A stretch of 64,000 nucleotides of DNA from an uncultured Acidobacteriota bacterium (GCA_963770895.1 CAVYRF010000002.1:5728001-5792000), one strand, 5' to 3'; shown: positions 1 through 64,000, counted from the stretch's first letter. Notes: generated by a model from the letters alone, not told the origin. A program made the numbers and translations.

Positions 1-2053
1 TGTTGGAGGCGCTGTCGGCGCCATCGCCGGCGGCCGTATTGGCGCCTCGCGGCGCGGACGCGCCGCCCGCCACCCGATCCGCACCGACCGGCTGCGCGGC
101 GGCGGCCGGCGGGCGACTCGACCCTGCCTGCGGCGCCAGCACCGACGGCAGCAGCGCATGGCCGCCCTGCGGCAGGCTCTCCATCCGCGGCGCCGCCGCC
201 GCGCCTGGCACCACCGGTGCCGGCCGCGCCGGGACCGGCGCCGCTGCGGTCGACGCCTGCCCCGCGGCAACCGGCCTGGCCCCGGCCGGCGCCGGTCCGC
301 CGGGCGTCGTGCCCGGCTGCACCGGGGCTCCGCCCGCGCCGGGGCTGCCGGGCGGGCCGGACCTGGCCGCTGTGCCCGGCGGCTCCGCCGTGCCCGCGCC
401 GCCGCCTGGCTGCGGCCCTGCGCCGACAGTGCCGGACGGGTCCGTCCCTCCCCCGCCGGGGCGGTCGGCGACCTGTCCCGCACCGCCAGCCGCGGATGCC
501 GCCGGCACCGGCGCTGGTCCGCGCCGCCACAGCCGCCAACCCGAGCCGCCCATCGCCACGGCGAGGATGGCCGCCGCCGCGACGGCAGTCCCGATCACCG
601 CCCGCCGGCCGCGCCGGCCGCCCCTCGCGGCCCCGGCGATGGCCGCGTCCACACGATCGTCGCCGGCTGCCCGACGGGACGCGGGCGATGCTGCCGCCGC
701 TTCCGCAGCGCCTGGCTGCGCCAACGCCAGGTCTACCGCCGACCGGCCGCTCCTGGTGGGCCGATGGAACCCCGGCACAGCCGTCGCCACTGTCGGCGCC
801 GGCTGCTCGGCATGCCCATCCGCCGGCGTCGCCGGCGCTGGCGCCGCGACCGCACCGGACACGGGCGCGCCGGCGCGCGATGCCGCCGGACCGACCGGCG
901 CGGCTGGCGCGACCGGCCCGTTGCCTCCGGCGATCGCGGCGGACCCCGCCGCCTGCGCGGCCGCCACTGCGCCGCTGGTGGCGGCGGCGCCGGCGACCAG
1001 GAAGGCGCCCGAGCGCAGGGCTTCGATTTCGGGTTCGATGGCGGCGACGACGACGCCGAAGCTTGCGGGCCGCAGCGCCGGGTCCTTGGCCAGGCAGCGG
1101 CTGGCCAGGTCGGCGATGGCCGCGCCGCAGGTGGGGGCGAGGCTGGCCAGCGCCTGCGGCTCTTCGTTGAGCAGCCGGTAGGACACCTCGGAGAAGGTGC
1201 TGCCCTTGAAGGGGCGCTCGTAGGACATCAGCTCGTAGATCAGGACGCCGAAGGAAAAGATGTCGGTGCGCTGGTTCACTTCGTCGCCGCGCAGCTGCTC
1301 GGGGGCGAGGTAGCCCACGGTGCCCAGGGTGACCCCCTGGGTGGTGACGTCGGAGACTTCGTGCAGCAGCTTGGCGATGCCGAAGTCCATGATCTTGACA
1401 CCGCCGGCCGGCAGGCTGCGGATGTTGGCCGGCTTGATGTCGCGGTGCAGCACCCCCTGGGCGTGCGCGTACTCCAGGCCGCGCGCCACCTGCACCAGGA
1501 TGTCGAGCCGCTGCAAGGCGGTGAGCGGCTCGCGCCGGCCGATCTTGTGGTGGAGGTCTTCGCCCTCGAGGAATTCCTGTACCAGGTAGGGGATGCCGCG
1601 CTCGACGCCGAGGTCGTGGACGGTGGTGATGTTGGGGTGCTGCAGGGCGGCGGCGATCTGCCCTTCGCGAAAAAACCGCCGGCGCAGCTTCTCGTTGCTC
1701 GACGAGCAGGTCTTGACCGCGACGTAGCGTTGCAGCACCGGGTCGCGGCCCTTGTAGACGATGCCGAAACCGCCTTCGCCGATGCGCCCCAGGATCTCGT
1801 ACTTGCCGATCTTGCCGATCGCCTCCAGCTCATCCGGCTTTTCGGCCAGCAGCAGGTCCGAGCCGCGCCGGATGGCCTTCTCGATGAAGGTGCCCGCTTC
1901 GACGTCCGAGCGCAGCAGGCTCTCCACCTCCTGCCGCAGTGGGCCGTCGCCGCCGCACTCGCGGGCCAGGAACGCCTGCTGCTCGGCAGGCGCCAGGTCG
2001 GCGGCGGCCTCGAACAGCTCCTGCACCCGCGCCCAGCGCTCGCCCCCGATCAC
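1..2053 (-). CDS. Membrane-anchored Ser/Thr protein kinase, ECF-associated (partial, runs off window start)
   Basis: Not in the ORF track because there is no stop in the window. Manual translation from GTG at 2053: MIGGERWARVQELFEAAADL...YEILGRIGEGGFGIVYKG...VAVK...HRDIKPAN...DFG, then a TM helix (AVIGTAVAAAAILAVAMGG) and a Pro/Ala-rich tail. Start overlaps the ECF stop (GTGA). Confidence 0.9.
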   Translation of the reverse strand, partial: MIGGERWARVQELFEAAADLAPAEQQAFLARECGGDGPLRQEVESLLRSDVEAGTFIEKAIRRGSDLLLAEKPDELEAIGKIGKYEILGRIGEGGFGIVYKGRDPVLQRYVAVKTCSSSNEKLRRRFFREGQIAAALQHPNITTVHDLGVERGIPYLVQEFLEGEDLHHKIGRREPLTALQRLDILVQVARGLEYAHAQGVLHRDIKPANIRSLPAGGVKIMDFGIAKLLHEVSDVTTQGVTLGTVGYLAPEQLRGDEVNQRTDIFSFGVLIYELMSYERPFKGSTFSEVSYRLLNEEPQALASLAPTCGAAIADLASRCLAKDPALRPASFGVVVAAIEPEIEALRSGAFLVAGAAATSGAVAAAQAAGSAAIAGGNGPVAPAAPVGPAASRAGAPVSGAVAAPAPATPADGHAEQPAPTVATAVPGFHRPTRSGRSAVDLALAQPGAAEAAAASPASRRAAGDDRVDAAIAGAARGGRRGRRAVIGTAVAAAAILAVAMGGSGWRLWRRGPAPVPAASAAGGAGQVADRPGGGGTDPSGTVGAGPQPGGGAGTAEPPGTAARSGPPGSPGAGGAPVQPGTTPGGPAPAGARPVAAGQASTAAAPVPARPAPVVPGAAAAPRMESLPQGGHALLPSVLAPQAGSSRPPAAAAQPVGADRVAGGASAPRGANTAAGDGADSASN

Positions 2054-2655
2054 GGCCGCGCCGGCTCCGCGGGCTGCGGCGCGGGCGCGCCGCGCGCGAT
2101 CTGACTGTGCAGCCAGGCGCGCGCCAGCCGCGTCTCCTTGACCACGGTGGGCACCGAGATGCCCAGGACCGCAGCGGTTTCGTCGAGGGTCAGGCCGCCG
2201 AAGAAGCGCAGCTCGACGATGCGGCTCTTGCGCGGGTCGAGCACCTCCAGGCTGCGCAGGGCGTCGTCCAGGGCGACCACGTCGGCACCGGTTTCCACGG
2301 CGGGGTCCTGGGTCTCTTCGAGCGACACCTTGACCACGCTGCCGCCGCGCTTTTCGGCGCCGCGGCTGCGCGCGTGGTCGACCAGCACGCGGCGCATCAT
2401 CTGCGCCGCCACCGCATAGAAGTGCACCCGGTCGTTCCAGTGCAGCTCGCTGCCGCCGGCCAGGCGCAGGTAGACCTCGTGGACCAGCGCGGTGGCTTCC
2501 AGCGTATGGCCGGCGCGCTCGGCGCGCAGATGCCGGCGGGCGATGCGCCGCAGCTCGCCGTAGATCAGCGGCAGGAGCTGCTCGCTCGCCTCCTGGTCGC
2601 CCTGCTGCCAGCGGTGCAGCAGCTGGGTGACCCCTTCCTGATTTCGTACGCGCAT
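2050..2655 (-). CDS. ECF-type RNA polymerase sigma factor (TIGR02999-like, kinase-associated)
   Basis: C-terminal part of ORF 2050..3645: VTQLLHRWQQGD...LIYGELRRIARR...HTLEATALVHEVYLRL...VELRFFGGLT; ATG at 2655. Confidence 0.9.
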   Translation of the reverse strand: MRVRNQEGVTQLLHRWQQGDQEASEQLLPLIYGELRRIARRHLRAERAGHTLEATALVHEVYLRLAGGSELHWNDRVHFYAVAAQMMRRVLVDHARSRGAEKRGGSVVKVSLEETQDPAVETGADVVALDDALRSLEVLDPRKSRIVELRFFGGLTLDETAAVLGISVPTVVKETRLARAWLHSQIARGAPAPQPAEPARP

Positions 2656-2771
2656 GCGCTTCGGGCCTGCGGCGGCGACGGGCTGAGGTGCCGCGACGGT
2701 CGCCTTGCGGCGACGCAATACTACCCCCGGCCGGCACGCGCGCGCAGCGCGCGGATGGTTTCCAGCTATAG

Positions 2772-5700
2772 CTAGAAGCGCAGGCCCAGGGTCAGACGGT
2801 AGGTGCGCGGCGTCTGCAGGTCGAGGATCGAGGTCGCCTTGCCGAAGGTGTCGCCGTTGACGATCGGGTCCACGTACAGGATCTGCTTCTGGTCGGTGAC
2901 GTTGAACACTTCCGCCTTCACCTCGACCGCGAGGCCGCTTTGCATCAGCTGCACCTCGCCGCCCAGCGCCAGGTCGAGCTGCACCACGTCCCCCAGCCGT
3001 TGCGAACCGCGCGGCGTCAGGAACAGCAGGCCCAGCGTCTCCGCCTCCTCCATCTGGTATGGCAGACCGCTCTCGTAGAGAATCGACGAACCGAACGACA
3101 GGTTGACCCGCCGCCACAGCCAGCGGTAGATGTTGAGCACCTTGATCTGGTCGCGCCGGTCGTAGGGCGCCAGGCCGTAGCGGTTGGTGAGGTTGACGTC
3201 CGAGGTGCTGCTGAAGCTGCCGAAGTCGCTCGGGTCCTGGCCGGTGTCGTCGAACAGGTTGCCCTCGGTGCGGCTGCGGGTGTAGCTGCCCAGCAGCTGC
3301 CAGTGGTCCGCGTAGCGCTTCTGCACCAGCAGCTGCAGCGACTGCTGCTGGCGCCGGGCGTTGGGCAGGTTTTCCACTTGCGAGGTGGTGCCGATCAGGT
3401 TGCCCTTGCCGTCGAAGACCCCCTGCTCCACGTCGTCCCACAGGTCGTGCCAGCGCCGGTGGATGTAGTACAGGCTGACCCCCACGGTGCTGGTGACCTG
3501 GCGCTCGAAGCCCAGGGTGAGCTCGTCCAGCCACGAACGGTGCAGGTCGCTTTCGGGCGCTCCGGTGACGGTGCGCGTGAAGCCGACCGGCGTCCCCGCC
3601 ACCCAGCATGGCGAGGCCAGGTTGCCCGGGTCCTGGCCCGCGCACGCGGCGCTGGCCTGGTTCCAGACGTAGGGCGTGTAGCCCGACAGCGGCTGCTGGC
3701 TGCTGAACAGGTCCAGGTAGCTGTGCAGGAACGGCTCGTAGTACCGGCCGTAGGTGCTGGTCAGCAGCACCTTGCGGTCGCCGCTCGCGTCATAGGTGAC
3801 GGCGAGGCGAGGCGCCATGGTGTTGGAGTCGAGCAGCGGTCCCAGCTGGCTGTCGTTGGCCCGCACCGCCTCGAAGCGGCCGCCGATCGAGACCAGCCAG
3901 CGCTCGACGGCGATGGCGTCGCTCAGATAGAAGGCCAGGGTCTGCTCGTTGGTGACGGTCGTCGGGCGAGCCCAGAACTGGTCCAGCTGGTAGGGCTGAA
4001 AGGCGCCGGTTGCGGGATTGAACGCCGGACACGTCGCCGGGTCGCAGCCTGGCACCTGGTTCATGTCGACGAACAGCTGGCCCGCGACCGGCCTGCCGGT
4101 GGCCGGGTCGATGCCGGCCTGGCCGGGAAAGTTGAAGGAGCGCTGCGACGCGGTGCGCTGAAAATCGACTCCCGCCTTGAGCTCGTTGTCGGTGGGGCCC
4201 AGCTGGACGAAGCCGTCCAGAACCAGGTTGCCCTGCCGGCGCGGCCGCCGCTCGTAGCCCTGGTCGGTGATGCCGTTGTAGAGCACGGCGTCGCGCAGGG
4301 CACCCGGCGCCGCCGCGTCGGTGGGCAGCGACGAACCGTCGGTCACCACCAGGTGCGGCGCGCCGGCGTCGAGCCCGCGGCTGTTGAGCGGCTGACGGGT
4401 GAGGTCGCGGCTCTGATCCGCCAGGGTCATCTCCGCCGACATGTCCTGGCGCAGGGCGCTGTTCCACTGTAGCTTCTCGAAGCGGCCGTCCTGGGCCTGG
4501 TGCTCCAGGGAGTAGATATCGCCGGGAACCGGCGACACCAGCGTGCCCGCGAGCGGCGCCACCGTGCCGACCATCAGGTTCTCGGCGTCGCCGCGATCGA
4601 AGGGGTCGAAGGCCGCGAAGCTGGTCGAGTCGCTGGTGAACTGGCCGACCACGGTGTTGCTGGGGTCCACCTGCCAGGTCGCCTTGGCGGCCGAGCTTTC
4701 GATCTCGGAGCCGCGGTTCCACGTCGTGCCCTGCACGGTGGGACCCAGGAAGCTGCTCTGGCTGTCGTCGTAGGCGCCGAAAAACCACAGCCGGTCGCGC
4801 AGCAGCGGACCGCCCAGCGACAGCGCCAGCTCGGGATCGATCTTGTTCGGCGTGGCGTTGGCGGCGTCGATCTCGGGAGCGATCTGCGCCACCTCGCGCG
4901 ACGGAAAACCGTAGCGGCTGTTCCACCCCGGGTTGGTCGCCAGAAAGCGCGTGATCCCCTGAAACTCGTTGGTGGCCGACCGCGTCACGACGTTGACCAC
5001 GCCGCCCGAGGAGCGTCCATACTCGGCGGGCGCCGCGGCGGCGGTGACGCTCACTTCCTGAATGGCCTGATAGGCGAGGTTGAGCCCGAACAGGCCGGTC
5101 GCCGGATCCGTGGTGTCCACGCCGTCGATCAGGAACTGGTTGTCGGTGCGCAAGGCGCCGTTGACGTTGGGGTTGCCGTCCATGGTGGTGACGCTGACGC
5201 CCGGCAGGAGCAGCGCGACGGCCTGGTAGGCGCGCGGCAGCGGCAGCGCGTCGATGAAGTCGAAACCGATGCTGTTGCCGACGCGGGTGGCGAAGCGGTC
5301 GATGACCGATGGTTCGGCGACCACCTGGATCGACTCCTGGGAGGTGAGCTCGCCGGCCTCGCCGACCCCGCCGGCCCCGCCGGACGGCGACCCCGCCGCA
5401 GTGCCGGCCGCCGCCGGCGGCGCGGCCTTTTGCGCCGGTCCGATCAGGCGCAGGCGCACCTCGGCCGTCCTGCCGATCGAAAGGTGGACGCCATGCTGGT
5501 CGACGGCAAGGCCGAGCAGCTCGGCGTGCAGGTCGTAGGTGCCGACGCCCAGCGCCGGAAAGCGAAACCGCCCCTGGTCGTCCGCCACCTCTGTGCGCCG
5601 GATCTGCGGCCCGCTCACCGTCACCTGCACCGCGGCGACGCCGGCCCCCGCCGCGTCCACCACCTGGCCGGTGATCAGGCCGGTCTGCGAGCCGTCCGCG

Positions 5701-5801
5701 AACGCCGCCCGCGGCGCCAGGGCCAGCGCTGCCAGCAACAGCAGGGCGGCGCCGCCGGCTACCTGGCAGCGGCGACCAGAACGCGTTCGGGTTTTCGGCA
5801 C
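2772..5801 (-). CDS. TonB-dependent receptor with N-terminal carboxypeptidase-regulatory-like domain
   Basis: Signal peptide, ITGQVVD...GRFRFPALGVGTYDL domain, plug motif AEYGRSSGGVVNVVTRS, C-terminal PRTYRLTLGLRF (terminal Phe). Confidence 0.9.
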   Translation of the reverse strand: MPKTRTRSGRRCQVAGGAALLLLAALALAPRAAFADGSQTGLITGQVVDAAGAGVAAVQVTVSGPQIRRTEVADDQGRFRFPALGVGTYDLHAELLGLAVDQHGVHLSIGRTAEVRLRLIGPAQKAAPPAAAGTAAGSPSGGAGGVGEAGELTSQESIQVVAEPSVIDRFATRVGNSIGFDFIDALPLPRAYQAVALLLPGVSVTTMDGNPNVNGALRTDNQFLIDGVDTTDPATGLFGLNLAYQAIQEVSVTAAAAPAEYGRSSGGVVNVVTRSATNEFQGITRFLATNPGWNSRYGFPSREVAQIAPEIDAANATPNKIDPELALSLGGPLLRDRLWFFGAYDDSQSSFLGPTVQGTTWNRGSEIESSAAKATWQVDPSNTVVGQFTSDSTSFAAFDPFDRGDAENLMVGTVAPLAGTLVSPVPGDIYSLEHQAQDGRFEKLQWNSALRQDMSAEMTLADQSRDLTRQPLNSRGLDAGAPHLVVTDGSSLPTDAAAPGALRDAVLYNGITDQGYERRPRRQGNLVLDGFVQLGPTDNELKAGVDFQRTASQRSFNFPGQAGIDPATGRPVAGQLFVDMNQVPGCDPATCPAFNPATGAFQPYQLDQFWARPTTVTNEQTLAFYLSDAIAVERWLVSIGGRFEAVRANDSQLGPLLDSNTMAPRLAVTYDASGDRKVLLTSTYGRYYEPFLHSYLDLFSSQQPLSGYTPYVWNQASAACAGQDPGNLASPCWVAGTPVGFTRTVTGAPESDLHRSWLDELTLGFERQVTSTVGVSLYYIHRRWHDLWDDVEQGVFDGKGNLIGTTSQVENLPNARRQQQSLQLLVQKRYADHWQLLGSYTRSRTEGNLFDDTGQDPSDFGSFSSTSDVNLTNRYGLAPYDRRDQIKVLNIYRWLWRRVNLSFGSSILYESGLPYQMEEAETLGLLFLTPRGSQRLGDVVQLDLALGGEVQLMQSGLAVEVKAEVFNVTDQKQILYVDPIVNGDTFGKATSILDLQTPRTYRLTLGLRF

Positions 5802-5902
5802 CGGGGCATTTTATGCGAAGCCGCTTGCTGCCCCGACGAATACCCTCGATGCATGTTTTCGTGCCCGCTTTGCGTCTTGTATAATGAGGCCGGGGGCAAC
5901 GC

Positions 5903-6469
5903 ATGGATCTAACCAGCGGTAAAAAGTTGCTGACCAGGGCCGAATATCACGAGCTCGGCCGCCTGGGCATCCTCACGGAGGACGATCGGGTCGAGCTGAT
6001 CGAGGGCGAGGTGATCCGCATGGCCCCGATCGGCCTCCGTCATACGGGGTGCTGCCGATACCTGAACCATCTGCTGGGCCAGTACCTGGGCAGGCGGGCG
6101 CTCGTGGACGTGCAGAACCCGATCGTCTTGAGCGACATCACCGAGCCGCAACCCGACGTGACGCTGCTGCGCTGGCGCGACGATTTCTATCGGTCCGTGG
6201 AGCCCCAGGCCGCCGACGTCCTGGCGCTGGTCGAGCTGGTCGATACCACGCACGCCCACGACCGGCGCAAGGCGCGCCTGTACGGCGCCGCCGGCGTCGC
6301 CGAAGTCTGGCTGGTCGACCTGCGCAACAAGCTGGTGGAAATCAGGCGCCAGCCCACGCCCCAGGGCTATGCGCTGATCGAGCTGCACCACCCGGGCGAG
6401 CAGGTCGCCTTTGCAGCGTTCCCCGATCTGCCCATCGCGGTGTCCGACCTGTTGGACGTCCGCCCGTAG
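5903..6469 (+). CDS. Uma2 (DUF820) family endonuclease
   Basis: EDDRVELIEGEVIRMAPIG, EPQPDV, KARLYGAAGVAEVWLVDL motifs; TATAAT at 5880-5885 upstream. Confidence 0.9.
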   Translation: MDLTSGKKLLTRAEYHELGRLGILTEDDRVELIEGEVIRMAPIGLRHTGCCRYLNHLLGQYLGRRALVDVQNPIVLSDITEPQPDVTLLRWRDDFYRSVEPQAADVLALVELVDTTHAHDRRKARLYGAAGVAEVWLVDLRNKLVEIRRQPTPQGYALIELHHPGEQVAFAAFPDLPIAVSDLLDVRP

Positions 6470-6589
6470 CCGCACGCCGTAGTCGCACACCGGCCTGGCG
6501 CCTCCGGCTCCCGTCGCCAGTGACCGCCGGTGGCCTGCACCGGCAACATGCGACGTGCCGGCGCCGGTGCCTGCCCCGGTCCTGCCCCC

Positions 6590-7160
6590 CTAGCCGGGCC
6601 GGCTGCCGGGCTTTTCGGGGCTGCCGCCGGCCTGGCACTGCGGGCAGTCGGCGGGGGCGAAGGACGGCAGGGGCAGCACCATCAGCGAGCGGAAGGGGAC
6701 GTCGAAGGGGTGCTGGCCGTCGGTGCGGTCGATGATGGCGCCGATGGCGACGACGCGGGCGCCGCGGCCGGTGGCCAGGGCGGCGGTTTCGAGGGTCGAC
6801 CGGCCGGTGGTCACGACGTCTTCGACGATGACCACGCGCTCGCCCTGGCGCAGACTGAAACCGCGCCGCAGCCCCAGCTCCTCGCTCTTGCGTTCGGCGA
6901 AGCGGAAGGGCACCCCCAGCGCCGCCGCCACCTCGTGGCCGATGATGATGCCGCCGAGCGCCGGCGACAGCACCGAATCGGGATGGAAGGAGCGCAGCTC
7001 TTCTGCCAGCTGCGCGCCGACGGCGCGCGAACGCACCGGGTCTTCCAGCAGCAGCGCGCACTGCACGTAGGAGGGCGAATGCCGCCCCGACGACAGCAGG
7101 AAGTGGCCGCGGCGCAGCGCGCCGCTCTCCTCCAGAAGGCGTGTCACCAGCGGCGTGCGG

Positions 7161-7171
<11 letters not shown>
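6590..7171 (-). CDS. pyrE: Orotate phosphoribosyltransferase
   Basis: GHFLLSSGRHS and PRPP-binding VVIVEDVVTTGRS. Confidence 0.92.
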
Positions 7172-8555
<1,384 letters not shown>

Positions 8556-8758
8556 GGGCGGAGTCTATCGTGGGAGCCGCCCAAGCGCGCGGGGCCGCGG
8601 CACATCCTGGCACTTCGCGCAGGAGCTTCCCAGGGCTATGGCGGAAAAGCAGGAGCGTGAGGGACCGGAACGGCTCGGGTGGGGCGCCGAAAACGGCCAG
8701 CCCCCTCTCTGCCGTAAAGCGCAGGGAGGGGGCTGGAGAAGGAGATCGGAAGGGTGGG

Positions 8759-10348
8759 TTAGGGAACCTGGACGACCGCGAAGAACGGCGGCAGGCTTTC
8801 GCCGCGGCGGCCGAAGCGCAGGGTGTACAGCCGGATGTAGGACTTGGACTTGGCGCTCTGCACCGCGCGCTCGAAGTCCGCGACGTTCTTGACCGGCTGG
8901 CCGTTGACCTCGCTGATGATGTTGCCGGGCCGCACCGCCTGGTCGTACAGCGGGCTGGTGGCGGCGACGTCGGTGACCAGCACGCCGCTGACGCCGGCCG
9001 GCAGGCTGTAGGTGGAACGGATGCTCTGCGAGATGTCCTGGTACTGCAGTCCCAGCCAGTTGATGCCGCTGTTGCCGTCCTGCTTTTCCTCGGTGCTGGC
9101 CTGCTGGTTGAGCGGCGGCCGCTCGCTGAGCTTGACGTCGTGGTTGGCGCTCTTGCCGTCGCGCAGCACGGTGAGGGTCACCGTCGCGTGCGGGCCCTTG
9201 GCGGCGACGTATTCGATCAGGTCGCGGGTGGTCTTGATGTGATGCCCGTCGACCGCGGTGATGATGTCGCCATGCTGGATGCCGGCGTCAGCCGCCGGGG
9301 TGCCGCTCACCACGTCGCCGACCAGCGCGCCGTCGGTCGAGGTCAGCCCGAACGCCTGGGCGTGCGGCCAGTCGAGATTCATGATGCTGATGCCCAGGTA
9401 GCCGCGGCTCACCTTCCCCTTGTCGCGAAGCTGCGGCAGGATTTCCTTGAGCGTGTTGACCGGCACGGCAAAGCCGATGTTTTCAGCGCCGTAGTTGATG
9501 GCGCTCGCGACGCCCACCACCTGGCCCTGGAGGTTGACCAGCGGCCCGCCGGAGTTGCCGAAGTTGATGGCGGCGTCGGTCTGCAGGAAGTTTTCAAACG
9601 ACACGTCGTTGATGCCGAGCGACCGCCCCTTGGCGCTGATCACGCCGGTGGTCACGGTCTTGTTGAGGTTGAGCGGGTTGCCGATGACCATCACCCAGTC
9701 GCCGACCCGCGCGCGGTCGCTGTCGCCCAGCTCCAGGTACTTGAGCGAGCTGCCGGCGTCGATCTTGAGCAGCGCCAGATCGGTCGCCGCGTCGGCGCCC
9801 TTGACCTTGGCGGTGTAGTCGCGATCGCCCAGGTGGACCTTGATGTCGGACGCGCCTTCGATCACGTGGTTGTTGGTGACGATCAGCCCGTCACGCGAGA
9901 TCACGAAGCCGCTGCCGCCGGCTTCGGACCGGTAGTCTTCGGGTTGCTGCTGCTGCTGGGGCTGGGCGCCGTCGTCGTCCTGGCCCTGACCCCGGCCGCG
10001 CGGGCCGAAGAAGAACTCAAACGGATCGATGCCGTTCTGTCCGCCCTGCCCACCCTGACCGCCCTGACCCCGACGGCTGCCGCGTCCGCGCGTCGCCTTC
10101 TCGATGGTCGAGGCCTGGATGGAAACGATGGCCGGATCGACCGCCTCCGCCAGATCGGCGAAGCTGGGCAGGCCATGGGTCGTCGTCGCGGTGTTTTCGG
10201 CGGCGTGCGTAGCCGAGAGCGTGGTGTCAGATTGCTGCGTCATCCCTGGCACCGTCATGCCCAGGCCACCCGCCAGGACCATTCCAAAGACAACCGCTCC
10301 CAAGACCAGCAAGAACGTTGAGACTTGGCGATTGCGGATCGTGCTCAT
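8759..10348 (-). CDS. degP: DegP/HtrA (Do family) periplasmic serine protease with two PDZ domains
   Basis: Triad motifs TNNHV, DLAL and GNSGG; N-terminal signal/TM; ATG at 10348 preceded by AAAGGAG. Confidence 0.9.
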   Translation of the reverse strand: MSTIRNRQVSTFLLVLGAVVFGMVLAGGLGMTVPGMTQQSDTTLSATHAAENTATTTHGLPSFADLAEAVDPAIVSIQASTIEKATRGRGSRRGQGGQGGQGGQNGIDPFEFFFGPRGRGQGQDDDGAQPQQQQQPEDYRSEAGGSGFVISRDGLIVTNNHVIEGASDIKVHLGDRDYTAKVKGADAATDLALLKIDAGSSLKYLELGDSDRARVGDWVMVIGNPLNLNKTVTTGVISAKGRSLGINDVSFENFLQTDAAINFGNSGGPLVNLQGQVVGVASAINYGAENIGFAVPVNTLKEILPQLRDKGKVSRGYLGISIMNLDWPHAQAFGLTSTDGALVGDVVSGTPAADAGIQHGDIITAVDGHHIKTTRDLIEYVAAKGPHATVTLTVLRDGKSANHDVKLSERPPLNQQASTEEKQDGNSGINWLGLQYQDISQSIRSTYSLPAGVSGVLVTDVAATSPLYDQAVRPGNIISEVNGQPVKNVADFERAVQSAKSKSYIRLYTLRFGRRGESLPPFFAVVQVP

Positions 10349-10393
10349 GAGTGCTGCGATCTCCTTTCCGTCTTCATGCTCCTGCCCACTACA

Positions 10394-10409
10394 AGCAAAT
10401 GATCTGCCA
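10394..10409 (-). promoter_or_regulatory. Putative sigma-54 (-24/-12) promoter for degP
   Basis: Minus strand reads TGGCAGATCATTTGCT, matching TGGCAC-N5-TTGCW with exact GG-N10-GC spacing, about 45 nt upstream of the ATG. Confidence 0.55.
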
Positions 10410-10713
10410 GGCATATTTCAGAGGGAAAGCCCCAACCCTGGGCCAGAATTGCGCCGTTTTGGCACATGCCGGATCGTTTTCCCCTGTCGGCACAGCTGGA
10501 AAGGACAGCGCGAAGGGTCGGGATCGTCCGTTTTGGGGATCGTCAACGGATCCGCTGACCGCCCGCGAAACCGTGGGTAGTCCTTTGGGATGAAACCTGG
10601 GGCGCCGCCGCGCACCCGAGTCGCTCGCCGGGTTTTGGCGCGGTGGTCAGGTGGTGTATCATGGGCGAGCGCTCGCTGTGTCGAGCGGGGGCAAGGCATT
10701 CGGTCCAAGCAAC

Positions 10714-10742
10714 TTGTAGGCGCAGCCGGAAGCTCCTATACT
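10714..10742 (+). promoter_or_regulatory. Sigma-70-type promoter of the rimP-nusA-infB operon
   Basis: TTGTAG(10714-19)-17 nt-TATACT(10737-42). Confidence 0.55.
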
Positions 10743-10784
10743 TCACGATGGGAGCTTGCCCCGGTCCCGTGAGGGATCGGCTCG

Positions 10785-10810
10785 AAGTGGGCCTCACGCC
10801 CACTTTTTTT
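10785..10810 (+). terminator. rimP leader terminator/attenuator hairpin
   Basis: AAGTGGGC-CTCAC-GCCCACTT followed by a U-tract; GUGGG/CCCAC stem typical of rimP leaders. Confidence 0.75.
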
Positions 10811-10849
10811 GTTGGGGCAAAGGAAATCCGCGAGGACAAAACGTAGACT

Positions 10850-11671
10850 GTGCGAGCACGCAAATCCATCGAGAACGCGCATGGCGGCGACAGCGGCCGG
10901 GCGTCGGTCCACGCCCTGACTCCTGAAATCGAAGCGGAGCTGCGCGATATCGCGGAGGCAACGGGCTGCGAGCTGCTGCACGCCGAATGGAAGGGTGGCA
11001 TCCTGCGGCTGATCCTGGATCGGGCGGACGGTGAGGCACCCGCCGCCCCAGGCGCTCCCGCTGCACCCGCCGCCCCCTCTGCTTGGACAGCCCCGCCGCT
11101 CGCTTCGATCGCATCGCCCTTCCCCATCGCCCTTGCCGCCGTCGCCGCGGGCACCCAGGAAGCCGACGCGTCGGCGGCTCTGGCCGATTCTGCGCTCGAC
11201 GCGGCCGCGGGCGCCGCCGGCGCGCCCTCTCAGCAGGGCGTTTCGCTGGGCGACTGCGAACTGGTCGCCAAACTGGCTGGGGCTTTCCTCGACGTGCTGG
11301 ATTTCGGCAATGGGCGCTATACGCTGGAGGTTTCGTCGCCGGGCCTGGATCGCCAGCTGTACAGCGCGCGCGACTACCAGCGCTTCGTGGGCAGGCTGGC
11401 CAAGGTCACCTTCGAGCTGCCCGGCTCCCCTGCCGCGGCCGCGTCGGGTGCAGGGTCGCGGGCCGTGCAGGCGGTGCGTCCCGCGCGCCGCACCGTGGTG
11501 GCCCGGCTGGCGGAGTTCCGCCGGCCCGCAGGCGCCGCCCCCGCCACCCCTGCAGGCAGCGCCGACACCGCGCAACTGGGCGAAGTGACGCTGCTGGACG
11601 AGCGGACGGGCGAACGCCTGACGTTGCCGCTCTCGAGCATCCGCCTGGCCCGTCTGGAGGTCGAGCTGTGA
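10850..11671 (+). CDS. rimP: Ribosome maturation factor RimP (with Ala/Pro-rich inserts)
   Basis: ILRLILDR, GVSLGDCE, YTLEVSSPGLDRQL motifs; position before nusA. Confidence 0.88.
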   Translation: MRARKSIENAHGGDSGRASVHALTPEIEAELRDIAEATGCELLHAEWKGGILRLILDRADGEAPAAPGAPAAPAAPSAWTAPPLASIASPFPIALAAVAAGTQEADASAALADSALDAAAGAAGAPSQQGVSLGDCELVAKLAGAFLDVLDFGNGRYTLEVSSPGLDRQLYSARDYQRFVGRLAKVTFELPGSPAAAASGAGSRAVQAVRPARRTVVARLAEFRRPAGAAPATPAGSADTAQLGEVTLLDERTGERLTLPLSSIRLARLEVEL

Positions 11672-11784
11672 GGGGCCGATCGCTGTGCCGGCGCCTTGCC
11701 GTGCGGCCCGAAGCCGCTATCGAATCGTGTCATGATCACACGCTTGCCGCCTTCACAGGTTGGATCAGCAGATAGGAAACCGAC

Positions 11785-13404
<1,620 letters not shown>

Positions 13405-13503
13405 AACCCGCACGGACGCGGCGCGGACGACGCGCGCCGCCGCGGGTGAGGTGACGCAGGTACGGCGCAGGCGCAAGGGATATCGACAGGAGCTCCAAAG
13501 AAT

Positions 13504-16458
13504 ATGGGAAAAGTTCGCGTACAGGACCTCGCTCGGATGATGGGGATCTCCAACCAGGACCTCGTCTTCAAGCTGAAGTCCATCGGTGTCCGCGTCGAAG
13601 GCGATGACGCTCACATCGACACCGACATCATTTCGGCGATTCTGCAGGGCAAGAAGCTGCCCCATCCGCGCGAGGTCATCCTGCGCGACGAGCCGGCAGC
13701 CCCCGAATCGCCTGCGGCGGCACGCCGCCGCGCGCCGGTCGCTCCCGCGCCGCGCCGCCCGCCTGCCAATCCGCTGCGGCCCAACCGGCCCCGCACGCTG
13801 ATCCAGAAGGTGGAGCCGCGCATCCAGACGATGCCCGCCTCCGAGCGCCCCGCCACCATGGCCGGCGGTGCCCTCCTGCCGGGCGGCGCTTCCCCCGCCG
13901 GCATGGCGCTGGGCGGCGGCACCCCCGCGGCACACGCCGGGTCCGCTCCGGCGGCGCTGGGCGGCGCCACGTCGGCCGCCGCCACCAACGGCCCGGCTGC
14001 CTTTGGCGGCTACGCCGGCGCCACCAGCTCGCAGCACGCTCCCGAGGCGAACCCGGCGCACCCGGCGAACCCGGCGAGCGTTGCGGCGCCCGCCCACGCC
14101 GCCCTCGGCGCCGTGGCGCAGCCGGCCGCCCCCAGGCCGCCGGTGGCGACGCACGCACCCCACGCCCCGAGCGGCGCCGCATCGCCGGGGTTTGGCGGCG
14201 GTTACCAGGGCGACCCCGCCCGCTCCGCCATGCGTCCCGGCAGCGGCGCCCCGGCGCGCCCCACAGGGCCCGGTTCGTCACCGTCCCAGGTTTCGGCGCC
14301 GGGCGGCTACCGCGGCGCCGGCGCCGCCACGGCGACGTCCGGCCGTCCGGGCGGCCCGCCCTCCTCGCAACCCGGCGGCGGGATGCGTCCCGGCGGCGCC
14401 ACCGCGCCCGCTCCGGGCGACCTGCGCCGCCGCCCCGAGCGCGTCATCGAGTCGCCGCCCAAGCAGGACAAGAACAAGAAGAAGCCAGGAAAGGGCGTCA
14501 AGAAGCCCGGTGTGCGCCCCGCCGAAGAGGAAGATCTGAAGGCCTACAAGGGCACGATCGAGGACGACATCGACGGCGTCGAAGAGGGCGTCGAAGGCGC
14601 CGCCGGCCGCCGCCGCCGCCGCGCCCTGCGCAAGGAAGACGAAGAGCGCGAGGGTGGCAAGCTCCTCACCTTCAAGAAGGCGCCGCCGCAAGGCACGGTG
14701 ATGATCGGCGAGGGCATGACGCTGCGCGAGTTCGCCGAAAAGCTCGGCGTCAAGTCGCGCGACCTCATCAAGGCGCTGTTCGATCGCGGCATCATGGCCA
14801 ACATCAACCAGGTGATCGATACCGAGCTGGCGCAGCAGCTGGCCAAGGACCTGGGTGTCGAAACCATGGTGGTGTCGTTCGAAGAAGAGGTGCAGCTCAA
14901 GGAAGAGCAAGCCGGCAACGCCCGCGAGCAGGTGGTCGAAGGCCGCGTGCCGCGCGCTCCGGTCGTCACCATCATGGGCCACGTCGATCACGGCAAGACG
15001 TCGCTGCTCGACGTCATCCGCTCCTCGAAGGTCACCGAAAGCGAGTTCGGCGGCATCACCCAGCACATCGGCGCCTACCACGTGGGCGTGCACGGCCGCC
15101 AGGTGGTGTTCCTGGATACGCCGGGCCACGAGGCCTTCACCATGATGCGCGCCCGCGGCGCCCGCGTCACCGACATCGTGGTCCTGGTGGTGGCGGCCGA
15201 CGACGGCGTGATGCCGCAGACCGTCGAAGCCATCGACCACGCGCGCGCCGCCGGCGTGCCGATCGTCGTGGCGATCAACAAGATCGACAAGGCCAACGCC
15301 AACCCCGACCGGGTGAAGCGCGAGCTGTCCGATCGCGGCCTGATGCCCGAGGATTGGGGCGGCGACACGGTGATGGTGCCGGTGTCGGCGCTCAAGAAGC
15401 AGGGCATCCAGGAGCTGCTGGAGATGATCCTGCTGACCGCCGACATCCTGGAGCTCAAGGCCAGCCCCGAGATCCAGGCGCAGGGCGCGGTGCTCGAAGC
15501 GCGCAAGGAGGTCGGCCGCGGCATCGTCGCCACCGTCCTGGTGCAGAACGGCACGCTCAAGGTGGGCGACGTCTTTGTCTCCGGCGCCACCTGGGGCCGC
15601 ATCCGCTCGATGAGCGACGACCTCGGCCAGCGGGCGCAAAAGGCCGGCCCCTCGACGCCGGTCGAAGCCACCGGCTTCAACGACCTGCCGGACGCCGGCG
15701 ACCTGCTGCAGGTGGTGGACGACGAATCGCGGGCGCGCGGCATCGCCGAGTACCGGGCGCAGGAGGTGCGCAGCCGCGACCTCAACCCCACCCAGGGGCG
15801 GCTGTCGCTCGAGCAGCTCTTCGACCGCATCCAGGAGGGCGAGGTCAAGGAGCTGCCGGTGGTGCTCAAGGCCGACGTGCAAGGGTCGGTCGAAGTGCTG
15901 CGCGAAGCGCTGGCCAAGATCAACACCGATCGGGTCAAGGTGCAGGTGATCCACGCCGGCGTCGGCGCCATCTCGACCAACGACGTGCTGCTCGCCTCGG
16001 CGTCGCGTGCCGTCGTCGTCGGCTTCAACGTCCGCCCCGAGCGCGCCGCCACCGAGCTGGCGGAAAAAGAGCAGATCGACATCCGCCTGCACACCGTCAT
16101 CTACGAGCTGCTCGACGAGCTGCGCAAGGCGATGACCGGCCTGCTCGATCCCACCTTCCGCGAGGTGGCCACCGGGCGCGCCGAAGTGCGCGACACCTTC
16201 AAGGTGCCCAAGGTGGGGACGATCGGCGGCTGCCACGTGGTCGAAGGAATCATCCCCCGTCACGCCGCCGTCCGCCTGGTGCGCGACAACCGCGTGATGT
16301 ACGAAGGCAAGATCTCGTCGCTGCGCCGTTTCAAGGACGACGTGTCCGAGGTGCGCGTGGGCTTCGACTGCGGCATCGGCCTGGAACGCTTCCAGGACCT
16401 CAAGCCCGGCGACTTCATCGAGGCCCACGTTCGCGAAGAGGTGGCGCCGGTGCTCTGA
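13504..16458 (+). CDS. infB: Translation initiation factor IF-2
   Basis: MGHVDHGKTSLLD, GGITQHIGAY, DTPGHEAF, NKID. Confidence 0.97.
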   Translation: MGKVRVQDLARMMGISNQDLVFKLKSIGVRVEGDDAHIDTDIISAILQGKKLPHPREVILRDEPAAPESPAAARRRAPVAPAPRRPPANPLRPNRPRTLIQKVEPRIQTMPASERPATMAGGALLPGGASPAGMALGGGTPAAHAGSAPAALGGATSAAATNGPAAFGGYAGATSSQHAPEANPAHPANPASVAAPAHAALGAVAQPAAPRPPVATHAPHAPSGAASPGFGGGYQGDPARSAMRPGSGAPARPTGPGSSPSQVSAPGGYRGAGAATATSGRPGGPPSSQPGGGMRPGGATAPAPGDLRRRPERVIESPPKQDKNKKKPGKGVKKPGVRPAEEEDLKAYKGTIEDDIDGVEEGVEGAAGRRRRRALRKEDEEREGGKLLTFKKAPPQGTVMIGEGMTLREFAEKLGVKSRDLIKALFDRGIMANINQVIDTELAQQLAKDLGVETMVVSFEEEVQLKEEQAGNAREQVVEGRVPRAPVVTIMGHVDHGKTSLLDVIRSSKVTESEFGGITQHIGAYHVGVHGRQVVFLDTPGHEAFTMMRARGARVTDIVVLVVAADDGVMPQTVEAIDHARAAGVPIVVAINKIDKANANPDRVKRELSDRGLMPEDWGGDTVMVPVSALKKQGIQELLEMILLTADILELKASPEIQAQGAVLEARKEVGRGIVATVLVQNGTLKVGDVFVSGATWGRIRSMSDDLGQRAQKAGPSTPVEATGFNDLPDAGDLLQVVDDESRARGIAEYRAQEVRSRDLNPTQGRLSLEQLFDRIQEGEVKELPVVLKADVQGSVEVLREALAKINTDRVKVQVIHAGVGAISTNDVLLASASRAVVVGFNVRPERAATELAEKEQIDIRLHTVIYELLDELRKAMTGLLDPTFREVATGRAEVRDTFKVPKVGTIGGCHVVEGIIPRHAAVRLVRDNRVMYEGKISSLRRFKDDVSEVRVGFDCGIGLERFQDLKPGDFIEAHVREEVAPVL

Positions 16459-16525
16459 CCCCGCGGGACCTGACGGTTCCGCCGCGCCAGAGCTCGCGCA
16501 CCCTTTCCCTGCCGAGGTGCCGCCG

Positions 16526-16819
16526 ATGGTCGTCGGAATCGTCAGTTTCGAGCTGCATCTGCCCGAAAGCCGCAGCCTCAAGGACAAGCGGCGGGTTCTC
16601 AAGTCGCTGATCGATCGGGTATTTCAACGCTACCGGGTGTCGATCGCCGAGACCGCCTTCCACGACCTCCACCAGCGGGCGGAGATCTCGATCGCGGCGG
16701 TGACGGTCAAAGAGGTGGAGATGGAGACGTTGATGGAGAACGTCAGGGGCCTGGTGGAGAGCCTCCACGAGGCCTACCTCACGCGCTGGGATCCGCAGCT
16801 GCTGGAGGCGGCACCGTGA
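16526..16819 (+). CDS. DUF503 (YlxP-like) protein
   Basis: LHLPESRSLKDKRRVLKSL motif; conserved position between infB and rbfA. Confidence 0.85.
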   Translation: MVVGIVSFELHLPESRSLKDKRRVLKSLIDRVFQRYRVSIAETAFHDLHQRAEISIAAVTVKEVEMETLMENVRGLVESLHEAYLTRWDPQLLEAAP

Positions 16820-17178
16820 GCCGGCGCACCGATCGCATCGCCGACCAGCTGCGGCTTGAGCTGTCCGACCTGGTGCGGCGGGAAGTGCATGACCCGCGCC
16901 TCCGCCAGGCCAGCCTGGTGGGGATCATGGACATCGACGTTTCGCCCGACCTGCGCCGCGCGGTGGTGAAGGTTTCGGCGCTGGGCGAAGAGCAGGATCG
17001 CCTGGCGACGATAGCCGCCCTGCAGCACGCGCGCGGTTTCCTGCGTTCCGAGCTGGCCCGCCGCCTGCGGCTGCGGGTCACCCCGGAGCTTCATTTCGAG
17101 CTCGACCGCGGCGCCGAGCACAGCCAGTCCATCGCGGACCTCTTGGAGAGCCTCCATGGCCGGAACCAAAGCTCCTGA
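16816..17178 (+). CDS. rbfA: 30S ribosome-binding factor A
   Basis: RTDRIAD...DPRL...VSPDLRRAVV...RLRVTPELHFELD. Confidence 0.93.
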   Translation: MSRRTDRIADQLRLELSDLVRREVHDPRLRQASLVGIMDIDVSPDLRRAVVKVSALGEEQDRLATIAALQHARGFLRSELARRLRLRVTPELHFELDRGAEHSQSIADLLESLHGRNQSS

Positions 17179-18259
17179 AGACCTGCTACGTAAGATCCGG
17201 CAAGGAAATCGCTTCCTGCTGACCAGCCATATCAACCCCGACGGTGACGCCATCGGTTCCGAGCTCGGTCTGGCGCGCATGCTGCGCCAGCTGGGCAAGG
17301 GCGCGGTGGTGTGGAACCGCGACGAAACGCCGGCGATCTATCGCCCGCTGCCGGGCAGCGACCGGGTGCACGTCGGCGCCGAGCCTCCCGCCGGCTTCCC
17401 CGACAAGTTCGACGCCCTGATCATCCTGGAGTGCCCGAGCCCCGACCGCACCGGCCTCGAGCAGCACCTGACCGCGCTGCCGGTGCTCAATATCGACCAC
17501 CACCTGGGCAACCAGCACTACGGCGTCGTCAACTGGGTGGACTCGGCGGCGCCGGCGGTGGGAGAAATGGTGTTCCGTCTGGCGCAGGCGCTCAAGGTGG
17601 CGCTCGAGCCGGACGTCGCCAGCTGCCTGTACCTGACGCTGGTGACCGACACCGGCGGTTTCCGCTTCTCGAACGCCACGCCGGCCGCCTTCGAAGCAGC
17701 CGCCGCGCTGGTGCGCGAGGGGGCGCATCCCGAGCAGGTGGCGCAGTGGCTGTACGAGAGCCAACCGGAGTCGGTGGTGCGGCTGCTGGGGGAAATGCTG
17801 CGCACGTTGCGGCTGCACGATGGCGGGCGCATCGCTACCGTCCACCTGGACCCCGCCATGTTCGAGCGCGCCGGCGCCAGCGCCGGCGATTCCGAAGGGT
17901 TGATCGACCAGCCGCGTTCGATCGCCGGCGTCGATGCCGTGGCGCTGATCCGCCAGCGGCCCGACGGCAGCTGCAAGGTGTCGCTGCGCAGCCGCGGCGA
18001 AGTGGACGTCGAAAAGATCGCCCGCCACCACGGCGGCGGCGGCCATCGCAACGCCGCCGGCTACGCGGTGGCGGACGCATCGCCGGCAGCGGTGGAAGAG
18101 CAGGCGGTGCAGGCGCTTTCGGGTCTGCTCGCGGCGCCGGCCGACGGTGGTGACGGCGCGCCGGCCGACGGTGGTGACGGCGCGCCTGCCGACACCGCCG
18201 GCGACGACGGCGCGGCCGCGGCATCGTCCCCCGCAGCGGGCACCGCTGCCGCCAGCTGA
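17156..18259 (+). CDS. nrnA: DHH family bifunctional oligoribonuclease/PAP phosphatase NrnA
   Basis: HINPDGDAIGS, NIDHH, TDTGGFRFS, GGGGHRNAAG. Confidence 0.88.
   Translation: MAGTKAPEDLLRKIRQGNRFLLTSHINPDGDAIGSELGLARMLRQLGKGAVVWNRDETPAIYRPLPGSDRVHVGAEPPAGFPDKFDALIILECPSPDRTGLEQHLTALPVLNIDHHLGNQHYGVVNWVDSAAPAVGEMVFRLAQALKVALEPDVASCLYLTLVTDTGGFRFSNATPAAFEAAAALVREGAHPEQVAQWLYESQPESVVRLLGEMLRTLRLHDGGRIATVHLDPAMFERAGASAGDSEGLIDQPRSIAGVDAVALIRQRPDGSCKVSLRSRGEVDVEKIARHHGGGGHRNAAGYAVADASPAAVEEQAVQALSGLLAAPADGGDGAPADGGDGAPADTAGDDGAAAASSPAAGTAAAS
18134..18193 (+). repeat. 24-bp tandem repeat (2.5 copies) encoding APADGGDG
   Basis: GCGCCGGCCGACGGTGGTGACGGC at 18134-18157 and 18158-18181, partial third copy. 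Confidence 0.85.
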
Positions 18260-18275
18260 GGCAGGCAGGCGCACG

Positions 18276-19397
18276 ATGAAAGACGGACTTCTCCTGATCG
18301 ACAAGGAGCCGGGCCTGACGTCGCACGACGTCGTGCAGCGGGCCCGGCGCCTGCTCAAGCAGAAAAAGATCGGCCATTGCGGCACGCTCGATCCGGACGC
18401 CACCGGTCTGCTGCTGCTCACGCTGGGCACCGCCACCCGGCTGACGCGCTTCCTCATCCGGGCGCCCAAGATCTACCACGGGGTCATACGCTTCGGCTTC
18501 ACCACCGACACCTACGACGCGACCGGCAAGGTGGTGCGCCAGGCCGCGCCGGGCGAAGTGGAGGCGCTGACCCAGGCGCAGGTGGCCGGCGCCATGCGCA
18601 CCTTCGTCGGCGCCATCGAGCAGCGGCCGCCCGCCTATTCGGCCAAAAAGGTCAACGGCGTCAAGTTCTACGAGATGGCGCGGCGCGGCGAAGAGGTTCC
18701 CGAGGAACCCAAGGAGGTCACGGTCTACGAGTTCGAGGCGACCGCCGACCTGGCGGAGGGGCGCCTGGCGTTCCGGCTGGGCTGCTCGTCGGGAACCTAC
18801 GCGCGGGCGCTGGCGCACGATCTGGGCAACCTCCTGGGCCCCGGCGCCCACCTGGCGGAGCTGCGCCGCATCAAGATCGGCGGCTTCCACGTCGATGCGG
18901 CGCTCACCCTGGCCCAGCTGCACGCCGCGCTCGCCCCCCCGTCCGCACCCTCCGTGGCACCGGCGCCGGCGGCGCCAGGCCAGGCGGCGGGCGCGGGCGC
19001 CCAGGCCGCCTCGGCGGCGGTGCCGGCTGCTGAAACCCCGCAGGCGTCGCCGGCCGCGGCCGCTACGACGGCGCCGCCGACTCCGCCGGCGCCGCTGGCG
19101 CCAGGCGCCGCGCCGGACGGCGGCCCGGCCGTGCCGTCGCTGCGCGGCCTGCCGCCCGGTTCGTGGATGCCGTTCGACGACATCCCGCTGCCGTTCGGCG
19201 AGGTGACCACCGATTCGCAGCAGGAGCTGCGCATCCTGCACGGACAGACGGTGCTGGTGCGCGAGCTGGCGGGCGACGAAGGGGATTGGGTCAAGCTGGT
19301 CAACCGGCGGCGGCAGTTCATCGCCATCGGCACCGTCATCGAGAAGATCGGCGGCGCCGGCGTCGGCATCGTCCAGCCCAAGGTCGTCTTCCGCTGA
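18276..19397 (+). CDS. truB: tRNA pseudouridine(55) synthase
   Basis: MKDGLLLIDKEPGLTSHDVV, KIGHCGTLDPDATG, PPAYSAKKVNG, CSSGTYARALA; ATG at 18276. Confidence 0.95.
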   Translation: MKDGLLLIDKEPGLTSHDVVQRARRLLKQKKIGHCGTLDPDATGLLLLTLGTATRLTRFLIRAPKIYHGVIRFGFTTDTYDATGKVVRQAAPGEVEALTQAQVAGAMRTFVGAIEQRPPAYSAKKVNGVKFYEMARRGEEVPEEPKEVTVYEFEATADLAEGRLAFRLGCSSGTYARALAHDLGNLLGPGAHLAELRRIKIGGFHVDAALTLAQLHAALAPPSAPSVAPAPAAPGQAAGAGAQAASAAVPAAETPQASPAAAATTAPPTPPAPLAPGAAPDGGPAVPSLRGLPPGSWMPFDDIPLPFGEVTTDSQQELRILHGQTVLVRELAGDEGDWVKLVNRRRQFIAIGTVIEKIGGAGVGIVQPKVVFR

Positions 19398-19539
19398 CCC
19401 GCCCAGCCCCGGCCGGCCTCCCCCACTCCCGCCCGGCGCCGGACCCCTGGCGGGTATGACGCAGGCGGCGGGCGCGACGCGGACAGCCTGCGTTATGCTA
19501 GACTTGCAGGCGGAATGATATGAGAGGAAGGAGTTTGCA

Positions 19540-19809
19540 TTGGCGCAAAGTACCCAAATGAAGCAGCTGGTCATCCAAGACTACCGGCTGCACGAGCGCG
19601 ACAGCGGGTCTCCCGAGGTGCAAGTGGCCCTGCTCACCAACCGCATCACCGAGCTGACGGACCACTTCAAGACCCATACCAAGGACCATCACAGCCGCCG
19701 CGGACTGCTCAAGCTGGTCGGACGGCGGCGTCGCCTGCTCGACTACCTCAAGGGGCAGGACGTCGAGCGCTATCGCGCCACGATCGAGCGCCTCGGGATC
19801 CGTAAATAG
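19540..19809 (+). CDS. rpsO: 30S ribosomal protein S15
   Basis: [13 protein letters not shown]...[23 protein letters not shown]; TTG start after AAGGAG. Confidence 0.97.
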
Positions 19810-19980
19810 GTCCCCGGCGGCTCTCGGCCCCCTCGCCCCCCTGGCGCCGCGGCATCGCGGCACCAGGTGCCTCGGCGGCTCTCAGCGGCTCCTGGCAGAC
19901 CCCGGCAGGTCCCGGCGCATGCGACGTTCCGGCGTGTCCGGATTCCGTTGCCCGCCGGTTGGCAGCCAAGCCGGAGGTGC

Positions 19981-20036
19981 CGGCCACCTGGCGGCGGCTC
20001 GCAGCTAGTGGCGGGACACTAGAGCCGCCCGTGGCC
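19981..20036 (+). promoter_or_regulatory. Long hairpin in pnp 5' leader
   Basis: Nested pairs CGGCCAC/GTGGCCG, GGCGGCT/AGCCGCC and CTAGTG/CACTAG around a GCGGA loop. Confidence 0.45.
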
Positions 20037-20095
20037 GTTTGTGCGCGCGCACGCATCGTGAACAGCGGAACTAGACCAGAGAGAAGACAGAAACC

Positions 20096-22359
<2,264 letters not shown>

Positions 22360-22360
<1 letters not shown>

Positions 22361-23166
22361 TGGCGGCGGCGGCAGCGGCGGGCTCCCCCGCCGACGACGG
22401 CCAGGGCGGCATCGCACTGCACGCCCTGGTCGCCTACCTGGACGAACTGCTGGAAGCCCGCAAGGGGGCCGACTTCGGCCCCAACGGCCTGCAGGTGGAG
22501 GGGCGCGAGCGGGTGCGCAAGGTGGTCACCGGCGTCTCGGCGTGCAGCGAGCTGTTCGAGCGCGCGCACGCCGCCGGCGCCGATGCCGTGCTGGTGCATC
22601 ACGGCCTGTTCTGGAAGGGGCCGCCGCTGCCGCTGACCGGCATCCGCTACCGGCGGGTGGCGCAGCTCATCCACTCCGGCATGAGCCTGATCGCCTACCA
22701 CCTGCCTTTGGACCGCGATCCCAAGCTGGGCAACAACGCCCTGGCCGCGCGCGCCTTCGGCCTGGGCGAGCTGGAACCGTTCGCGATGCACGACGGCCTG
22801 CCGATCGGCTGCAAGGGGAAATTTGCCGAGCCGGTGCCTGCCGGCCGCCTGGTCGAGCTGTGCCGTCAGGTCTTCGGTCAGGAGCCGCTGGCCTTTCTTA
22901 CCGGCCGCGCCCAGGTTGAGACGCTCGGCATGGTGAGCGGCGGCGGCCAGCGCGAGCTGTACCAGGCGATCGACGAAGGTCTGGACGCCTACGTCACCGG
23001 CGAATCGACCGAGTGGGTGATGAACGTCGCGCGCGAAGCCGGCATCCACTTTCTGGCCGCCGGCCACTACGCGACCGAGCGCCTGGGCGTGCGGGCGCTG
23101 GGCGAGCACGTCGCCCAGCGTTTTGCGGTCCAGGTGGAATTCATCGACGTGCCCAACCCGGTCTGA
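22360..23166 (+). CDS. Nif3-like dinuclear metal center protein (YbgI family)
   Basis: PNGLQVEG, VHHGLFW, YHLPLD, AAGHYATE. Confidence 0.92.
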
Positions 23167-23177
23167 CCGGCCCCCCC

Positions 23178-25079
23178 CTACACCAGGTCGCGCAGCACGG
23201 CGACCACCTCCGTGCGCTGGCCGCCGCGCTCGACGGTGAGCCGCACGCGGGTGCCCGGCGTGTCGGTGCGCAGGCGCTCGCGCAGGGCGGGCAGCCGCAG
23301 GTCGCCGGCCGGCGTGCCGTCCACGGCGACGACGCGGTCTCCCTGGCGCAGCCCGGCATCCGCGGCCGGCGAGCCGGCATAGACGTCGACGACGTCCAAG
23401 GCGCCGCCGGATTCCGCCAGGTTCAGCCAGGCGCCCAGGCGATCGAAGGCGGCGGGCTGGCCGGTGCGCGCGTTGCGCTCGAAGATGATCTGCTGGCGCG
23501 AGTAGTCGAAAGTGACGTTGTACAGCCGCAGCAGCCCGGCGCCGACGTTGCCGGCCACGTACTGGTCGGCGAAGGCGCCCTTCTTCTGCAGCGACAGTTC
23601 CACCACCGGCCGGTCGAATTCGACGCCGCCCAGGCGCAGCACCTGGGCGCGCGCAAACTCCGAACGCGCCGCGCCGCCGGCCCCCCAGCCCGACACGCCG
23701 GCCAGCTTGGGAGCGTAGCGGGCGTGCAGGCCGTGCTGATCGACGAACGGCCCCATCAGGTCGAGCGTCGAGCGGCTGCCGGTGTCGATGTCGAAGGTGC
23801 CGGGGATGCCGTCGATCGAGCCCTGCACCTGCGGGATGTGCTCGTTGAACGTGAACGGCACCACCTCGCCGTCGCCGTGGTACGCGAAGGCGGACGGCAG
23901 GGTGAGCGTCAGCGCGCTGTGCTCGTAGTCGACCTTGACCACGAAGCGGCGGAAGATCTCGTAACCGATGAGGCCGTTCTGCTCCACCCCTTCGACGCGA
24001 TCGAAGTCGGCCAGCGGCAGGACGGCGAACAGCGGGTCGTGCAATACCACGCCGCCCACCTCCAGGGAATCCATCTTGACCAGCGCCACGTCCTCGGCCC
24101 TTTCGCCCACGCCGCCGCCCTGCAACGCCCCTACCGGCTTCAAGCCGAGCGTCGCGGCAAGCTTGGGAAACACGATCGCCAGGCCGCCGGTGTCGCACAG
24201 CATGCGGAACGGCCCCTTGCCGTTGAGCTTCACGTCGACGTAGATGTGGTTGTTGAGCAGCTGGAACGGCACGGTCACCGACGTTGCGCCGGCCGGCATG
24301 GCGAAGTCGGGCGGCGGCGCCGCCGGCAGCGCGAACACCGACGGTGGCAGCGGCTGGTTGAAGGTGGTCTGCTCCACGGTCGTCACCACGTCGTACTTGC
24401 TTTCACCGGTGCCGCTGCGCTGCATGTAGGGGAGCTTCACCCCGTCCACCAGGCGGTAGTCGGAAAGATGGATGGTGGTGGTCTGCGTGCCGCCCACTTC
24501 GACGATGCGGTCTGCCAGCGACGTTGCCGCGTCCACCCACAGCTCGAACGGCCTGCCGTCGCGCGGGCTGATGCGCAGCACGTCGAAAGCGCGGCCCTGG
24601 TCCTGGCGCCGGCCGAGCGATTCGATGCGCGCCGGCCACCGCTCGGGATACCAGTAGGCGAGCGCCCGCCGGTAGCCTTCGTCCACCGCGCCCAGCCGCG
24701 CGTCGTCGGCGGCTTCGACGCGCGGTTGGCCCGACGCGTCCTGGCTCCAGGTCGTGGTGCCGTCGAAGCCCTGCATGCCCTTCATCGGTCCCAGCTGAAA
24801 ATGGTCGACGAACTTTCCGCTCCGCAGGTCGTCCAGCGATCCGGCGGTGCCGTCCAGGCCGGCGGTGTGGATCTTTACCGTCTGTTGCAGCGTCGTCTTG
24901 GAATCCCAGGCGGTGCCGCCGGCGGCCTCCTTGGCGCGCGCCAGGACGGCCGCCGCCTCCGGGCTGATGGCGGCGGCGCCGCTCGGGTCGCCGGCGGTGG
25001 CGGAGGTGGCGGCGGCGGCGCCGGTGACCAGCGCAAGGGCCAGGACGGAGACAAGCAGAATCGATGCAGCGCGGCGCAT
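23178..25079 (-). CDS. Exported protein with two retropepsin-like aspartyl protease domains and C-terminal PDZ
   Basis: Signal peptide MRRAASILLVSVLALAL (ATG 25079); CDTGG and IDTGS motifs; GSPAADAGLRQGD PDZ motif. The upstream part of ORF 23178..26894 is antisense shadow. Confidence 0.82.
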   Translation of the reverse strand: MRRAASILLVSVLALALVTGAAAATSATAGDPSGAAAISPEAAAVLARAKEAAGGTAWDSKTTLQQTVKIHTAGLDGTAGSLDDLRSGKFVDHFQLGPMKGMQGFDGTTTWSQDASGQPRVEAADDARLGAVDEGYRRALAYWYPERWPARIESLGRRQDQGRAFDVLRISPRDGRPFELWVDAATSLADRIVEVGGTQTTTIHLSDYRLVDGVKLPYMQRSGTGESKYDVVTTVEQTTFNQPLPPSVFALPAAPPPDFAMPAGATSVTVPFQLLNNHIYVDVKLNGKGPFRMLCDTGGLAIVFPKLAATLGLKPVGALQGGGVGERAEDVALVKMDSLEVGGVVLHDPLFAVLPLADFDRVEGVEQNGLIGYEIFRRFVVKVDYEHSALTLTLPSAFAYHGDGEVVPFTFNEHIPQVQGSIDGIPGTFDIDTGSRSTLDLMGPFVDQHGLHARYAPKLAGVSGWGAGGAARSEFARAQVLRLGGVEFDRPVVELSLQKKGAFADQYVAGNVGAGLLRLYNVTFDYSRQQIIFERNARTGQPAAFDRLGAWLNLAESGGALDVVDVYAGSPAADAGLRQGDRVVAVDGTPAGDLRLPALRERLRTDTPGTRVRLTVERGGQRTEVVAVLRDLV

Positions 25080-25274
25080 GGAAAACCTCCCTGTCGCGGC
25101 GCCGCCTGCCATGCAGGCGCGCCCAGTGTGGCTGCTTTCCTTACGCCACGGGTGTCGAATGGTTGCAGGCCTTGCGGGTGGTCCGTTGGGCGCCCTGCGC
25201 CCTGGCCTTGCGGCTGGTTGTAGAGTGCGCCGAACCCGCGCGCGGCGCCGGTGTTTTGATACGCTGCGGCCTCC

Positions 25275-26684
25275 ATGTCCAGTCGAGAGTACACCGTTGG
25301 TCTGACCGGCACGTTCGACGTCGCCAACTACGGCGACCTGATGTTCCCCCTGCTGGCGCAGCGCGAGCTGGCCGATCGCCTGGGTCCGGTGAAGGTCGTC
25401 GCGTTTTCCTACGGCGCCAGGAGCGAACCGGAATGGCCCTTCCCGGTGACCTCGGTTGCCGAGCTGCCGCGGCTCGCCGGCACGCTGGACGCGCTGCTGG
25501 TCGGCGGCGGCTACCTGGTGCGCTTCGACAAGGACGTCGCCCCCGGCTACGCGCCGCCGACGGCGCAGATCCACCACCCGACGGGCTACTGGCTGACGCC
25601 GGCGCTGCTCGCCCTGCAACACGGCGTGCCGCTGCTGTGGAACGCGCCGGGCAGCAACCACGACGACCTGCCGGCGTGGGCCGAGCCGCTGTTGCAGCTG
25701 GTGTTTTCGCAGAGCTCCTACATCGCGGTGCGCGACGAGCCGTCGCGCGCGGCGGTGGCGCGCTACGCCGGCGCGCAGCAGGTGCAGCTGGTGCCGGATA
25801 CGGTGTTCGGGCTGATGCGCTGGCTGCCCGAGCATCCGACCTTCGACTTCAACCGGCTGCGCGACGCCTGCGGCTTGACCGGGCCGTACATCGTCATCCA
25901 GGGCGTGCGCGGCCTCGAAGGCTGCTACCGCTTCCTGCAACGGCATGCCGACCGCCTGCGCGGCTACCGCTTCCTCGCCCTGCCGATCGGCCCGGTCAAC
26001 GGCGACGACGACACGCGCCCGGACGCCGACCTGCCGGGCCTGGTGCGGCTGCCGGTCTGGCCCCACCCGTTCGTGCTCGCCGAGCTGATCCGTCAGTCGG
26101 CGGCGGTGATCGGTCCCAGCTACCACCTGGCGATCACGGCGCTCAACTCCGGCGTGTCGGTGTTCACCCCGGCGGATCTCAACCTCGGCAAGTTTCCCGG
26201 CCTGGCCGGCTTCGACGGGCTCTATCCCCTGCCCGCGGACCCGGCCAGCCCAGGCAGCTCGGCGGCGGACGAGGACCAGGACGTGGACAGCTTCGTCGCC
26301 CGCCTGCAAAGAGCGCCCGTCGCGCCGCGCGTGACCGCGGCGGCCGAGCGCGTCGGCGCACACTGGGACCAGGTCGCCCAGGTCGTGCGCGGCGGCAGAA
26401 CCGAAGGTGCGGTCGCCATCGGGCGGTTCTGGCAGTCGCTGCCCGGGCTGCTCGAAGGGCATGCCTCGCAGACCGCCGGCGCGGTCGCGGCGCTCGCCGC
26501 GCGCGGCGAACGGGCGGCGGAGCGCGAACGCAGCAAGAGCCGCATCGCCGAGCTCACCCGCCTGGTCGCCCTGGCGCGCGGCGAGATCGCGGCGCGGGAC
26601 CGGCGCATCGCGCAGTTTCTCGCCTCGACCTCCTGGAAGCTCACCGCCCCCATGCGGTTTGTCGGCAAGCGCCTGGGGCGGTAG
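25275..26684 (+). CDS. Polysaccharide pyruvyl transferase family protein with C-terminal coiled coil
   Basis: NYGDL, LLVGGG, IAVRDEPS, VPDT, SYHLAI; C-terminal LASTSWKLTAPMR. Confidence 0.8.
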   Translation: MSSREYTVGLTGTFDVANYGDLMFPLLAQRELADRLGPVKVVAFSYGARSEPEWPFPVTSVAELPRLAGTLDALLVGGGYLVRFDKDVAPGYAPPTAQIHHPTGYWLTPALLALQHGVPLLWNAPGSNHDDLPAWAEPLLQLVFSQSSYIAVRDEPSRAAVARYAGAQQVQLVPDTVFGLMRWLPEHPTFDFNRLRDACGLTGPYIVIQGVRGLEGCYRFLQRHADRLRGYRFLALPIGPVNGDDDTRPDADLPGLVRLPVWPHPFVLAELIRQSAAVIGPSYHLAITALNSGVSVFTPADLNLGKFPGLAGFDGLYPLPADPASPGSSAADEDQDVDSFVARLQRAPVAPRVTAAAERVGAHWDQVAQVVRGGRTEGAVAIGRFWQSLPGLLEGHASQTAGAVAALAARGERAAERERSKSRIAELTRLVALARGEIAARDRRIAQFLASTSWKLTAPMRFVGKRLGR

Positions 26685-26768
26685 GCGCCGGCACGGTCGA
26701 GAGCGAGCAGGGCAGGTAGAGCAGGTCGAGCAAGAGCAACACGACGCGGCAGAACCAAGAGGACACCG

Positions 26769-27470
26769 ATGCTGGACGTCACCGCCATTTCCCGCAGCAA
26801 CCTCAACAGCGAACCTTACTCCTGGGCCGAGGTCGGCGGCCTGTATTCGCCCAAGGGCGCAGCGGCGCTCGCCCAGACCTACCCGCGCGACCACTTCAAG
26901 ACCCTATCGGGGCACGACGGCGAAAAGCAGTTCCTCTATGAGTCGCGCTCGCTGGTCGGCATGGGGGCGGCCACCGCCTCGTTCGCCGGCGAGCTGAGCA
27001 AGGCCTGGCTGGAGCTGGCGCAGGACCTGCTGTCGCCGGAGTACCGCAGCGCCATGTCGCTGCTCACCGGCTACGACCTGACCGCCACGGCCATCGAGGC
27101 CAACGTCTTCCACTACGGGCCGGGTTCGTCCCTGGGACCGCACCTGGACCTGCCGGCCAAGCTGGTCACCCACGTGCTCTACTTCAATCGCACCTGGAAC
27201 GCCGCCGACGGCGGCTGCCTGAGCATCCTGCGCTCCAAGAACCCCGACGACCAGGCCGCCACCATCCTGCCCCTGGTCGGCAACTCCTCCATCCTGGTCC
27301 GCTCCGACTGCTCCTGGCACGCCGTCCAGCCCGTCGTCCCCGGCAGCCGCAAGTCCCGCCGCAGCGTCACGGTCACCTTCTACCGCACCGGCGCCGTGAG
27401 CACCATGTGGCCGCCCGGCGACAACACCCCGCTGCACACCTACGACCCCGCCGGGCTCGACCCCGATTGA
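26769..27470 (+). CDS. 2OG-Fe(II) oxygenase
   Basis: HxD (PHLD), distal His (SWHAV), RxS (RRS), WNAADGGCL. Confidence 0.85.
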   Translation: MLDVTAISRSNLNSEPYSWAEVGGLYSPKGAAALAQTYPRDHFKTLSGHDGEKQFLYESRSLVGMGAATASFAGELSKAWLELAQDLLSPEYRSAMSLLTGYDLTATAIEANVFHYGPGSSLGPHLDLPAKLVTHVLYFNRTWNAADGGCLSILRSKNPDDQAATILPLVGNSSILVRSDCSWHAVQPVVPGSRKSRRSVTVTFYRTGAVSTMWPPGDNTPLHTYDPAGLDPD

Positions 27471-27494
27471 CCGCCGGCAGTGCTGGCGGCGCCG

Positions 27495-27896
27495 TCAGCG
27501 CAGCAGCGCGAAGCCGGCGGCGCCGCGCAGCTTGCGGTCGAAGGTGACCGTCTCGGAGCAACCGGCCTGACGGCATTGCCAGCCCAGCAGGTAGTCGGGA
27601 AAATCGGCGCCGCCGCGGCGAAAATCGGCCAGCGCGCGGCGGACGGAGGCGCGGTCCTGCACCTCGAACAGACGGGTATCCAGGATGCGCTCGATGACGC
27701 TCGCGGCCTGATTGCGGTCGAGGCCGTACGGCTGGCCGCGCAGCGTCCAGCTCAGCTCGCACAGGGCGATAGTGCTGATGAAGAACGATTCGCCAGCGTC
27801 TTCGGCGGCGGCAAACAGAGTGGCGACCTGCTGCGTCTGCTGCGCATCGTCGGCGGTGACGAAGCGCAGCAGGACGTTGGTATCCAGACCCTTCAC
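27495..27896 (-). CDS. vapC: PIN-domain toxin (VapC family)
   Basis: GLDTNVLLR, CELSW, DFPD, TFDRKL; start overlaps antitoxin stop. Confidence 0.9.
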   Translation of the reverse strand: MKGLDTNVLLRFVTADDAQQTQQVATLFAAAEDAGESFFISTIALCELSWTLRGQPYGLDRNQAASVIERILDTRLFEVQDRASVRRALADFRRGGADFPDYLLGWQCRQAGCSETVTFDRKLRGAAGFALLR

Positions 27897-28162
27897 GCCT
27901 GTCCGCGGCGGATGCGCTGGTCGTCGTCCACCAGCAGGCGAGTCAGCTCGCTGTCCAGGTCCTCATCCGAAGGCTTTGCACGATCGGGCTGGTGGACCAT
28001 GCCCCGGAGCTCGCGGAACGAGCCGCCGACCGACTGCACGTGCACGGTACCGTCGCGGCGGATCACGAACTCCAGGCGGTCGCCTTCGTCCAGATGAAGG
28101 TGCTGCCGTACCTCCTTGGGAAGCGTGATCTGTCCTTTGCTGGTCAAGGTCGCAATGACCAT
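27893..28162 (-). CDS. vapB: AbrB/MazE/SpoVT-family antitoxin
   Basis: ATLTSKGQITLPKEVRQHLHLDEGDRLEF; ATG at 28162 after GGAGG. Confidence 0.88.
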   Translation of the reverse strand: MVIATLTSKGQITLPKEVRQHLHLDEGDRLEFVIRRDGTVHVQSVGGSFRELRGMVHQPDRAKPSDEDLDSELTRLLVDDDQRIRRGQA

Positions 28163-28164
28163 GG

Positions 28165-28183
28165 TCCTTACCTCCAGTAAGGA
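28165..28183. promoter_or_regulatory. Inverted-repeat operator of vapBC
   Basis: TCCTTAC-CTCCA-GTAAGGA (7-5-7) overlapping the antitoxin RBS. Confidence 0.6.
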
Positions 28184-28232
28184 GGATAACATGAGTCTGC
28201 GATAGGGTGGCAGGCCTCGCCGGCGGCTGGGG

Positions 28233-29108
28233 TCAGGCGGCGGCTTTGGCGAACAGGCGGAAGAAGTTCTGGCGGGTGCGGTCGGTGACGGTGGCCAGGG
28301 GGGTGCCGGTGGCGGCGGCCAGGGCGGCGGCCACTTCGACGACGTAGGCGGGTTGGTTGGGCTGGCCGCGGTGGGGGACGGGGGCCAGGTACGGGGTGTC
28401 GGTTTCGACCAGGGCGCGGTCGGCGGGGAGGACGGCGAGCACCTCGCGGACGTTGGCCGCCTTGGGGAAGGTGATCATGCCGGACAGGCCGAGATAGAAG
28501 CCGCGGGCGACCAGGTCGCGGGCCATGGCCAGACCGCCGGCGAAGGAGTGGAAGTCGGCGGACAGGGCGGCGAACTCGGGCTCGGCGACGACGGCGAGCA
28601 TGGCGTCGTTGCTGTCGCGGTTGTGCACGACGACCGGCAGGCCGAGGTCGAGGGCGACCCTCCACTGCTGGCGCAGGACCTGGCCCTGCACGTCGCGGGG
28701 CGCGCGGTCGTAGTGGAAATCCAGGCCGCACTCCCCCACTGCCACGGCCTTGGGGTCGGCGAGCAGCGACCGCAGCCGCTCGGCGTCGCCGGGGCGCCAG
28801 CTGGCGGCCTCGTGCGGGTGGACGCCCAGGGCGCACCAGACGTCGGCGTGGCGGTGGCAGAGGGCAAGGATGTCGTCGGCTTCGTCGAGGCGGATCGCCG
28901 GCACCAGGAACCCGCGCACGCCGCGCTCGCGCGCCGCATCCAGCGCGCGCTCGCGCGCGTCGGCGGGCAGCGACTGCAAATGGCAGTGCGAATCGACGAT
29001 GCCGGCGGCGAGGGTGGCGCCGGCCGGCGGCAGCGATGGCGGCAGCGGATGAGCGCCGGAGCCGGCGAGGGCGGCGGGCGTCTGGCCGGGGGGCGCCGGC
29101 TGGCTCAT
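28233..29108 (-). CDS. tatD: TatD family hydrolase/DNase
   Basis: DSHCH, GVHPH, GECGLD, VHNR, ETDTPYLAP; directly downstream of metG. Confidence 0.92.
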   Translation of the reverse strand: MSQPAPPGQTPAALAGSGAHPLPPSLPPAGATLAAGIVDSHCHLQSLPADARERALDAARERGVRGFLVPAIRLDEADDILALCHRHADVWCALGVHPHEAASWRPGDAERLRSLLADPKAVAVGECGLDFHYDRAPRDVQGQVLRQQWRVALDLGLPVVVHNRDSNDAMLAVVAEPEFAALSADFHSFAGGLAMARDLVARGFYLGLSGMITFPKAANVREVLAVLPADRALVETDTPYLAPVPHRGQPNQPAYVVEVAAALAAATGTPLATVTDRTRQNFFRLFAKAAA

Positions 29109-31165
29109 CGCACCTCGGAGCCGGAGGGCACCGGCTCCAGCGGCCGCAGCAGCACGGGCTTGCCGTCGACGGTGGCGGCCAGCACCATGCCTTGCGAGGA
29201 GACGCCCATCAAGGTCGCCGGCTCCAGGTTGGCGATCATCACCACCTGATTGCCGATCAGCTCTTCGGGCCGGTAGGCGAGCGCGATGCCGGCCACCACC
29301 GTGCGCGTCTCGCCGCCCAGGTCCAGGGTCAGCTTGAGCAGCTTCTTGGACTTGGGGACCGGCTCGGCGGCGCGCACCGTCGCCACCCTCAGCTGCACCT
29401 CCTTGAAACGGTCGATCGAGATGCGCGGCGCGGCGGCGTCAGGCGATGGCGCGCCGCCGGGCGGCGCGGGCGCGGCGGCGGGTGGTGGCGCCGGCGCCGC
29501 GGGCGAGGTACCGGCCGCCGGCGACGCGGCCGGCGGTGCAGGCGCCGCCGGCGCGGCGGATGATCCGGACGATGCCGGCGATGCCGGTGATGCGGGTGCG
29601 GGGGACGTCGCTTCGGCCACGTAGGCCTCCTTGTCGATACGCGGAAAGATGGGCGCCGGAGCGGCCAGCGGCACGCCGGTGGGCAGGCCGCCCCAGGCCA
29701 TGGCGTCGAGCCGATCGGGCACCTGGGCGCCCACGGCATGGAGCACCTGGGCCGCGGTGCGGGGCATCACCGGCAGCAGGCCGACGGCGACGATGCGGGT
29801 CGCTTCGAGCGCGTTCCACAGGATGCGGGACAGCGTTTCGGTCGGGCCTTCGGTCTTGATCAGCTTCCACGGCGCGCGCGTCACCAGGTACTGGTTGACC
29901 TCGGCCAGCAGGCGCCACAGGCTTTCCAGGGCGCGCTGAAACGCCAGCTCGTCCATCGCCGCGCGATAGTCGGCAGTGGCCTGGGCTGCGGCGGCGATCA
30001 GCGGATTGTCGCCGCAGGCGTGCGGCGGGGTGCGGCCGTCGAAGGCGCTGCGCGAGAGCGTCACGGCGCGGCTCACGGTGTTGCCCAGGTCGTTGGCCAG
30101 GTCGTTGTTGTAGCGATCGATCACCGCTTCGTCGGAAAAACTGGCGTCCTGACCGAACGCCATCTCACGCAGCAGGAAGTAGCGCACGCTGTCGGCGCCG
30201 AAGCGGGCGATCAGGTCGTCGGGGCGGACGACGTTGCCGGCCGACTTGGACACCTTGCGGCCGTCGCGCTGCCACCAGCCGTGCGCCCACACCGTGGTCG
30301 GCAGCGGCAGGCCGGCCGACATCAGGAAGGCCGGCCAGTAGACGGCGTGGAAGCGCAGGATGTCCTTGCCCACCATGTGCAGGCGGACGTCGCCGTCGGC
30401 CCAGAAGTGGCGGTACAGCTCGCGCTGGGCAGGGTCGTCCGCGCCCAGGCCCAGGGCGCTGATGTAGTTGGTCAGCGCGTCGAGCCAGACGTAGACCGTC
30501 TGCCCCGGCCGGCCGGGAAAGGGGATGCCCCATTCGAGGTTGGCGCGGCTCACCGACAGGTCGCGCAGCCCCCCGGCGACGAACGACCGCACCTCGTTGG
30601 CGCGGCTCTGCGGGCGCACCGGCTCGGGGCGGCTGTCGTACCAGTCGAGCAGGCGCTGCTGGTAGCGCGACAGGCGAAAGAAAATGTTTTCTTCCGACTT
30701 CCACTCCACCGGCGTTTCGTGCACCGGGCACAGGCGCCCCGGCAGCAGCTCCTTTTCGGTGTAAAACGTTTCGCACGGCGAGCAGTACCAGCCCTCGTGC
30801 ACCGCCGCGTACAGGTCGCCGGCGGCGTCCAGCAGGCGGATCATCTCCTGCACGCCGCGCTCGTGGCGCGGCTCCGAGGTGCGCACAAAGTCGTCGTAGG
30901 AAAAATCCAGCCGCCCGCGCAGCTCGCGGTAGTGGCCCACCACGCGATCGGCCAGCTGGATCGGCAGGATGCCTTCGCGCTTGGCGGCGCGCTCGATGTT
31001 CTGGCCGTGCTCGTCGGTGCCGGTCAGGAAGCGCACGTCCTCCCCCAGCATGCGGTGGTAGCGCGCCAGGGCGTCGCAGATCGTGGTGGTGAAGATGTGC
31101 CCGATGTGGGGCAGATCGTTCACGTAGTAGATCGGCGTGGTGACGTAGTAGGTCGGTCTGGGCAT
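29105..31165 (-). CDS. metG: Methionine--tRNA ligase with C-terminal tRNA-binding domain
   Basis: YYVTTPIYYVN, HIGH, GTDEHG, GKDILRFH, KVSKS; C-terminal OB fold; ATG at 31165. Confidence 0.96.
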   Translation of the reverse strand: MPRPTYYVTTPIYYVNDLPHIGHIFTTTICDALARYHRMLGEDVRFLTGTDEHGQNIERAAKREGILPIQLADRVVGHYRELRGRLDFSYDDFVRTSEPRHERGVQEMIRLLDAAGDLYAAVHEGWYCSPCETFYTEKELLPGRLCPVHETPVEWKSEENIFFRLSRYQQRLLDWYDSRPEPVRPQSRANEVRSFVAGGLRDLSVSRANLEWGIPFPGRPGQTVYVWLDALTNYISALGLGADDPAQRELYRHFWADGDVRLHMVGKDILRFHAVYWPAFLMSAGLPLPTTVWAHGWWQRDGRKVSKSAGNVVRPDDLIARFGADSVRYFLLREMAFGQDASFSDEAVIDRYNNDLANDLGNTVSRAVTLSRSAFDGRTPPHACGDNPLIAAAAQATADYRAAMDELAFQRALESLWRLLAEVNQYLVTRAPWKLIKTEGPTETLSRILWNALEATRIVAVGLLPVMPRTAAQVLHAVGAQVPDRLDAMAWGGLPTGVPLAAPAPIFPRIDKEAYVAEATSPAPASPASPASSGSSAAPAAPAPPAASPAAGTSPAAPAPPPAAAPAPPGGAPSPDAAAPRISIDRFKEVQLRVATVRAAEPVPKSKKLLKLTLDLGGETRTVVAGIALAYRPEELIGNQVVMIANLEPATLMGVSSQGMVLAATVDGKPVLLRPLEPVPSGSEVR

Positions 31166-31205
31166 TCTGGCATCTCCCCCACCCGCGGCGCGGTCGCCTG
31201 CAACT

Positions 31206-32156
31206 CTACTGGACCGGCGGCGCCACTTCTTCGGCGGTGAACCGGTAATGGTTGCCGCAGAAGACGCAATCCGCCTCGATCGCGCCGTCTTCTTCGGCCA
31301 GGTACTGGCGGTCGTCGTCCGACAGAAACACCAGGGTCTCGAGCAGGCGCGCGCGGCTGCAGCGGCAGCGGTAGCGCAGCGGCGCCGTCTCCTTGAGCTC
31401 GCGCTCGAAGCCGTCGAGCACCGCGTCCAGCGCCGCCTCCAGGCCGCCGTCTTCGAGCAGCCAGCTGACCCCGGCGATGGCGGCGACGTTGCGCTCCAGG
31501 CGGGCGATCGCCTCCTCGGAGGCGCCGGGCAGGATCTCGACGATGATGCCGCCCGCCGCCGCGACCCCCGTCTGCCGGCCGAGCACGCCCACCAGCACGG
31601 CCGAGCGGGTCTGCACGCTCTGCTCCAGGTAGTGGGCCACGTCGTCGCCGATCTCGCCCGAAACCAGCTGCACGTGGCTGTGATAGCTGCCGCCGTCGCC
31701 AAGCTCGCGCAAGACCCGCAGGTGGCCGGCGCCGACGGCGCGGCCCACGGCCAGCTTGCCGTTGGGGAGGTCCGGCACCTGGACGTGGGGGTCGCCGACG
31801 GTGGCGCGGATGTTGCCGTCCTGGTCCACCTCGACGATCACCCGCCGCAGCGGCCCGTCGCCGCGGATGTCCAGCACCAGCCGGCTGGTCGTCTTGGTCG
31901 CCAGCCGCTGCAGCATCGCCGCCGCGGCGATCGACCGCCCCAGCGCCGCGGCGGCCACCGGGCTGAGATCCAGGCGCTCGGTCACTTCGCGCACGATCGC
32001 GGTCACGTCCACCGCCACCCAGCGCAGCGCCCCGCGCCCGGCCAGACCCAGCTGCAGCCGGCGGTCGGCCTGGGGCGCTTCCGCCTCCGCACCGGCGTCG
32101 GCCGGCGTCGGGGCGGGGGCAACGGCGGTGGCATGCTCTTTCCGGCTGGTGTTCAT
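31206..32156 (-). CDS. hslO: Hsp33 redox-regulated chaperone
   Basis: LVSGEIGDDVAHYLEQSVQ, C-terminal CRC...CVFC zinc motif. Confidence 0.92.
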   Translation of the reverse strand: MNTSRKEHATAVAPAPTPADAGAEAEAPQADRRLQLGLAGRGALRWVAVDVTAIVREVTERLDLSPVAAAALGRSIAAAAMLQRLATKTTSRLVLDIRGDGPLRRVIVEVDQDGNIRATVGDPHVQVPDLPNGKLAVGRAVGAGHLRVLRELGDGGSYHSHVQLVSGEIGDDVAHYLEQSVQTRSAVLVGVLGRQTGVAAAGGIIVEILPGASEEAIARLERNVAAIAGVSWLLEDGGLEAALDAVLDGFERELKETAPLRYRCRCSRARLLETLVFLSDDDRQYLAEEDGAIEADCVFCGNHYRFTAEEVAPPVQ

Positions 32157-32259
32157 GGGGTCCTTCTTTCGTCCAGGTTGTTGGATGCCGGGGTGGAGGT
32201 CCGGCCGGGCGCCCGCGAAAGGCTCAGGCGGCCGATCCGGCCCCGGCCACCGGCCGGCG

Positions 32260-33834
32260 TCACGCCGCCGGCGCCGCTGCCAGCGCGGCGCGGTAGATCT
32301 CGCGCCAGGGAACGCCCGCCGCCAGGGCCAGCCGGCGGCAGTCTTCGTATTCCGGCGCCAGCGCCAGCGGTCGCCCGCCCAGCCTGCCGCGCTTGACCCG
32401 CACCCTGCCGAAGGCGGTTTCCACCTCCAGCGAGTCGCGCTCGGCTTCGAAGCGCGCCGCCAGGTGATAACGGCAGCCGAGCGATCCAGATTCCACCAGC
32501 AGGATTCCGGCCAGCTCGGCCACCTGCGGCGGCCGGCACAGCAGGCTGACCAGCGTGCCGGGCCGGCTCTTCTTCATCATCACCGGCGTGAAATAGACGT
32601 CGAGTGCGCCCGCCGCCAGCAGCCGCTCCATCAGGTAGCCGAACGCCTCCCCGGCCAGGTCGTCCACCTCGCATTCGACGACCGCCACGACCGGCATGCC
32701 GGGAGCGACGCCGGAGCCGACCCCGGCGGCGCCCCAGGCCTGCTCCGCCATCGCATGGCCGCGCAGCAGGCGTACCGCATTGGGCTGCGTCGGCAGGTCC
32801 TTGCGGCCCAGGCCGTAGCCGGTCGCCTCCAACACCAGGGGCGGCAGGTCCACGTAGGCGTCCACCAGCTCCGCCAGCAGCACGGCGCCGGTCGGCGTCG
32901 TCAGCTCGCCGCCCGGCCCACCGTGGATCGGCACCCCGTGGAGCAGCTCGGCGGTCGCCGGCGCCGGCACCGGCAGCTCGCCGTGCGCCGTCCACACCCG
33001 CCCGCCGCCGACGTTGACGGCGCCGCAGGTCAGCCGCTCCGGCGCCAGGTGCTCCATCGCCGCCGCGGCGCCCACCAGGTCGACGATCGAATCCACCGCG
33101 CCGACCTCATGGAAGTGCACGCGATCGATCGGCATGCCATGCGCCTTGGCCTCCGCCTCCCCCAGCCGCGCAAACAGCCGCAGCGCCCGCTCGCGCACCG
33201 CAGGCGTCAGCCCGCTGGTCGCCAGCAGCGTACGGATCTGCGCCAGGTCGCGCTGCCCGCGCGGATCGTGCGGATCCGCCACACCATGAGAATGCTCCGT
33301 CCCCGGCTGGTGGGGGCCGTGGGGGTGGCCGTCCGCGTGAGAATGGCCGTGCTCGTGAGCGTCCGCCGCGGCCTGGTCATGGGAATGACCGTGGTCGTGC
33401 GCCGCCTCATGGTCATGGGAGTGGCCGTGGCTGTGCGAGTGCTCGGGTCCGTGCTCGTGCGGGTGAGAATGGCTGTGCGAGTGCTCTGTTCCGTGTTCGT
33501 GCGGATGGGAGTGGCTGGTCGAGTGCCCCGGTTCATGCGGGTGCGCATGCGCGTGGGCATGGCCGTTTTCGCCGTGCGCCGGGGCGTGCCGTGCAGGCCC
33601 GGCCGCCTCGTCGGGGTCGGGGCCTTCGATGGGAGCGCCGTCGATCAGCACGCGAAACCGGGTGCCGGTGAAGCCGCCGCGGGACGCCTTGCGCTGCTCG
33701 ACCGTCACGCCGCGCAGGCCCAGGCTGGCAACCGCGGCAGCCACGACGTCGAGCGGCATCCCCAGGTCCAGGCACGCCCCCAGAAACATGTCGCCCGCAA
33801 TGCCGCTCGCGCAATCCAGGTGGTATCTCGCCAT
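32260..33834 (-). CDS. larC: Nickel pincer cofactor biosynthesis protein LarC
   Basis: DCASGIAGDMFLGA, HFHEVGAVDSIVD, HGELPVPAPAT, ELTTPTGA, MKKSRPG, PEYEDC; His-rich insert. Confidence 0.93.
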   Translation of the reverse strand: MARYHLDCASGIAGDMFLGACLDLGMPLDVVAAAVASLGLRGVTVEQRKASRGGFTGTRFRVLIDGAPIEGPDPDEAAGPARHAPAHGENGHAHAHAHPHEPGHSTSHSHPHEHGTEHSHSHSHPHEHGPEHSHSHGHSHDHEAAHDHGHSHDQAAADAHEHGHSHADGHPHGPHQPGTEHSHGVADPHDPRGQRDLAQIRTLLATSGLTPAVRERALRLFARLGEAEAKAHGMPIDRVHFHEVGAVDSIVDLVGAAAAMEHLAPERLTCGAVNVGGGRVWTAHGELPVPAPATAELLHGVPIHGGPGGELTTPTGAVLLAELVDAYVDLPPLVLEATGYGLGRKDLPTQPNAVRLLRGHAMAEQAWGAAGVGSGVAPGMPVVAVVECEVDDLAGEAFGYLMERLLAAGALDVYFTPVMMKKSRPGTLVSLLCRPPQVAELAGILLVESGSLGCRYHLAARFEAERDSLEVETAFGRVRVKRGRLGGRPLALAPEYEDCRRLALAAGVPWREIYRAALAAAPAA

Positions 33835-33912
33835 GGCGGCGCGAGCCTACCATGCCGCGGTCAAACGCCCTGGCCGCTGCCGCCGGGTCCTTCCGGCTGC
33901 GCGGCGGAGCGG

Positions 33913-34653
33913 CTACCAGCCGCCGCGTTGGTGGAGGGAGACCCAGAGGCCGAAGGTGCCGATGATCAGGTGGTCGAGCAAATCGACGCCGACGGCGGAG
34001 GCGGCGGTGGCCATGCGGCGGGTGAAGAGGAGGTCTTCGGAGCTGGGCGTGGGGTCGCCGCTCGGGTGGGTGTGGAACAGGACGATGCCCGCGGCTTCGC
34101 GCAGCAGCGCCTCTTTGAGGATCTGGCGCGGCTCGACCGTGGCGCGGTGCAGCGTGCCGCGAAAGAAGTCCCGGTCGCCGAGCCAGCAATGCCGGGCGTC
34201 GAGGAAGACCGCTCCCATCACCTCCTGGTTGTGCAGCTGGTAGCGCAGGCCCAGGTAGCGCACCACCTCAGCTGGGCGGTCGAGCGGCCGCCGGGCTTGC
34301 ATCCTGGGCCTGGCGAGGCGGCGGCCGAACTCGACGGCGGCCAGAATGGTTGCGGCCTTGGCGTTCCTGAGGCCTCGCCGGCGCAGCGACAGCACGCTGG
34401 CGCCGGCCAGCCCGTCCAGCCCGCCGTGCTCGCGCAGCAGCCGGGCGGCGATCTGCAGCACCGGCTTGCCGGCGATGCCGACGCGCAGCAGCACCGCCAC
34501 CAGCTCGATGTCGGAGAGCGCGGCGGCACCCTGCTCCAGCAGCCTCTCGCGCGGGCGCTCGCGCTTCGCCAGGTCTTTGATCCGGGGCCGTCTGTCGCCA
34601 TCTTCGTCCGGCAGTCCCAGCGGCTCGCCGGCCAGCGAAGTTGCCACCAGCAC
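33913..34653 (-). CDS. radC: RadC/JAB-domain protein
   Basis: ERPRERLLEQGAAALSDIELVAVLL, HTHPSGDPTPSSED, LLDHLII; start codon uncertain. Confidence 0.88.
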   Translation of the reverse strand: MLVATSLAGEPLGLPDEDGDRRPRIKDLAKRERPRERLLEQGAAALSDIELVAVLLRVGIAGKPVLQIAARLLREHGGLDGLAGASVLSLRRRGLRNAKAATILAAVEFGRRLARPRMQARRPLDRPAEVVRYLGLRYQLHNQEVMGAVFLDARHCWLGDRDFFRGTLHRATVEPRQILKEALLREAAGIVLFHTHPSGDPTPSSEDLLFTRRMATAASAVGVDLLDHLIIGTFGLWVSLHQRGGW

Positions 34654-34850
34654 CTGGCCGGGCGGTACCGGTAGCGCCGGAAGGTCGACAGACGCCGACG
34701 ATGCTGCCGGCAGCTCCCCGGACTGCGGCAGCTTCGCCGACGGCCTCCCAGGCTGAGTCGGAGCCGCCAGGAGCCTGGCGCGCGATGGCCGTGCCGGAGG
34801 CGATGCGCCCGGCGCCGGCGACGATGCTGCCGACGAGGACTGCGGGGGCT

Positions 34851-35633
34851 TCAGACTTGAGCGCCGCGGCACGCTGCAATCGCATCGGTGAGCGCCGGCA
34901 GCGCTTCCCCGGCCGGCGAAGTCAGCCGCAGGCGGGCAAACGGCGAGTACGGCGTGGGTTCGGGATTGACTTCGATGAGCCAGGCTCCGGCTTCCAGAGC
35001 CGTGCGGATCAGGCCGGCGGCCGGGTAGACCTGGGCGGAGGTGCCGGCGGCGAGGATGAGGTCGCAGGCGGCCGCCGCCTGTCCGGCGCGGGCCAGCGCT
35101 GCGACCGGCAGGCTCTCGCCAAACCAGACCACTGCCGGCCGGAAGCGTCCGCCTCCGGCCGCGCAGGTCCCCACCCCGCAGGACGGCGGCGCCGCAGGGG
35201 ACCGAGCGATGGCGTCGGCCATCGGCTGCCGCCGCCCGCAGGTATCGCAGTACGCTTCGGCGAGCGAACCGTGCAAGGGCACGACGTCGCTGCTGCCGGC
35301 TCGCTGGTGCAGGTTGTCGACGTTCTGGGTCACCAACAAGAAGGACGGAAACAGGGCCTGCCAGCGCGCAAGAGCCAGGTGTCCGGCGTTGGGCCTGGCC
35401 GCGACCAGCACCGAATGGCGCCAGGCGTACCACTGCCACACCCGCTCCGGGGTGCGGTAGAAGGCCTCGGGGGTCGCCAGCTCTTCGGGCCGCTGCTGCT
35501 GCCACAGCCCGCCGGCGCCGCGAAAGGTGCCCAGGCCGCTCTCCTGCGACACTCCGGCGCCGGTCAGCGCCACCACCCGCGTCGCCTGCCGTACGCGGTC
35601 TGCAAGCTCGTCATCCAGTCGTACCATCGACAT
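34851..35633 (-). CDS. cobB: NAD-dependent protein deacylase (sirtuin)
   Basis: [19 protein letters not shown], Cxx[20 protein letters not shown]. Confidence 0.92.
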
Positions 35634-35910
35634 CCGCGCTCCTTCCGCGGCGCCAGGCCTGGGTGCCCGGCGCACTCCACTGGCCCGCTCGGTTCACTGG
35701 GATGGTCGTCGCGGAGCAGTCCGGTCCTCTGCCAAGGCGCGCCGACGCAGGACCGCTAGCTCCATGATGTCGCAGGATGAGCGTCGGCGGGTGCACGGTG
35801 CACCGGGTTACAGCCCCAGGCCGTATACTGAAGTGCGATCCCGATCGCCGATCGCCGGGTCGCCGCCGCGGCCCGGGCGACCTCGCGCGCGAAGGAAAGG
35901 AGACGTTCCG

Positions 35911-36855
35911 ATGAGCTACCAGGCAGGCCTCACGGCAGCCGGCAACCGCCGCCCCTACGCAGGCGTCGCGGCAGCCGGCAATGATCGCCCCCGCCGTTGT
36001 CGATGGATTTCGTCCCACGCAGCTGCCGGTGCTCGCCTCGACCCGCCGCGATCCCTGCGTGCGGCCGTCGTTGGTGGCGCGGCGTTGGCGCTCCTGGTCC
36101 TGGCAGCGCCGGCGGCGGTTTGGGGTGCGGCGCCGGAAGGCTCCTACCAGAAGAGCTGCAAGGACATCCAGATGTCCGCCGACGGCGCGACGCTGTCGGC
36201 CACCTGCAAACAGCACGACGGCACGTGGCATCCCACCAGCCTGTCCGGGCTCAAGGACTGCACCGATCCGGTCGCCAATCTCAACGGCAACCTGCGCTGC
36301 AACAAGGGGGGCGTGCCGCCGGAAGGCTCCTACAGCGCCTCCTGCCGCGAAATCTGGCTGGAGGCAGGCACCCTGCACGCCGCCTGCGACGACGGCCAGG
36401 GCCACACCCTGGCGAACGACCTGCAATCCGTCAGCACCTGCACCACCCGCGTGGCCAACATCCACGGCCACCTGACCTGCGCCCAGGGCGGCAAGCCGCC
36501 CGCCGGCACCTACGGCCGCAGCTGCTGGGACGTCGTGGTCAGCGGCTCGTCCCTGGCCGCCACCTGCCGCGCGATCAACGGCTCCTCCCGCTCCAGCACC
36601 CTGTCGCTGACCGAACCCTGCCGCGGCGCCGTGCGCGACGTCGACGGCTACCTCACCTGCAACCGCGGCTCGGCCGATCCGCCGCCGGGCTCCTACCTGA
36701 AGACCTGCATCGACATCAAGGTCGATGGCAATGCCCTGCAAGCCCGCTGCGAGGACACGACCGGCACGCCGGTGGCGGCCCACCTGGACGACGACCGCGG
36801 TTGCACCGCCATCGCCAACCACAACGGCACCCTGGCCTGCGTAAAGCCGAAGTAG
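35911..36855 (+). CDS. Secreted protein with four CVNH-like (cyanovirin-N homology) repeats
   Basis: Four repeats of PxG(S/T)YxxSC...LxAxC...C...(N/D)xxGxLxC after a hydrophobic signal segment; ATG 35911 after AAGGAG. Confidence 0.7.
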   Translation: MSYQAGLTAAGNRRPYAGVAAAGNDRPRRCRWISSHAAAGARLDPPRSLRAAVVGGAALALLVLAAPAAVWGAAPEGSYQKSCKDIQMSADGATLSATCKQHDGTWHPTSLSGLKDCTDPVANLNGNLRCNKGGVPPEGSYSASCREIWLEAGTLHAACDDGQGHTLANDLQSVSTCTTRVANIHGHLTCAQGGKPPAGTYGRSCWDVVVSGSSLAATCRAINGSSRSSTLSLTEPCRGAVRDVDGYLTCNRGSADPPPGSYLKTCIDIKVDGNALQARCEDTTGTPVAAHLDDDRGCTAIANHNGTLACVKPK

Positions 36856-37069
36856 CGCCGGCCGCGGCCCACAGATTTGCCGCGCCGCTCCAGCCGGCGA
36901 AAAGCAACTGGGCATCGCCGTCTGTACGCCCCGCTGCGTCCCACGCTGGCCCGCGGCGCCCGGCGGTGAAGCCAGTGGCGCCAGTGCTCCTCCGGCGCCA
37001 ACCCTGACGGAAGTGCCCGCGGTGGCGTCCGTGGCCGCGCCCCACGGCGAAACGCAGGTGGGGCGCCGC

Positions 37070-37471
37070 TCAGTGCTGGGTTTGCTGGATCGAAAGGATG
37101 TTGCCGTCGGGGTCCTTGAACCAGGCGACGCGCGAGCCGTCGGGGAACTCGGCGATGCCTTCCTGGTTCTGCTGGATCCAGGTGTAGCGTTCGATCGCCA
37201 CGCCGGCGGCGGTCAGGCCCTCGACCGTGGCGCTGATGTCCTGCACCCGCCAGCCCAGCGCGGTGCGCGGCACCGGCGTCAGCTCGGGGCCTTTCTGGAT
37301 GCGCAGGCGGGTGCCGTTGGACTCCATCACCAGCATGTAGGGATTTTCGTCCACGAACTGCAAGCCCAGCTTGCCTTCGTAAAAGGCGCGGCTGCGCACC
37401 GCATCGGTGGTGGCGATAAACGCCACCAGGTCCGCGGATCGCAAGGGGAACTCCGGCGACGATGGCTGCAT
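37070..37471 (-). CDS. VOC/glyoxalase family protein
   Basis: SRAFYEGKLGL...VAWFKDPDGNILSI. Confidence 0.88.
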   Translation of the reverse strand: MQPSSPEFPLRSADLVAFIATTDAVRSRAFYEGKLGLQFVDENPYMLVMESNGTRLRIQKGPELTPVPRTALGWRVQDISATVEGLTAAGVAIERYTWIQQNQEGIAEFPDGSRVAWFKDPDGNILSIQQTQH

Positions 37472-37500
37472 CTGAGGCTCCTTTCCGGTTGATCGCTGCT

Positions 37501-37541
37501 CTAGTCTCAATTAGACTAGTGGAGCCCGGCGAGGCCGTCAA
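37501..37541 (-). promoter_or_regulatory. Promoter of VOC gene with overlapping palindromic operator
   Basis: Minus strand TTGACG-17-TAGTCT; palindrome CTAGTCT-CAATT-AGACTAG at 37501-37519 covers the -10. Confidence 0.6.
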
Positions 37542-37630
37542 GCCCACACCTGTTGCGGATTGCGGGAGGTGGTGAGCAACGGCGGTGGGTGAGAATTGAC
37601 GCGAGCGGAACCAGCGGGGAACGATTAGAG

Positions 37631-38215
37631 ATGACGCCGCCGCGCAACAAGGCCGCCGACCAGCTGACGCCAGCCGACCTGCTGGTCTTGGCGATGCTCG
37701 CCGAAAGGCCGACGCACGGCTATGACCTGGTGGCGGCGCTGGATCGGCGCGACGCCGGCGACAACGCCACCGTGTCGAAGGCGCAGATCTACTACTCGCT
37801 CAAGAAGCTGCAGCGCCTGGGCCTGATCCTTGCCGCCAGGGACGACGGCTCGCCCGCCGGGCCGGAGCGCGAACCCTACCGCCTTGCCGCCGCCGGCCGC
37901 CGCGCCATGAGCGCCGCGCTGTCGCGGCCGGAATGGGCCCGCCAGCGCCCGCCCATCCCCTTCCACACCTGGCTGGCCCTGGTCGGCCAGGGCGAGCCCG
38001 CCGACCGCTCCGCCGTCCTCAAGGCCCGCCGCGACTTCCTGGACGAAGAGATCGCAAAGGAGAGCCGCGCCCTGGCCGCCCTGCGCGCCGACCCCGATCC
38101 GACCAAGGCCGTCACCCAGGCCCTGGTCTCCCACACCATCGAGGTCTACCGCCTGGAACGCCAGCTGCTGGACGCCGTCGAAGGAATGCTGCGCACCCCC
38201 GAGCCTCAACCGTGA
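37631..38215 (+). CDS. PadR family transcriptional regulator
   Basis: VLAMLAERPTHGYDL, QIYYSLKKLQRLGLI, YRLAAAGRRA. Confidence 0.85.
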   Translation: MTPPRNKAADQLTPADLLVLAMLAERPTHGYDLVAALDRRDAGDNATVSKAQIYYSLKKLQRLGLILAARDDGSPAGPEREPYRLAAAGRRAMSAALSRPEWARQRPPIPFHTWLALVGQGEPADRSAVLKARRDFLDEEIAKESRALAALRADPDPTKAVTQALVSHTIEVYRLERQLLDAVEGMLRTPEPQP

Positions 38216-39699
38216 GCGGGCAGCCCCACGGCATCGGGTTGCACAAGCGAGGATATCCTTGACGGGGGCGCACTCGGGGAGTTGGAATTGGTCCAAATGC
38301 CACGCAAGCTCTCGTCTTCGAGGAGCGCGAGCGTTTTGCGGTAATCCCTGGCCTCGGCAATCCGCGTCACCTCGATATCAGCAGGTGGCAATTCTGTCGC
38401 CGCAAGGATCTCATCCAAGGTAACGCGAAAAAATTCCCTGCGTTCGTTGATTCGGTTCATGCGCCGATAGTGGAAGATGCGGTGAAGCTTGCACTCAAGG
38501 GCGGGAGCATCCTCCGACCGGATCATAGCGTGCACGTCGAAATCGAATGGCACAGCGGCGCCGCTTAGCTCTCGCACCCGCTCTTGGGGGTCGAGCCTGC
38601 GTGTCATGCCGATCTTGAACACGTTCTCACCAAACGATCCAATGTTAGAGATGATATAGACGTTTCCTGAACGGGTCAGCTGTGCTTGTGAGATGGCGCG
38701 CTCCTTGGCAGCGCGAGCGTCGGCGAGCTTTTGCTGCAGCTCGGCGATCTGTGCATTCATCTCTTCTCGCTTGGCCCCCTCTGTCCGTTCGATCTCTCCG
38801 CGTGCGCGGGCGAGCGCCTGCTCGTAGCGTGTCTCTTCCCGTTCGGCCTCAATCCGGGCCTTTTCCATCTCCCTTTGGGCGATCTCTTCTTCCCGAATTT
38901 GCTCGCGCAGGCGGCGCTGTTCCTCTTTCTCCTCTTGCACCTTCTCCTGATACTCGTGAGCCAGGTGTAACTCTTCCAGCTTTAGGGCTTGGAACGCTGA
39001 TGAGATTTGGCACTTCTGCACCTCGGCAAGACTATTGATCTTCTCTAGCGCTTTCTGGATGCGCGCTTCCATGACGCCCACATTATTGAATTTCACTTTG
39101 GCGACAGCGGCATCGCACTCGCCATTGAAAGCCCGCAGCATCAGGTTAAGCGTCTGGGAGATCTGTTTTCTACCTTCTACTTTGCTGCCATTTACCGTCC
39201 ACGCAATGCCGCATGTCGCCGCCGTTTTCGACTTGATCATCTCCTTCTGTGCATCGCGAATCCGCTCCAACTCTGCCTGATAGTGGGCAGAGTCAACAAA
39301 TTGATAACGCGGTTTGTAGAAACCAAAAGATTGCAGCGTGGATTCTTCGTCGAGCGACTGAAGCTCCCTGCGGAGCATAGCTATTTGCGACTGGACGTCC
39401 GTCAATTCAGCAGTTGCCGACGATCGCAACGCCTGGAGCTTTTCTGTCTCCTGCCTTTGCAGCGCCTTTTCCCGCTCGCCGGATGCAATCGCTTCGTCCC
39501 GATCCCGCTGCAAGCTGATGAGGATCCGCGATCGCTCGGCATCGGCATCGATTACACCTTTAAAGCGCTCGGCAAGGGCGTCTTGAGAGGCTTTCAGGGC
39601 GTCTCTTTCGGCCGACAAAGCACCAAACCGTCGTGAGAGGAGTGCGATGATGAGAATTGCAATTGCGAGCAGAATTATGGAGATGATCAGCGGATACAT
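38206..39699 (-). CDS. Membrane-anchored DUF4041 + T5orf172/GIY-YIG-like nuclease (PD-lambda-1/SNIPE-like)
   Basis: N-terminal TM, coiled coil, MLRAFNGECDAAVAKV (DUF4041), GNVYIISNIGSFGENVFKIGMTRRLDP...VPFDFDVHA; lower GC than flanks. Confidence 0.85.
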   Translation of the reverse strand: MYPLIISIILLAIAILIIALLSRRFGALSAERDALKASQDALAERFKGVIDADAERSRILISLQRDRDEAIASGEREKALQRQETEKLQALRSSATAELTDVQSQIAMLRRELQSLDEESTLQSFGFYKPRYQFVDSAHYQAELERIRDAQKEMIKSKTAATCGIAWTVNGSKVEGRKQISQTLNLMLRAFNGECDAAVAKVKFNNVGVMEARIQKALEKINSLAEVQKCQISSAFQALKLEELHLAHEYQEKVQEEKEEQRRLREQIREEEIAQREMEKARIEAEREETRYEQALARARGEIERTEGAKREEMNAQIAELQQKLADARAAKERAISQAQLTRSGNVYIISNIGSFGENVFKIGMTRRLDPQERVRELSGAAVPFDFDVHAMIRSEDAPALECKLHRIFHYRRMNRINERREFFRVTLDEILAATELPPADIEVTRIAEARDYRKTLALLEDESLRGIWTNSNSPSAPPSRISSLVQPDAVGLPAHG

Positions 39700-39885
39700 A
39701 TGCAGATCCTCATAGGTGAAATTTTCGCCTTACCGCAGACACATACAGTACGACCTATGGATTTTGAGCAAGTATAGCCTCAGCTCAATCCAGTCGTCAA
39801 CGGTGGGGGTTTGACTCGACTGGCGGCATACTGGTAGAAACCGCGCGCCCGCGGTGTGGCGCTTTTTCTTTTGGGAGGATGAGGG

Positions 39886-40776
39886 ATGCCTTTGATGCCG
39901 ACGAATTTTGGGTTGCTGGAGAGCCCTTACTGCGACTATGAGCGCAGCCGGGTGGTGGTGCTGCCGGTGCCGTTTGAGCGCACGACGAGCTATGGGAAGG
40001 GGACTTCGCTGGGGCCGGCGGGGATCATCCGGGCTTCGCAGAGCATGGAGCTGTACGACGAGGAGCTGGAGGCCGAGCCGTTTGGGCAGGGGATCGCGAC
40101 GCTGGCTCCGTTCCTGCCCGAGGCGTTCGACATGGCGGCGGCGCTGGGCGAGATCGAGGCGGAGGCGGGCAGGCATTTCGCGCAGGGGAAGTTTGTGGTG
40201 ACGCTGGGCGGCGAGCACAGCCTGACGCTGGCGCCGGCGCGCGCCGCGCGGACGACGCACGGCGCGATCGGCGTGCTGCAGTTTGACGCCCACGCCGATC
40301 TGCGCGAGGAGTACGAGGGGACGCCCTACAGCCATGCCAGCGTCATGAAGCGCATCCTGGACGACGGCTTCCCCACCGCCGCGATCGGCATCCGGTCGCT
40401 GTCGGCTCCCGAGGCCGCCCTGGTCCGCCACCGGCAGCTGCCGATCGTCTGGGGGCACGAGCTGGACCAGGCGGCCGAAGCGCTGCCGCAGCTGCTGACC
40501 GCTTTGCCCGAAAAGATCTACCTGACGTTCGACATCGACTTCTTCGATCCTGCCCTGGTGCCCGCCACCGGCACCCCCGAGCCCGGCGGCGGCTGGTGGT
40601 ACCCCACGCTGGCCCTGCTGCGCGCGGTGTTCAGCACCAAGACGGTGGTGGGCATGGATCTGGTGGAGCTGGCCCCCGTCCACCACCACCCGGCCAGCGA
40701 CTTCCTGGCCGCCAAGCTGATCTACAAGTGCCTGGGCTACCTGCAGGAGGTCGAGTCCGGCCACGTCCTGCATTGA
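39886..40776 (+). CDS. speB: Agmatinase
   Basis: LGGEHS, FDAHADLR, SHAS, FDIDFFDP, TGTPEPGG. Confidence 0.9.
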   Translation: MPLMPTNFGLLESPYCDYERSRVVVLPVPFERTTSYGKGTSLGPAGIIRASQSMELYDEELEAEPFGQGIATLAPFLPEAFDMAAALGEIEAEAGRHFAQGKFVVTLGGEHSLTLAPARAARTTHGAIGVLQFDAHADLREEYEGTPYSHASVMKRILDDGFPTAAIGIRSLSAPEAALVRHRQLPIVWGHELDQAAEALPQLLTALPEKIYLTFDIDFFDPALVPATGTPEPGGGWWYPTLALLRAVFSTKTVVGMDLVELAPVHHHPASDFLAAKLIYKCLGYLQEVESGHVLH

Positions 40777-40855
40777 CGCCGGCGGCGCGCGGCGGGGCGG
40801 CGCGCCAGGGCGCGACCGCGGCCGTGCCCAGGAGGGCCTCGCCGCCGGCCGGCGG

Positions 40856-42820
40856 CTACTTGCCGAGCAGGTGCAGGACGCCGGTCGAGAGGGCGGGGAT
40901 GTAGGTGATGGCGAGGACGCCGGCGCCCAGGATCGCCAGGAACGGCAGGACGTGGCGGTAGAGCTGCGGCAGCGGTTTGCCGAAGCGCGACGAGGACAGG
41001 AACAGGTTGAGGCCGACCGGCGGGAAGAGGAAGCCCAGCTCCAGGTTGGCGAGAAAGATCACGCCCAGGTGCACCGGGTCGACGCCGAAGGCGGCGCCGG
41101 TGGGGGCGATGAGCGGTGCCAGGACGATGATCGCCGAGTAGATCTCGAGCACGCTCCCCAGGACCAGCAGCAGCACGTTCAAGGCCAGCAGGAAGACCAG
41201 CTGCGAGTGGATGTGCAGCTTGACCCAGGCGAGCAGCTGGTCGGGGATCTGGGCTTCGACCAGGTAGCCGGTGAGGCCCATCGCGATGCTCAGCAGGATG
41301 AGCACCGCCCCCATCAGCGCCGAGGCGCGCAGCAGCACGCCGGGCAGCTGGCGGCCGATGGAAATGTCGCGGTGGATGAAGCATTCGACGATGACGGCGT
41401 AGGCGACGGCCGCCGCCGCGGTTTCCACCATCGAGGCGACGCCGCTGCCGAAGAGCGCGATGACGAAGACCGGCAGCCCCAGCTCCCACTTGGCGACCCA
41501 GCCGGCACGGGCCAGCTCGCGCCACGAGAAGCGCTGCACGGTGCGGGCGCGCGCCGCCCAGCCGGTGCGGATGCCGTAGGCGGCGACCAGCAGCACCAGC
41601 AGCAAGCCGGGCACCAGGCCGGCCAGGTAGAGCGACTCGGCCGGCACGCTGCCGCCCTGGCCGTTGCTGGCGACGACGCTGTACAGGATGACCGGCAGGC
41701 TGGGAGGGAACAGCAGCCCCAGGCTGCCCGCCGCGGTGACCAGGCCGAGCGAGAAGCCTTCGGGATAGCCGTCTTCCTTGAGGATCGGATAGACCAGGCC
41801 GCCCAGGGCGATGATGGTGACGCCCGAGCCGCCGGTGAAGGTGGTGAAGACCGCGCACACCGCCGCCACCATGACCGCGATGCCGCCCGGCATCCAGCCG
41901 AACAGGGCGCGGAAGAAACGCACCAGGCGCGAGGAGGCGCCGCTTTCGGCCAATACGTAGCCCGCCGCCGTGAGCAGCGGGATCGCCGGCAGGGTCGGCG
42001 AGGCGATCAGCCGGTAGACCTCCGCCGACACCGCCGCCACCGGCGTGCCGTCGGAGAAGAAGAGCAGCAGCGCCAGGCCGCCCATGGCGACGAAGACCGG
42101 CGCGCCGACCAGCGCCGCGGCGACGACCACCAGGGCGAGCGGCCAGAGCACGGCGCCGGCGTGCGCCGGAAAGAGCCCCAAGGCGAAGGCGGCGGCGATC
42201 GCCGCCAGCGACGCCAGGCGCCCGCGCCAGCGGTCGGCGCCCTGGCCGGCGCTCCAGGCAAAGCGCAGCGCCATGAGCGCCAGGGTCACCGGCATGACGC
42301 ATTCGCTGACCCACTCCGGCAGGCCTCCCGGCAGGATCTTGCCCTCCTGCCGGTTGGTGGCGACCAGCATGGCGCTGGCGTAGGCCAGGATCGCGACCAC
42401 CGCCGCCGCCACCGCGAACGCCGCGACGTGCGCGACGCGCCGGGCCAGGCCGCTGCCCAGCAGCTCGGCGGACGACAGCGTCAGGTGCTTGTGCCAGCGC
42501 GTCGCCGCCAGACCGCCGACGAAGGCGAGCCACAGGGTCAGCTGTTGGACGTAGAGCTCCGAGCCGGGGATGTGCAGGCCGCCCAGCGGCCGGCCCAGCG
42601 CGCCGATCAGCGGCAGCAGGGTGGCGAGCCCCAAGGCCGCCACCAGCACCCACTCTTCGACCCGTTGCAGCACGCCGCCGCCGCCGGTTTCGGGCTCGCC
42701 GCCTGGAGCACCCTGGCCCGCCGCGAAACCGGGTGCGACGGTCGCGACCGGGGCGGCCACCGCCGGCCCGGCGACGGGCAGGAACGGCTCGCCGCGGCCC
42801 TGCTCGCGTTCGGCGGTCAA
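40856..42820 (-). CDS. TRAP transporter fused small/large permease (DctQM)
   Basis: Many TM helices, AIPLLTAAG, GSLGLLFPPSLP, ELGFLFPPVGLNLF; TTG start overlapping the dctP stop inferred. Confidence 0.88.
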   Translation of the reverse strand: MTAEREQGRGEPFLPVAGPAVAAPVATVAPGFAAGQGAPGGEPETGGGGVLQRVEEWVLVAALGLATLLPLIGALGRPLGGLHIPGSELYVQQLTLWLAFVGGLAATRWHKHLTLSSAELLGSGLARRVAHVAAFAVAAAVVAILAYASAMLVATNRQEGKILPGGLPEWVSECVMPVTLALMALRFAWSAGQGADRWRGRLASLAAIAAAFALGLFPAHAGAVLWPLALVVVAAALVGAPVFVAMGGLALLLFFSDGTPVAAVSAEVYRLIASPTLPAIPLLTAAGYVLAESGASSRLVRFFRALFGWMPGGIAVMVAAVCAVFTTFTGGSGVTIIALGGLVYPILKEDGYPEGFSLGLVTAAGSLGLLFPPSLPVILYSVVASNGQGGSVPAESLYLAGLVPGLLLVLLVAAYGIRTGWAARARTVQRFSWRELARAGWVAKWELGLPVFVIALFGSGVASMVETAAAAVAYAVIVECFIHRDISIGRQLPGVLLRASALMGAVLILLSIAMGLTGYLVEAQIPDQLLAWVKLHIHSQLVFLLALNVLLLVLGSVLEIYSAIIVLAPLIAPTGAAFGVDPVHLGVIFLANLELGFLFPPVGLNLFLSSSRFGKPLPQLYRHVLPFLAILGAGVLAITYIPALSTGVLHLLGK

Positions 42821-43857
42821 TGCGCCGCGCCGCCGGCGCGCTTGCGGTATTCGTCGCGGTAGCGCAGCGCCTCGTCGAAGGCGTCGGCGGGCACGATCGG
42901 GCCGCGGACGTGGGGGTAGACGCTTTCGGCGGCCTGGCGCCACAGGTCACGGCCGTGCGCGTCGACCGGCACCACGGTCAGGCCGCGCTGCTTCATCGCC
43001 GCGACGTCGCGGTCGCCGCTCTGGCGGACCTCGGTGCGCAGCCGGCGGCCGGCGTCGCGCATGGCCTCGATCAGGGCGGGGCGGATGTCGGCCGGGATCT
43101 TGTCCCAGGTCGCCTTGGCGATCACCGTGCCGCCCAGCAGCAGCTCCCAATTGAGATCGGTCATGAACTTGGCGTGGGTGTAGTACTGGGTGAGGACCGC
43201 CACCTGCGGCGGCACCTGGATGGCGGTGATCAGGCCGGTCTGCAACCCCGTCGAGATCTCGGTCGCGGGCAGCGGCACCGGGTGGAAGCCGGCGGCCTTG
43301 TAGATCTCTTCGCCCTGCGGATCGCCGGCGGTGGTCATCAGCTTGAGCGACTTGAGGTCGTCGGGCGTCGCCACCGGCTTCTGGGTGAAGAAGTGGTTCC
43401 AGCCGCCGTCCACCCAATTGAGCGTGACGAAGCCCTTGGCCTCCAGCTTGGCTTCCAGGCCGGGGCGCACCTTGTCGAGGACCGCGTCGACCTCGTCGTA
43501 GGAGTTGTACATCATCGGCACGCCCAGGGCGTAGACGGCGCGGTCGATCTCGGCGATGCCCACTTCGGTGAGCAGGCCGGCGTTGAGCGTGCCCAGGCGG
43601 ATCTTGCGCACCACGTCGGCGTCGTCGCCGGCGACGCCGCCGGGATAGAGGCGGATGATGACGCGGCCGCCCGAGATCGTCTTCCACTTGTCGGCGGTCT
43701 CCTTGAGCACCTGGTACCAGGAGGACCCGTCCGGCACCAGCGTCGCCATCTTGACCACCACCTGCTGGGCATGGGCGGCGGGCGCGCTTATCAGGCCGAG
43801 CGCGACGACTGCCGCCATCGCCGCCATCGCTGCTCGGTGCAGAGCGATTCGTTTCAT
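42817..43857 (-). CDS. TRAP substrate-binding protein DctP (TatP-type)
   Basis: Signal peptide, KMATLVPDGSSW, YPGGVAGDDADVVRKIRLG, GLQTGLI. Confidence 0.9.
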   Translation of the reverse strand: MKRIALHRAAMAAMAAVVALGLISAPAAHAQQVVVKMATLVPDGSSWYQVLKETADKWKTISGGRVIIRLYPGGVAGDDADVVRKIRLGTLNAGLLTEVGIAEIDRAVYALGVPMMYNSYDEVDAVLDKVRPGLEAKLEAKGFVTLNWVDGGWNHFFTQKPVATPDDLKSLKLMTTAGDPQGEEIYKAAGFHPVPLPATEISTGLQTGLITAIQVPPQVAVLTQYYTHAKFMTDLNWELLLGGTVIAKATWDKIPADIRPALIEAMRDAGRRLRTEVRQSGDRDVAAMKQRGLTVVPVDAHGRDLWRQAAESVYPHVRGPIVPADAFDEALRYRDEYRKRAGGAAH

Positions 43858-43876
43858 CTCCGTTCTCCTTCTCCCC

Positions 43877-44881
43877 TCACTCGATGAAAAGCTCGTCCGT
43901 GCGGCCGAGCAGCCAGCGCGCGCGGCGTTGCGCCAGGATGTTGGCCAGCCGCACCGCCGGCACCTGGTCGGGATCGATCGCCAGGGCGCGGTCCAGCAGC
44001 TGCTTGAACTCGGCTTTATCCTGGCGCGCCACCGAGACGGTTTCGGCGAAGCTCACCAGCGGCGCCGCGCGGTGCCCGCCGGACAGCGCCAGGGCGCGCT
44101 CCAGGTGGCGTCGCGCCGCGTCGAGCGAGCCGCCGACGCTCGACCGGCCGCCTTCGTAGGCGATGAAGAAATCGTGGATGGCGCCCATCTCGAACGATTC
44201 GTCGAGCGCCAGCGCCCGCCGCATGAGCGCTTCGGCGCGCGTCTGGTCGGCGGACAGGTCGGCGTTGTCCTTGGAGATCGCGATGGCGCTCCCCCACGCG
44301 GCGGCGGTCCAGTAGAGCAGCGGCACGTCTTGCTTGCCGGCGCCGTCCAGGGCGTGATCGGGGTCGTTGCGCAGCCGCTCGCGGACGCCGGGAAGGTCCA
44401 CCTCCAGGCCGCGGAAGCCGTAGCCGAGTGCCCGCAGGTACAGGTTGCGGGCGCGGGAGCGCAGCTCGGTCGCCCTGGCCAGGTCCTTGGCCTCGGCGAA
44501 GTCGGCTTCCTGCTGCAGGGCGCCGTAGGCATATTCGGTGTAGCCGCTGGCCGCCGCCAGCAGCAGGCCGCGGTTGGCCGGCGACTGCTCGAGCAGCGCT
44601 TCGATGGTCTTGAGGCCGAAGGGGACCGCCTGCCAGACCAGCTCGGGGTCGTTGTCGGTGGCGTAGACCGAGCTGCCTTCCGCCAGCGAGTTGCCCACTG
44701 TGTTGACGGCGATCTTCTTGAGCGAGCAGCTGCCGCCGCCCAGCGCCAGGGCGAACAGCGCGCCCAGGGCGGCGATGCGGCGCAACGTGCGGCCGGCGCC
44801 GGCGGCAGCGGTGTCAACCGGAGCGGCGATGGCCGCAGTCGTGGCAGTCGTGGCGTTGGTGGCGGCGTTGGTGGCGGTCAC
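43877..44881 (-). CDS. TRAP-associated TatT lipoprotein (TPAT T-component)
   Basis: Lipobox-like LGGGSC, DNDPELVWQAVPFGLKTIEALL, LLYWTAAAWG, RRARWLL; start approximate. Confidence 0.82.
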   Translation of the reverse strand: MTATNAATNATTATTAAIAAPVDTAAAGAGRTLRRIAALGALFALALGGGSCSLKKIAVNTVGNSLAEGSSVYATDNDPELVWQAVPFGLKTIEALLEQSPANRGLLLAAASGYTEYAYGALQQEADFAEAKDLARATELRSRARNLYLRALGYGFRGLEVDLPGVRERLRNDPDHALDGAGKQDVPLLYWTAAAWGSAIAISKDNADLSADQTRAEALMRRALALDESFEMGAIHDFFIAYEGGRSSVGGSLDAARRHLERALALSGGHRAAPLVSFAETVSVARQDKAEFKQLLDRALAIDPDQVPAVRLANILAQRRARWLLGRTDELFIE

Positions 44882-44903
44882 GGCGACGGTCCCCTTGGAA
44901 GCG

Positions 44904-46124
44904 CTAGAAAAGCTGCGGCTCGGACTGCCCCAACAGGCGCCGGGCGAGGTGGCGGCCGGTGGCAAAGCCGAGCGACATCCCATGGCCGTTCAAACCCGCT
45001 GCATAGATCGCGCCTGGCACCCCCGGCACTTCGCCGACGCGCGGCAGGCCATCGGCGGTGACGGCCATCGTGCCGCCCCAGCGCGCCGCCACCGGCAGGT
45101 GGGCGAAACGCGGGAAGGCTTCGGCGCGGAACCGTTCGAGCGCCCCCTGCACCGTCGCGGTGGGCGCCTCGGCGTAGCCGACCTCCAGGTCGCGCGCCGC
45201 CCAGCGGCAGCCGCCCAGCAGGAAGGTGCCGTCGGCCAGCTGGCGCGCGTATTCGTAGCCGTCGTTGATGTACCAGACGCCGTGCAGATCGCGCGGCGCC
45301 CCCGGCACGGTAGCCAGGATCTGGCCGCGCACCGGCCGCACCTCCCCCGCCAGGTGCGGCAGGAGCGCCGGGCTGTAGGCGTTGAGCGCCAGCACCACCT
45401 GCTCCGCCCGCACCACGCCCGCCGCGGTGCGCAGCTCCACCCCGCCGCCGGTGCCGCTGCTGGCGCCACCGCCATCGCCGTCGCCGGCGGCGGCGATGCC
45501 AAGCACCTGGCAGCCGCTGCGCACTTCGCAATCCGCCTCCGCCAGCAGCCGGGCGAGCCCGCGGCAGAGCGCGACGGGATCGAGGCCGCCGTCCTGCGGC
45601 TGGAAGATCGCGCCGCCCAGCCGGTCGCTGCCGCTGGCGCGCCGCACCTGCGGCGCCTCGCGCCATTCGACGTCGAAGCCCAGCGCCGCCAGCCGCTGGG
45701 CGCTCTGGCGCAGCTCGGCCTCCTGGTCGGTGCCGGCGAGCGCCGCCAGCCAGCTGCCCTCCTGCTGGAAATCGCATTCGACCCGCCGCGCGTCGAGGAT
45801 CTCCGCGCGCAGCAGCTCGCGGTTGACGCGCGACACCTCCCAGAAACGGTGCGCCGCCGCCTCCCCCACCTCGACTGCCATCCGCGCGTAAGGTTCGGCG
45901 GTGCCGGTGAGCAGGAAGCCGGCGTTGCGCCCCGAAGCGTGCGCCGCCACCTGGTCCGCCTCCAGCAGCAGCGGCCGCTTGCCGGCGCGGGTGAGCCACC
46001 AGGCGGTCGCCAGGCCGACGATGCCGCCGCCGACGACCGCCAGCTCCACCTGCTCCACCCGGCCGCCGCCGCGGGAGAGCCACAGCGACGGCAGCGCCTC
46101 AGCCCGCAAGGACGCTGCCTCCAT
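44904..46124 (-). CDS. FAD-dependent oxidoreductase (DAO/PuuB-like)
   Basis: VVGGGIVG, ASGRNAGF, DGLPRVG, GLNGHGM. Confidence 0.85.
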   Translation of the reverse strand: MEAASLRAEALPSLWLSRGGGRVEQVELAVVGGGIVGLATAWWLTRAGKRPLLLEADQVAAHASGRNAGFLLTGTAEPYARMAVEVGEAAAHRFWEVSRVNRELLRAEILDARRVECDFQQEGSWLAALAGTDQEAELRQSAQRLAALGFDVEWREAPQVRRASGSDRLGGAIFQPQDGGLDPVALCRGLARLLAEADCEVRSGCQVLGIAAAGDGDGGGASSGTGGGVELRTAAGVVRAEQVVLALNAYSPALLPHLAGEVRPVRGQILATVPGAPRDLHGVWYINDGYEYARQLADGTFLLGGCRWAARDLEVGYAEAPTATVQGALERFRAEAFPRFAHLPVAARWGGTMAVTADGLPRVGEVPGVPGAIYAAGLNGHGMSLGFATGRHLARRLLGQSEPQLF

Positions 46125-46860
46125 TCACGTTGAGGATCTCGCCGGTGACGTGGCGCGCCAGCTGCGAGGCGAGGAACAGCACCGGCCCGGCGATCTCTTC
46201 GGCCGTGGCGACGCGGCCGAGCGGGATGGTCGCCGCCACCTGCCGCCCTGCCGCGCCGTCCAGCGCCGCCTCGGTCATTTCTGTCGCCACCCATCCCGGC
46301 GCCACCGAGTTGACGCGCACCCGCGGCGCCAGCTCAAGGGCCCACGACTTGGTGGCCGAAATCAGCGCTCCCTTGCTGGCCGAATAGGGGCTGTAGAGCG
46401 CTTCGCCGCGCTGGCCGGAGGTCGAGGTGATGTTGATGATGCTGCCGTCGTCGGACGCCGCCAGCAGCGGCGCGAGCGCCGTCACGCACAGGAACGGCCC
46501 CACCACGTTGACCGCCAGCGTGTCGTCCAGGGCGGCGGCGTCGAAGCGCGCGAGCGGGTTTTCCACCCACACCCCGGCGTTGTTGACCAGGGTGTCGAGC
46601 GCCCCCCACTCGCTCTTCACCGCGTCGGCGAGCGCGCCGATGGAAGCCGCGTCGCGCAGGTCGCAGTGCCGAGCCAGGTGCGGCGCCGGGGCCGGCGAAA
46701 GCGCGCGCAGCTCGCTCAGCAGTGTCATGGCCGCCTGCTCGCGCGCCTGGTACTGGACCAGGACGGCGGCGCCGGCGCGCGCGAACAGCCGGCAGCAGGC
46801 GGCGCCGATGCCGCGGCTGCCGCCGGTGACCAGCACGCGCCGGCCCGCGAGGTCGATCAC
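46099..46860 (-). CDS. SDR family oxidoreductase (FabG-like)
   Basis: TGGSRGIG, NNAG, YSASK, VNSVAPG. Confidence 0.9.
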   Translation of the reverse strand: MIDLAGRRVLVTGGSRGIGAACCRLFARAGAAVLVQYQAREQAAMTLLSELRALSPAPAPHLARHCDLRDAASIGALADAVKSEWGALDTLVNNAGVWVENPLARFDAAALDDTLAVNVVGPFLCVTALAPLLAASDDGSIINITSTSGQRGEALYSPYSASKGALISATKSWALELAPRVRVNSVAPGWVATEMTEAALDGAAGRQVAATIPLGRVATAEEIAGPVLFLASQLARHVTGEILNVNGGSVLAG

Positions 46861-48044
46861 TGGACCGACTCGACCAGCATGGCGATGCCCTGGCCGCCGC
46901 CGATGCAGGCCGACGCGACGCCCACGCCGCCGCCGCGCCGCCCCAGCTCCTTGAGCAGCGTGATCAGCAGGCGGGTGCCCGACGCGGCCAGCGGATGGCC
47001 GAGCGCGATGGCGCCGCCGTTGACGTTGAGCTTGTCGACGTCCAGGCCCAGCTCGCGCACCACCGCCAGGATCTGGCCGGCGAACGCTTCGTTGATCTCC
47101 AGCAGGTCGAGGTCGCTCAACTGCATGCCGGTCTTCTGCAGCACGGCGCGGATGGCCGGCGCCGGGCCGATGCCCATGCGCGACGGCTCGACGCCGACGA
47201 CCGACCAGCCGAGGATGCGGCCGATCGGCTTCCAGCCGCGCTCCTTGGCGCGCTCGGCGGTGGTCAGCAGCATCATCGCCGCGCCGTCGACGATCCCCGA
47301 GGCGTTGCCGGCGGTGACGAAGCCGTCCTTGTCGAAGGCCGGCGGCAGGCCCGCCAGCTCTTCCATCGTGCTTTCAGGGCGCATGTGGTCGTCGCGCTCG
47401 ATCTTTTTGGCCTTCTTGCCCTTGCCCACTTCGACCGGCACCACCTCTTCCGACATCTTGCCGCTGTCCCAGGCGGCGCCGGCGCGGCGCTGCGACAGCA
47501 GGGCGAACTCATCCTGGTCGGCGCGGCTGATGCCGTAGTCCTTGGACAGGTTGTTGCTGGTCTGCGCCATGTAGTAGCCGCAGTAGGAATCGAACAGCGC
47601 CACCATCAGCAGGTCTTCCAGCTTCCCCTGGCCGAGCTTGAAGCCGCGCCGCGCGCCCCAGATGACGTGCGGCGTCTGCGACATGTTTTCCATGCCGCCG
47701 ACCAGGCAGGTGGTGGCGTCGCCGGTCAGCACCATCTGCGCGCCCGAGATCACCGACTGGATGCCGGAGCCGCACAGCCGGTTGATGGTGAGCGCCGGCA
47801 CCTCCTTGGGCAGGCCGGCCTTGAGCGCCACGTGGCGCGCCCCGTAGATGGCGTCCGGCGAGGTCTGCAGGGCGTTGCCGACCACCGTGTGGTCGATCTC
47901 CTTGCCATCGACGCCCAGGCGGTCGAGCAGCGCGCGGGCGGCGTGGGCCGCCAGGTCGATCGCCGACAGGTCGGCGAAGACGCCGTTGTATTCGGCCATC
48001 GGGGTGCGCACCCCGTCGACCAGGACCAGATCACGAATATTCAT
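46857..48044 (-). CDS. Acetyl-CoA C-acyltransferase (thiolase)
   Basis: NRLCGSG, NEAF, GHPLAASG, CIGGGQG. Confidence 0.93.
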   Translation of the reverse strand: MNIRDLVLVDGVRTPMAEYNGVFADLSAIDLAAHAARALLDRLGVDGKEIDHTVVGNALQTSPDAIYGARHVALKAGLPKEVPALTINRLCGSGIQSVISGAQMVLTGDATTCLVGGMENMSQTPHVIWGARRGFKLGQGKLEDLLMVALFDSYCGYYMAQTSNNLSKDYGISRADQDEFALLSQRRAGAAWDSGKMSEEVVPVEVGKGKKAKKIERDDHMRPESTMEELAGLPPAFDKDGFVTAGNASGIVDGAAMMLLTTAERAKERGWKPIGRILGWSVVGVEPSRMGIGPAPAIRAVLQKTGMQLSDLDLLEINEAFAGQILAVVRELGLDVDKLNVNGGAIALGHPLAASGTRLLITLLKELGRRGGGVGVASACIGGGQGIAMLVESVQ

Positions 48045-49213
48045 CAGGTGGAGCCTCCATCGCGCCAGGCAGGGTCAGGCAGGTCGAAGGCGCGCGTCGC
48101 AGCCGCATGAAAGCGCCTCCGCCAGCGGTTCAAATTGATCGCCGGATCGAGCCGGTGGGCCAGCAGAACGAACACCCGCGACCGCGCCGGGTCGATCCAC
48201 AGGCTGCCACCCGCAAATCCGCTATGTCCAAAGGAGTCCGCCGACAGCGCCGGGCCTCCCCCTCCACGGTGGCGTCGCCGCCACCATCCCAGGGCGAAAG
48301 GTCCGCCCCCGGCCAGGGCCGCGGCGACCATCCCCCTGTCCAACAACCGGCGCGGCGCCAGCCATTCCGCCCCCAGCCGCCACAGGTCGGCCGCCGGCCC
48401 GAACAGCCCGCAATGCCCGCACAGCACGGCGCCAGCCGCTCCCCCGCGTTCCCCGCCCGGCGCGGCGGCCCCGGCTACTCCGCCGGCGCTGCCGGCGAGC
48501 GCCAGCCGGGTCAGGAAGCGGGCGTTGCCGTCCTGCGGCCAGCCGACCTGCGGCGGCGGCAGTGCCGCGATGGTCAGCCCCGCCCGCGCCGCCAGCTCCA
48601 CCTCCCGTCCCGTCCCCATCCGCGACTCCGCCACCGGCAGACCCGTCGCCGGCGACGCTCCGGTGGTGGCGGCGATCCCCAGCGGCGCCAGCACGCGCTC
48701 GGCGACCAGCTGCGCCAGCGGCCGGCCCAGCGCCCGCTCGGCGGCCCATCCCCACAGCAGGTAGTCAAGGTCGCTGTAGGTGCCGGCGCGCCCGCCCAGC
48801 AAGGCGCCGGAGCGCAGCAGCGCCTGGGCCGCGTCCAGCGAACCGCAGCGCGCATAGAGCGGCGTCCAGGCCTGGAGCCCTGCCCGGTGCCGCAGCAGCG
48901 CCGCGAGCGGCTGCGCCGCAAGGTCCGGCGCGGTGCCGGGCAACACCGCGCCCAGCGGCGTCGCCAGCGGCAGGTCGCCCGCGCGGTCCAACCCCAGCGC
49001 CAGCGTCGCCACGAACGGCTTGCTCAACGAACCGTAGTCGAAGCAGGTGCCGGCATCCGCCCGCCGCCCCGCCATCCCCTGGCGCGCCCACCCCGCCGCC
49101 CGGCTCCATAGGACGTCCCGCGGGCCGCCGACCAACGCCACGACCGCCGATGCGGCCCCCTCCGCGACCAGCGCATCGACGAAACGCTCGAGCGCGGTCA
49201 GGGGGGAGCGCAT
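48044..49213 (-). CDS. Serine hydrolase, beta-lactamase-like family
   Basis: SxxK (SLSK), YSD, FGHSGFAGGSLWIDP. Confidence 0.8.
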   Translation of the reverse strand: MRSPLTALERFVDALVAEGAASAVVALVGGPRDVLWSRAAGWARQGMAGRRADAGTCFDYGSLSKPFVATLALGLDRAGDLPLATPLGAVLPGTAPDLAAQPLAALLRHRAGLQAWTPLYARCGSLDAAQALLRSGALLGGRAGTYSDLDYLLWGWAAERALGRPLAQLVAERVLAPLGIAATTGASPATGLPVAESRMGTGREVELAARAGLTIAALPPPQVGWPQDGNARFLTRLALAGSAGGVAGAAAPGGERGGAAGAVLCGHCGLFGPAADLWRLGAEWLAPRRLLDRGMVAAALAGGGPFALGWWRRRHRGGGGPALSADSFGHSGFAGGSLWIDPARSRVFVLLAHRLDPAINLNRWRRRFHAAATRAFDLPDPAWRDGGST

Positions 49214-49229
49214 CCGGCGGCCGATCCTA

Positions 49230-51155
49230 TCAAACGGCGGCGGGCGCCGCCGCCCGCCGCGGCCTGCTCGCTGGATCTATAACGGGTGGAGACTTGCCGG
49301 TGAGCAGGACCGGGATGAGGTCACCGGGCAGACTCTGCATCTCAATGGCATTGCGACCCGCTAAAAACGCAGCGGGGATCTGGAGGCCGGCACCGAGGGC
49401 GGTATAAAAGCCCACCGAAAAGTTGATCGCGGTGCGGTCACTGATTGAACTTTTCATCCCGACGACGTAGGGGACGCGCTCGGCGATCGCCATCGCCTGA
49501 GCCTCCGAGTGACAGGAGTTGAGCACAACACAGCGCACCGCATCCGCGACCAGGTCAAAAAGGTGGACGAGGGCTGTCGTCGACACGAGCTGTGAGTCGC
49601 CCTGGTCGTTCTCGAGGACCAAACCGCTGGCACCCGTTCCGTGTCCGCAAAAGTGGACAATCTGTGGCCTGAGCTCCAGGATTGCCCGCTGCAAATCGAG
49701 AGGGCGCAGCGCGACGCGCTGCTCGAGGCTGAAAAGGTCCCGATACCTGGCGCGTCGGAAGCTGTCATCGATTTCCCGCATCTCTGCGTTCAGGCGCAGG
49801 CGCGTCTGATCGGACGGATCGGCCACCAGCAAGAGGATCTTGGCGACTCCGGAAACATCGCCAGACAAGGAGATCTGCTTGGCGATCGGTGTCCATGGCT
49901 GTGGCATCGCCACCTTCGCGTCGGACCTTTCCAGCTGGGCGCCGCTCGGCCCGGTGGGCAGCTTGGGAAGGTCGCTCGCGAACAGGTCTCTTGGCGTCAC
50001 AGGCAAGTCTGGTTCATCGCCTGACCTGCCGCCCTGGGGGAGCGCACCGGCCACCGCGGCCGTGGCTGTCACGACATCAGCGCCTGGATTGGCGAGCAGC
50101 TCCACAGCGATGGGTCGCAACGGAGCGCTGGCCGAGGGTGTCGCATACAACAGCGGCGCCTCTGTTTCAGTGCTGCCCGTTGCCAACTCCAAGGCCTTGC
50201 GAGCCGCAGCGACGCTCTGGCCGACCGTGGCACCGCCAACCAGCGAGGCATAGAGCTGCCGCTGCCAGGCGGCGCCGCCACCACCGGTCAGCCGGCGCCG
50301 CAGAGTGACCACCGACTCCAGGCCGCCACGGATAAGCGCCCGCGCGGTCAGGGCAAACGGGTTTACCTCGGAGCTTGTTTCGCCTGGTTCAAGCACTGCC
50401 AGCCGCAGCTGGTGATGGCCGGCGAGGCGACCAGCCATGAAGTCCGCGGTGACCATGCGAGGGTCTCCGCTTTCGCCTTCGACCAGCAGGCTGCCGATGC
50501 CTGAGCGTGCGTCGGAATGACCGCAACCTACGAAATGAAGGACCTGGAACGATTTCTGAGCGAGAGCCTGGGCAAGGTCAGGCATCCGGGCCGCCGGCAG
50601 GCGGGTGATCGAAAGCGTACCCGCGGCACGGAATTCCTGGAGCGCCGCCTGCAAGCCGTACCACGCGCGGTCGACCTCAACCCTGCGGTCCGGGAGACTG
50701 GGTAGGACTGCCAGGATCTCCAACGGACAGCCGAGGGCCTGCATAGAGCGGGGCTCCGTGGCGATGCTGCGAACGACGTCGATCCCAGCGAGGGGCGGGC
50801 CTTCGCTCAGCGCCTCCCATGGGATGTTCTCCAGCTCCGCCGCCGCTTCCAGGTCGACCCACAGACGCATGCACTTCCCGGCGGAGCTGGCCGCGGTCCT
50901 GGCGGTTTCAAGCCTGGCCAGGGTTTCACCACGAAAAACGGTCGAGAAAAGCAGCCCGGCGCCGGCCAGGGTCGCTTCTGGCCGGCCGCCGTCGGAGACC
51001 TTCGGCAGAAGGTCCAGGAGGTCCGCGGCAGAGAGACACGCGATGAGCGCGCCGCCGACGTCGCGCACCTGATATTGGCCGGGAGCGCTGCGGAAGCGCA
51101 ATGTCAGCTCTCCGGCCGTCTGTTGCACGCCGACGCTCAACCCTGTTGCGTCCAT
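49230..51155 (-). CDS. Tandem CHAT (caspase-like) domain protein: degenerate N-terminal CHAT plus intact C-terminal CHAT
   Basis: IPWEAL...VLHFVGCG...LAVLEPG (dyad lost) and KILLLVADP...IVHFCGHG...VVLNSC (dyad present). Confidence 0.82.
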   Translation of the reverse strand: MDATGLSVGVQQTAGELTLRFRSAPGQYQVRDVGGALIACLSAADLLDLLPKVSDGGRPEATLAGAGLLFSTVFRGETLARLETARTAASSAGKCMRLWVDLEAAAELENIPWEALSEGPPLAGIDVVRSIATEPRSMQALGCPLEILAVLPSLPDRRVEVDRAWYGLQAALQEFRAAGTLSITRLPAARMPDLAQALAQKSFQVLHFVGCGHSDARSGIGSLLVEGESGDPRMVTADFMAGRLAGHHQLRLAVLEPGETSSEVNPFALTARALIRGGLESVVTLRRRLTGGGGAAWQRQLYASLVGGATVGQSVAAARKALELATGSTETEAPLLYATPSASAPLRPIAVELLANPGADVVTATAAVAGALPQGGRSGDEPDLPVTPRDLFASDLPKLPTGPSGAQLERSDAKVAMPQPWTPIAKQISLSGDVSGVAKILLLVADPSDQTRLRLNAEMREIDDSFRRARYRDLFSLEQRVALRPLDLQRAILELRPQIVHFCGHGTGASGLVLENDQGDSQLVSTTALVHLFDLVADAVRCVVLNSCHSEAQAMAIAERVPYVVGMKSSISDRTAINFSVGFYTALGAGLQIPAAFLAGRNAIEMQSLPGDLIPVLLTGKSPPVIDPASRPRRAAAPAAV

Positions 51156-51167
51156 GGTGGCGAAGGC

Positions 51168-52121
51168 TCAGGAAGGCGCCACGGCCGACGCGTCGACCAG
51201 ATGGCCGCAGCAGGTGCAAAAGCGCTCGTCACCGACGGGCAAACGGCATCCGCAGCGCGGGCAGAAGCGCGCCGCCTCGTCACCCTTCGACCTGACGGTG
51301 CGAGCGGTCAGAATGCGATCGTACTGGCCGCTGCTGGTCCAGCGATCGAATTCAGCGGCCCGCATCACGGTCCAGGGGTGGCTCTCTCCCATAATACTGA
51401 GAATCTTCGCGACGCGGTCCAGTGGATTGGCGTCGAAGCCCTTGAACGCCCGTGCCTGGGCGATGAAGTCTTCGGCGTTGAAGCTGGAGCGATACTTATG
51501 CGGCAGTCCAGCCATTTTGATCATGGCGCTGATTGCCGCATCGCGGTTCTGGCAAGCCAGCAGTCCCGCGCGATCGGCCGTCAGCTCGGACATCCGCTTC
51601 CAATTGAGCAATGCCACTTCGAGCGCGGTCGACAGCCACGGTACTCCCGGCAGGACGCCAAGGGCATCTCCCAGGAAGGGCAGCACGGACCCCATCTGGT
51701 GGTAGAGGACGTGTCCGCTCTTGATGTGCCCGAGCTCGTGGCCGATCACGAAGAACAGCTCTTCTTCGCTGAGGCAATCGATGCAGGCGGCGTTGAGCAC
51801 CAGAATTGGCTTCTCGACACCAGCTGTAAACGCATTGATGCCGCGCCCTTCCTGCAGGTAGATGTCGGGCAAGGTCGCCAGGTCGAGAATCCCTGCAGCT
51901 TCCGCCACCAGGGTGTGGATGTCCGGCAGATTGTCGGCAGTTACCTGCAAATTGCTGCCGGTGTACTGAATCTTGAGGAAGCGCTCAAAGCCATATTGAT
52001 TAAAGGCACGCACCACCACCTCCAACCCTGGAGTGCCGCGCAGGCTTTCGAGCGCATGTCCGTCGAAAGGATGTTCATAGGCTTGTGCCTGTAGCCCTGC
52101 CAAAATCGCCCTTGCCATCAT
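51168..52121 (-). CDS. M48 family metallopeptidase with C-terminal zinc ribbon
   Basis: YEHPFD, NAFTAG, HELGH, ELTADRAG, SHPWTVMR; CPRC...CTCC. Confidence 0.9.
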   Translation of the reverse strand: MMARAILAGLQAQAYEHPFDGHALESLRGTPGLEVVVRAFNQYGFERFLKIQYTGSNLQVTADNLPDIHTLVAEAAGILDLATLPDIYLQEGRGINAFTAGVEKPILVLNAACIDCLSEEELFFVIGHELGHIKSGHVLYHQMGSVLPFLGDALGVLPGVPWLSTALEVALLNWKRMSELTADRAGLLACQNRDAAISAMIKMAGLPHKYRSSFNAEDFIAQARAFKGFDANPLDRVAKILSIMGESHPWTVMRAAEFDRWTSSGQYDRILTARTVRSKGDEAARFCPRCGCRLPVGDERFCTCCGHLVDASAVAPS

Positions 52122-52187
52122 TGTCCTCCAGCTAAGGCGCTGTCAATAAACAAATTTGACACTTGAGAGATTTTGATGTAGAACATT

Positions 52188-53414
52188 GTGGAGATGTCTG
52201 ATCTCCGCGCGCTGCAACAGAAGGTGGATTTGCTTTGGCCTCACCTGGACGAGCGGGCACGGCGTTTGTTCGCAGCGAGCGAGGCTCGCCAGCTTGGCCA
52301 CGGTGGCGTCTCGACAGTCAGTCGGGCCTGTGGCTTGTCGCGGGTCACGATTACGAAAGGCCTGAAGGAACTTGAAGGTTCCCCTCTTGCTGCGGGCCGA
52401 GTTCGGCGCGAGGGTGGCGGACGACCGGCGCTTGAGGTGCTCGATCCCGACCTGCCGAAGAGGTTGGAGGCTCTCGTTGAGCCCTTGACGAGCGGCGACC
52501 CCGAATCGCCTCTGCGCTGGACGAGCAAGAGCACGCGCGTCCTGGCCGCAGAGTTGGCAGCCGAGCACCATCCGGTCAGCCATGAGAAGGTGGCTCAGTT
52601 GCTGCGGCAGATGGACTACAGCCTGCAGGGCAACCGGAAGGCCGATGAGGGAAGCGACCATCCGGACCGCGATGCTCAGTTCCAATACATCAACGCACAG
52701 GTGAGCAAGGCGCTGGCCGCGAAGCGACCTGTCATATCGGTCGACACGAAGAAGAAGGAGATCCTCGGCAACTATTTAAACAAGGGCCAGCAGTGGCGAA
52801 AAGCGAAGTCTCCGCAACGAGTGAATGTCCACGACTTTCCCAGTCCAACGGTGCCGCGAGCCTACCCGTATGGAATCTACGACCTTGGCCGAAACACCGG
52901 GTTTGTGAACGTCGGCACAGATCATGACACCGGCGCCTTCGCGGTCGCGTCGATTCGGGGATGGTGGCGCGCCGAGGGGCGGCGGCTATATCCGAAGGCC
53001 CAAACTCTCTTGATTACCGCGGACGGTGGCGGCAGCAATGGCTATCGTCTTCGTCAGTGGAAAATGGAACTCCAGGCGCTGGCGGACGGGGCAGCGCTCT
53101 CCATCATGGTCTGTCACTTCCCTCCGGGGACCAGCAAGTGGAACAAGGTGGAGCACCGACTTTTCTCCTTCATCTCGTCGAACTGGCGCGGAGAGCCGCT
53201 TCGCGACTACGAGACCATTGTCCGCCTGATCGCCAAGACCACCACTGCCAAGGGCCTCAAGGTGAAGTGCCGGCTAGACCGTCGCTCGTACCCTGTCGGG
53301 CGAAAGGTATCCGACCAGGAGATCGCTACCCTCAACCTTAAGCCTCACTCATTCCACGGCGAATGGAACTATCTCATCCGATCTCACGATGGGGGATGTC
53401 CCACTTTCCGTTGA
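52188..53414 (+). CDS. ISAzo13-family (Rhodopirellula-type) DDE transposase
   Basis: GDPESPLRWTSKS, HPDRDAQF, ISVDTKKKE, ADGGGSNG, PPGTSKWNKVEHRLF; last codons altered by the IS256 insertion. Confidence 0.93.
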   Translation: MEMSDLRALQQKVDLLWPHLDERARRLFAASEARQLGHGGVSTVSRACGLSRVTITKGLKELEGSPLAAGRVRREGGGRPALEVLDPDLPKRLEALVEPLTSGDPESPLRWTSKSTRVLAAELAAEHHPVSHEKVAQLLRQMDYSLQGNRKADEGSDHPDRDAQFQYINAQVSKALAAKRPVISVDTKKKEILGNYLNKGQQWRKAKSPQRVNVHDFPSPTVPRAYPYGIYDLGRNTGFVNVGTDHDTGAFAVASIRGWWRAEGRRLYPKAQTLLITADGGGSNGYRLRQWKMELQALADGAALSIMVCHFPPGTSKWNKVEHRLFSFISSNWRGEPLRDYETIVRLIAKTTTAKGLKVKCRLDRRSYPVGRKVSDQEIATLNLKPHSFHGEWNYLIRSHDGGCPTFR

Positions 53415-54818
53415 AAGTCGACGGCGAAGTTGGCGGTAGTTTCACGCAGTGAGCGTCTCCTGGTCAAGCTTTTCTGGGTAAGAAGGGGCAGACCGAGCGA
53501 GGGCGATGCTGAGAGCCGGCAGGTCGCGGTAGCCCTTGATGCGACGGAAGCGCTTCTCGGCTTCGAGGATCCCGGTGACCGCCCAGCGCAAGACCATCGT
53601 CCCTCCTCGCCAGCGCTTGACACGGCGAGCCAGGTGCTTCAGAGCACTGTTGAGATTCTCGATTGGATTGGTCGAGCGCAAACTGCGAGTGAGCGTCGCC
53701 GACATGCGCAGGCCGATGATTGTTAAGGTTTCATCGAGACCTTCCCGCAACGACGACGCTGCGCCTGGATGCGCCTCTTCCAGTTGCTCTGCCAAGCCCA
53801 CGAGGCGCTTCCGGGCTTGCTCGACAGAGCCAGCGGCCCAAGCCTTCCGGATCACCGTTCGCACCCACGCGTGCTTACTATCAGGTAAATGATCGATCAC
53901 GTTGCGCATCTTGTGGATCTGGCAGCGTTGGATCAATGCCCAGCCCGCAAAAGTCTTTCTAATCGCGGCACGCACGCCCTTGCCGCCGTCCACAACGAAC
54001 AGGCGCATCCGCTCTACCAGCAGGCCGCGCTCGATCAAGTTGCGCAGCAACGCCCGCCCTGCCTGCTCGCTCTCGCTGCTGCCTTCCACCACCCCCAGCA
54101 CTCGCTTCGACCCATCCGCCTCGATGCCCATCGCCAACAGCAGCACATGGTCGCCAAGCACCGTGCCGTCGATCATGAGCACCGGGAAGTCCCTGCCTTC
54201 GAGGGACTCGGACAGCCGCTGGGTGATCTGCTGGCGGGTCCGCGCGACGAAGCGCCGGGACACGCTCGAACGGCTGACCGAGCACGAGTTCCGGCTCTCG
54301 GGCAGGGCCTCCAGGCTCCGGGCATACTTGCGCGTCGATACGCCCACGATCATCTGCTCGAGAGCTCGCTCGTCGAGAGGATCTTCCTGTCGCATCGCGA
54401 CCCAACTCGGCAGCGCCAACTCCTCGCCCCCGACGGTGCGCACCCGCGGCCGGCCCAGCTGCACCTTGCGGCCGCCGAGGACCACGCGACCCTGCTCATG
54501 TCCGTAGCGATACGCCGTGCGCTGCGCTCCCTGCCGGCTGCCGGCAGGACCCACCAGCGCCTCGCGGTCCTCCTCCAGCATCGCCTCGAACACCGCGAGC
54601 CCCGTCGCCATCACCAGCTCCCGTAGCGCCTCTCCGGCTCGCACCAGCACGCCCCCCACGCCTACTCGCCGACAGGCTCCCTCGTGCCCAGCAGTTGCCT
54701 CTCTCCCTCTCGCCGTGGCACTCTTCTTCATGACGGTGACCCTCCTTTAGTTGGCACCCCCATGCTCTATGGGGGCGAGGATCGCCGTCAACTTTCAACG
54801 GATTCTGGGACAAGGCCC
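53391..54818 (-). mobile_element. IS256-family insertion sequence
   Basis: About 37-bp imperfect TIRs GGGGGATGTCCCACTTTCCGTTGAAAGTCGACGGCGA and (reverse complement) GGGCCTTGTCCCAGAATCCGTTGAAAGTTGACGGCGA; CACGAT(G) duplicated at 53385 and 54819. Confidence 0.85.
53442..54731 (-). CDS. IS256-family (Mutator-type) transposase
   Basis: GVSTRKY, LMIDG, VVDGGKG, QRCQIHKMRN, STNPIENLN. Confidence 0.93.
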   Translation of the reverse strand: MKKSATARGREATAGHEGACRRVGVGGVLVRAGEALRELVMATGLAVFEAMLEEDREALVGPAGSRQGAQRTAYRYGHEQGRVVLGGRKVQLGRPRVRTVGGEELALPSWVAMRQEDPLDERALEQMIVGVSTRKYARSLEALPESRNSCSVSRSSVSRRFVARTRQQITQRLSESLEGRDFPVLMIDGTVLGDHVLLLAMGIEADGSKRVLGVVEGSSESEQAGRALLRNLIERGLLVERMRLFVVDGGKGVRAAIRKTFAGWALIQRCQIHKMRNVIDHLPDSKHAWVRTVIRKAWAAGSVEQARKRLVGLAEQLEEAHPGAASSLREGLDETLTIIGLRMSATLTRSLRSTNPIENLNSALKHLARRVKRWRGGTMVLRWAVTGILEAEKRFRRIKGYRDLPALSIALARSAPSYPEKLDQETLTA

Positions 54819-54850
54819 CACGATGTGTAAATGTTATTTGTTGACGACTC

Positions 54851-55177
54851 CTAAGCCCACAATGGAGCTACGCCCTTGGCGACACGAAAGGCGTTGACGA
54901 CACTCCACAACCAGACTGCCAGATAGGAAACACCAGCCGTCACCGGTACTGCCCCCATGGCCGGAACGGTGAGGATCATCATCAACAAGCCCTTCTTGAA
55001 ATCGTTGTTGTAAAACTGGCCCAGACCCGGAACCACTACAGAGAAAATGACCGCGGCAATGGGACTCTTGCTTTTTCCGGTAATCAGACCTGGCATCTTT
55101 GCCTGCAGCTGGAAACCGCAACCACGGCAGAAAACGGCACGGTCGTCATTGTGTGTCCCGCACTTTGTACAGACCAT
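54851..55177 (-). CDS. Small zinc-ribbon membrane protein (TM2/NINE-like helices)
   Basis: MVCTKCG...FCRGCG, then KSPIAAVIFSVVVPGLGQFYN and further TM helices; ATG 55177 after GGAGG. Confidence 0.75.
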   Translation of the reverse strand: MVCTKCGTHNDDRAVFCRGCGFQLQAKMPGLITGKSKSPIAAVIFSVVVPGLGQFYNNDFKKGLLMMILTVPAMGAVPVTAGVSYLAVWLWSVVNAFRVAKGVAPLWA

Positions 55178-55363
55178 CGAGCACCTCCCATGTAGACGTT
55201 CAGGTTCAACTTGGTCTGACACCCTCCACGTCGCTTTGGGTGAGTCCAACCCGGCAGGAGCCGCGTTCGACTTCCTGGCAATTTGCGATATGCGCATTGG
55301 ACTTGCTCAGCCGATCACTCCCATACTTGCGCAATCCGTGGCGAACGAAAGAGGAGGCGGCGA

Positions 55364-56506
55364 GTGCCCAGGAACCTGGTGGTGTGCTGTGACGGGACGG
55401 GTAACGAGTTCGGCGACGCCAATTCGAACGCCGAAACGATCTATAGCTTGCTGGTCCTGGACGACGGCCGGCAGGTGGCCTACTACCATCCGGGCGTCGG
55501 CACGATGGGGGCGCCCAACGCGCTGCTCAAGACCACCAAGTGGTTCACCCGCGTGCTCGGGCTGGGCTTCGGCTACGGCATCACCGCCGACATCGAAGAC
55601 GCCTACGAATTTTTGATGGACACCTTCGAGCCGGAGGACCGCGTGTTCGTGTTCGGCTTCAGCCGCGGCGCCTACACCGCCCGCGCGCTGTGCTCGATGC
55701 TGCGAATGTATGGCCTGATCCGCCGCGGCGACCGCGCGCTGGTGCGCTATGCCTCGCGCATGCTGCGCCACGGCGGCGCCGACCGGTTCCGCCTGGCGGC
55801 GCAGTTCAAGGCAACCTTTTCGCGCCCTTGTAAACCTTATTTTGTCGGCGTCTGGGACACCGTTAAGTCGATCGGTTGGATCACCAACCCGGTGGACCTG
55901 CCCTATACCGGCACCAACAAGGATATTCAGTTCGCCCGCCACGCGGTGTCGATCGACGAGCGGCGCTGCTTTTATCGCACCAACCTGTGGCAGGCGGTGG
56001 CGGACCCCCGGCCCGGCCAGCCGCCGCCCCTCAAACAGGTCTGGTTCGCCGGCGTCCATTCCGACGTCGGCGGCTCCTATCCGGCGGCCGAAAACGGCCT
56101 TTCCAAGATCGCCCTGCGCTGGATGCTGGCCGAGGCCGCCGACGCCGGCCTGATCCTCGATCCGCAAAAAGCGTCGCGCGCCCTGCACACCGACGCCCAC
56201 GACCAGACGTCCCCGGAGTTCATGATCCACCGCTCCCTCAAGCGTTGGTGGTGGTCGCTCGAGTACTTGCCCAAGCGCTCCAGGAAGGAGCAGCCGCAAC
56301 CCGACGGCAGCTCCACCTGGATCACCCGCTGGGCGCTGCCGCGCGCCAAGCCGCGCACCATCGCTCCCGGCTCCCTGGTCCACCAGAGCGTCATGGACCG
56401 CATGCAACAGGTGCCGTCCTACCGGCCGATCAACCTGCCGCCGCCGCCGCAGTACACGGTCGTGGACGACCTGCCTGCGCCGTTTCCGAAGGTGCCCACG
56501 CCCTGA
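55364..56506 (+). CDS. DUF2235 alpha/beta hydrolase (Tle1-like phospholipase domain)
   Basis: RNLVVCCDGTGN, YYHPGVGT, FGFSRGAYTAR, GVWDTV, HAVSIDERR, WFAGVHSDVGG; GTG 55364 after GAGGAGG. Confidence 0.9.
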   Translation: MPRNLVVCCDGTGNEFGDANSNAETIYSLLVLDDGRQVAYYHPGVGTMGAPNALLKTTKWFTRVLGLGFGYGITADIEDAYEFLMDTFEPEDRVFVFGFSRGAYTARALCSMLRMYGLIRRGDRALVRYASRMLRHGGADRFRLAAQFKATFSRPCKPYFVGVWDTVKSIGWITNPVDLPYTGTNKDIQFARHAVSIDERRCFYRTNLWQAVADPRPGQPPPLKQVWFAGVHSDVGGSYPAAENGLSKIALRWMLAEAADAGLILDPQKASRALHTDAHDQTSPEFMIHRSLKRWWWSLEYLPKRSRKEQPQPDGSSTWITRWALPRAKPRTIAPGSLVHQSVMDRMQQVPSYRPINLPPPPQYTVVDDLPAPFPKVPTP

Positions 56507-56531
56507 AGGTTGCCGTCCTGCCTTTGGCTCA

Positions 56532-57569
56532 CTAGGGCACGCACTCGCCGAGAACGGTGGTGAGCGTGACGGAGCACCCGAGCAACGTGGCGCCCCCGCA
56601 GGACACCGTCAGGTTCATGGGAGTGGCGCCTTGATAGATGCCGGTGATGGTGTTGTTGCCGCTGGCCAGGGTCGTGGGCGCATGGGACACGAGCACTCCG
56701 GGAGATGCGGTCACGGTTGGAGTGCAGCCCGAAAGCGACCCCGACAGGTTCACCGTGGCGACAAAGGCATGGAAATCGGGCCCCGCTGTGCCCGGCGGCG
56801 GCCCGAGGCAGCATCCCGAGGTAACCGTTCCTGTCAGCGTGCATCCCAGAGGTTGTATATGTGTGGCGCAAGGACAACCCCTGGGGATCACCCCTCCCGG
56901 GGCGCTGATGGTACCGGCGACGTCCAGCCCGGTGGGGGTGGGCCCGATCGCGGTGGCTCTGGCGGTGGCGTTGGTATTGGTCGGGTTGATCGCCGAGCCC
57001 TCGTTGTGAACCTTGATGATCACGCAGTTCTCGCCCGCCACGAACGGGCCGCTTAAGACTTTCGTGTCGGGAGCGTTCGCCTCGAATGAATTAAGGGTCC
57101 CCGTGTACGCCGGCGTCGTGCTTGGATTCTCGGCCATCGCGAGGCTGTCGTTCAGGTAGACGAATTCCTGGTTGTCGGCCTGCATCTGCAGACTGACCGT
57201 CGCGCCGGCCGGTTTGTCTAGGCAAAAGCACGACTGGTAGAAGTAGTCGCCGCCGGGCTGGGCAGCGTTGGCTGCTGTATTGCTGATCCACTGGCTGCCG
57301 CCAATCGGCGGATTCCAGCCGCTGATCTTAGACACCGTGAAGGTGGGCAGGGTTGCGACGACCGCAGGAGGAACCGCGATCAGACTCCACAAGGGATCCT
57401 GCGCTCCAATCGCCAGCAGGCCTCCGGTCGCATTGGTACCGGTGTTCAGGGACAAGCTGGCGGCATCCCTGCAAATGAGGGCTGTCTGACCCGACAGGGA
57501 CCATGGACACACCACGAGAAATAGCAACACGAAACCCATACGCTGGAGCTGCCGCGCCGCCAGGTGCAT
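56532..57569 (-). CDS. Secreted Cys-rich hypothetical protein with putative jelly-roll/lectin-like domain
   Basis: Signal peptide; SQWIS...ADN...YLN...GENCVIIKVHN...PTGL pattern; Cys-rich C-terminus. Confidence 0.6.
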   Translation of the reverse strand: MHLAARQLQRMGFVLLFLVVCPWSLSGQTALICRDAASLSLNTGTNATGGLLAIGAQDPLWSLIAVPPAVVATLPTFTVSKISGWNPPIGGSQWISNTAANAAQPGGDYFYQSCFCLDKPAGATVSLQMQADNQEFVYLNDSLAMAENPSTTPAYTGTLNSFEANAPDTKVLSGPFVAGENCVIIKVHNEGSAINPTNTNATARATAIGPTPTGLDVAGTISAPGGVIPRGCPCATHIQPLGCTLTGTVTSGCCLGPPPGTAGPDFHAFVATVNLSGSLSGCTPTVTASPGVLVSHAPTTLASGNNTITGIYQGATPMNLTVSCGGATLLGCSVTLTTVLGECVP

Positions 57570-57731
57570 ACTTGCTCCTTTTTTTGAGAAAGGTGATCAA
57601 ATTTCAGTATGAACCTGGCGACTGGCTCCCGCAAGCCTACTCGCTCATGGCAAAATACAGAATTGACATTCCGGGCTCGCGCTTCAAGACTCTAAAATGA
57701 AGCTGGCACCGGCACCCAAAGGAGACGCACG

Positions 57732-58337
57732 ATGGCTGAGCAACCAGGACCGTTTCTGAACCTGCCCTCGGAAGAGGAGCTGCGGCAGCGGGCGCACGCC
57801 GCCGGCGCAGCGCCGTCGCCCTACGACTTTGGCTTCGTCGGCGACATGTCGCGCCTGCTCGCGGCGCACCCGCGCATCGGTCCGGCGATGCAGCGCGCCT
57901 TTGCCGAGATCATGTTCGCGCCGGGCGCGCTCAGCCGCGCCGAGCGGGAGATGGTCGCGGCCGTCGCCTCGGCGGCCCAGGACTGCCAATACTGAACGGA
58001 GTCTCACGCAGAGTTTCTGCGTGTCGAAAACGGCGACCCCAGCCTGGTCGAGGCGATCAAGCGCCACCGGTGGCGCGACCTTCCCGGCCTCACGCCGCGC
58101 CAGCGCGCCCTCTGCACGGTGGCGGAAACCATGACCCTGCGCCCCCGGCAGATGACCGCCGCCGACTGGCAGCCGCTGCGCGACCTCGGCTTCTCCGACG
58201 AAGCGCTGCTCGAGTTGGGGCACCTGATCGCCATCTTCAACTACTTCCCGCGGATGGCCGACGGCTTCGGCCTGGTGGTGCACGAAAAGCTGCGCGAAGC
58301 GGCCGCCACCGGCGTCCCGCTACGTCGCCAGAGCTGA
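57732..58337 (+). CDS. AhpD/carboxymuconolactone decarboxylase-like peroxidase, putative selenoprotein (TGA at 57993-57995 read as Sec)
   Basis: ORFs 57732..57995 and 58119..58337 share a frame with only TGA between them; readthrough gives EREMVAAVASAAQDCQYUTESH...FSDEALLEL...FNYFPRMADGFG (201 aa). Confidence 0.8.
58005..58023 (+). promoter_or_regulatory. Candidate bacterial SECIS hairpin
   Basis: CACGCAGA-GTT-TCTGCGTG, a perfect 8-bp stem whose loop begins with GU 18 nt after the TGA. Confidence 0.65.
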
Positions 58338-58369
58338 GACCCGCGGCGGCAGGCTGCTACCATGACCTG

Positions 58370-61300
58370 ATGGATCTTGCCGCTTCGCTCTCCAGCCACG
58401 TGACGCGGGCAGTGCGCTATCGCGGCACGGCGTACTTTCATGCCGGCCGCGTGACCCTGCTCAAACGGGGCGCCGAGATGGTGACCGCGGCGGTCAGCGG
58501 CACCAAGCCGTACCACGTCGAGCTGACCCGCCGGGACCGGTCGCTGGCGGTGTCGTGCACCTGTCCGCACTTCGAGCGCGACCAGCAGGCGTGCAAACAC
58601 ATCTGGGCGACCCTCCTGGCCGCCAGCTCGCTGGGCCATCTGGTGCCGCCCTCGGGTGAGGCGCCGCGCTGGATCACGCCCGTCGCCACCGTCCCCACCT
58701 CCGGCAACGGCAGCGGCGATGCGCGCACTGCGGCCGCCGCGGCGGCGGCTCGCGACGGCTCGGCCCTGCCGCTCGCGGCGCGCGGCGGCGCGGCGGCATC
58801 CGCCCTGGCCGGCGCCGGCGGCGCCTTCGCTTCGCAGGCCTGGCGGCTGGCGGATCCCATGCCGCAGAGCCCGCCCGCGCCGCCGCCGCCGCCGACCTGG
58901 CGCAGCCACCTGGCGTCGCTGGACATCGCGGCGGTGCCGGCCGCCGGGCGCGGCAAGCGGATCGAAGAGGTGCAGTACGTGATCGACCGGGCGGCGTCGA
59001 GCCGCACCGGCGGCCTGGTCATCGAGCTGTTGGAGCGCGGCCGCCGGGCGAACGGCGAATGGGGCAAGGCGCGGTCGCTCAAGCTCGACCGCGGCGACAT
59101 CGCCTCGCGCGTGCCGCTCGAGGTCGACCGCCAGATCCTTGCCCTGCTGGGCGGCGCCCGGTCGCACCCGTCCTTCTATGCCGGCTGGATGACCTACGCG
59201 GATGCGCTGCCGTCCCGCGCCGAAGCGCCCGAAATGCTGGGCCCGCTGCTGGCGCCGCTGCTGGCCGCGACCGGCCGCGCCAGCCTGCGCCCCGCTCCGG
59301 AAGCCCTGCCAGGACCGCCGCTCACCTGGGACGCGGGCGCCCCCTGGCAGCTGTGGCTGGCGGTGCGGCGCGGCCAGGACGGCAGCCAGTACCAGGTCGA
59401 GGGCAGCTGGCGGCGCGGCGACGAGCGCCTGGCGCTCGACCAGGTGGCCCTGACCCTGCGCTCCGGCATCCTGGTCACCGCCGACCGCATGGCGCGCCTG
59501 GACCACGGGGGGAGCTTTGCCTGGATCCCGCTGCTCAATCGCATCCACCGGCTGGAAGTGCCCGCCGCGGAGATCGAACAGCTGGCGGCACGGCTGCTTG
59601 CCGAGCACGACCTGCAGCGGCTCGATTTGCCCCCGGAGCTGCGCTGCGAAGAGGTGAGCGAAACGCCCACCCCGCGCCTGCTGCTGCACGCCCCCGGCTC
59701 CCCTGCCGAGCGCTGGCAGCGCGCCACGGCGATGCTGCGCTACAGCGCCGGCGACGTGGCGCCGGACGCCCCCGGCCAGCGCCTCTACCGGGCGGCGCCG
59801 GACCGCCGCCTGGTGCGGCGCGACCGCGAAGCCGAAGCGCGCGCCCAGCGCCGGCTGGCCGACGGCGGCTTCCAGCCTGCCGGCGACGGCGACCCCCACG
59901 GCACGCTGCGCATCGAGCGGCGGCGGGTCGCCGACGTCGCGCCGCAGCTGCTCGCCGAGGGGTGGCTGCTGGAGGCGGAGGGGCGGCCGCTGCGCGCGCC
60001 CACCCACCCGCAGCTGGCCGTCAGCTCGCACATCGACTGGTTCGAGCTGCGCGGCGGCGTCGACTTCGACGGCCAGATCGTGGCGCTGCCCGATCTGCTG
60101 CTGGCCCTGCGGCGCGGCGCCACCACCATCCGCCTGGGCGACGGCGCCACCGGCCTGCTGCCCGAAGAGTGGCTGCGGCGCGTCGCGCCGCTGGCCGAGC
60201 TCGGCCAGCCGAGCGGCGACCACCTGCGCTTTCAGCCGGCGCAGGCGGGCCTGCTCGACTCGCTGCTCGCGGCGGAACCGGCGGCCACCGCGGACCGCGG
60301 TTTTGCCGACGCCCGGCGGCGCCTGGCGGGTTTTGCCGGCATCGAGCCGGCGGCGCCGCCGCCGGGCTTTCACGGCGAGCTGCGCCCGTATCAGCGCGCC
60401 GGCCTGGGCTGGCTGCACTTTTTGCGCGAGTTCGGCTTCGGCGGTTGCCTGGCGGACGACATGGGCCTGGGCAAGACCGTGCAGGTCCTGGCGCTGCTCG
60501 CCAGCCGCCGCCGCCTGCGCAAACGCCAGGGCCTCGGCCCCTCGCTGGTGGTCGTGCCGCGCTCGCTGATCTTCAACTGGATCGCCGAGGCCGCCCGCTT
60601 CACCCCCGCCCTGCGCGTGCGCAACTACACCGGCACGCAGCGGCATCGCCACGACCAGCCGCTCGACGACTGCGACCTGGTGCTCACCACCTACGGCACG
60701 CTGCGCCGCGACGCCGGACGCCTGAGCGCGATCGAGTTCGACTACCTGATCCTGGACGAGGCGCAGGCGATCAAGAACCCCGCCAGCGAGTCCGCCAAGG
60801 CCGCCCGCCGGCTCAAGGGCAGGCATCGCCTGGCGCTCACCGGCACGCCGGTCGAAAACCACCTGGGCGACCTGTGGAGCCTGCTGGAGTTCCTCAACCC
60901 CGGCATCACCGGCGCCTCGGCGATCCTGCGCTCCGCCACCGGCATGCTGCGCGACCCCGACGAGACGACCCGCGCCCAGCTGGCGCGCGGCCTGCGCCCG
61001 TTCATCCTGCGCCGCACCAAGGAGCAGGTGGCGCCCGAGCTGCCGGCCAAGTTCGAGCAGACCATCGTCTGCGAGCTGACCGCCGGCCAGCGGCGGCTGT
61101 ACGACGAGCTGCGCCAGCACTTCCGCTCGACGCTCGCGCTGCGCGTCGACGAGCGCGGCCTGGGGCGGTCCAAGATGCTGGTCCTGGAAGCCCTGCTGCG
61201 GCTGCGCCAGGCCGCCTGCCATCCCGGCCTGATCGACCCGGCGCGCGGCGGCGAGCCCAGCGCCAAGCTCGACTTTTTGCTGCCGCAGCTGGCGGAGGTC

Positions 61301-61765
61301 CTGGCCTCGGGCCACAAGGCGCTGGTGTTTTCGCAGTTCACCAGCCTGCTGGCCATCCTGCGCCGCCACCTGGACGCGCAGGGCATCACCCACGCCTATC
61401 TCGACGGCCAGACCCGCGACCGCGCCGCGCGCGTCGAGCAGTTTCAGGGCGACCCCGCGTGCAAGCTCTTCCTGGTCAGCCTGAAGGCCGGCGGCCTGGG
61501 CCTCAACCTGACGGCCGCCGACTACGTGTACCTGCTCGATCCGTGGTGGAACCCGGCGGTCGAGGCGCAGGCCATCGACCGCGCCCACCGCATCGGCCAG
61601 ACCCGCCAGGTGTTCGCCTACCGCATCGTCGCCAAGGACACCGTGGAGGAGAAGATCCTGCTGTTGCAGCAGAGCAAGCGCCAGGTCGCCGACGCCATCA
61701 TCAGCGCCGACGACACCCTGCTGCGCCGGCTGAGCCGCGACGACCTGGATCTGCTGCTGTCCTGA
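58370..61765 (+). CDS. SWIM zinc finger + SNF2 family helicase
   Basis: CTC...CKH SWIM, LADDMGLGKT, LDEAQ, TGTPVEN, QAIDRAHRIGQ; ATG 58370. Confidence 0.92.
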   Translation: MDLAASLSSHVTRAVRYRGTAYFHAGRVTLLKRGAEMVTAAVSGTKPYHVELTRRDRSLAVSCTCPHFERDQQACKHIWATLLAASSLGHLVPPSGEAPRWITPVATVPTSGNGSGDARTAAAAAAARDGSALPLAARGGAAASALAGAGGAFASQAWRLADPMPQSPPAPPPPPTWRSHLASLDIAAVPAAGRGKRIEEVQYVIDRAASSRTGGLVIELLERGRRANGEWGKARSLKLDRGDIASRVPLEVDRQILALLGGARSHPSFYAGWMTYADALPSRAEAPEMLGPLLAPLLAATGRASLRPAPEALPGPPLTWDAGAPWQLWLAVRRGQDGSQYQVEGSWRRGDERLALDQVALTLRSGILVTADRMARLDHGGSFAWIPLLNRIHRLEVPAAEIEQLAARLLAEHDLQRLDLPPELRCEEVSETPTPRLLLHAPGSPAERWQRATAMLRYSAGDVAPDAPGQRLYRAAPDRRLVRRDREAEARAQRRLADGGFQPAGDGDPHGTLRIERRRVADVAPQLLAEGWLLEAEGRPLRAPTHPQLAVSSHIDWFELRGGVDFDGQIVALPDLLLALRRGATTIRLGDGATGLLPEEWLRRVAPLAELGQPSGDHLRFQPAQAGLLDSLLAAEPAATADRGFADARRRLAGFAGIEPAAPPPGFHGELRPYQRAGLGWLHFLREFGFGGCLADDMGLGKTVQVLALLASRRRLRKRQGLGPSLVVVPRSLIFNWIAEAARFTPALRVRNYTGTQRHRHDQPLDDCDLVLTTYGTLRRDAGRLSAIEFDYLILDEAQAIKNPASESAKAARRLKGRHRLALTGTPVENHLGDLWSLLEFLNPGITGASAILRSATGMLRDPDETTRAQLARGLRPFILRRTKEQVAPELPAKFEQTIVCELTAGQRRLYDELRQHFRSTLALRVDERGLGRSKMLVLEALLRLRQAACHPGLIDPARGGEPSAKLDFLLPQLAEVLASGHKALVFSQFTSLLAILRRHLDAQGITHAYLDGQTRDRAARVEQFQGDPACKLFLVSLKAGGLGLNLTAADYVYLLDPWWNPAVEAQAIDRAHRIGQTRQVFAYRIVAKDTVEEKILLLQQSKRQVADAIISADDTLLRRLSRDDLDLLLS

Positions 61766-61837
61766 CCGGCGGCTCGCCGCCCGCGCCGGCGCCGGCGGCG
61801 ATGCTCGGGGGGCTGGGGGTGCTGGGGGCGCTGCCTT

Positions 61838-64000
61838 TCATTCGTCGCGCAACGCCTCGATCGGCTGGATGCCGGCGGCACGGCGCGCCGGCACGAAGCC
61901 GGCGACCAGGGCGACCAGAGCCAGCGTGGCGGTCGCTGCGCCCCAGGTCGCGGGATCGTGGGCGGTGACGCCGAACAGCTGGCCGGCCACCAGCCGCGCC
62001 AGGCCCCAGGTCGCCAGCAGGCCGCAGGCCGCCCCGATCCCGACCAGCAGCAGCGTTTCGCGCATCACCAGGCCCAGCAGCTGGCGGCGCGGCGCGCCCA
62101 GCGCCAGGCGCAGGCCGATCTCGCCGGTGCGCCGGGCCACGCCGTAGGACATCACGGCGTACAGGCCGACCGCCGCCAGCAGCAGCGCCAGGGCGCCGAA
62201 AAAGCCGGTCAGCCGGGCGACGGCGCGCTCGCGCGAAAGCGACCGCGACAGCTGCTCGTCCATGGTGGTGACGCTGAGAACGGGCAGGTTCGGCGCCACC
62301 TCCGCCACGGCGCGGCGCAGCTGTGCCGCCACCTCCCCGAGGCCGGTGCCGCCGCCGCCGGCGCCGCCGGCCGCCGGGGAATCGACGCGCAGCTCGATGT
62401 CGCGCAGCACGTTCGCCTCGTGGAATCGGGCGGGGATCTGCGCCGCCGGCAGGTAGGCGAGCGGCGCCGCGTCTTCGCCCAGGCGGTGGTACTTGCCGTC
62501 CTTGACCACGCCGACGATTTCAAGGTCGCGCGCGTGCTCGGCGCCGCCGAAGCCGAAACGGCGCCCGATCGGCGACCCCGGCGGCAGGTAGCGGCGCACC
62601 AGCGCCTGGTTGACCACCGCCACCAGCGGCGCGCCGGCGCGGTCGCGCGGCTCGAAGCCGCGGCCGGCGACGAGCGGCAGCCCGACGGTGGCGAAGTAGC
62701 GCGGCGTGACGGTCGTGTGCTGCACCCCCAGGTCTTCGTGCGGCCGTGGGTTGTAGCCGGGCACCTGGATCTTGCCGTTGTCGACGTCTTCGGTCAGCAG
62801 GCGCGACCGCGACAGGCTCACCGAGCGCACGCCGCCGATGGCTTCCAGCCGCTGGCTCAGGCGGTCGTAGAACGCCGCGAACCCGGCGGTGTCGCGGTAG
62901 CCGAGCAGTTGGGGATCGACGCCGGCCGTCACCAGGCCGCCGGCGGCATAGCCGGGATCGACGCGCAACAGGTTCTGCAGGCTGCGCACGAACAGGCCCG
63001 CGCCGCACAGCAGCACCAGCGACAGCCCCACCTGCGCCGCCACCAGCGCCTTGCCCAGCGGCAGCCGCCTGCCGGCGGCGCCGGGGCCCTTCATCGACCG
63101 CGCCCCCTGGCGCAGCACCGAGGCCAGGTCGACCCGCGTCGCCTGGAGCGCCGGCACCAGGCCGAAGGCGAGACCGGTGAGCAGCGCGACCAGCGTCGCA
63201 AATGCCACCTTGCGCAGATCGAGGTCGACGTCGAGCGGCACCGGCGCGTCGCCCAGCGAGACCAGGCGCAGCAGCAGGCGGCTCCCCCAGGCGGCGAAGA
63301 CCAGGCCCAGGGCGCCGCCCAGGCCGGAGAGCAGCAGGCTTTCGACGACCAGCTGCCGCACCAGGCGCGCGCGGCCGGCGCCGATGCCCAGGCGCACCGC
63401 CATCTCGCGGCGCCGCCGGTCGGCGCGCGCCAGCAGCAGGGTGGCGACGTTGGCGCAGGCGATCAGCAGCACCAGGCCGGCCAGGCCGCTGAGCAGCAGC
63501 AGCGGGCTGGTCAGGGTCTGGCGCAGATTCGCCAGGCCGCGCGCGCCGGGCGAAACCACCAGCTTTGCCGCCTGCAGCCGGCTGCGGTCGGCGGCATCGC
63601 CGCGCCCCGCAAGCTCGCCCTGCTTTTCGCGCGCATAGACGACGTCGAGCAGCGCCCGCGCCGCCTGCAAGCTCACTCCCGCGCGGCGCTTGGCCAGCAG
63701 CTGGAGCCAGTGCCGGTTGACCTGGTGCCACACCGGCTGGCGCGGATCTTCAGGTCCGTCGATGGTCATCGAGCCGACGTAGCGGACGGCGTCGCGCAGC
63801 GTCACCGGCAGGAACAGGTCGGGGGCCTGGTCGGCCAGCACGCCGCGAAAGCCGCGCGGCAGGACGCCGACGACGGTGACCGGGGTGCCGTTGACCAGGA
63901 GCGGCTGCCCCACCGCCGCCGGATCGCCGCCGAAACGCCGCCGCCAGTAGCCGTCGCTGATCACCGCCACCGGGCGGCCGGCGGCGAGGCTGTCTTCGGC
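61838..64000 (-). CDS. ABC transporter permease, ADOP/MacB-FtsX duplicated type (partial)
   Basis: LVLLIACANVATLLLARA...RRREMAVRLGIGA and LAAVGLYAVMSYGVARRTGEIGLRLALGA duplicated FtsX motifs; 5' end outside the window. Confidence 0.9.
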   Translation of the reverse strand, partial: AEDSLAAGRPVAVISDGYWRRRFGGDPAAVGQPLLVNGTPVTVVGVLPRGFRGVLADQAPDLFLPVTLRDAVRYVGSMTIDGPEDPRQPVWHQVNRHWLQLLAKRRAGVSLQAARALLDVVYAREKQGELAGRGDAADRSRLQAAKLVVSPGARGLANLRQTLTSPLLLLSGLAGLVLLIACANVATLLLARADRRRREMAVRLGIGAGRARLVRQLVVESLLLSGLGGALGLVFAAWGSRLLLRLVSLGDAPVPLDVDLDLRKVAFATLVALLTGLAFGLVPALQATRVDLASVLRQGARSMKGPGAAGRRLPLGKALVAAQVGLSLVLLCGAGLFVRSLQNLLRVDPGYAAGGLVTAGVDPQLLGYRDTAGFAAFYDRLSQRLEAIGGVRSVSLSRSRLLTEDVDNGKIQVPGYNPRPHEDLGVQHTTVTPRYFATVGLPLVAGRGFEPRDRAGAPLVAVVNQALVRRYLPPGSPIGRRFGFGGAEHARDLEIVGVVKDGKYHRLGEDAAPLAYLPAAQIPARFHEANVLRDIELRVDSPAAGGAGGGGTGLGEVAAQLRRAVAEVAPNLPVLSVTTMDEQLSRSLSRERAVARLTGFFGALALLLAAVGLYAVMSYGVARRTGEIGLRLALGAPRRQLLGLVMRETLLLVGIGAACGLLATWGLARLVAGQLFGVTAHDPATWGAATATLALVALVAGFVPARRAAGIQPIEALRDE

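Follow-up and report, generated by a model that had tools for sequence, protein, structure and literature searches.

A three-gene cassette pairing an M48 peptidase with a CHAT- or TIR-bearing protein, interrupted by nested insertion elements in an Acidobacteriota genome: a candidate conflict module

TIR and caspase-like domains recur throughout innate immunity in bacteria, plants and animals, and each newly found system raises above all the question of how these domains are held off and how they are switched on. In bacterial gasdermin operons, a protease gene adjoins the gene of an effector, lethal or acting on membranes, which cleavage activates. Type IV Thoeris is reported to join a TIR protein to a caspase-like effector (bioRxiv 10.1101/2024.10.24.620036; PMC13243611), and Kaur et al. 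(eLife 2020, PMC7159879) describe vWA-MoxR ternary conflict systems in which the effector position is taken by a caspase-like domain that is inactive. The locus described here lies in a 64,000-nucleotide stretch from an uncultured Acidobacteriota bacterium (GCA_963770895.1 CAVYRF010000002.1:5728001-5792000), analysed as a whole and called the window, in which a three-gene unit on the minus strand is cut in two by nested insertion sequence (IS) elements. Its features are as follows.

49230-51155, minus strand: gene 3, two-CHAT protein of 641 aa (ORF)
49296-49850, minus strand: C-terminal short CHAT domain of gene 3, residues 436-620, with H505 (HFCGHG) and C548 (LNSCHS)
49851-50123, minus strand: Pro/Ala-rich, predicted disordered linker of gene 3, residues 345-435 (pLDDT <50, alignment gaps and variability)
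50124-51125, minus strand: N-module of gene 3, residues 11-344, a predicted folded CHAT domain without a catalytic dyad
51168-52121, minus strand: gene 2, M48 metallopeptidase of 317 aa (ORF, Pfam Peptidase_M48)
52125-52129: GGAGG ahead of the M48 gene, between the left duplication copy and the M48 start
52132-52136: left copy of the target-site duplication (CTAAG on the plus strand), separated from the M48 start downstream of it by 10 nt
52137-54850: composite insertion, an ISAzo13-type element holding a nested IS256-type element (transposase profiles, repeats)
52137-53391 and 54819-54850: outer ISAzo13-type element, with its transposase ORF at 52188-53414 on the plus strand, 3' end displaced
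53385-53391 and 54819-54825: 7-letter direct repeat around the inner element (metagenome contigs)
53392-54818, minus strand: nested IS256-type element, with its transposase at 53442-54731 on the minus strand
54851-54853, minus strand: stop codon of gene 1 (ORF call)
54851-54855: right copy of the target-site duplication (CTAAG on the plus strand), including the gene 1 stop codon
54851-55177, minus strand: gene 1, Zn-ribbon membrane protein of 108 aa (ORF, Pfam, ortholog alignment)
55184-55189: GGGAGG ahead of gene 1, preceding the best start at 55177

When the insertion and one repeat copy (2719 bp) are removed, the TAG of gene 1 is followed by a 10-nt spacer with GGAGG and then by the ATG ATG of the M48 gene, and by coordinates the M48 stop lies 12 nt before the start of the CHAT gene. 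All three ORFs are intact despite the IS elements, and GC content is 0.60–0.69 across 49.0–52.0 kb compared to 0.68–0.79 in the flanks. In a congener, the three genes stand together without an insertion, with a 12-nt spacer and a gene 1 ortholog of the same length. The arrangement in the window is not due to chance, because of this uninterrupted congener copy and because the gene order recurs in many unrelated genomes. A 427-nt metagenome contig (run X1) ends 8 letters beyond 52136, and these 8 letters equal 54856-54863, as they would at an IS-free junction; with a match below the 31-letter rule used for bridging, this is a hint only. A promoter scan returned two sites against 0.9 expected, one of them with its TTGACA inside the end of the IS that faces the M48 gene, and no tRNA was found in the window.

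The outer transposase matches Pfam DDE_Tnp_ISAZ013 (E 2.5e-135), and with imperfect terminal inverted repeats at 52137 and 54850 and a 5-bp target duplication the element belongs to the ISAzo13 family. The inner element belongs to the IS256 family, with a transposase matching Pfam Transposase_mut (E 3.4e-44), 31-nt inverted repeats (87%), a target duplication and four full copies in the genome at 100% identity. Its bounds were set by metagenome contigs: a 1426-nt contig spans 53392-54817, and an empty-site joint was found in metagenome run X2 (53384 to 54819, seven shared letters).

The gene 1 protein has an N-terminal Zn ribbon (CxxC...CxxC), the motif PGLGQFYNNDFKKG and hydrophobic helices, hydropathy windows across residues 63-94 reaching 1.6 or more, and its C terminus is a conserved ...PLW(A) tail. 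Pfam Zn_Ribbon_1 matches it at E 1.1e-6 and TM2/DUF5683 only weakly, and in the ESM Atlas the protein falls among uncharacterised Zn_Ribbon_1/TM2-like clusters. A neighbouring ORF of 345 aa scored <0.9 in the same resource.

Gene 2 encodes a member of peptidase family M48, based on both its profile (Peptidase_M48, PF01435; 78.8 bits against a cut-off of 20.3, residues 66-261) and its zinc-site motif, HELGH (H128, E129, H132) with a third ligand, E179, within SELTADRA. These four residues are invariant in 20 homologs, as are the cysteines of a C-terminal Zn ribbon (C287/C290/C302/C305). No 19-residue Kyte-Doolittle window of the protein reaches 1.6, the grade of a transmembrane helix, and a BlaR1-type sensor was dropped as a candidate since the protein has neither a transmembrane nor a sensor domain. 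Foldseek returned no match to the M48 model at E ≤0.001, the M48 profile, run against the sequences of solved structures, picked up a fragment of HtpX and a single weak match but nothing else, and NCBIfam HtpX models scored 19–39 bits against cut-offs of 245–422. Identity among M48 proteins with the Zn ribbon is 50–66% across phyla, reaching Methanobacteria.

The sequence-only reading had put all three ORFs at these positions and had described the 2719-bp excision with its restored junction, the 12-nt gap, the lower GC and the similar Zn ribbons of genes 1 and 2; each of these agrees with the coordinates, composition, Pfam matches and invariant cysteines above. It had also described an operon split by IS elements, which is borne out by the nested elements and the 5-bp duplication. 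Its dual CHAT assignment holds for the number of domains but not for their state: gene 3 is predicted to carry one dead (N-terminal) and one live (C-terminal) CHAT domain, judged from the catalytic dyad, and most relatives have a TIR domain in place of the second CHAT. In the window protein, the N-module has C211 at the position expected for His and G258 at that expected for Cys. The Pfam CHAT profile (PF12770) scores 73.1 bits against a cut-off of 24 over two stretches, the best being 439-596, and H505 and C548, which we take to be the catalytic pair from the general caspase/CHAT pattern, are nearly invariant among 14 two-CHAT relatives. His and Cys are retained together in only six of 25 orthologous N-modules, and in no case among the five two-CHAT proteins. 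The PADLOC 'chat' and 'SAVED_CHAT' models match the C-terminal domain, and the nearest solved folds found by Foldseek were SAVED-CHAT (E 1e-12), Craspase Csx29, DdvA and separase. Over the same 19 loci, mean pairwise identity is 59.7% for the M48, 64.3% for the TIR, 47.9% for the membrane protein and 31.7% for the N-module; the shared N-module evolves about twice as fast as the M48 or the TIR. One N-module-TIR relative bears an EAD5 domain. Co-folding of the M48 with the N-module, run without controls, gave a score of 0.00, a result that weighs neither way. Two other assignments were dropped along the way: a gasdermin-type operon, as Pfam finds a gasdermin domain in none of the three proteins, and a secreted toxin, as a secretion-related family match was not noticed.

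Using the M48 as seed, 439 relatives were found in species genomes, and the best 80 of the 439 were kept as loci. Within these 80, a CHAT-like gene is directly downstream of the M48 in 25, and in 22 of the 25 the Zn-ribbon membrane gene is immediately upstream. The start codon of gene 3 abuts or overlaps the M48 stop in related loci, which supports the operon-like unit proposed earlier. Using gene 3 as seed, 79 metagenome loci were collected: the M48 is upstream in all 45 that have both the N-module and upstream room, and the membrane gene in all 32 with at least 300 bp of room, while TIR-only relatives without the N-module have an M48 in none of 27 metagenome loci. Based on these comparisons, the three genes form a conserved cassette present in several bacterial phyla. 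In 21 of the 25 genome loci, the C-terminal domain of the third protein is a TIR (TIR_2), with the motif Glu retained in 21/21, and in four plus the window it is a second CHAT; an active C-terminal CHAT is limited to the lineage of the window, the usual form carrying a TIR.

Phylogenetically, all of the M48 proteins with a gene 3 partner, together with L089, which is placed there though its contig ends at the M48, form one clade (27 rows, SH-aLRT 95). Within this clade, a two-CHAT group (5 rows, 99) stands apart from a CHAT-TIR group (22 rows, 99), M48 clades track the type of warhead, and Acidobacteriota, Betaproteobacteria and Rokubacteria interleave within it. Among 41 relatives, the cassette was found only in G000 and one congener, and matches above 40% identity among 401 genomes of the phylum came from G000 only. 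A search of the phylum with the N-module profile returned 6/401 genomes, and with seven candidates scored per genome this figure is not a prevalence. Eight more loci with a full-length relative, in other phyla, have the pair of M48 and membrane protein without a CHAT or TIR gene. A scan of viral contigs with the M48 alignment gave 71 pattern matches, none of them a relative.

The sequence-only reading had proposed looking for the three-gene neighbourhood elsewhere and for its enrichment near defence islands; the trio does co-occur elsewhere, but the 124 ORFs scanned around the 25 genome loci are mostly ordinary metabolic or repair genes, and these flanks are not classic defence islands. Other TIR, caspase or CHAT genes occur in the flanks of three loci, HipA in one and transposases in three, and none of the 124 flanking ORFs matches restriction-modification, CRISPR or Abi families. 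Neither a conserved fourth gene to serve as a separate ThsA-like effector, a part that gene 1 or gene 2 could conceivably play, nor a conserved regulator or sigma-factor gene was found beside the cassette in these flanks.

The reading preferred here, to which we give an even chance, is that the three genes of the window are a copy, disrupted by IS elements, of a conserved conflict module that moves horizontally, is protease-gated and has a swappable warhead. While the gene content and order, the domains, the state of the catalytic residues and the anatomy of the IS elements are shown here, we infer the role in defence or cell death, each step of activation and any polar effect of the insertion. 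The product of gene 1 would be small and integral to the membrane, with its Zn ribbon on the cytoplasmic side, and gene 2 would encode a soluble or peripheral M48 protease, catalytically intact by its residues, with a Zn ribbon at its end. In the gene 3 protein, a CHAT-like module that evolves fast and is mostly dead would be joined through a long disordered linker to a conserved warhead, which is predicted to be a TIR for most lineages and, for that of the window, a short CHAT protease that is live. The dead module may sense the trigger or keep the warhead inactive, and the M48, stationed at the membrane through gene 1, may gate activation by proteolysis of either the effector linker or the gene 1 product. 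Once freed, a TIR warhead would degrade NAD+ and a CHAT warhead proteins, and either the cell or an invader would be stopped. In the window, the nested IS elements have cut genes 2 and 3 off from gene 1 and from the native promoter.

A conflict or cell-death role, as already suggested from the sequence and now partly supported, gains support because TIR and CHAT warheads are swapped, because the distribution is rare, patchy and spread across phyla, and because the N-module evolves fast. Also counted in its favor were the low GC of the cassette, the EAD5 relative, the conflict-type fold neighbours and the inactive caspase-like domains documented in PMC7159879. Counted against it were the mostly ordinary flanking genes, the M48 and membrane protein without a PADLOC match, the lack of a relative on viral contigs, a conservation of the M48 with its Zn ribbon that is unusually high for a defence gene, and the M48 and membrane pairs without CHAT or TIR, which fit a more general role in membrane proteolysis. 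Such a role is the core of an alternative that we consider possible though somewhat unlikely, in which the cassette is the cell's own module for regulated proteolysis or stress signalling: gene 1 and the M48 would act as a membrane-proximal proteolytic switch with a logic like that of BlaR1/HtpX, and the CHAT-like/TIR protein would be an output for signalling or development and not a suicide effector. The pair occurs widely and is well conserved, also among archaea and at loci without CHAT or TIR, its neighbours are mostly ordinary, the protease is related by fold and sequence to HtpX, Ste24 and BlaR1, and DdvA, a structural neighbour of the CHAT protein, is an anti-sigma factor. The rare and patchy distribution within the genus and phylum, the mixture of phyla in the M48 tree and the lack of a conserved regulator or sigma-factor gene beside the cassette argue the other way, and both the swap of TIR and CHAT on a fast-evolving module and loss through IS insertion without decay of the ORFs are more typical of accessory conflict genes.

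The M48 could instead be a safety device, antitoxin-like in that it trims a leaky effector or membrane protein until its loss or inhibition on infection unleashes the warhead. The same co-occurrence data fit this arrangement, translational coupling of M48 and effector suits a fixed stoichiometry and the effector has a long exposed linker; nothing tells it apart from the activator model, and the IS elements, which leave the M48 and the effector together, do not discriminate either. We hold it to be distinctly doubtful. That the three genes are mere neighbours, or the IS-free junction a coincidence, with no functional unit, has almost no likelihood and is already contradicted by the comparative data: there is the intact congener copy, the association holds both ways (25/80 and 22/25 from the M48 seed, 45/45 and 32/32 from the gene 3 seed), M48 clades match warhead types, and stop and start codons overlap. 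Within the conflict module reading, an unrecognised immune or cell-death family, in which an M48 tethered through the small Zn-ribbon membrane protein gates an effector built from a fast-diversifying pseudo-caspase sensor or decoy, a cleavable disordered tether and a TIR NADase or, in the lineage of the window, a live caspase-like protease, is a tentative and on balance unlikely proposal; if true, a cascade of activation from a metalloprotease to a TIR or caspase would be widespread in soil Acidobacteriota, Betaproteobacteria and Rokubacteria.

Within the catalogue and literature searched, no described system with this three-gene composition was found, in keeping with the earlier statement that no named system has it. 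In PADLOC, the M48 and the membrane protein match no model and the composition of the cassette was not found; literature searches found no paper describing a combination of M48, CHAT, TIR and zinc ribbon. The main texts of 2025 defence-discovery preprints, the supplements of which could hold such operons, do not contain the terms metalloprotease, metallopeptidase or CHAT, nor M48 or zinc ribbon (in the first, 'zinc'). One lead for an M48/TIR link (PMC11237479) was rejected, 'TIR' there being CesT/Tir. The features not found described are the fixed M48 and Zn-ribbon membrane partners, the dead caspase-like variable module and the swap of TIR and CHAT on one scaffold, the last of which offers a ready-made natural comparison. 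With three small genes, the cassette is directly testable. If immune, it would bring a new class of enzyme into proteolytic gating, and if not, the conserved pair of M48 and membrane protein, found in bacteria and methanogens, would still be without a known role.

Several described systems share part of this logic. HtpX, Ste24 and BlaR1, the best sequence and fold matches of gene 2, have the HExxH...E catalytic core in common with it, whereas gene 2 lacks transmembrane helices and a sensor domain, ends in a Zn ribbon and is conserved over an N-terminal region of its own (YEHPxD). The gasdermin-protease operons resemble the cassette in placing a protease next to an effector, but Pfam detects no gasdermin domain here, and the membrane protein of the cassette is a 108-aa Zn-ribbon/TM2-like protein. 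Type IV Thoeris is reported to pair TIR and caspase-like (clan CD) domains in immunity, and relatives of the cassette carry both; unlike in that system, they fuse the two in one protein, the caspase-like part mostly without catalytic residues, and the M48 and Zn-ribbon membrane protein appear to be obligatory. The window version is without a TIR, none being detected by Pfam in its three proteins, and the TIR domains of related cassettes match the ThsB model weakly (E 3e-5 to 7e-4). The vWA-MoxR systems described in PMC7159879 likewise use a dead caspase-like module non-catalytically, and the relative with EAD5 may be a further tie to conflict systems of this type; the term 'M48' is absent from the main text of that paper, and in contrast to those systems, vWA, MoxR, VMAP and STAND were not found in the flanks of the 25 loci. 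The nearest solved folds to the CHAT protein of the window are those of SAVED-CHAT (PDB 8tl0) and the Craspase TPR-CHAT/Csx29 (7y84, 8d9h), from which it differs by having neither a SAVED nor a TPR domain in Pfam searches, and no CRISPR-associated Pfam family matches the ORFs scanned at 43.6–62 kb. Compared to these CRISPR CHAT proteases, the activating partner proposed for the cassette would be a metalloprotease rather than a nucleotide signal or an RNA-guided complex.

Between about 49 and 58.5 kb the GC content of the window falls from about 0.72-0.79 to 0.57-0.70, in line with the low GC noted for these genes in the sequence-only reading, and the minus strand of this tract carries three ORFs that make up the cassette, with a composite insertion between the first two.

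start 55177 (ORF open to 55297), minus strand: gene 1, zinc-ribbon membrane protein, 108 aa
52137-54850: composite insertion between genes 1 and 2, with imperfect inverted repeats at its ends
51168-52121, minus strand: gene 2, M48 metallopeptidase (M48-ZnR), 317 aa
49230-51155, minus strand: gene 3, protein with two CHAT stretches, 641 aa

The start of gene 1 at 55177 is backed by an ortholog and preceded by GGGAGG. The identities originally proposed for the three proteins all have Pfam matches, to Zn_Ribbon_1 for the membrane protein (E 1.1e-6, with weak TM2/DUF5683 matches), to Peptidase_M48 (78.8 bits against a cut-off of 20.3) and to CHAT for the third protein (73.1 bits against a cut-off of 24), and the coordinates agree with the 12 nt described between the end of the M48 gene and the start of gene 3.

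The same tract holds a gene for a T6SS Tle1-like/DUF2235 alpha-beta hydrolase (55283-56506, plus strand; Pfam E 2.6e-70) that is divergent from the membrane gene and has no match in PADLOC or NCBIfam. Two further minus-strand ORFs, 56532-57569 (345 aa) and 57684-58283 (199 aa), had no match in Pfam, NCBIfam or PADLOC, and all ESM Atlas scores for the former were below 0.9. At the tract edge, the plus strand encodes a large SNF2 helicase (58070-61765) that has a SWIM finger in its N-terminal part. Its helicase part is strongly matched by the PADLOC DpdE and ZorD models, but the NCBIfam SCO1167-family and ZorD models score far under their cut-offs, which makes a generic SNF2 protein the probable identity.

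A 5-bp direct repeat stands on both sides of the insertion, and the gene 1 stop codon falls within one of its copies. Removing the insertion and one repeat copy in silico gives the gene 1 stop, a 10-nt spacer with GGAGG and the M48 start, reproducing exactly the junction predicted before. The outer element is of the ISAzo13 type (transposase E 2.5e-135, Pfam), with other copies in the genome only about 80% identical, and the inner element is of the IS256 type (transposase E 3.4e-44, Pfam), with 31-nt inverted repeats and four full copies in the genome at 100% identity. The bounds of the inner element, 53392-54818, were set by contigs from public soil metagenomes, including one in which 53384 is joined to 54819 with 7 shared letters, corresponding to the outer IS without the inner element. 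In a second sequencing run, a contig over 51718-52136 ends in 8 extra letters equal to 54856-54863, as at the IS-free junction, which is under the 31-letter bridging rule and gives only a hint of an IS-free allele. As the three ORFs are full length relative to their orthologs and the IS256-type copies are identical, a recent insertion is suggested. Gene 1 retains its own upstream region, while genes 2 and 3 are now preceded by 2.7 kb of IS sequence, including 1.26 kb in antisense orientation to these two genes. A TTGACA in the IS end faces the M48 gene (52117-52146, minus strand) and, together with a weak -10 that overlaps the start codon of M48, makes up a promoter-like site. This putative promoter could drive outward transcription, but would probably not give a translatable M48 message.

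Judged by its gene neighbourhoods, the trio is a real unit, and the search called for by the sequence-only reading found it elsewhere. Among 41 related genomes (this one included), a full-length M48 of this kind is present in two, the window's genome and a congener (71% identity), and the other 15 matches are short, covering the HExxH region of longer proteins. The congener's contig has the membrane gene, a 12-nt spacer, the M48 gene and a two-CHAT gene, with no IS. The M48-ZnR family is large (2819 proteins at E <=1e-10 among 8000 scored), with 439 relatives in a one-genome-per-species collection. In the best 80 loci of these 439, a CHAT-like gene lies directly 3' of the M48 gene in 25 (20 via phmmer and five more via a profile); at several loci its start codon abuts the M48 stop or overlaps it as ATGA or GTGA. 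The zinc-ribbon membrane gene lies directly 5' in 22 of the 25 (exceptions L020, L092 and L093). The L020 copy (4200-7713, Thermoanaerobaculaceae), with no upstream membrane gene and a two-CHAT gene in two overlapping frames, looks like a decaying cassette.

A search of metagenome contigs seeded with an alignment of the CHAT-TIR form of gene 3 returned 528 relatives, from which 79 loci were kept. All 45 loci that encode the N-terminal CHAT-like part of gene 3 (N-module) and have upstream DNA carry an M48 gene upstream, and none of 27 TIR-only relatives without the N-module does; seven further N-module loci, on contigs that begin inside or <200 bp before gene 3, fall outside this count. Where there was at least 300 bp of room, the membrane gene preceded the M48 gene in 32 of 32 loci. 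In two metagenome loci about 450-550 bp separate the M48 gene from the N-module (L167, 2557-3001; L168, 2199-2744), a gap that may hold an additional small gene or extend the N-terminus.

In a quick maximum-likelihood tree of 81 M48 sequences (support by SH-aLRT only), every M48 with a gene 3 partner falls, together with L089, whose contig ends at the M48 gene, in a single 27-row clade (SH-aLRT 95), divided into a two-CHAT group of five rows (99) and a CHAT-TIR group of 22 rows (99). Within it, sequences from Acidobacteriota, Betaproteobacteria and Rokubacteria are intermingled.

The pair of M48 and membrane protein is older and wider than the trio, since it occurs at loci beyond it: a full-length membrane-protein relative directly precedes the M48 gene in 31 of the 80 loci, including L089 and eight outside the 25-locus set (Verrucomicrobiota, Planctomycetota, Calditrichota and Bacillota). 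About a dozen loci, Methanobacteria among them, have different zinc-ribbon proteins before M48. In eight Methanobacteriaceae loci (L034, L037, L039, L040, L044, L049, L077, L082) the archaeal M48-ZnR adjoins proteins with two to four zinc ribbons, with a DnaJ + HEAT-repeat protein also beside it in L040 and L044; L040, labelled Atribacter, may be mis-binned, as its M48 and the one in the Methanobacterium locus L044 are almost identical (tree branches 0.004 and 0.015). Three of the four cyanobacterial loci (L057, L067, L073) have a class-3 lipase (Lipase_3) protein directly after M48 in place of a CHAT-like gene, which may be a further effector ('warhead') type for the protease family.

Across 20 diverse homologs, the HExxH, E179 and four zinc-ribbon cysteines of M48-ZnR are invariant. 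Its predicted model has a pLDDT of 82, and structure and sequence searches gave weak matches only, to HtpX, Ste24 and BlaR1. As a hydropathy scan found no TM-grade window, the protein is taken as cytoplasmic or peripheral. The membrane protein combines a cytoplasmic-type zinc ribbon, a PGxGQxYNG..KKG motif and hydrophobic helices with a conserved, Trp-containing C-terminal tail (ortholog alignment), and its place in the ESM Atlas is with bacterial and archaeal Zn_Ribbon_1/TM2-like clusters that are uncharacterised.

The third gene ends in TIR_2 in 21 of the 25 loci (Pfam, E about 1e-18 to 2e-24), and 12 of these 21 also have a weak CHAT match near the N-terminus, while a C-terminal second CHAT is confined to L019-L022 and the window. 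The N-module is common to both forms and has mostly lost its catalytic dyad, His and Cys both being kept in only 6 of 25 proteins and the complete pair being absent from all five two-CHAT proteins. The dual CHAT described earlier therefore stands in part: the C-terminal dyad (H505 in HFCGHG, C548 in LNSCHS) is kept here and in nearly all of 14 relatives, but the N-terminal positions are C211 and G258. The AlphaFold model (mean pLDDT 73.5) is folded at 11-344 and, as a short domain, at 436-620, around a disordered linker (345-435), and the best solved Foldseek matches were SAVED-CHAT, the anti-sigma factor DdvA, Craspase Csx29 and separase. Conservation of the TIR domain is high across the 21 TIR forms, and every one keeps the Glu of a PWQ..E motif, which we take to be the catalytic Glu of TIR NADases. 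Over one set of 19 loci, mean pairwise identity was 64.3% for the TIR, 59.7% for M48, 47.9% for the membrane protein and 31.7% for the N-module. Among 1.84 billion representatives, the N-module profile matched 28,470 proteins at E <=0.001 and 2,197 at <=1e-30; the top 76 comprise 31 N-module-TIR proteins (about 300-550 aa), several two-CHAT proteins and, for the remainder, CHAT proteins of the ordinary kind that carry TPR, WD40 or AAA_5 domains; in one N-module-TIR protein an Effector-associated domain 5 comes first. Elsewhere in the window's genome, at least 12 more places match gene 3 through the CHAT domain, including ORFs of 1442, 1527 and 2342 aa, and by these matches the genome is rich in caspase-like proteins.

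Conflict modules usually combine a swappable warhead, a fast-evolving module, fixed companions, patchy spread, low GC and tolerance of IS. We favour, at about even odds, a protease-gated effector system of this kind, for defence or programmed death, because a well-conserved, swappable warhead (TIR or live CHAT) sits on a fast-evolving module, the companion genes are fixed, the distribution is rare and patchy with phyla mixed in the tree, GC is low and IS disruption is tolerated. M48 would cleave the gene 3 linker or the membrane protein to activate the effector, with gene 1 providing a membrane tether; a variant in which M48 is instead a safety device is improbable, though it would look the same in these data. 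PMC7159879 describes inactive caspase-like domains at effector positions in conflict systems.

Several observations count against a conflict role, and a cell-intrinsic function in regulated proteolysis or signalling is the main rival, though a rather unlikely one given the same warhead exchange and patchiness. Conservation of M48 is very high and its pairing with the membrane protein also occurs without an effector, no PADLOC model matches M48 or the membrane protein, and no M48 relatives were found on viral contigs. On the suggested check for nearby defence islands, the flanks of the 25 genome loci (124 ORFs) were mostly ordinary genes, with other TIR, caspase or CHAT genes in only three loci, HipA in one, transposases in three, and no restriction-modification, CRISPR or Abi matches. 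Beside the cassette, L024 (3281-7032) encodes a TIR protein, a caspase C14 protein and a TPR-S/MAP3K_TRAF_bd protein, L029 (8181-10922) a TIR-CHAT-AAA_16 protein, and L031 (90-3080) a CHAT+TPR-S protein.

Compared with known systems, PADLOC v2 gave domain-level matches alone, for CHAT and TIR, and full-text literature searches combining M48 and any of CHAT, TIR, zinc ribbon or anti-phage brought up no description of the combination, in agreement with the initial view that no named system has this composition; in three recent defence-discovery preprints, M48, metalloprotease, metallopeptidase and CHAT were absent from the main texts. We rate the cassette as a putative TIR/caspase conflict system in which the gate and the partner set would be new.
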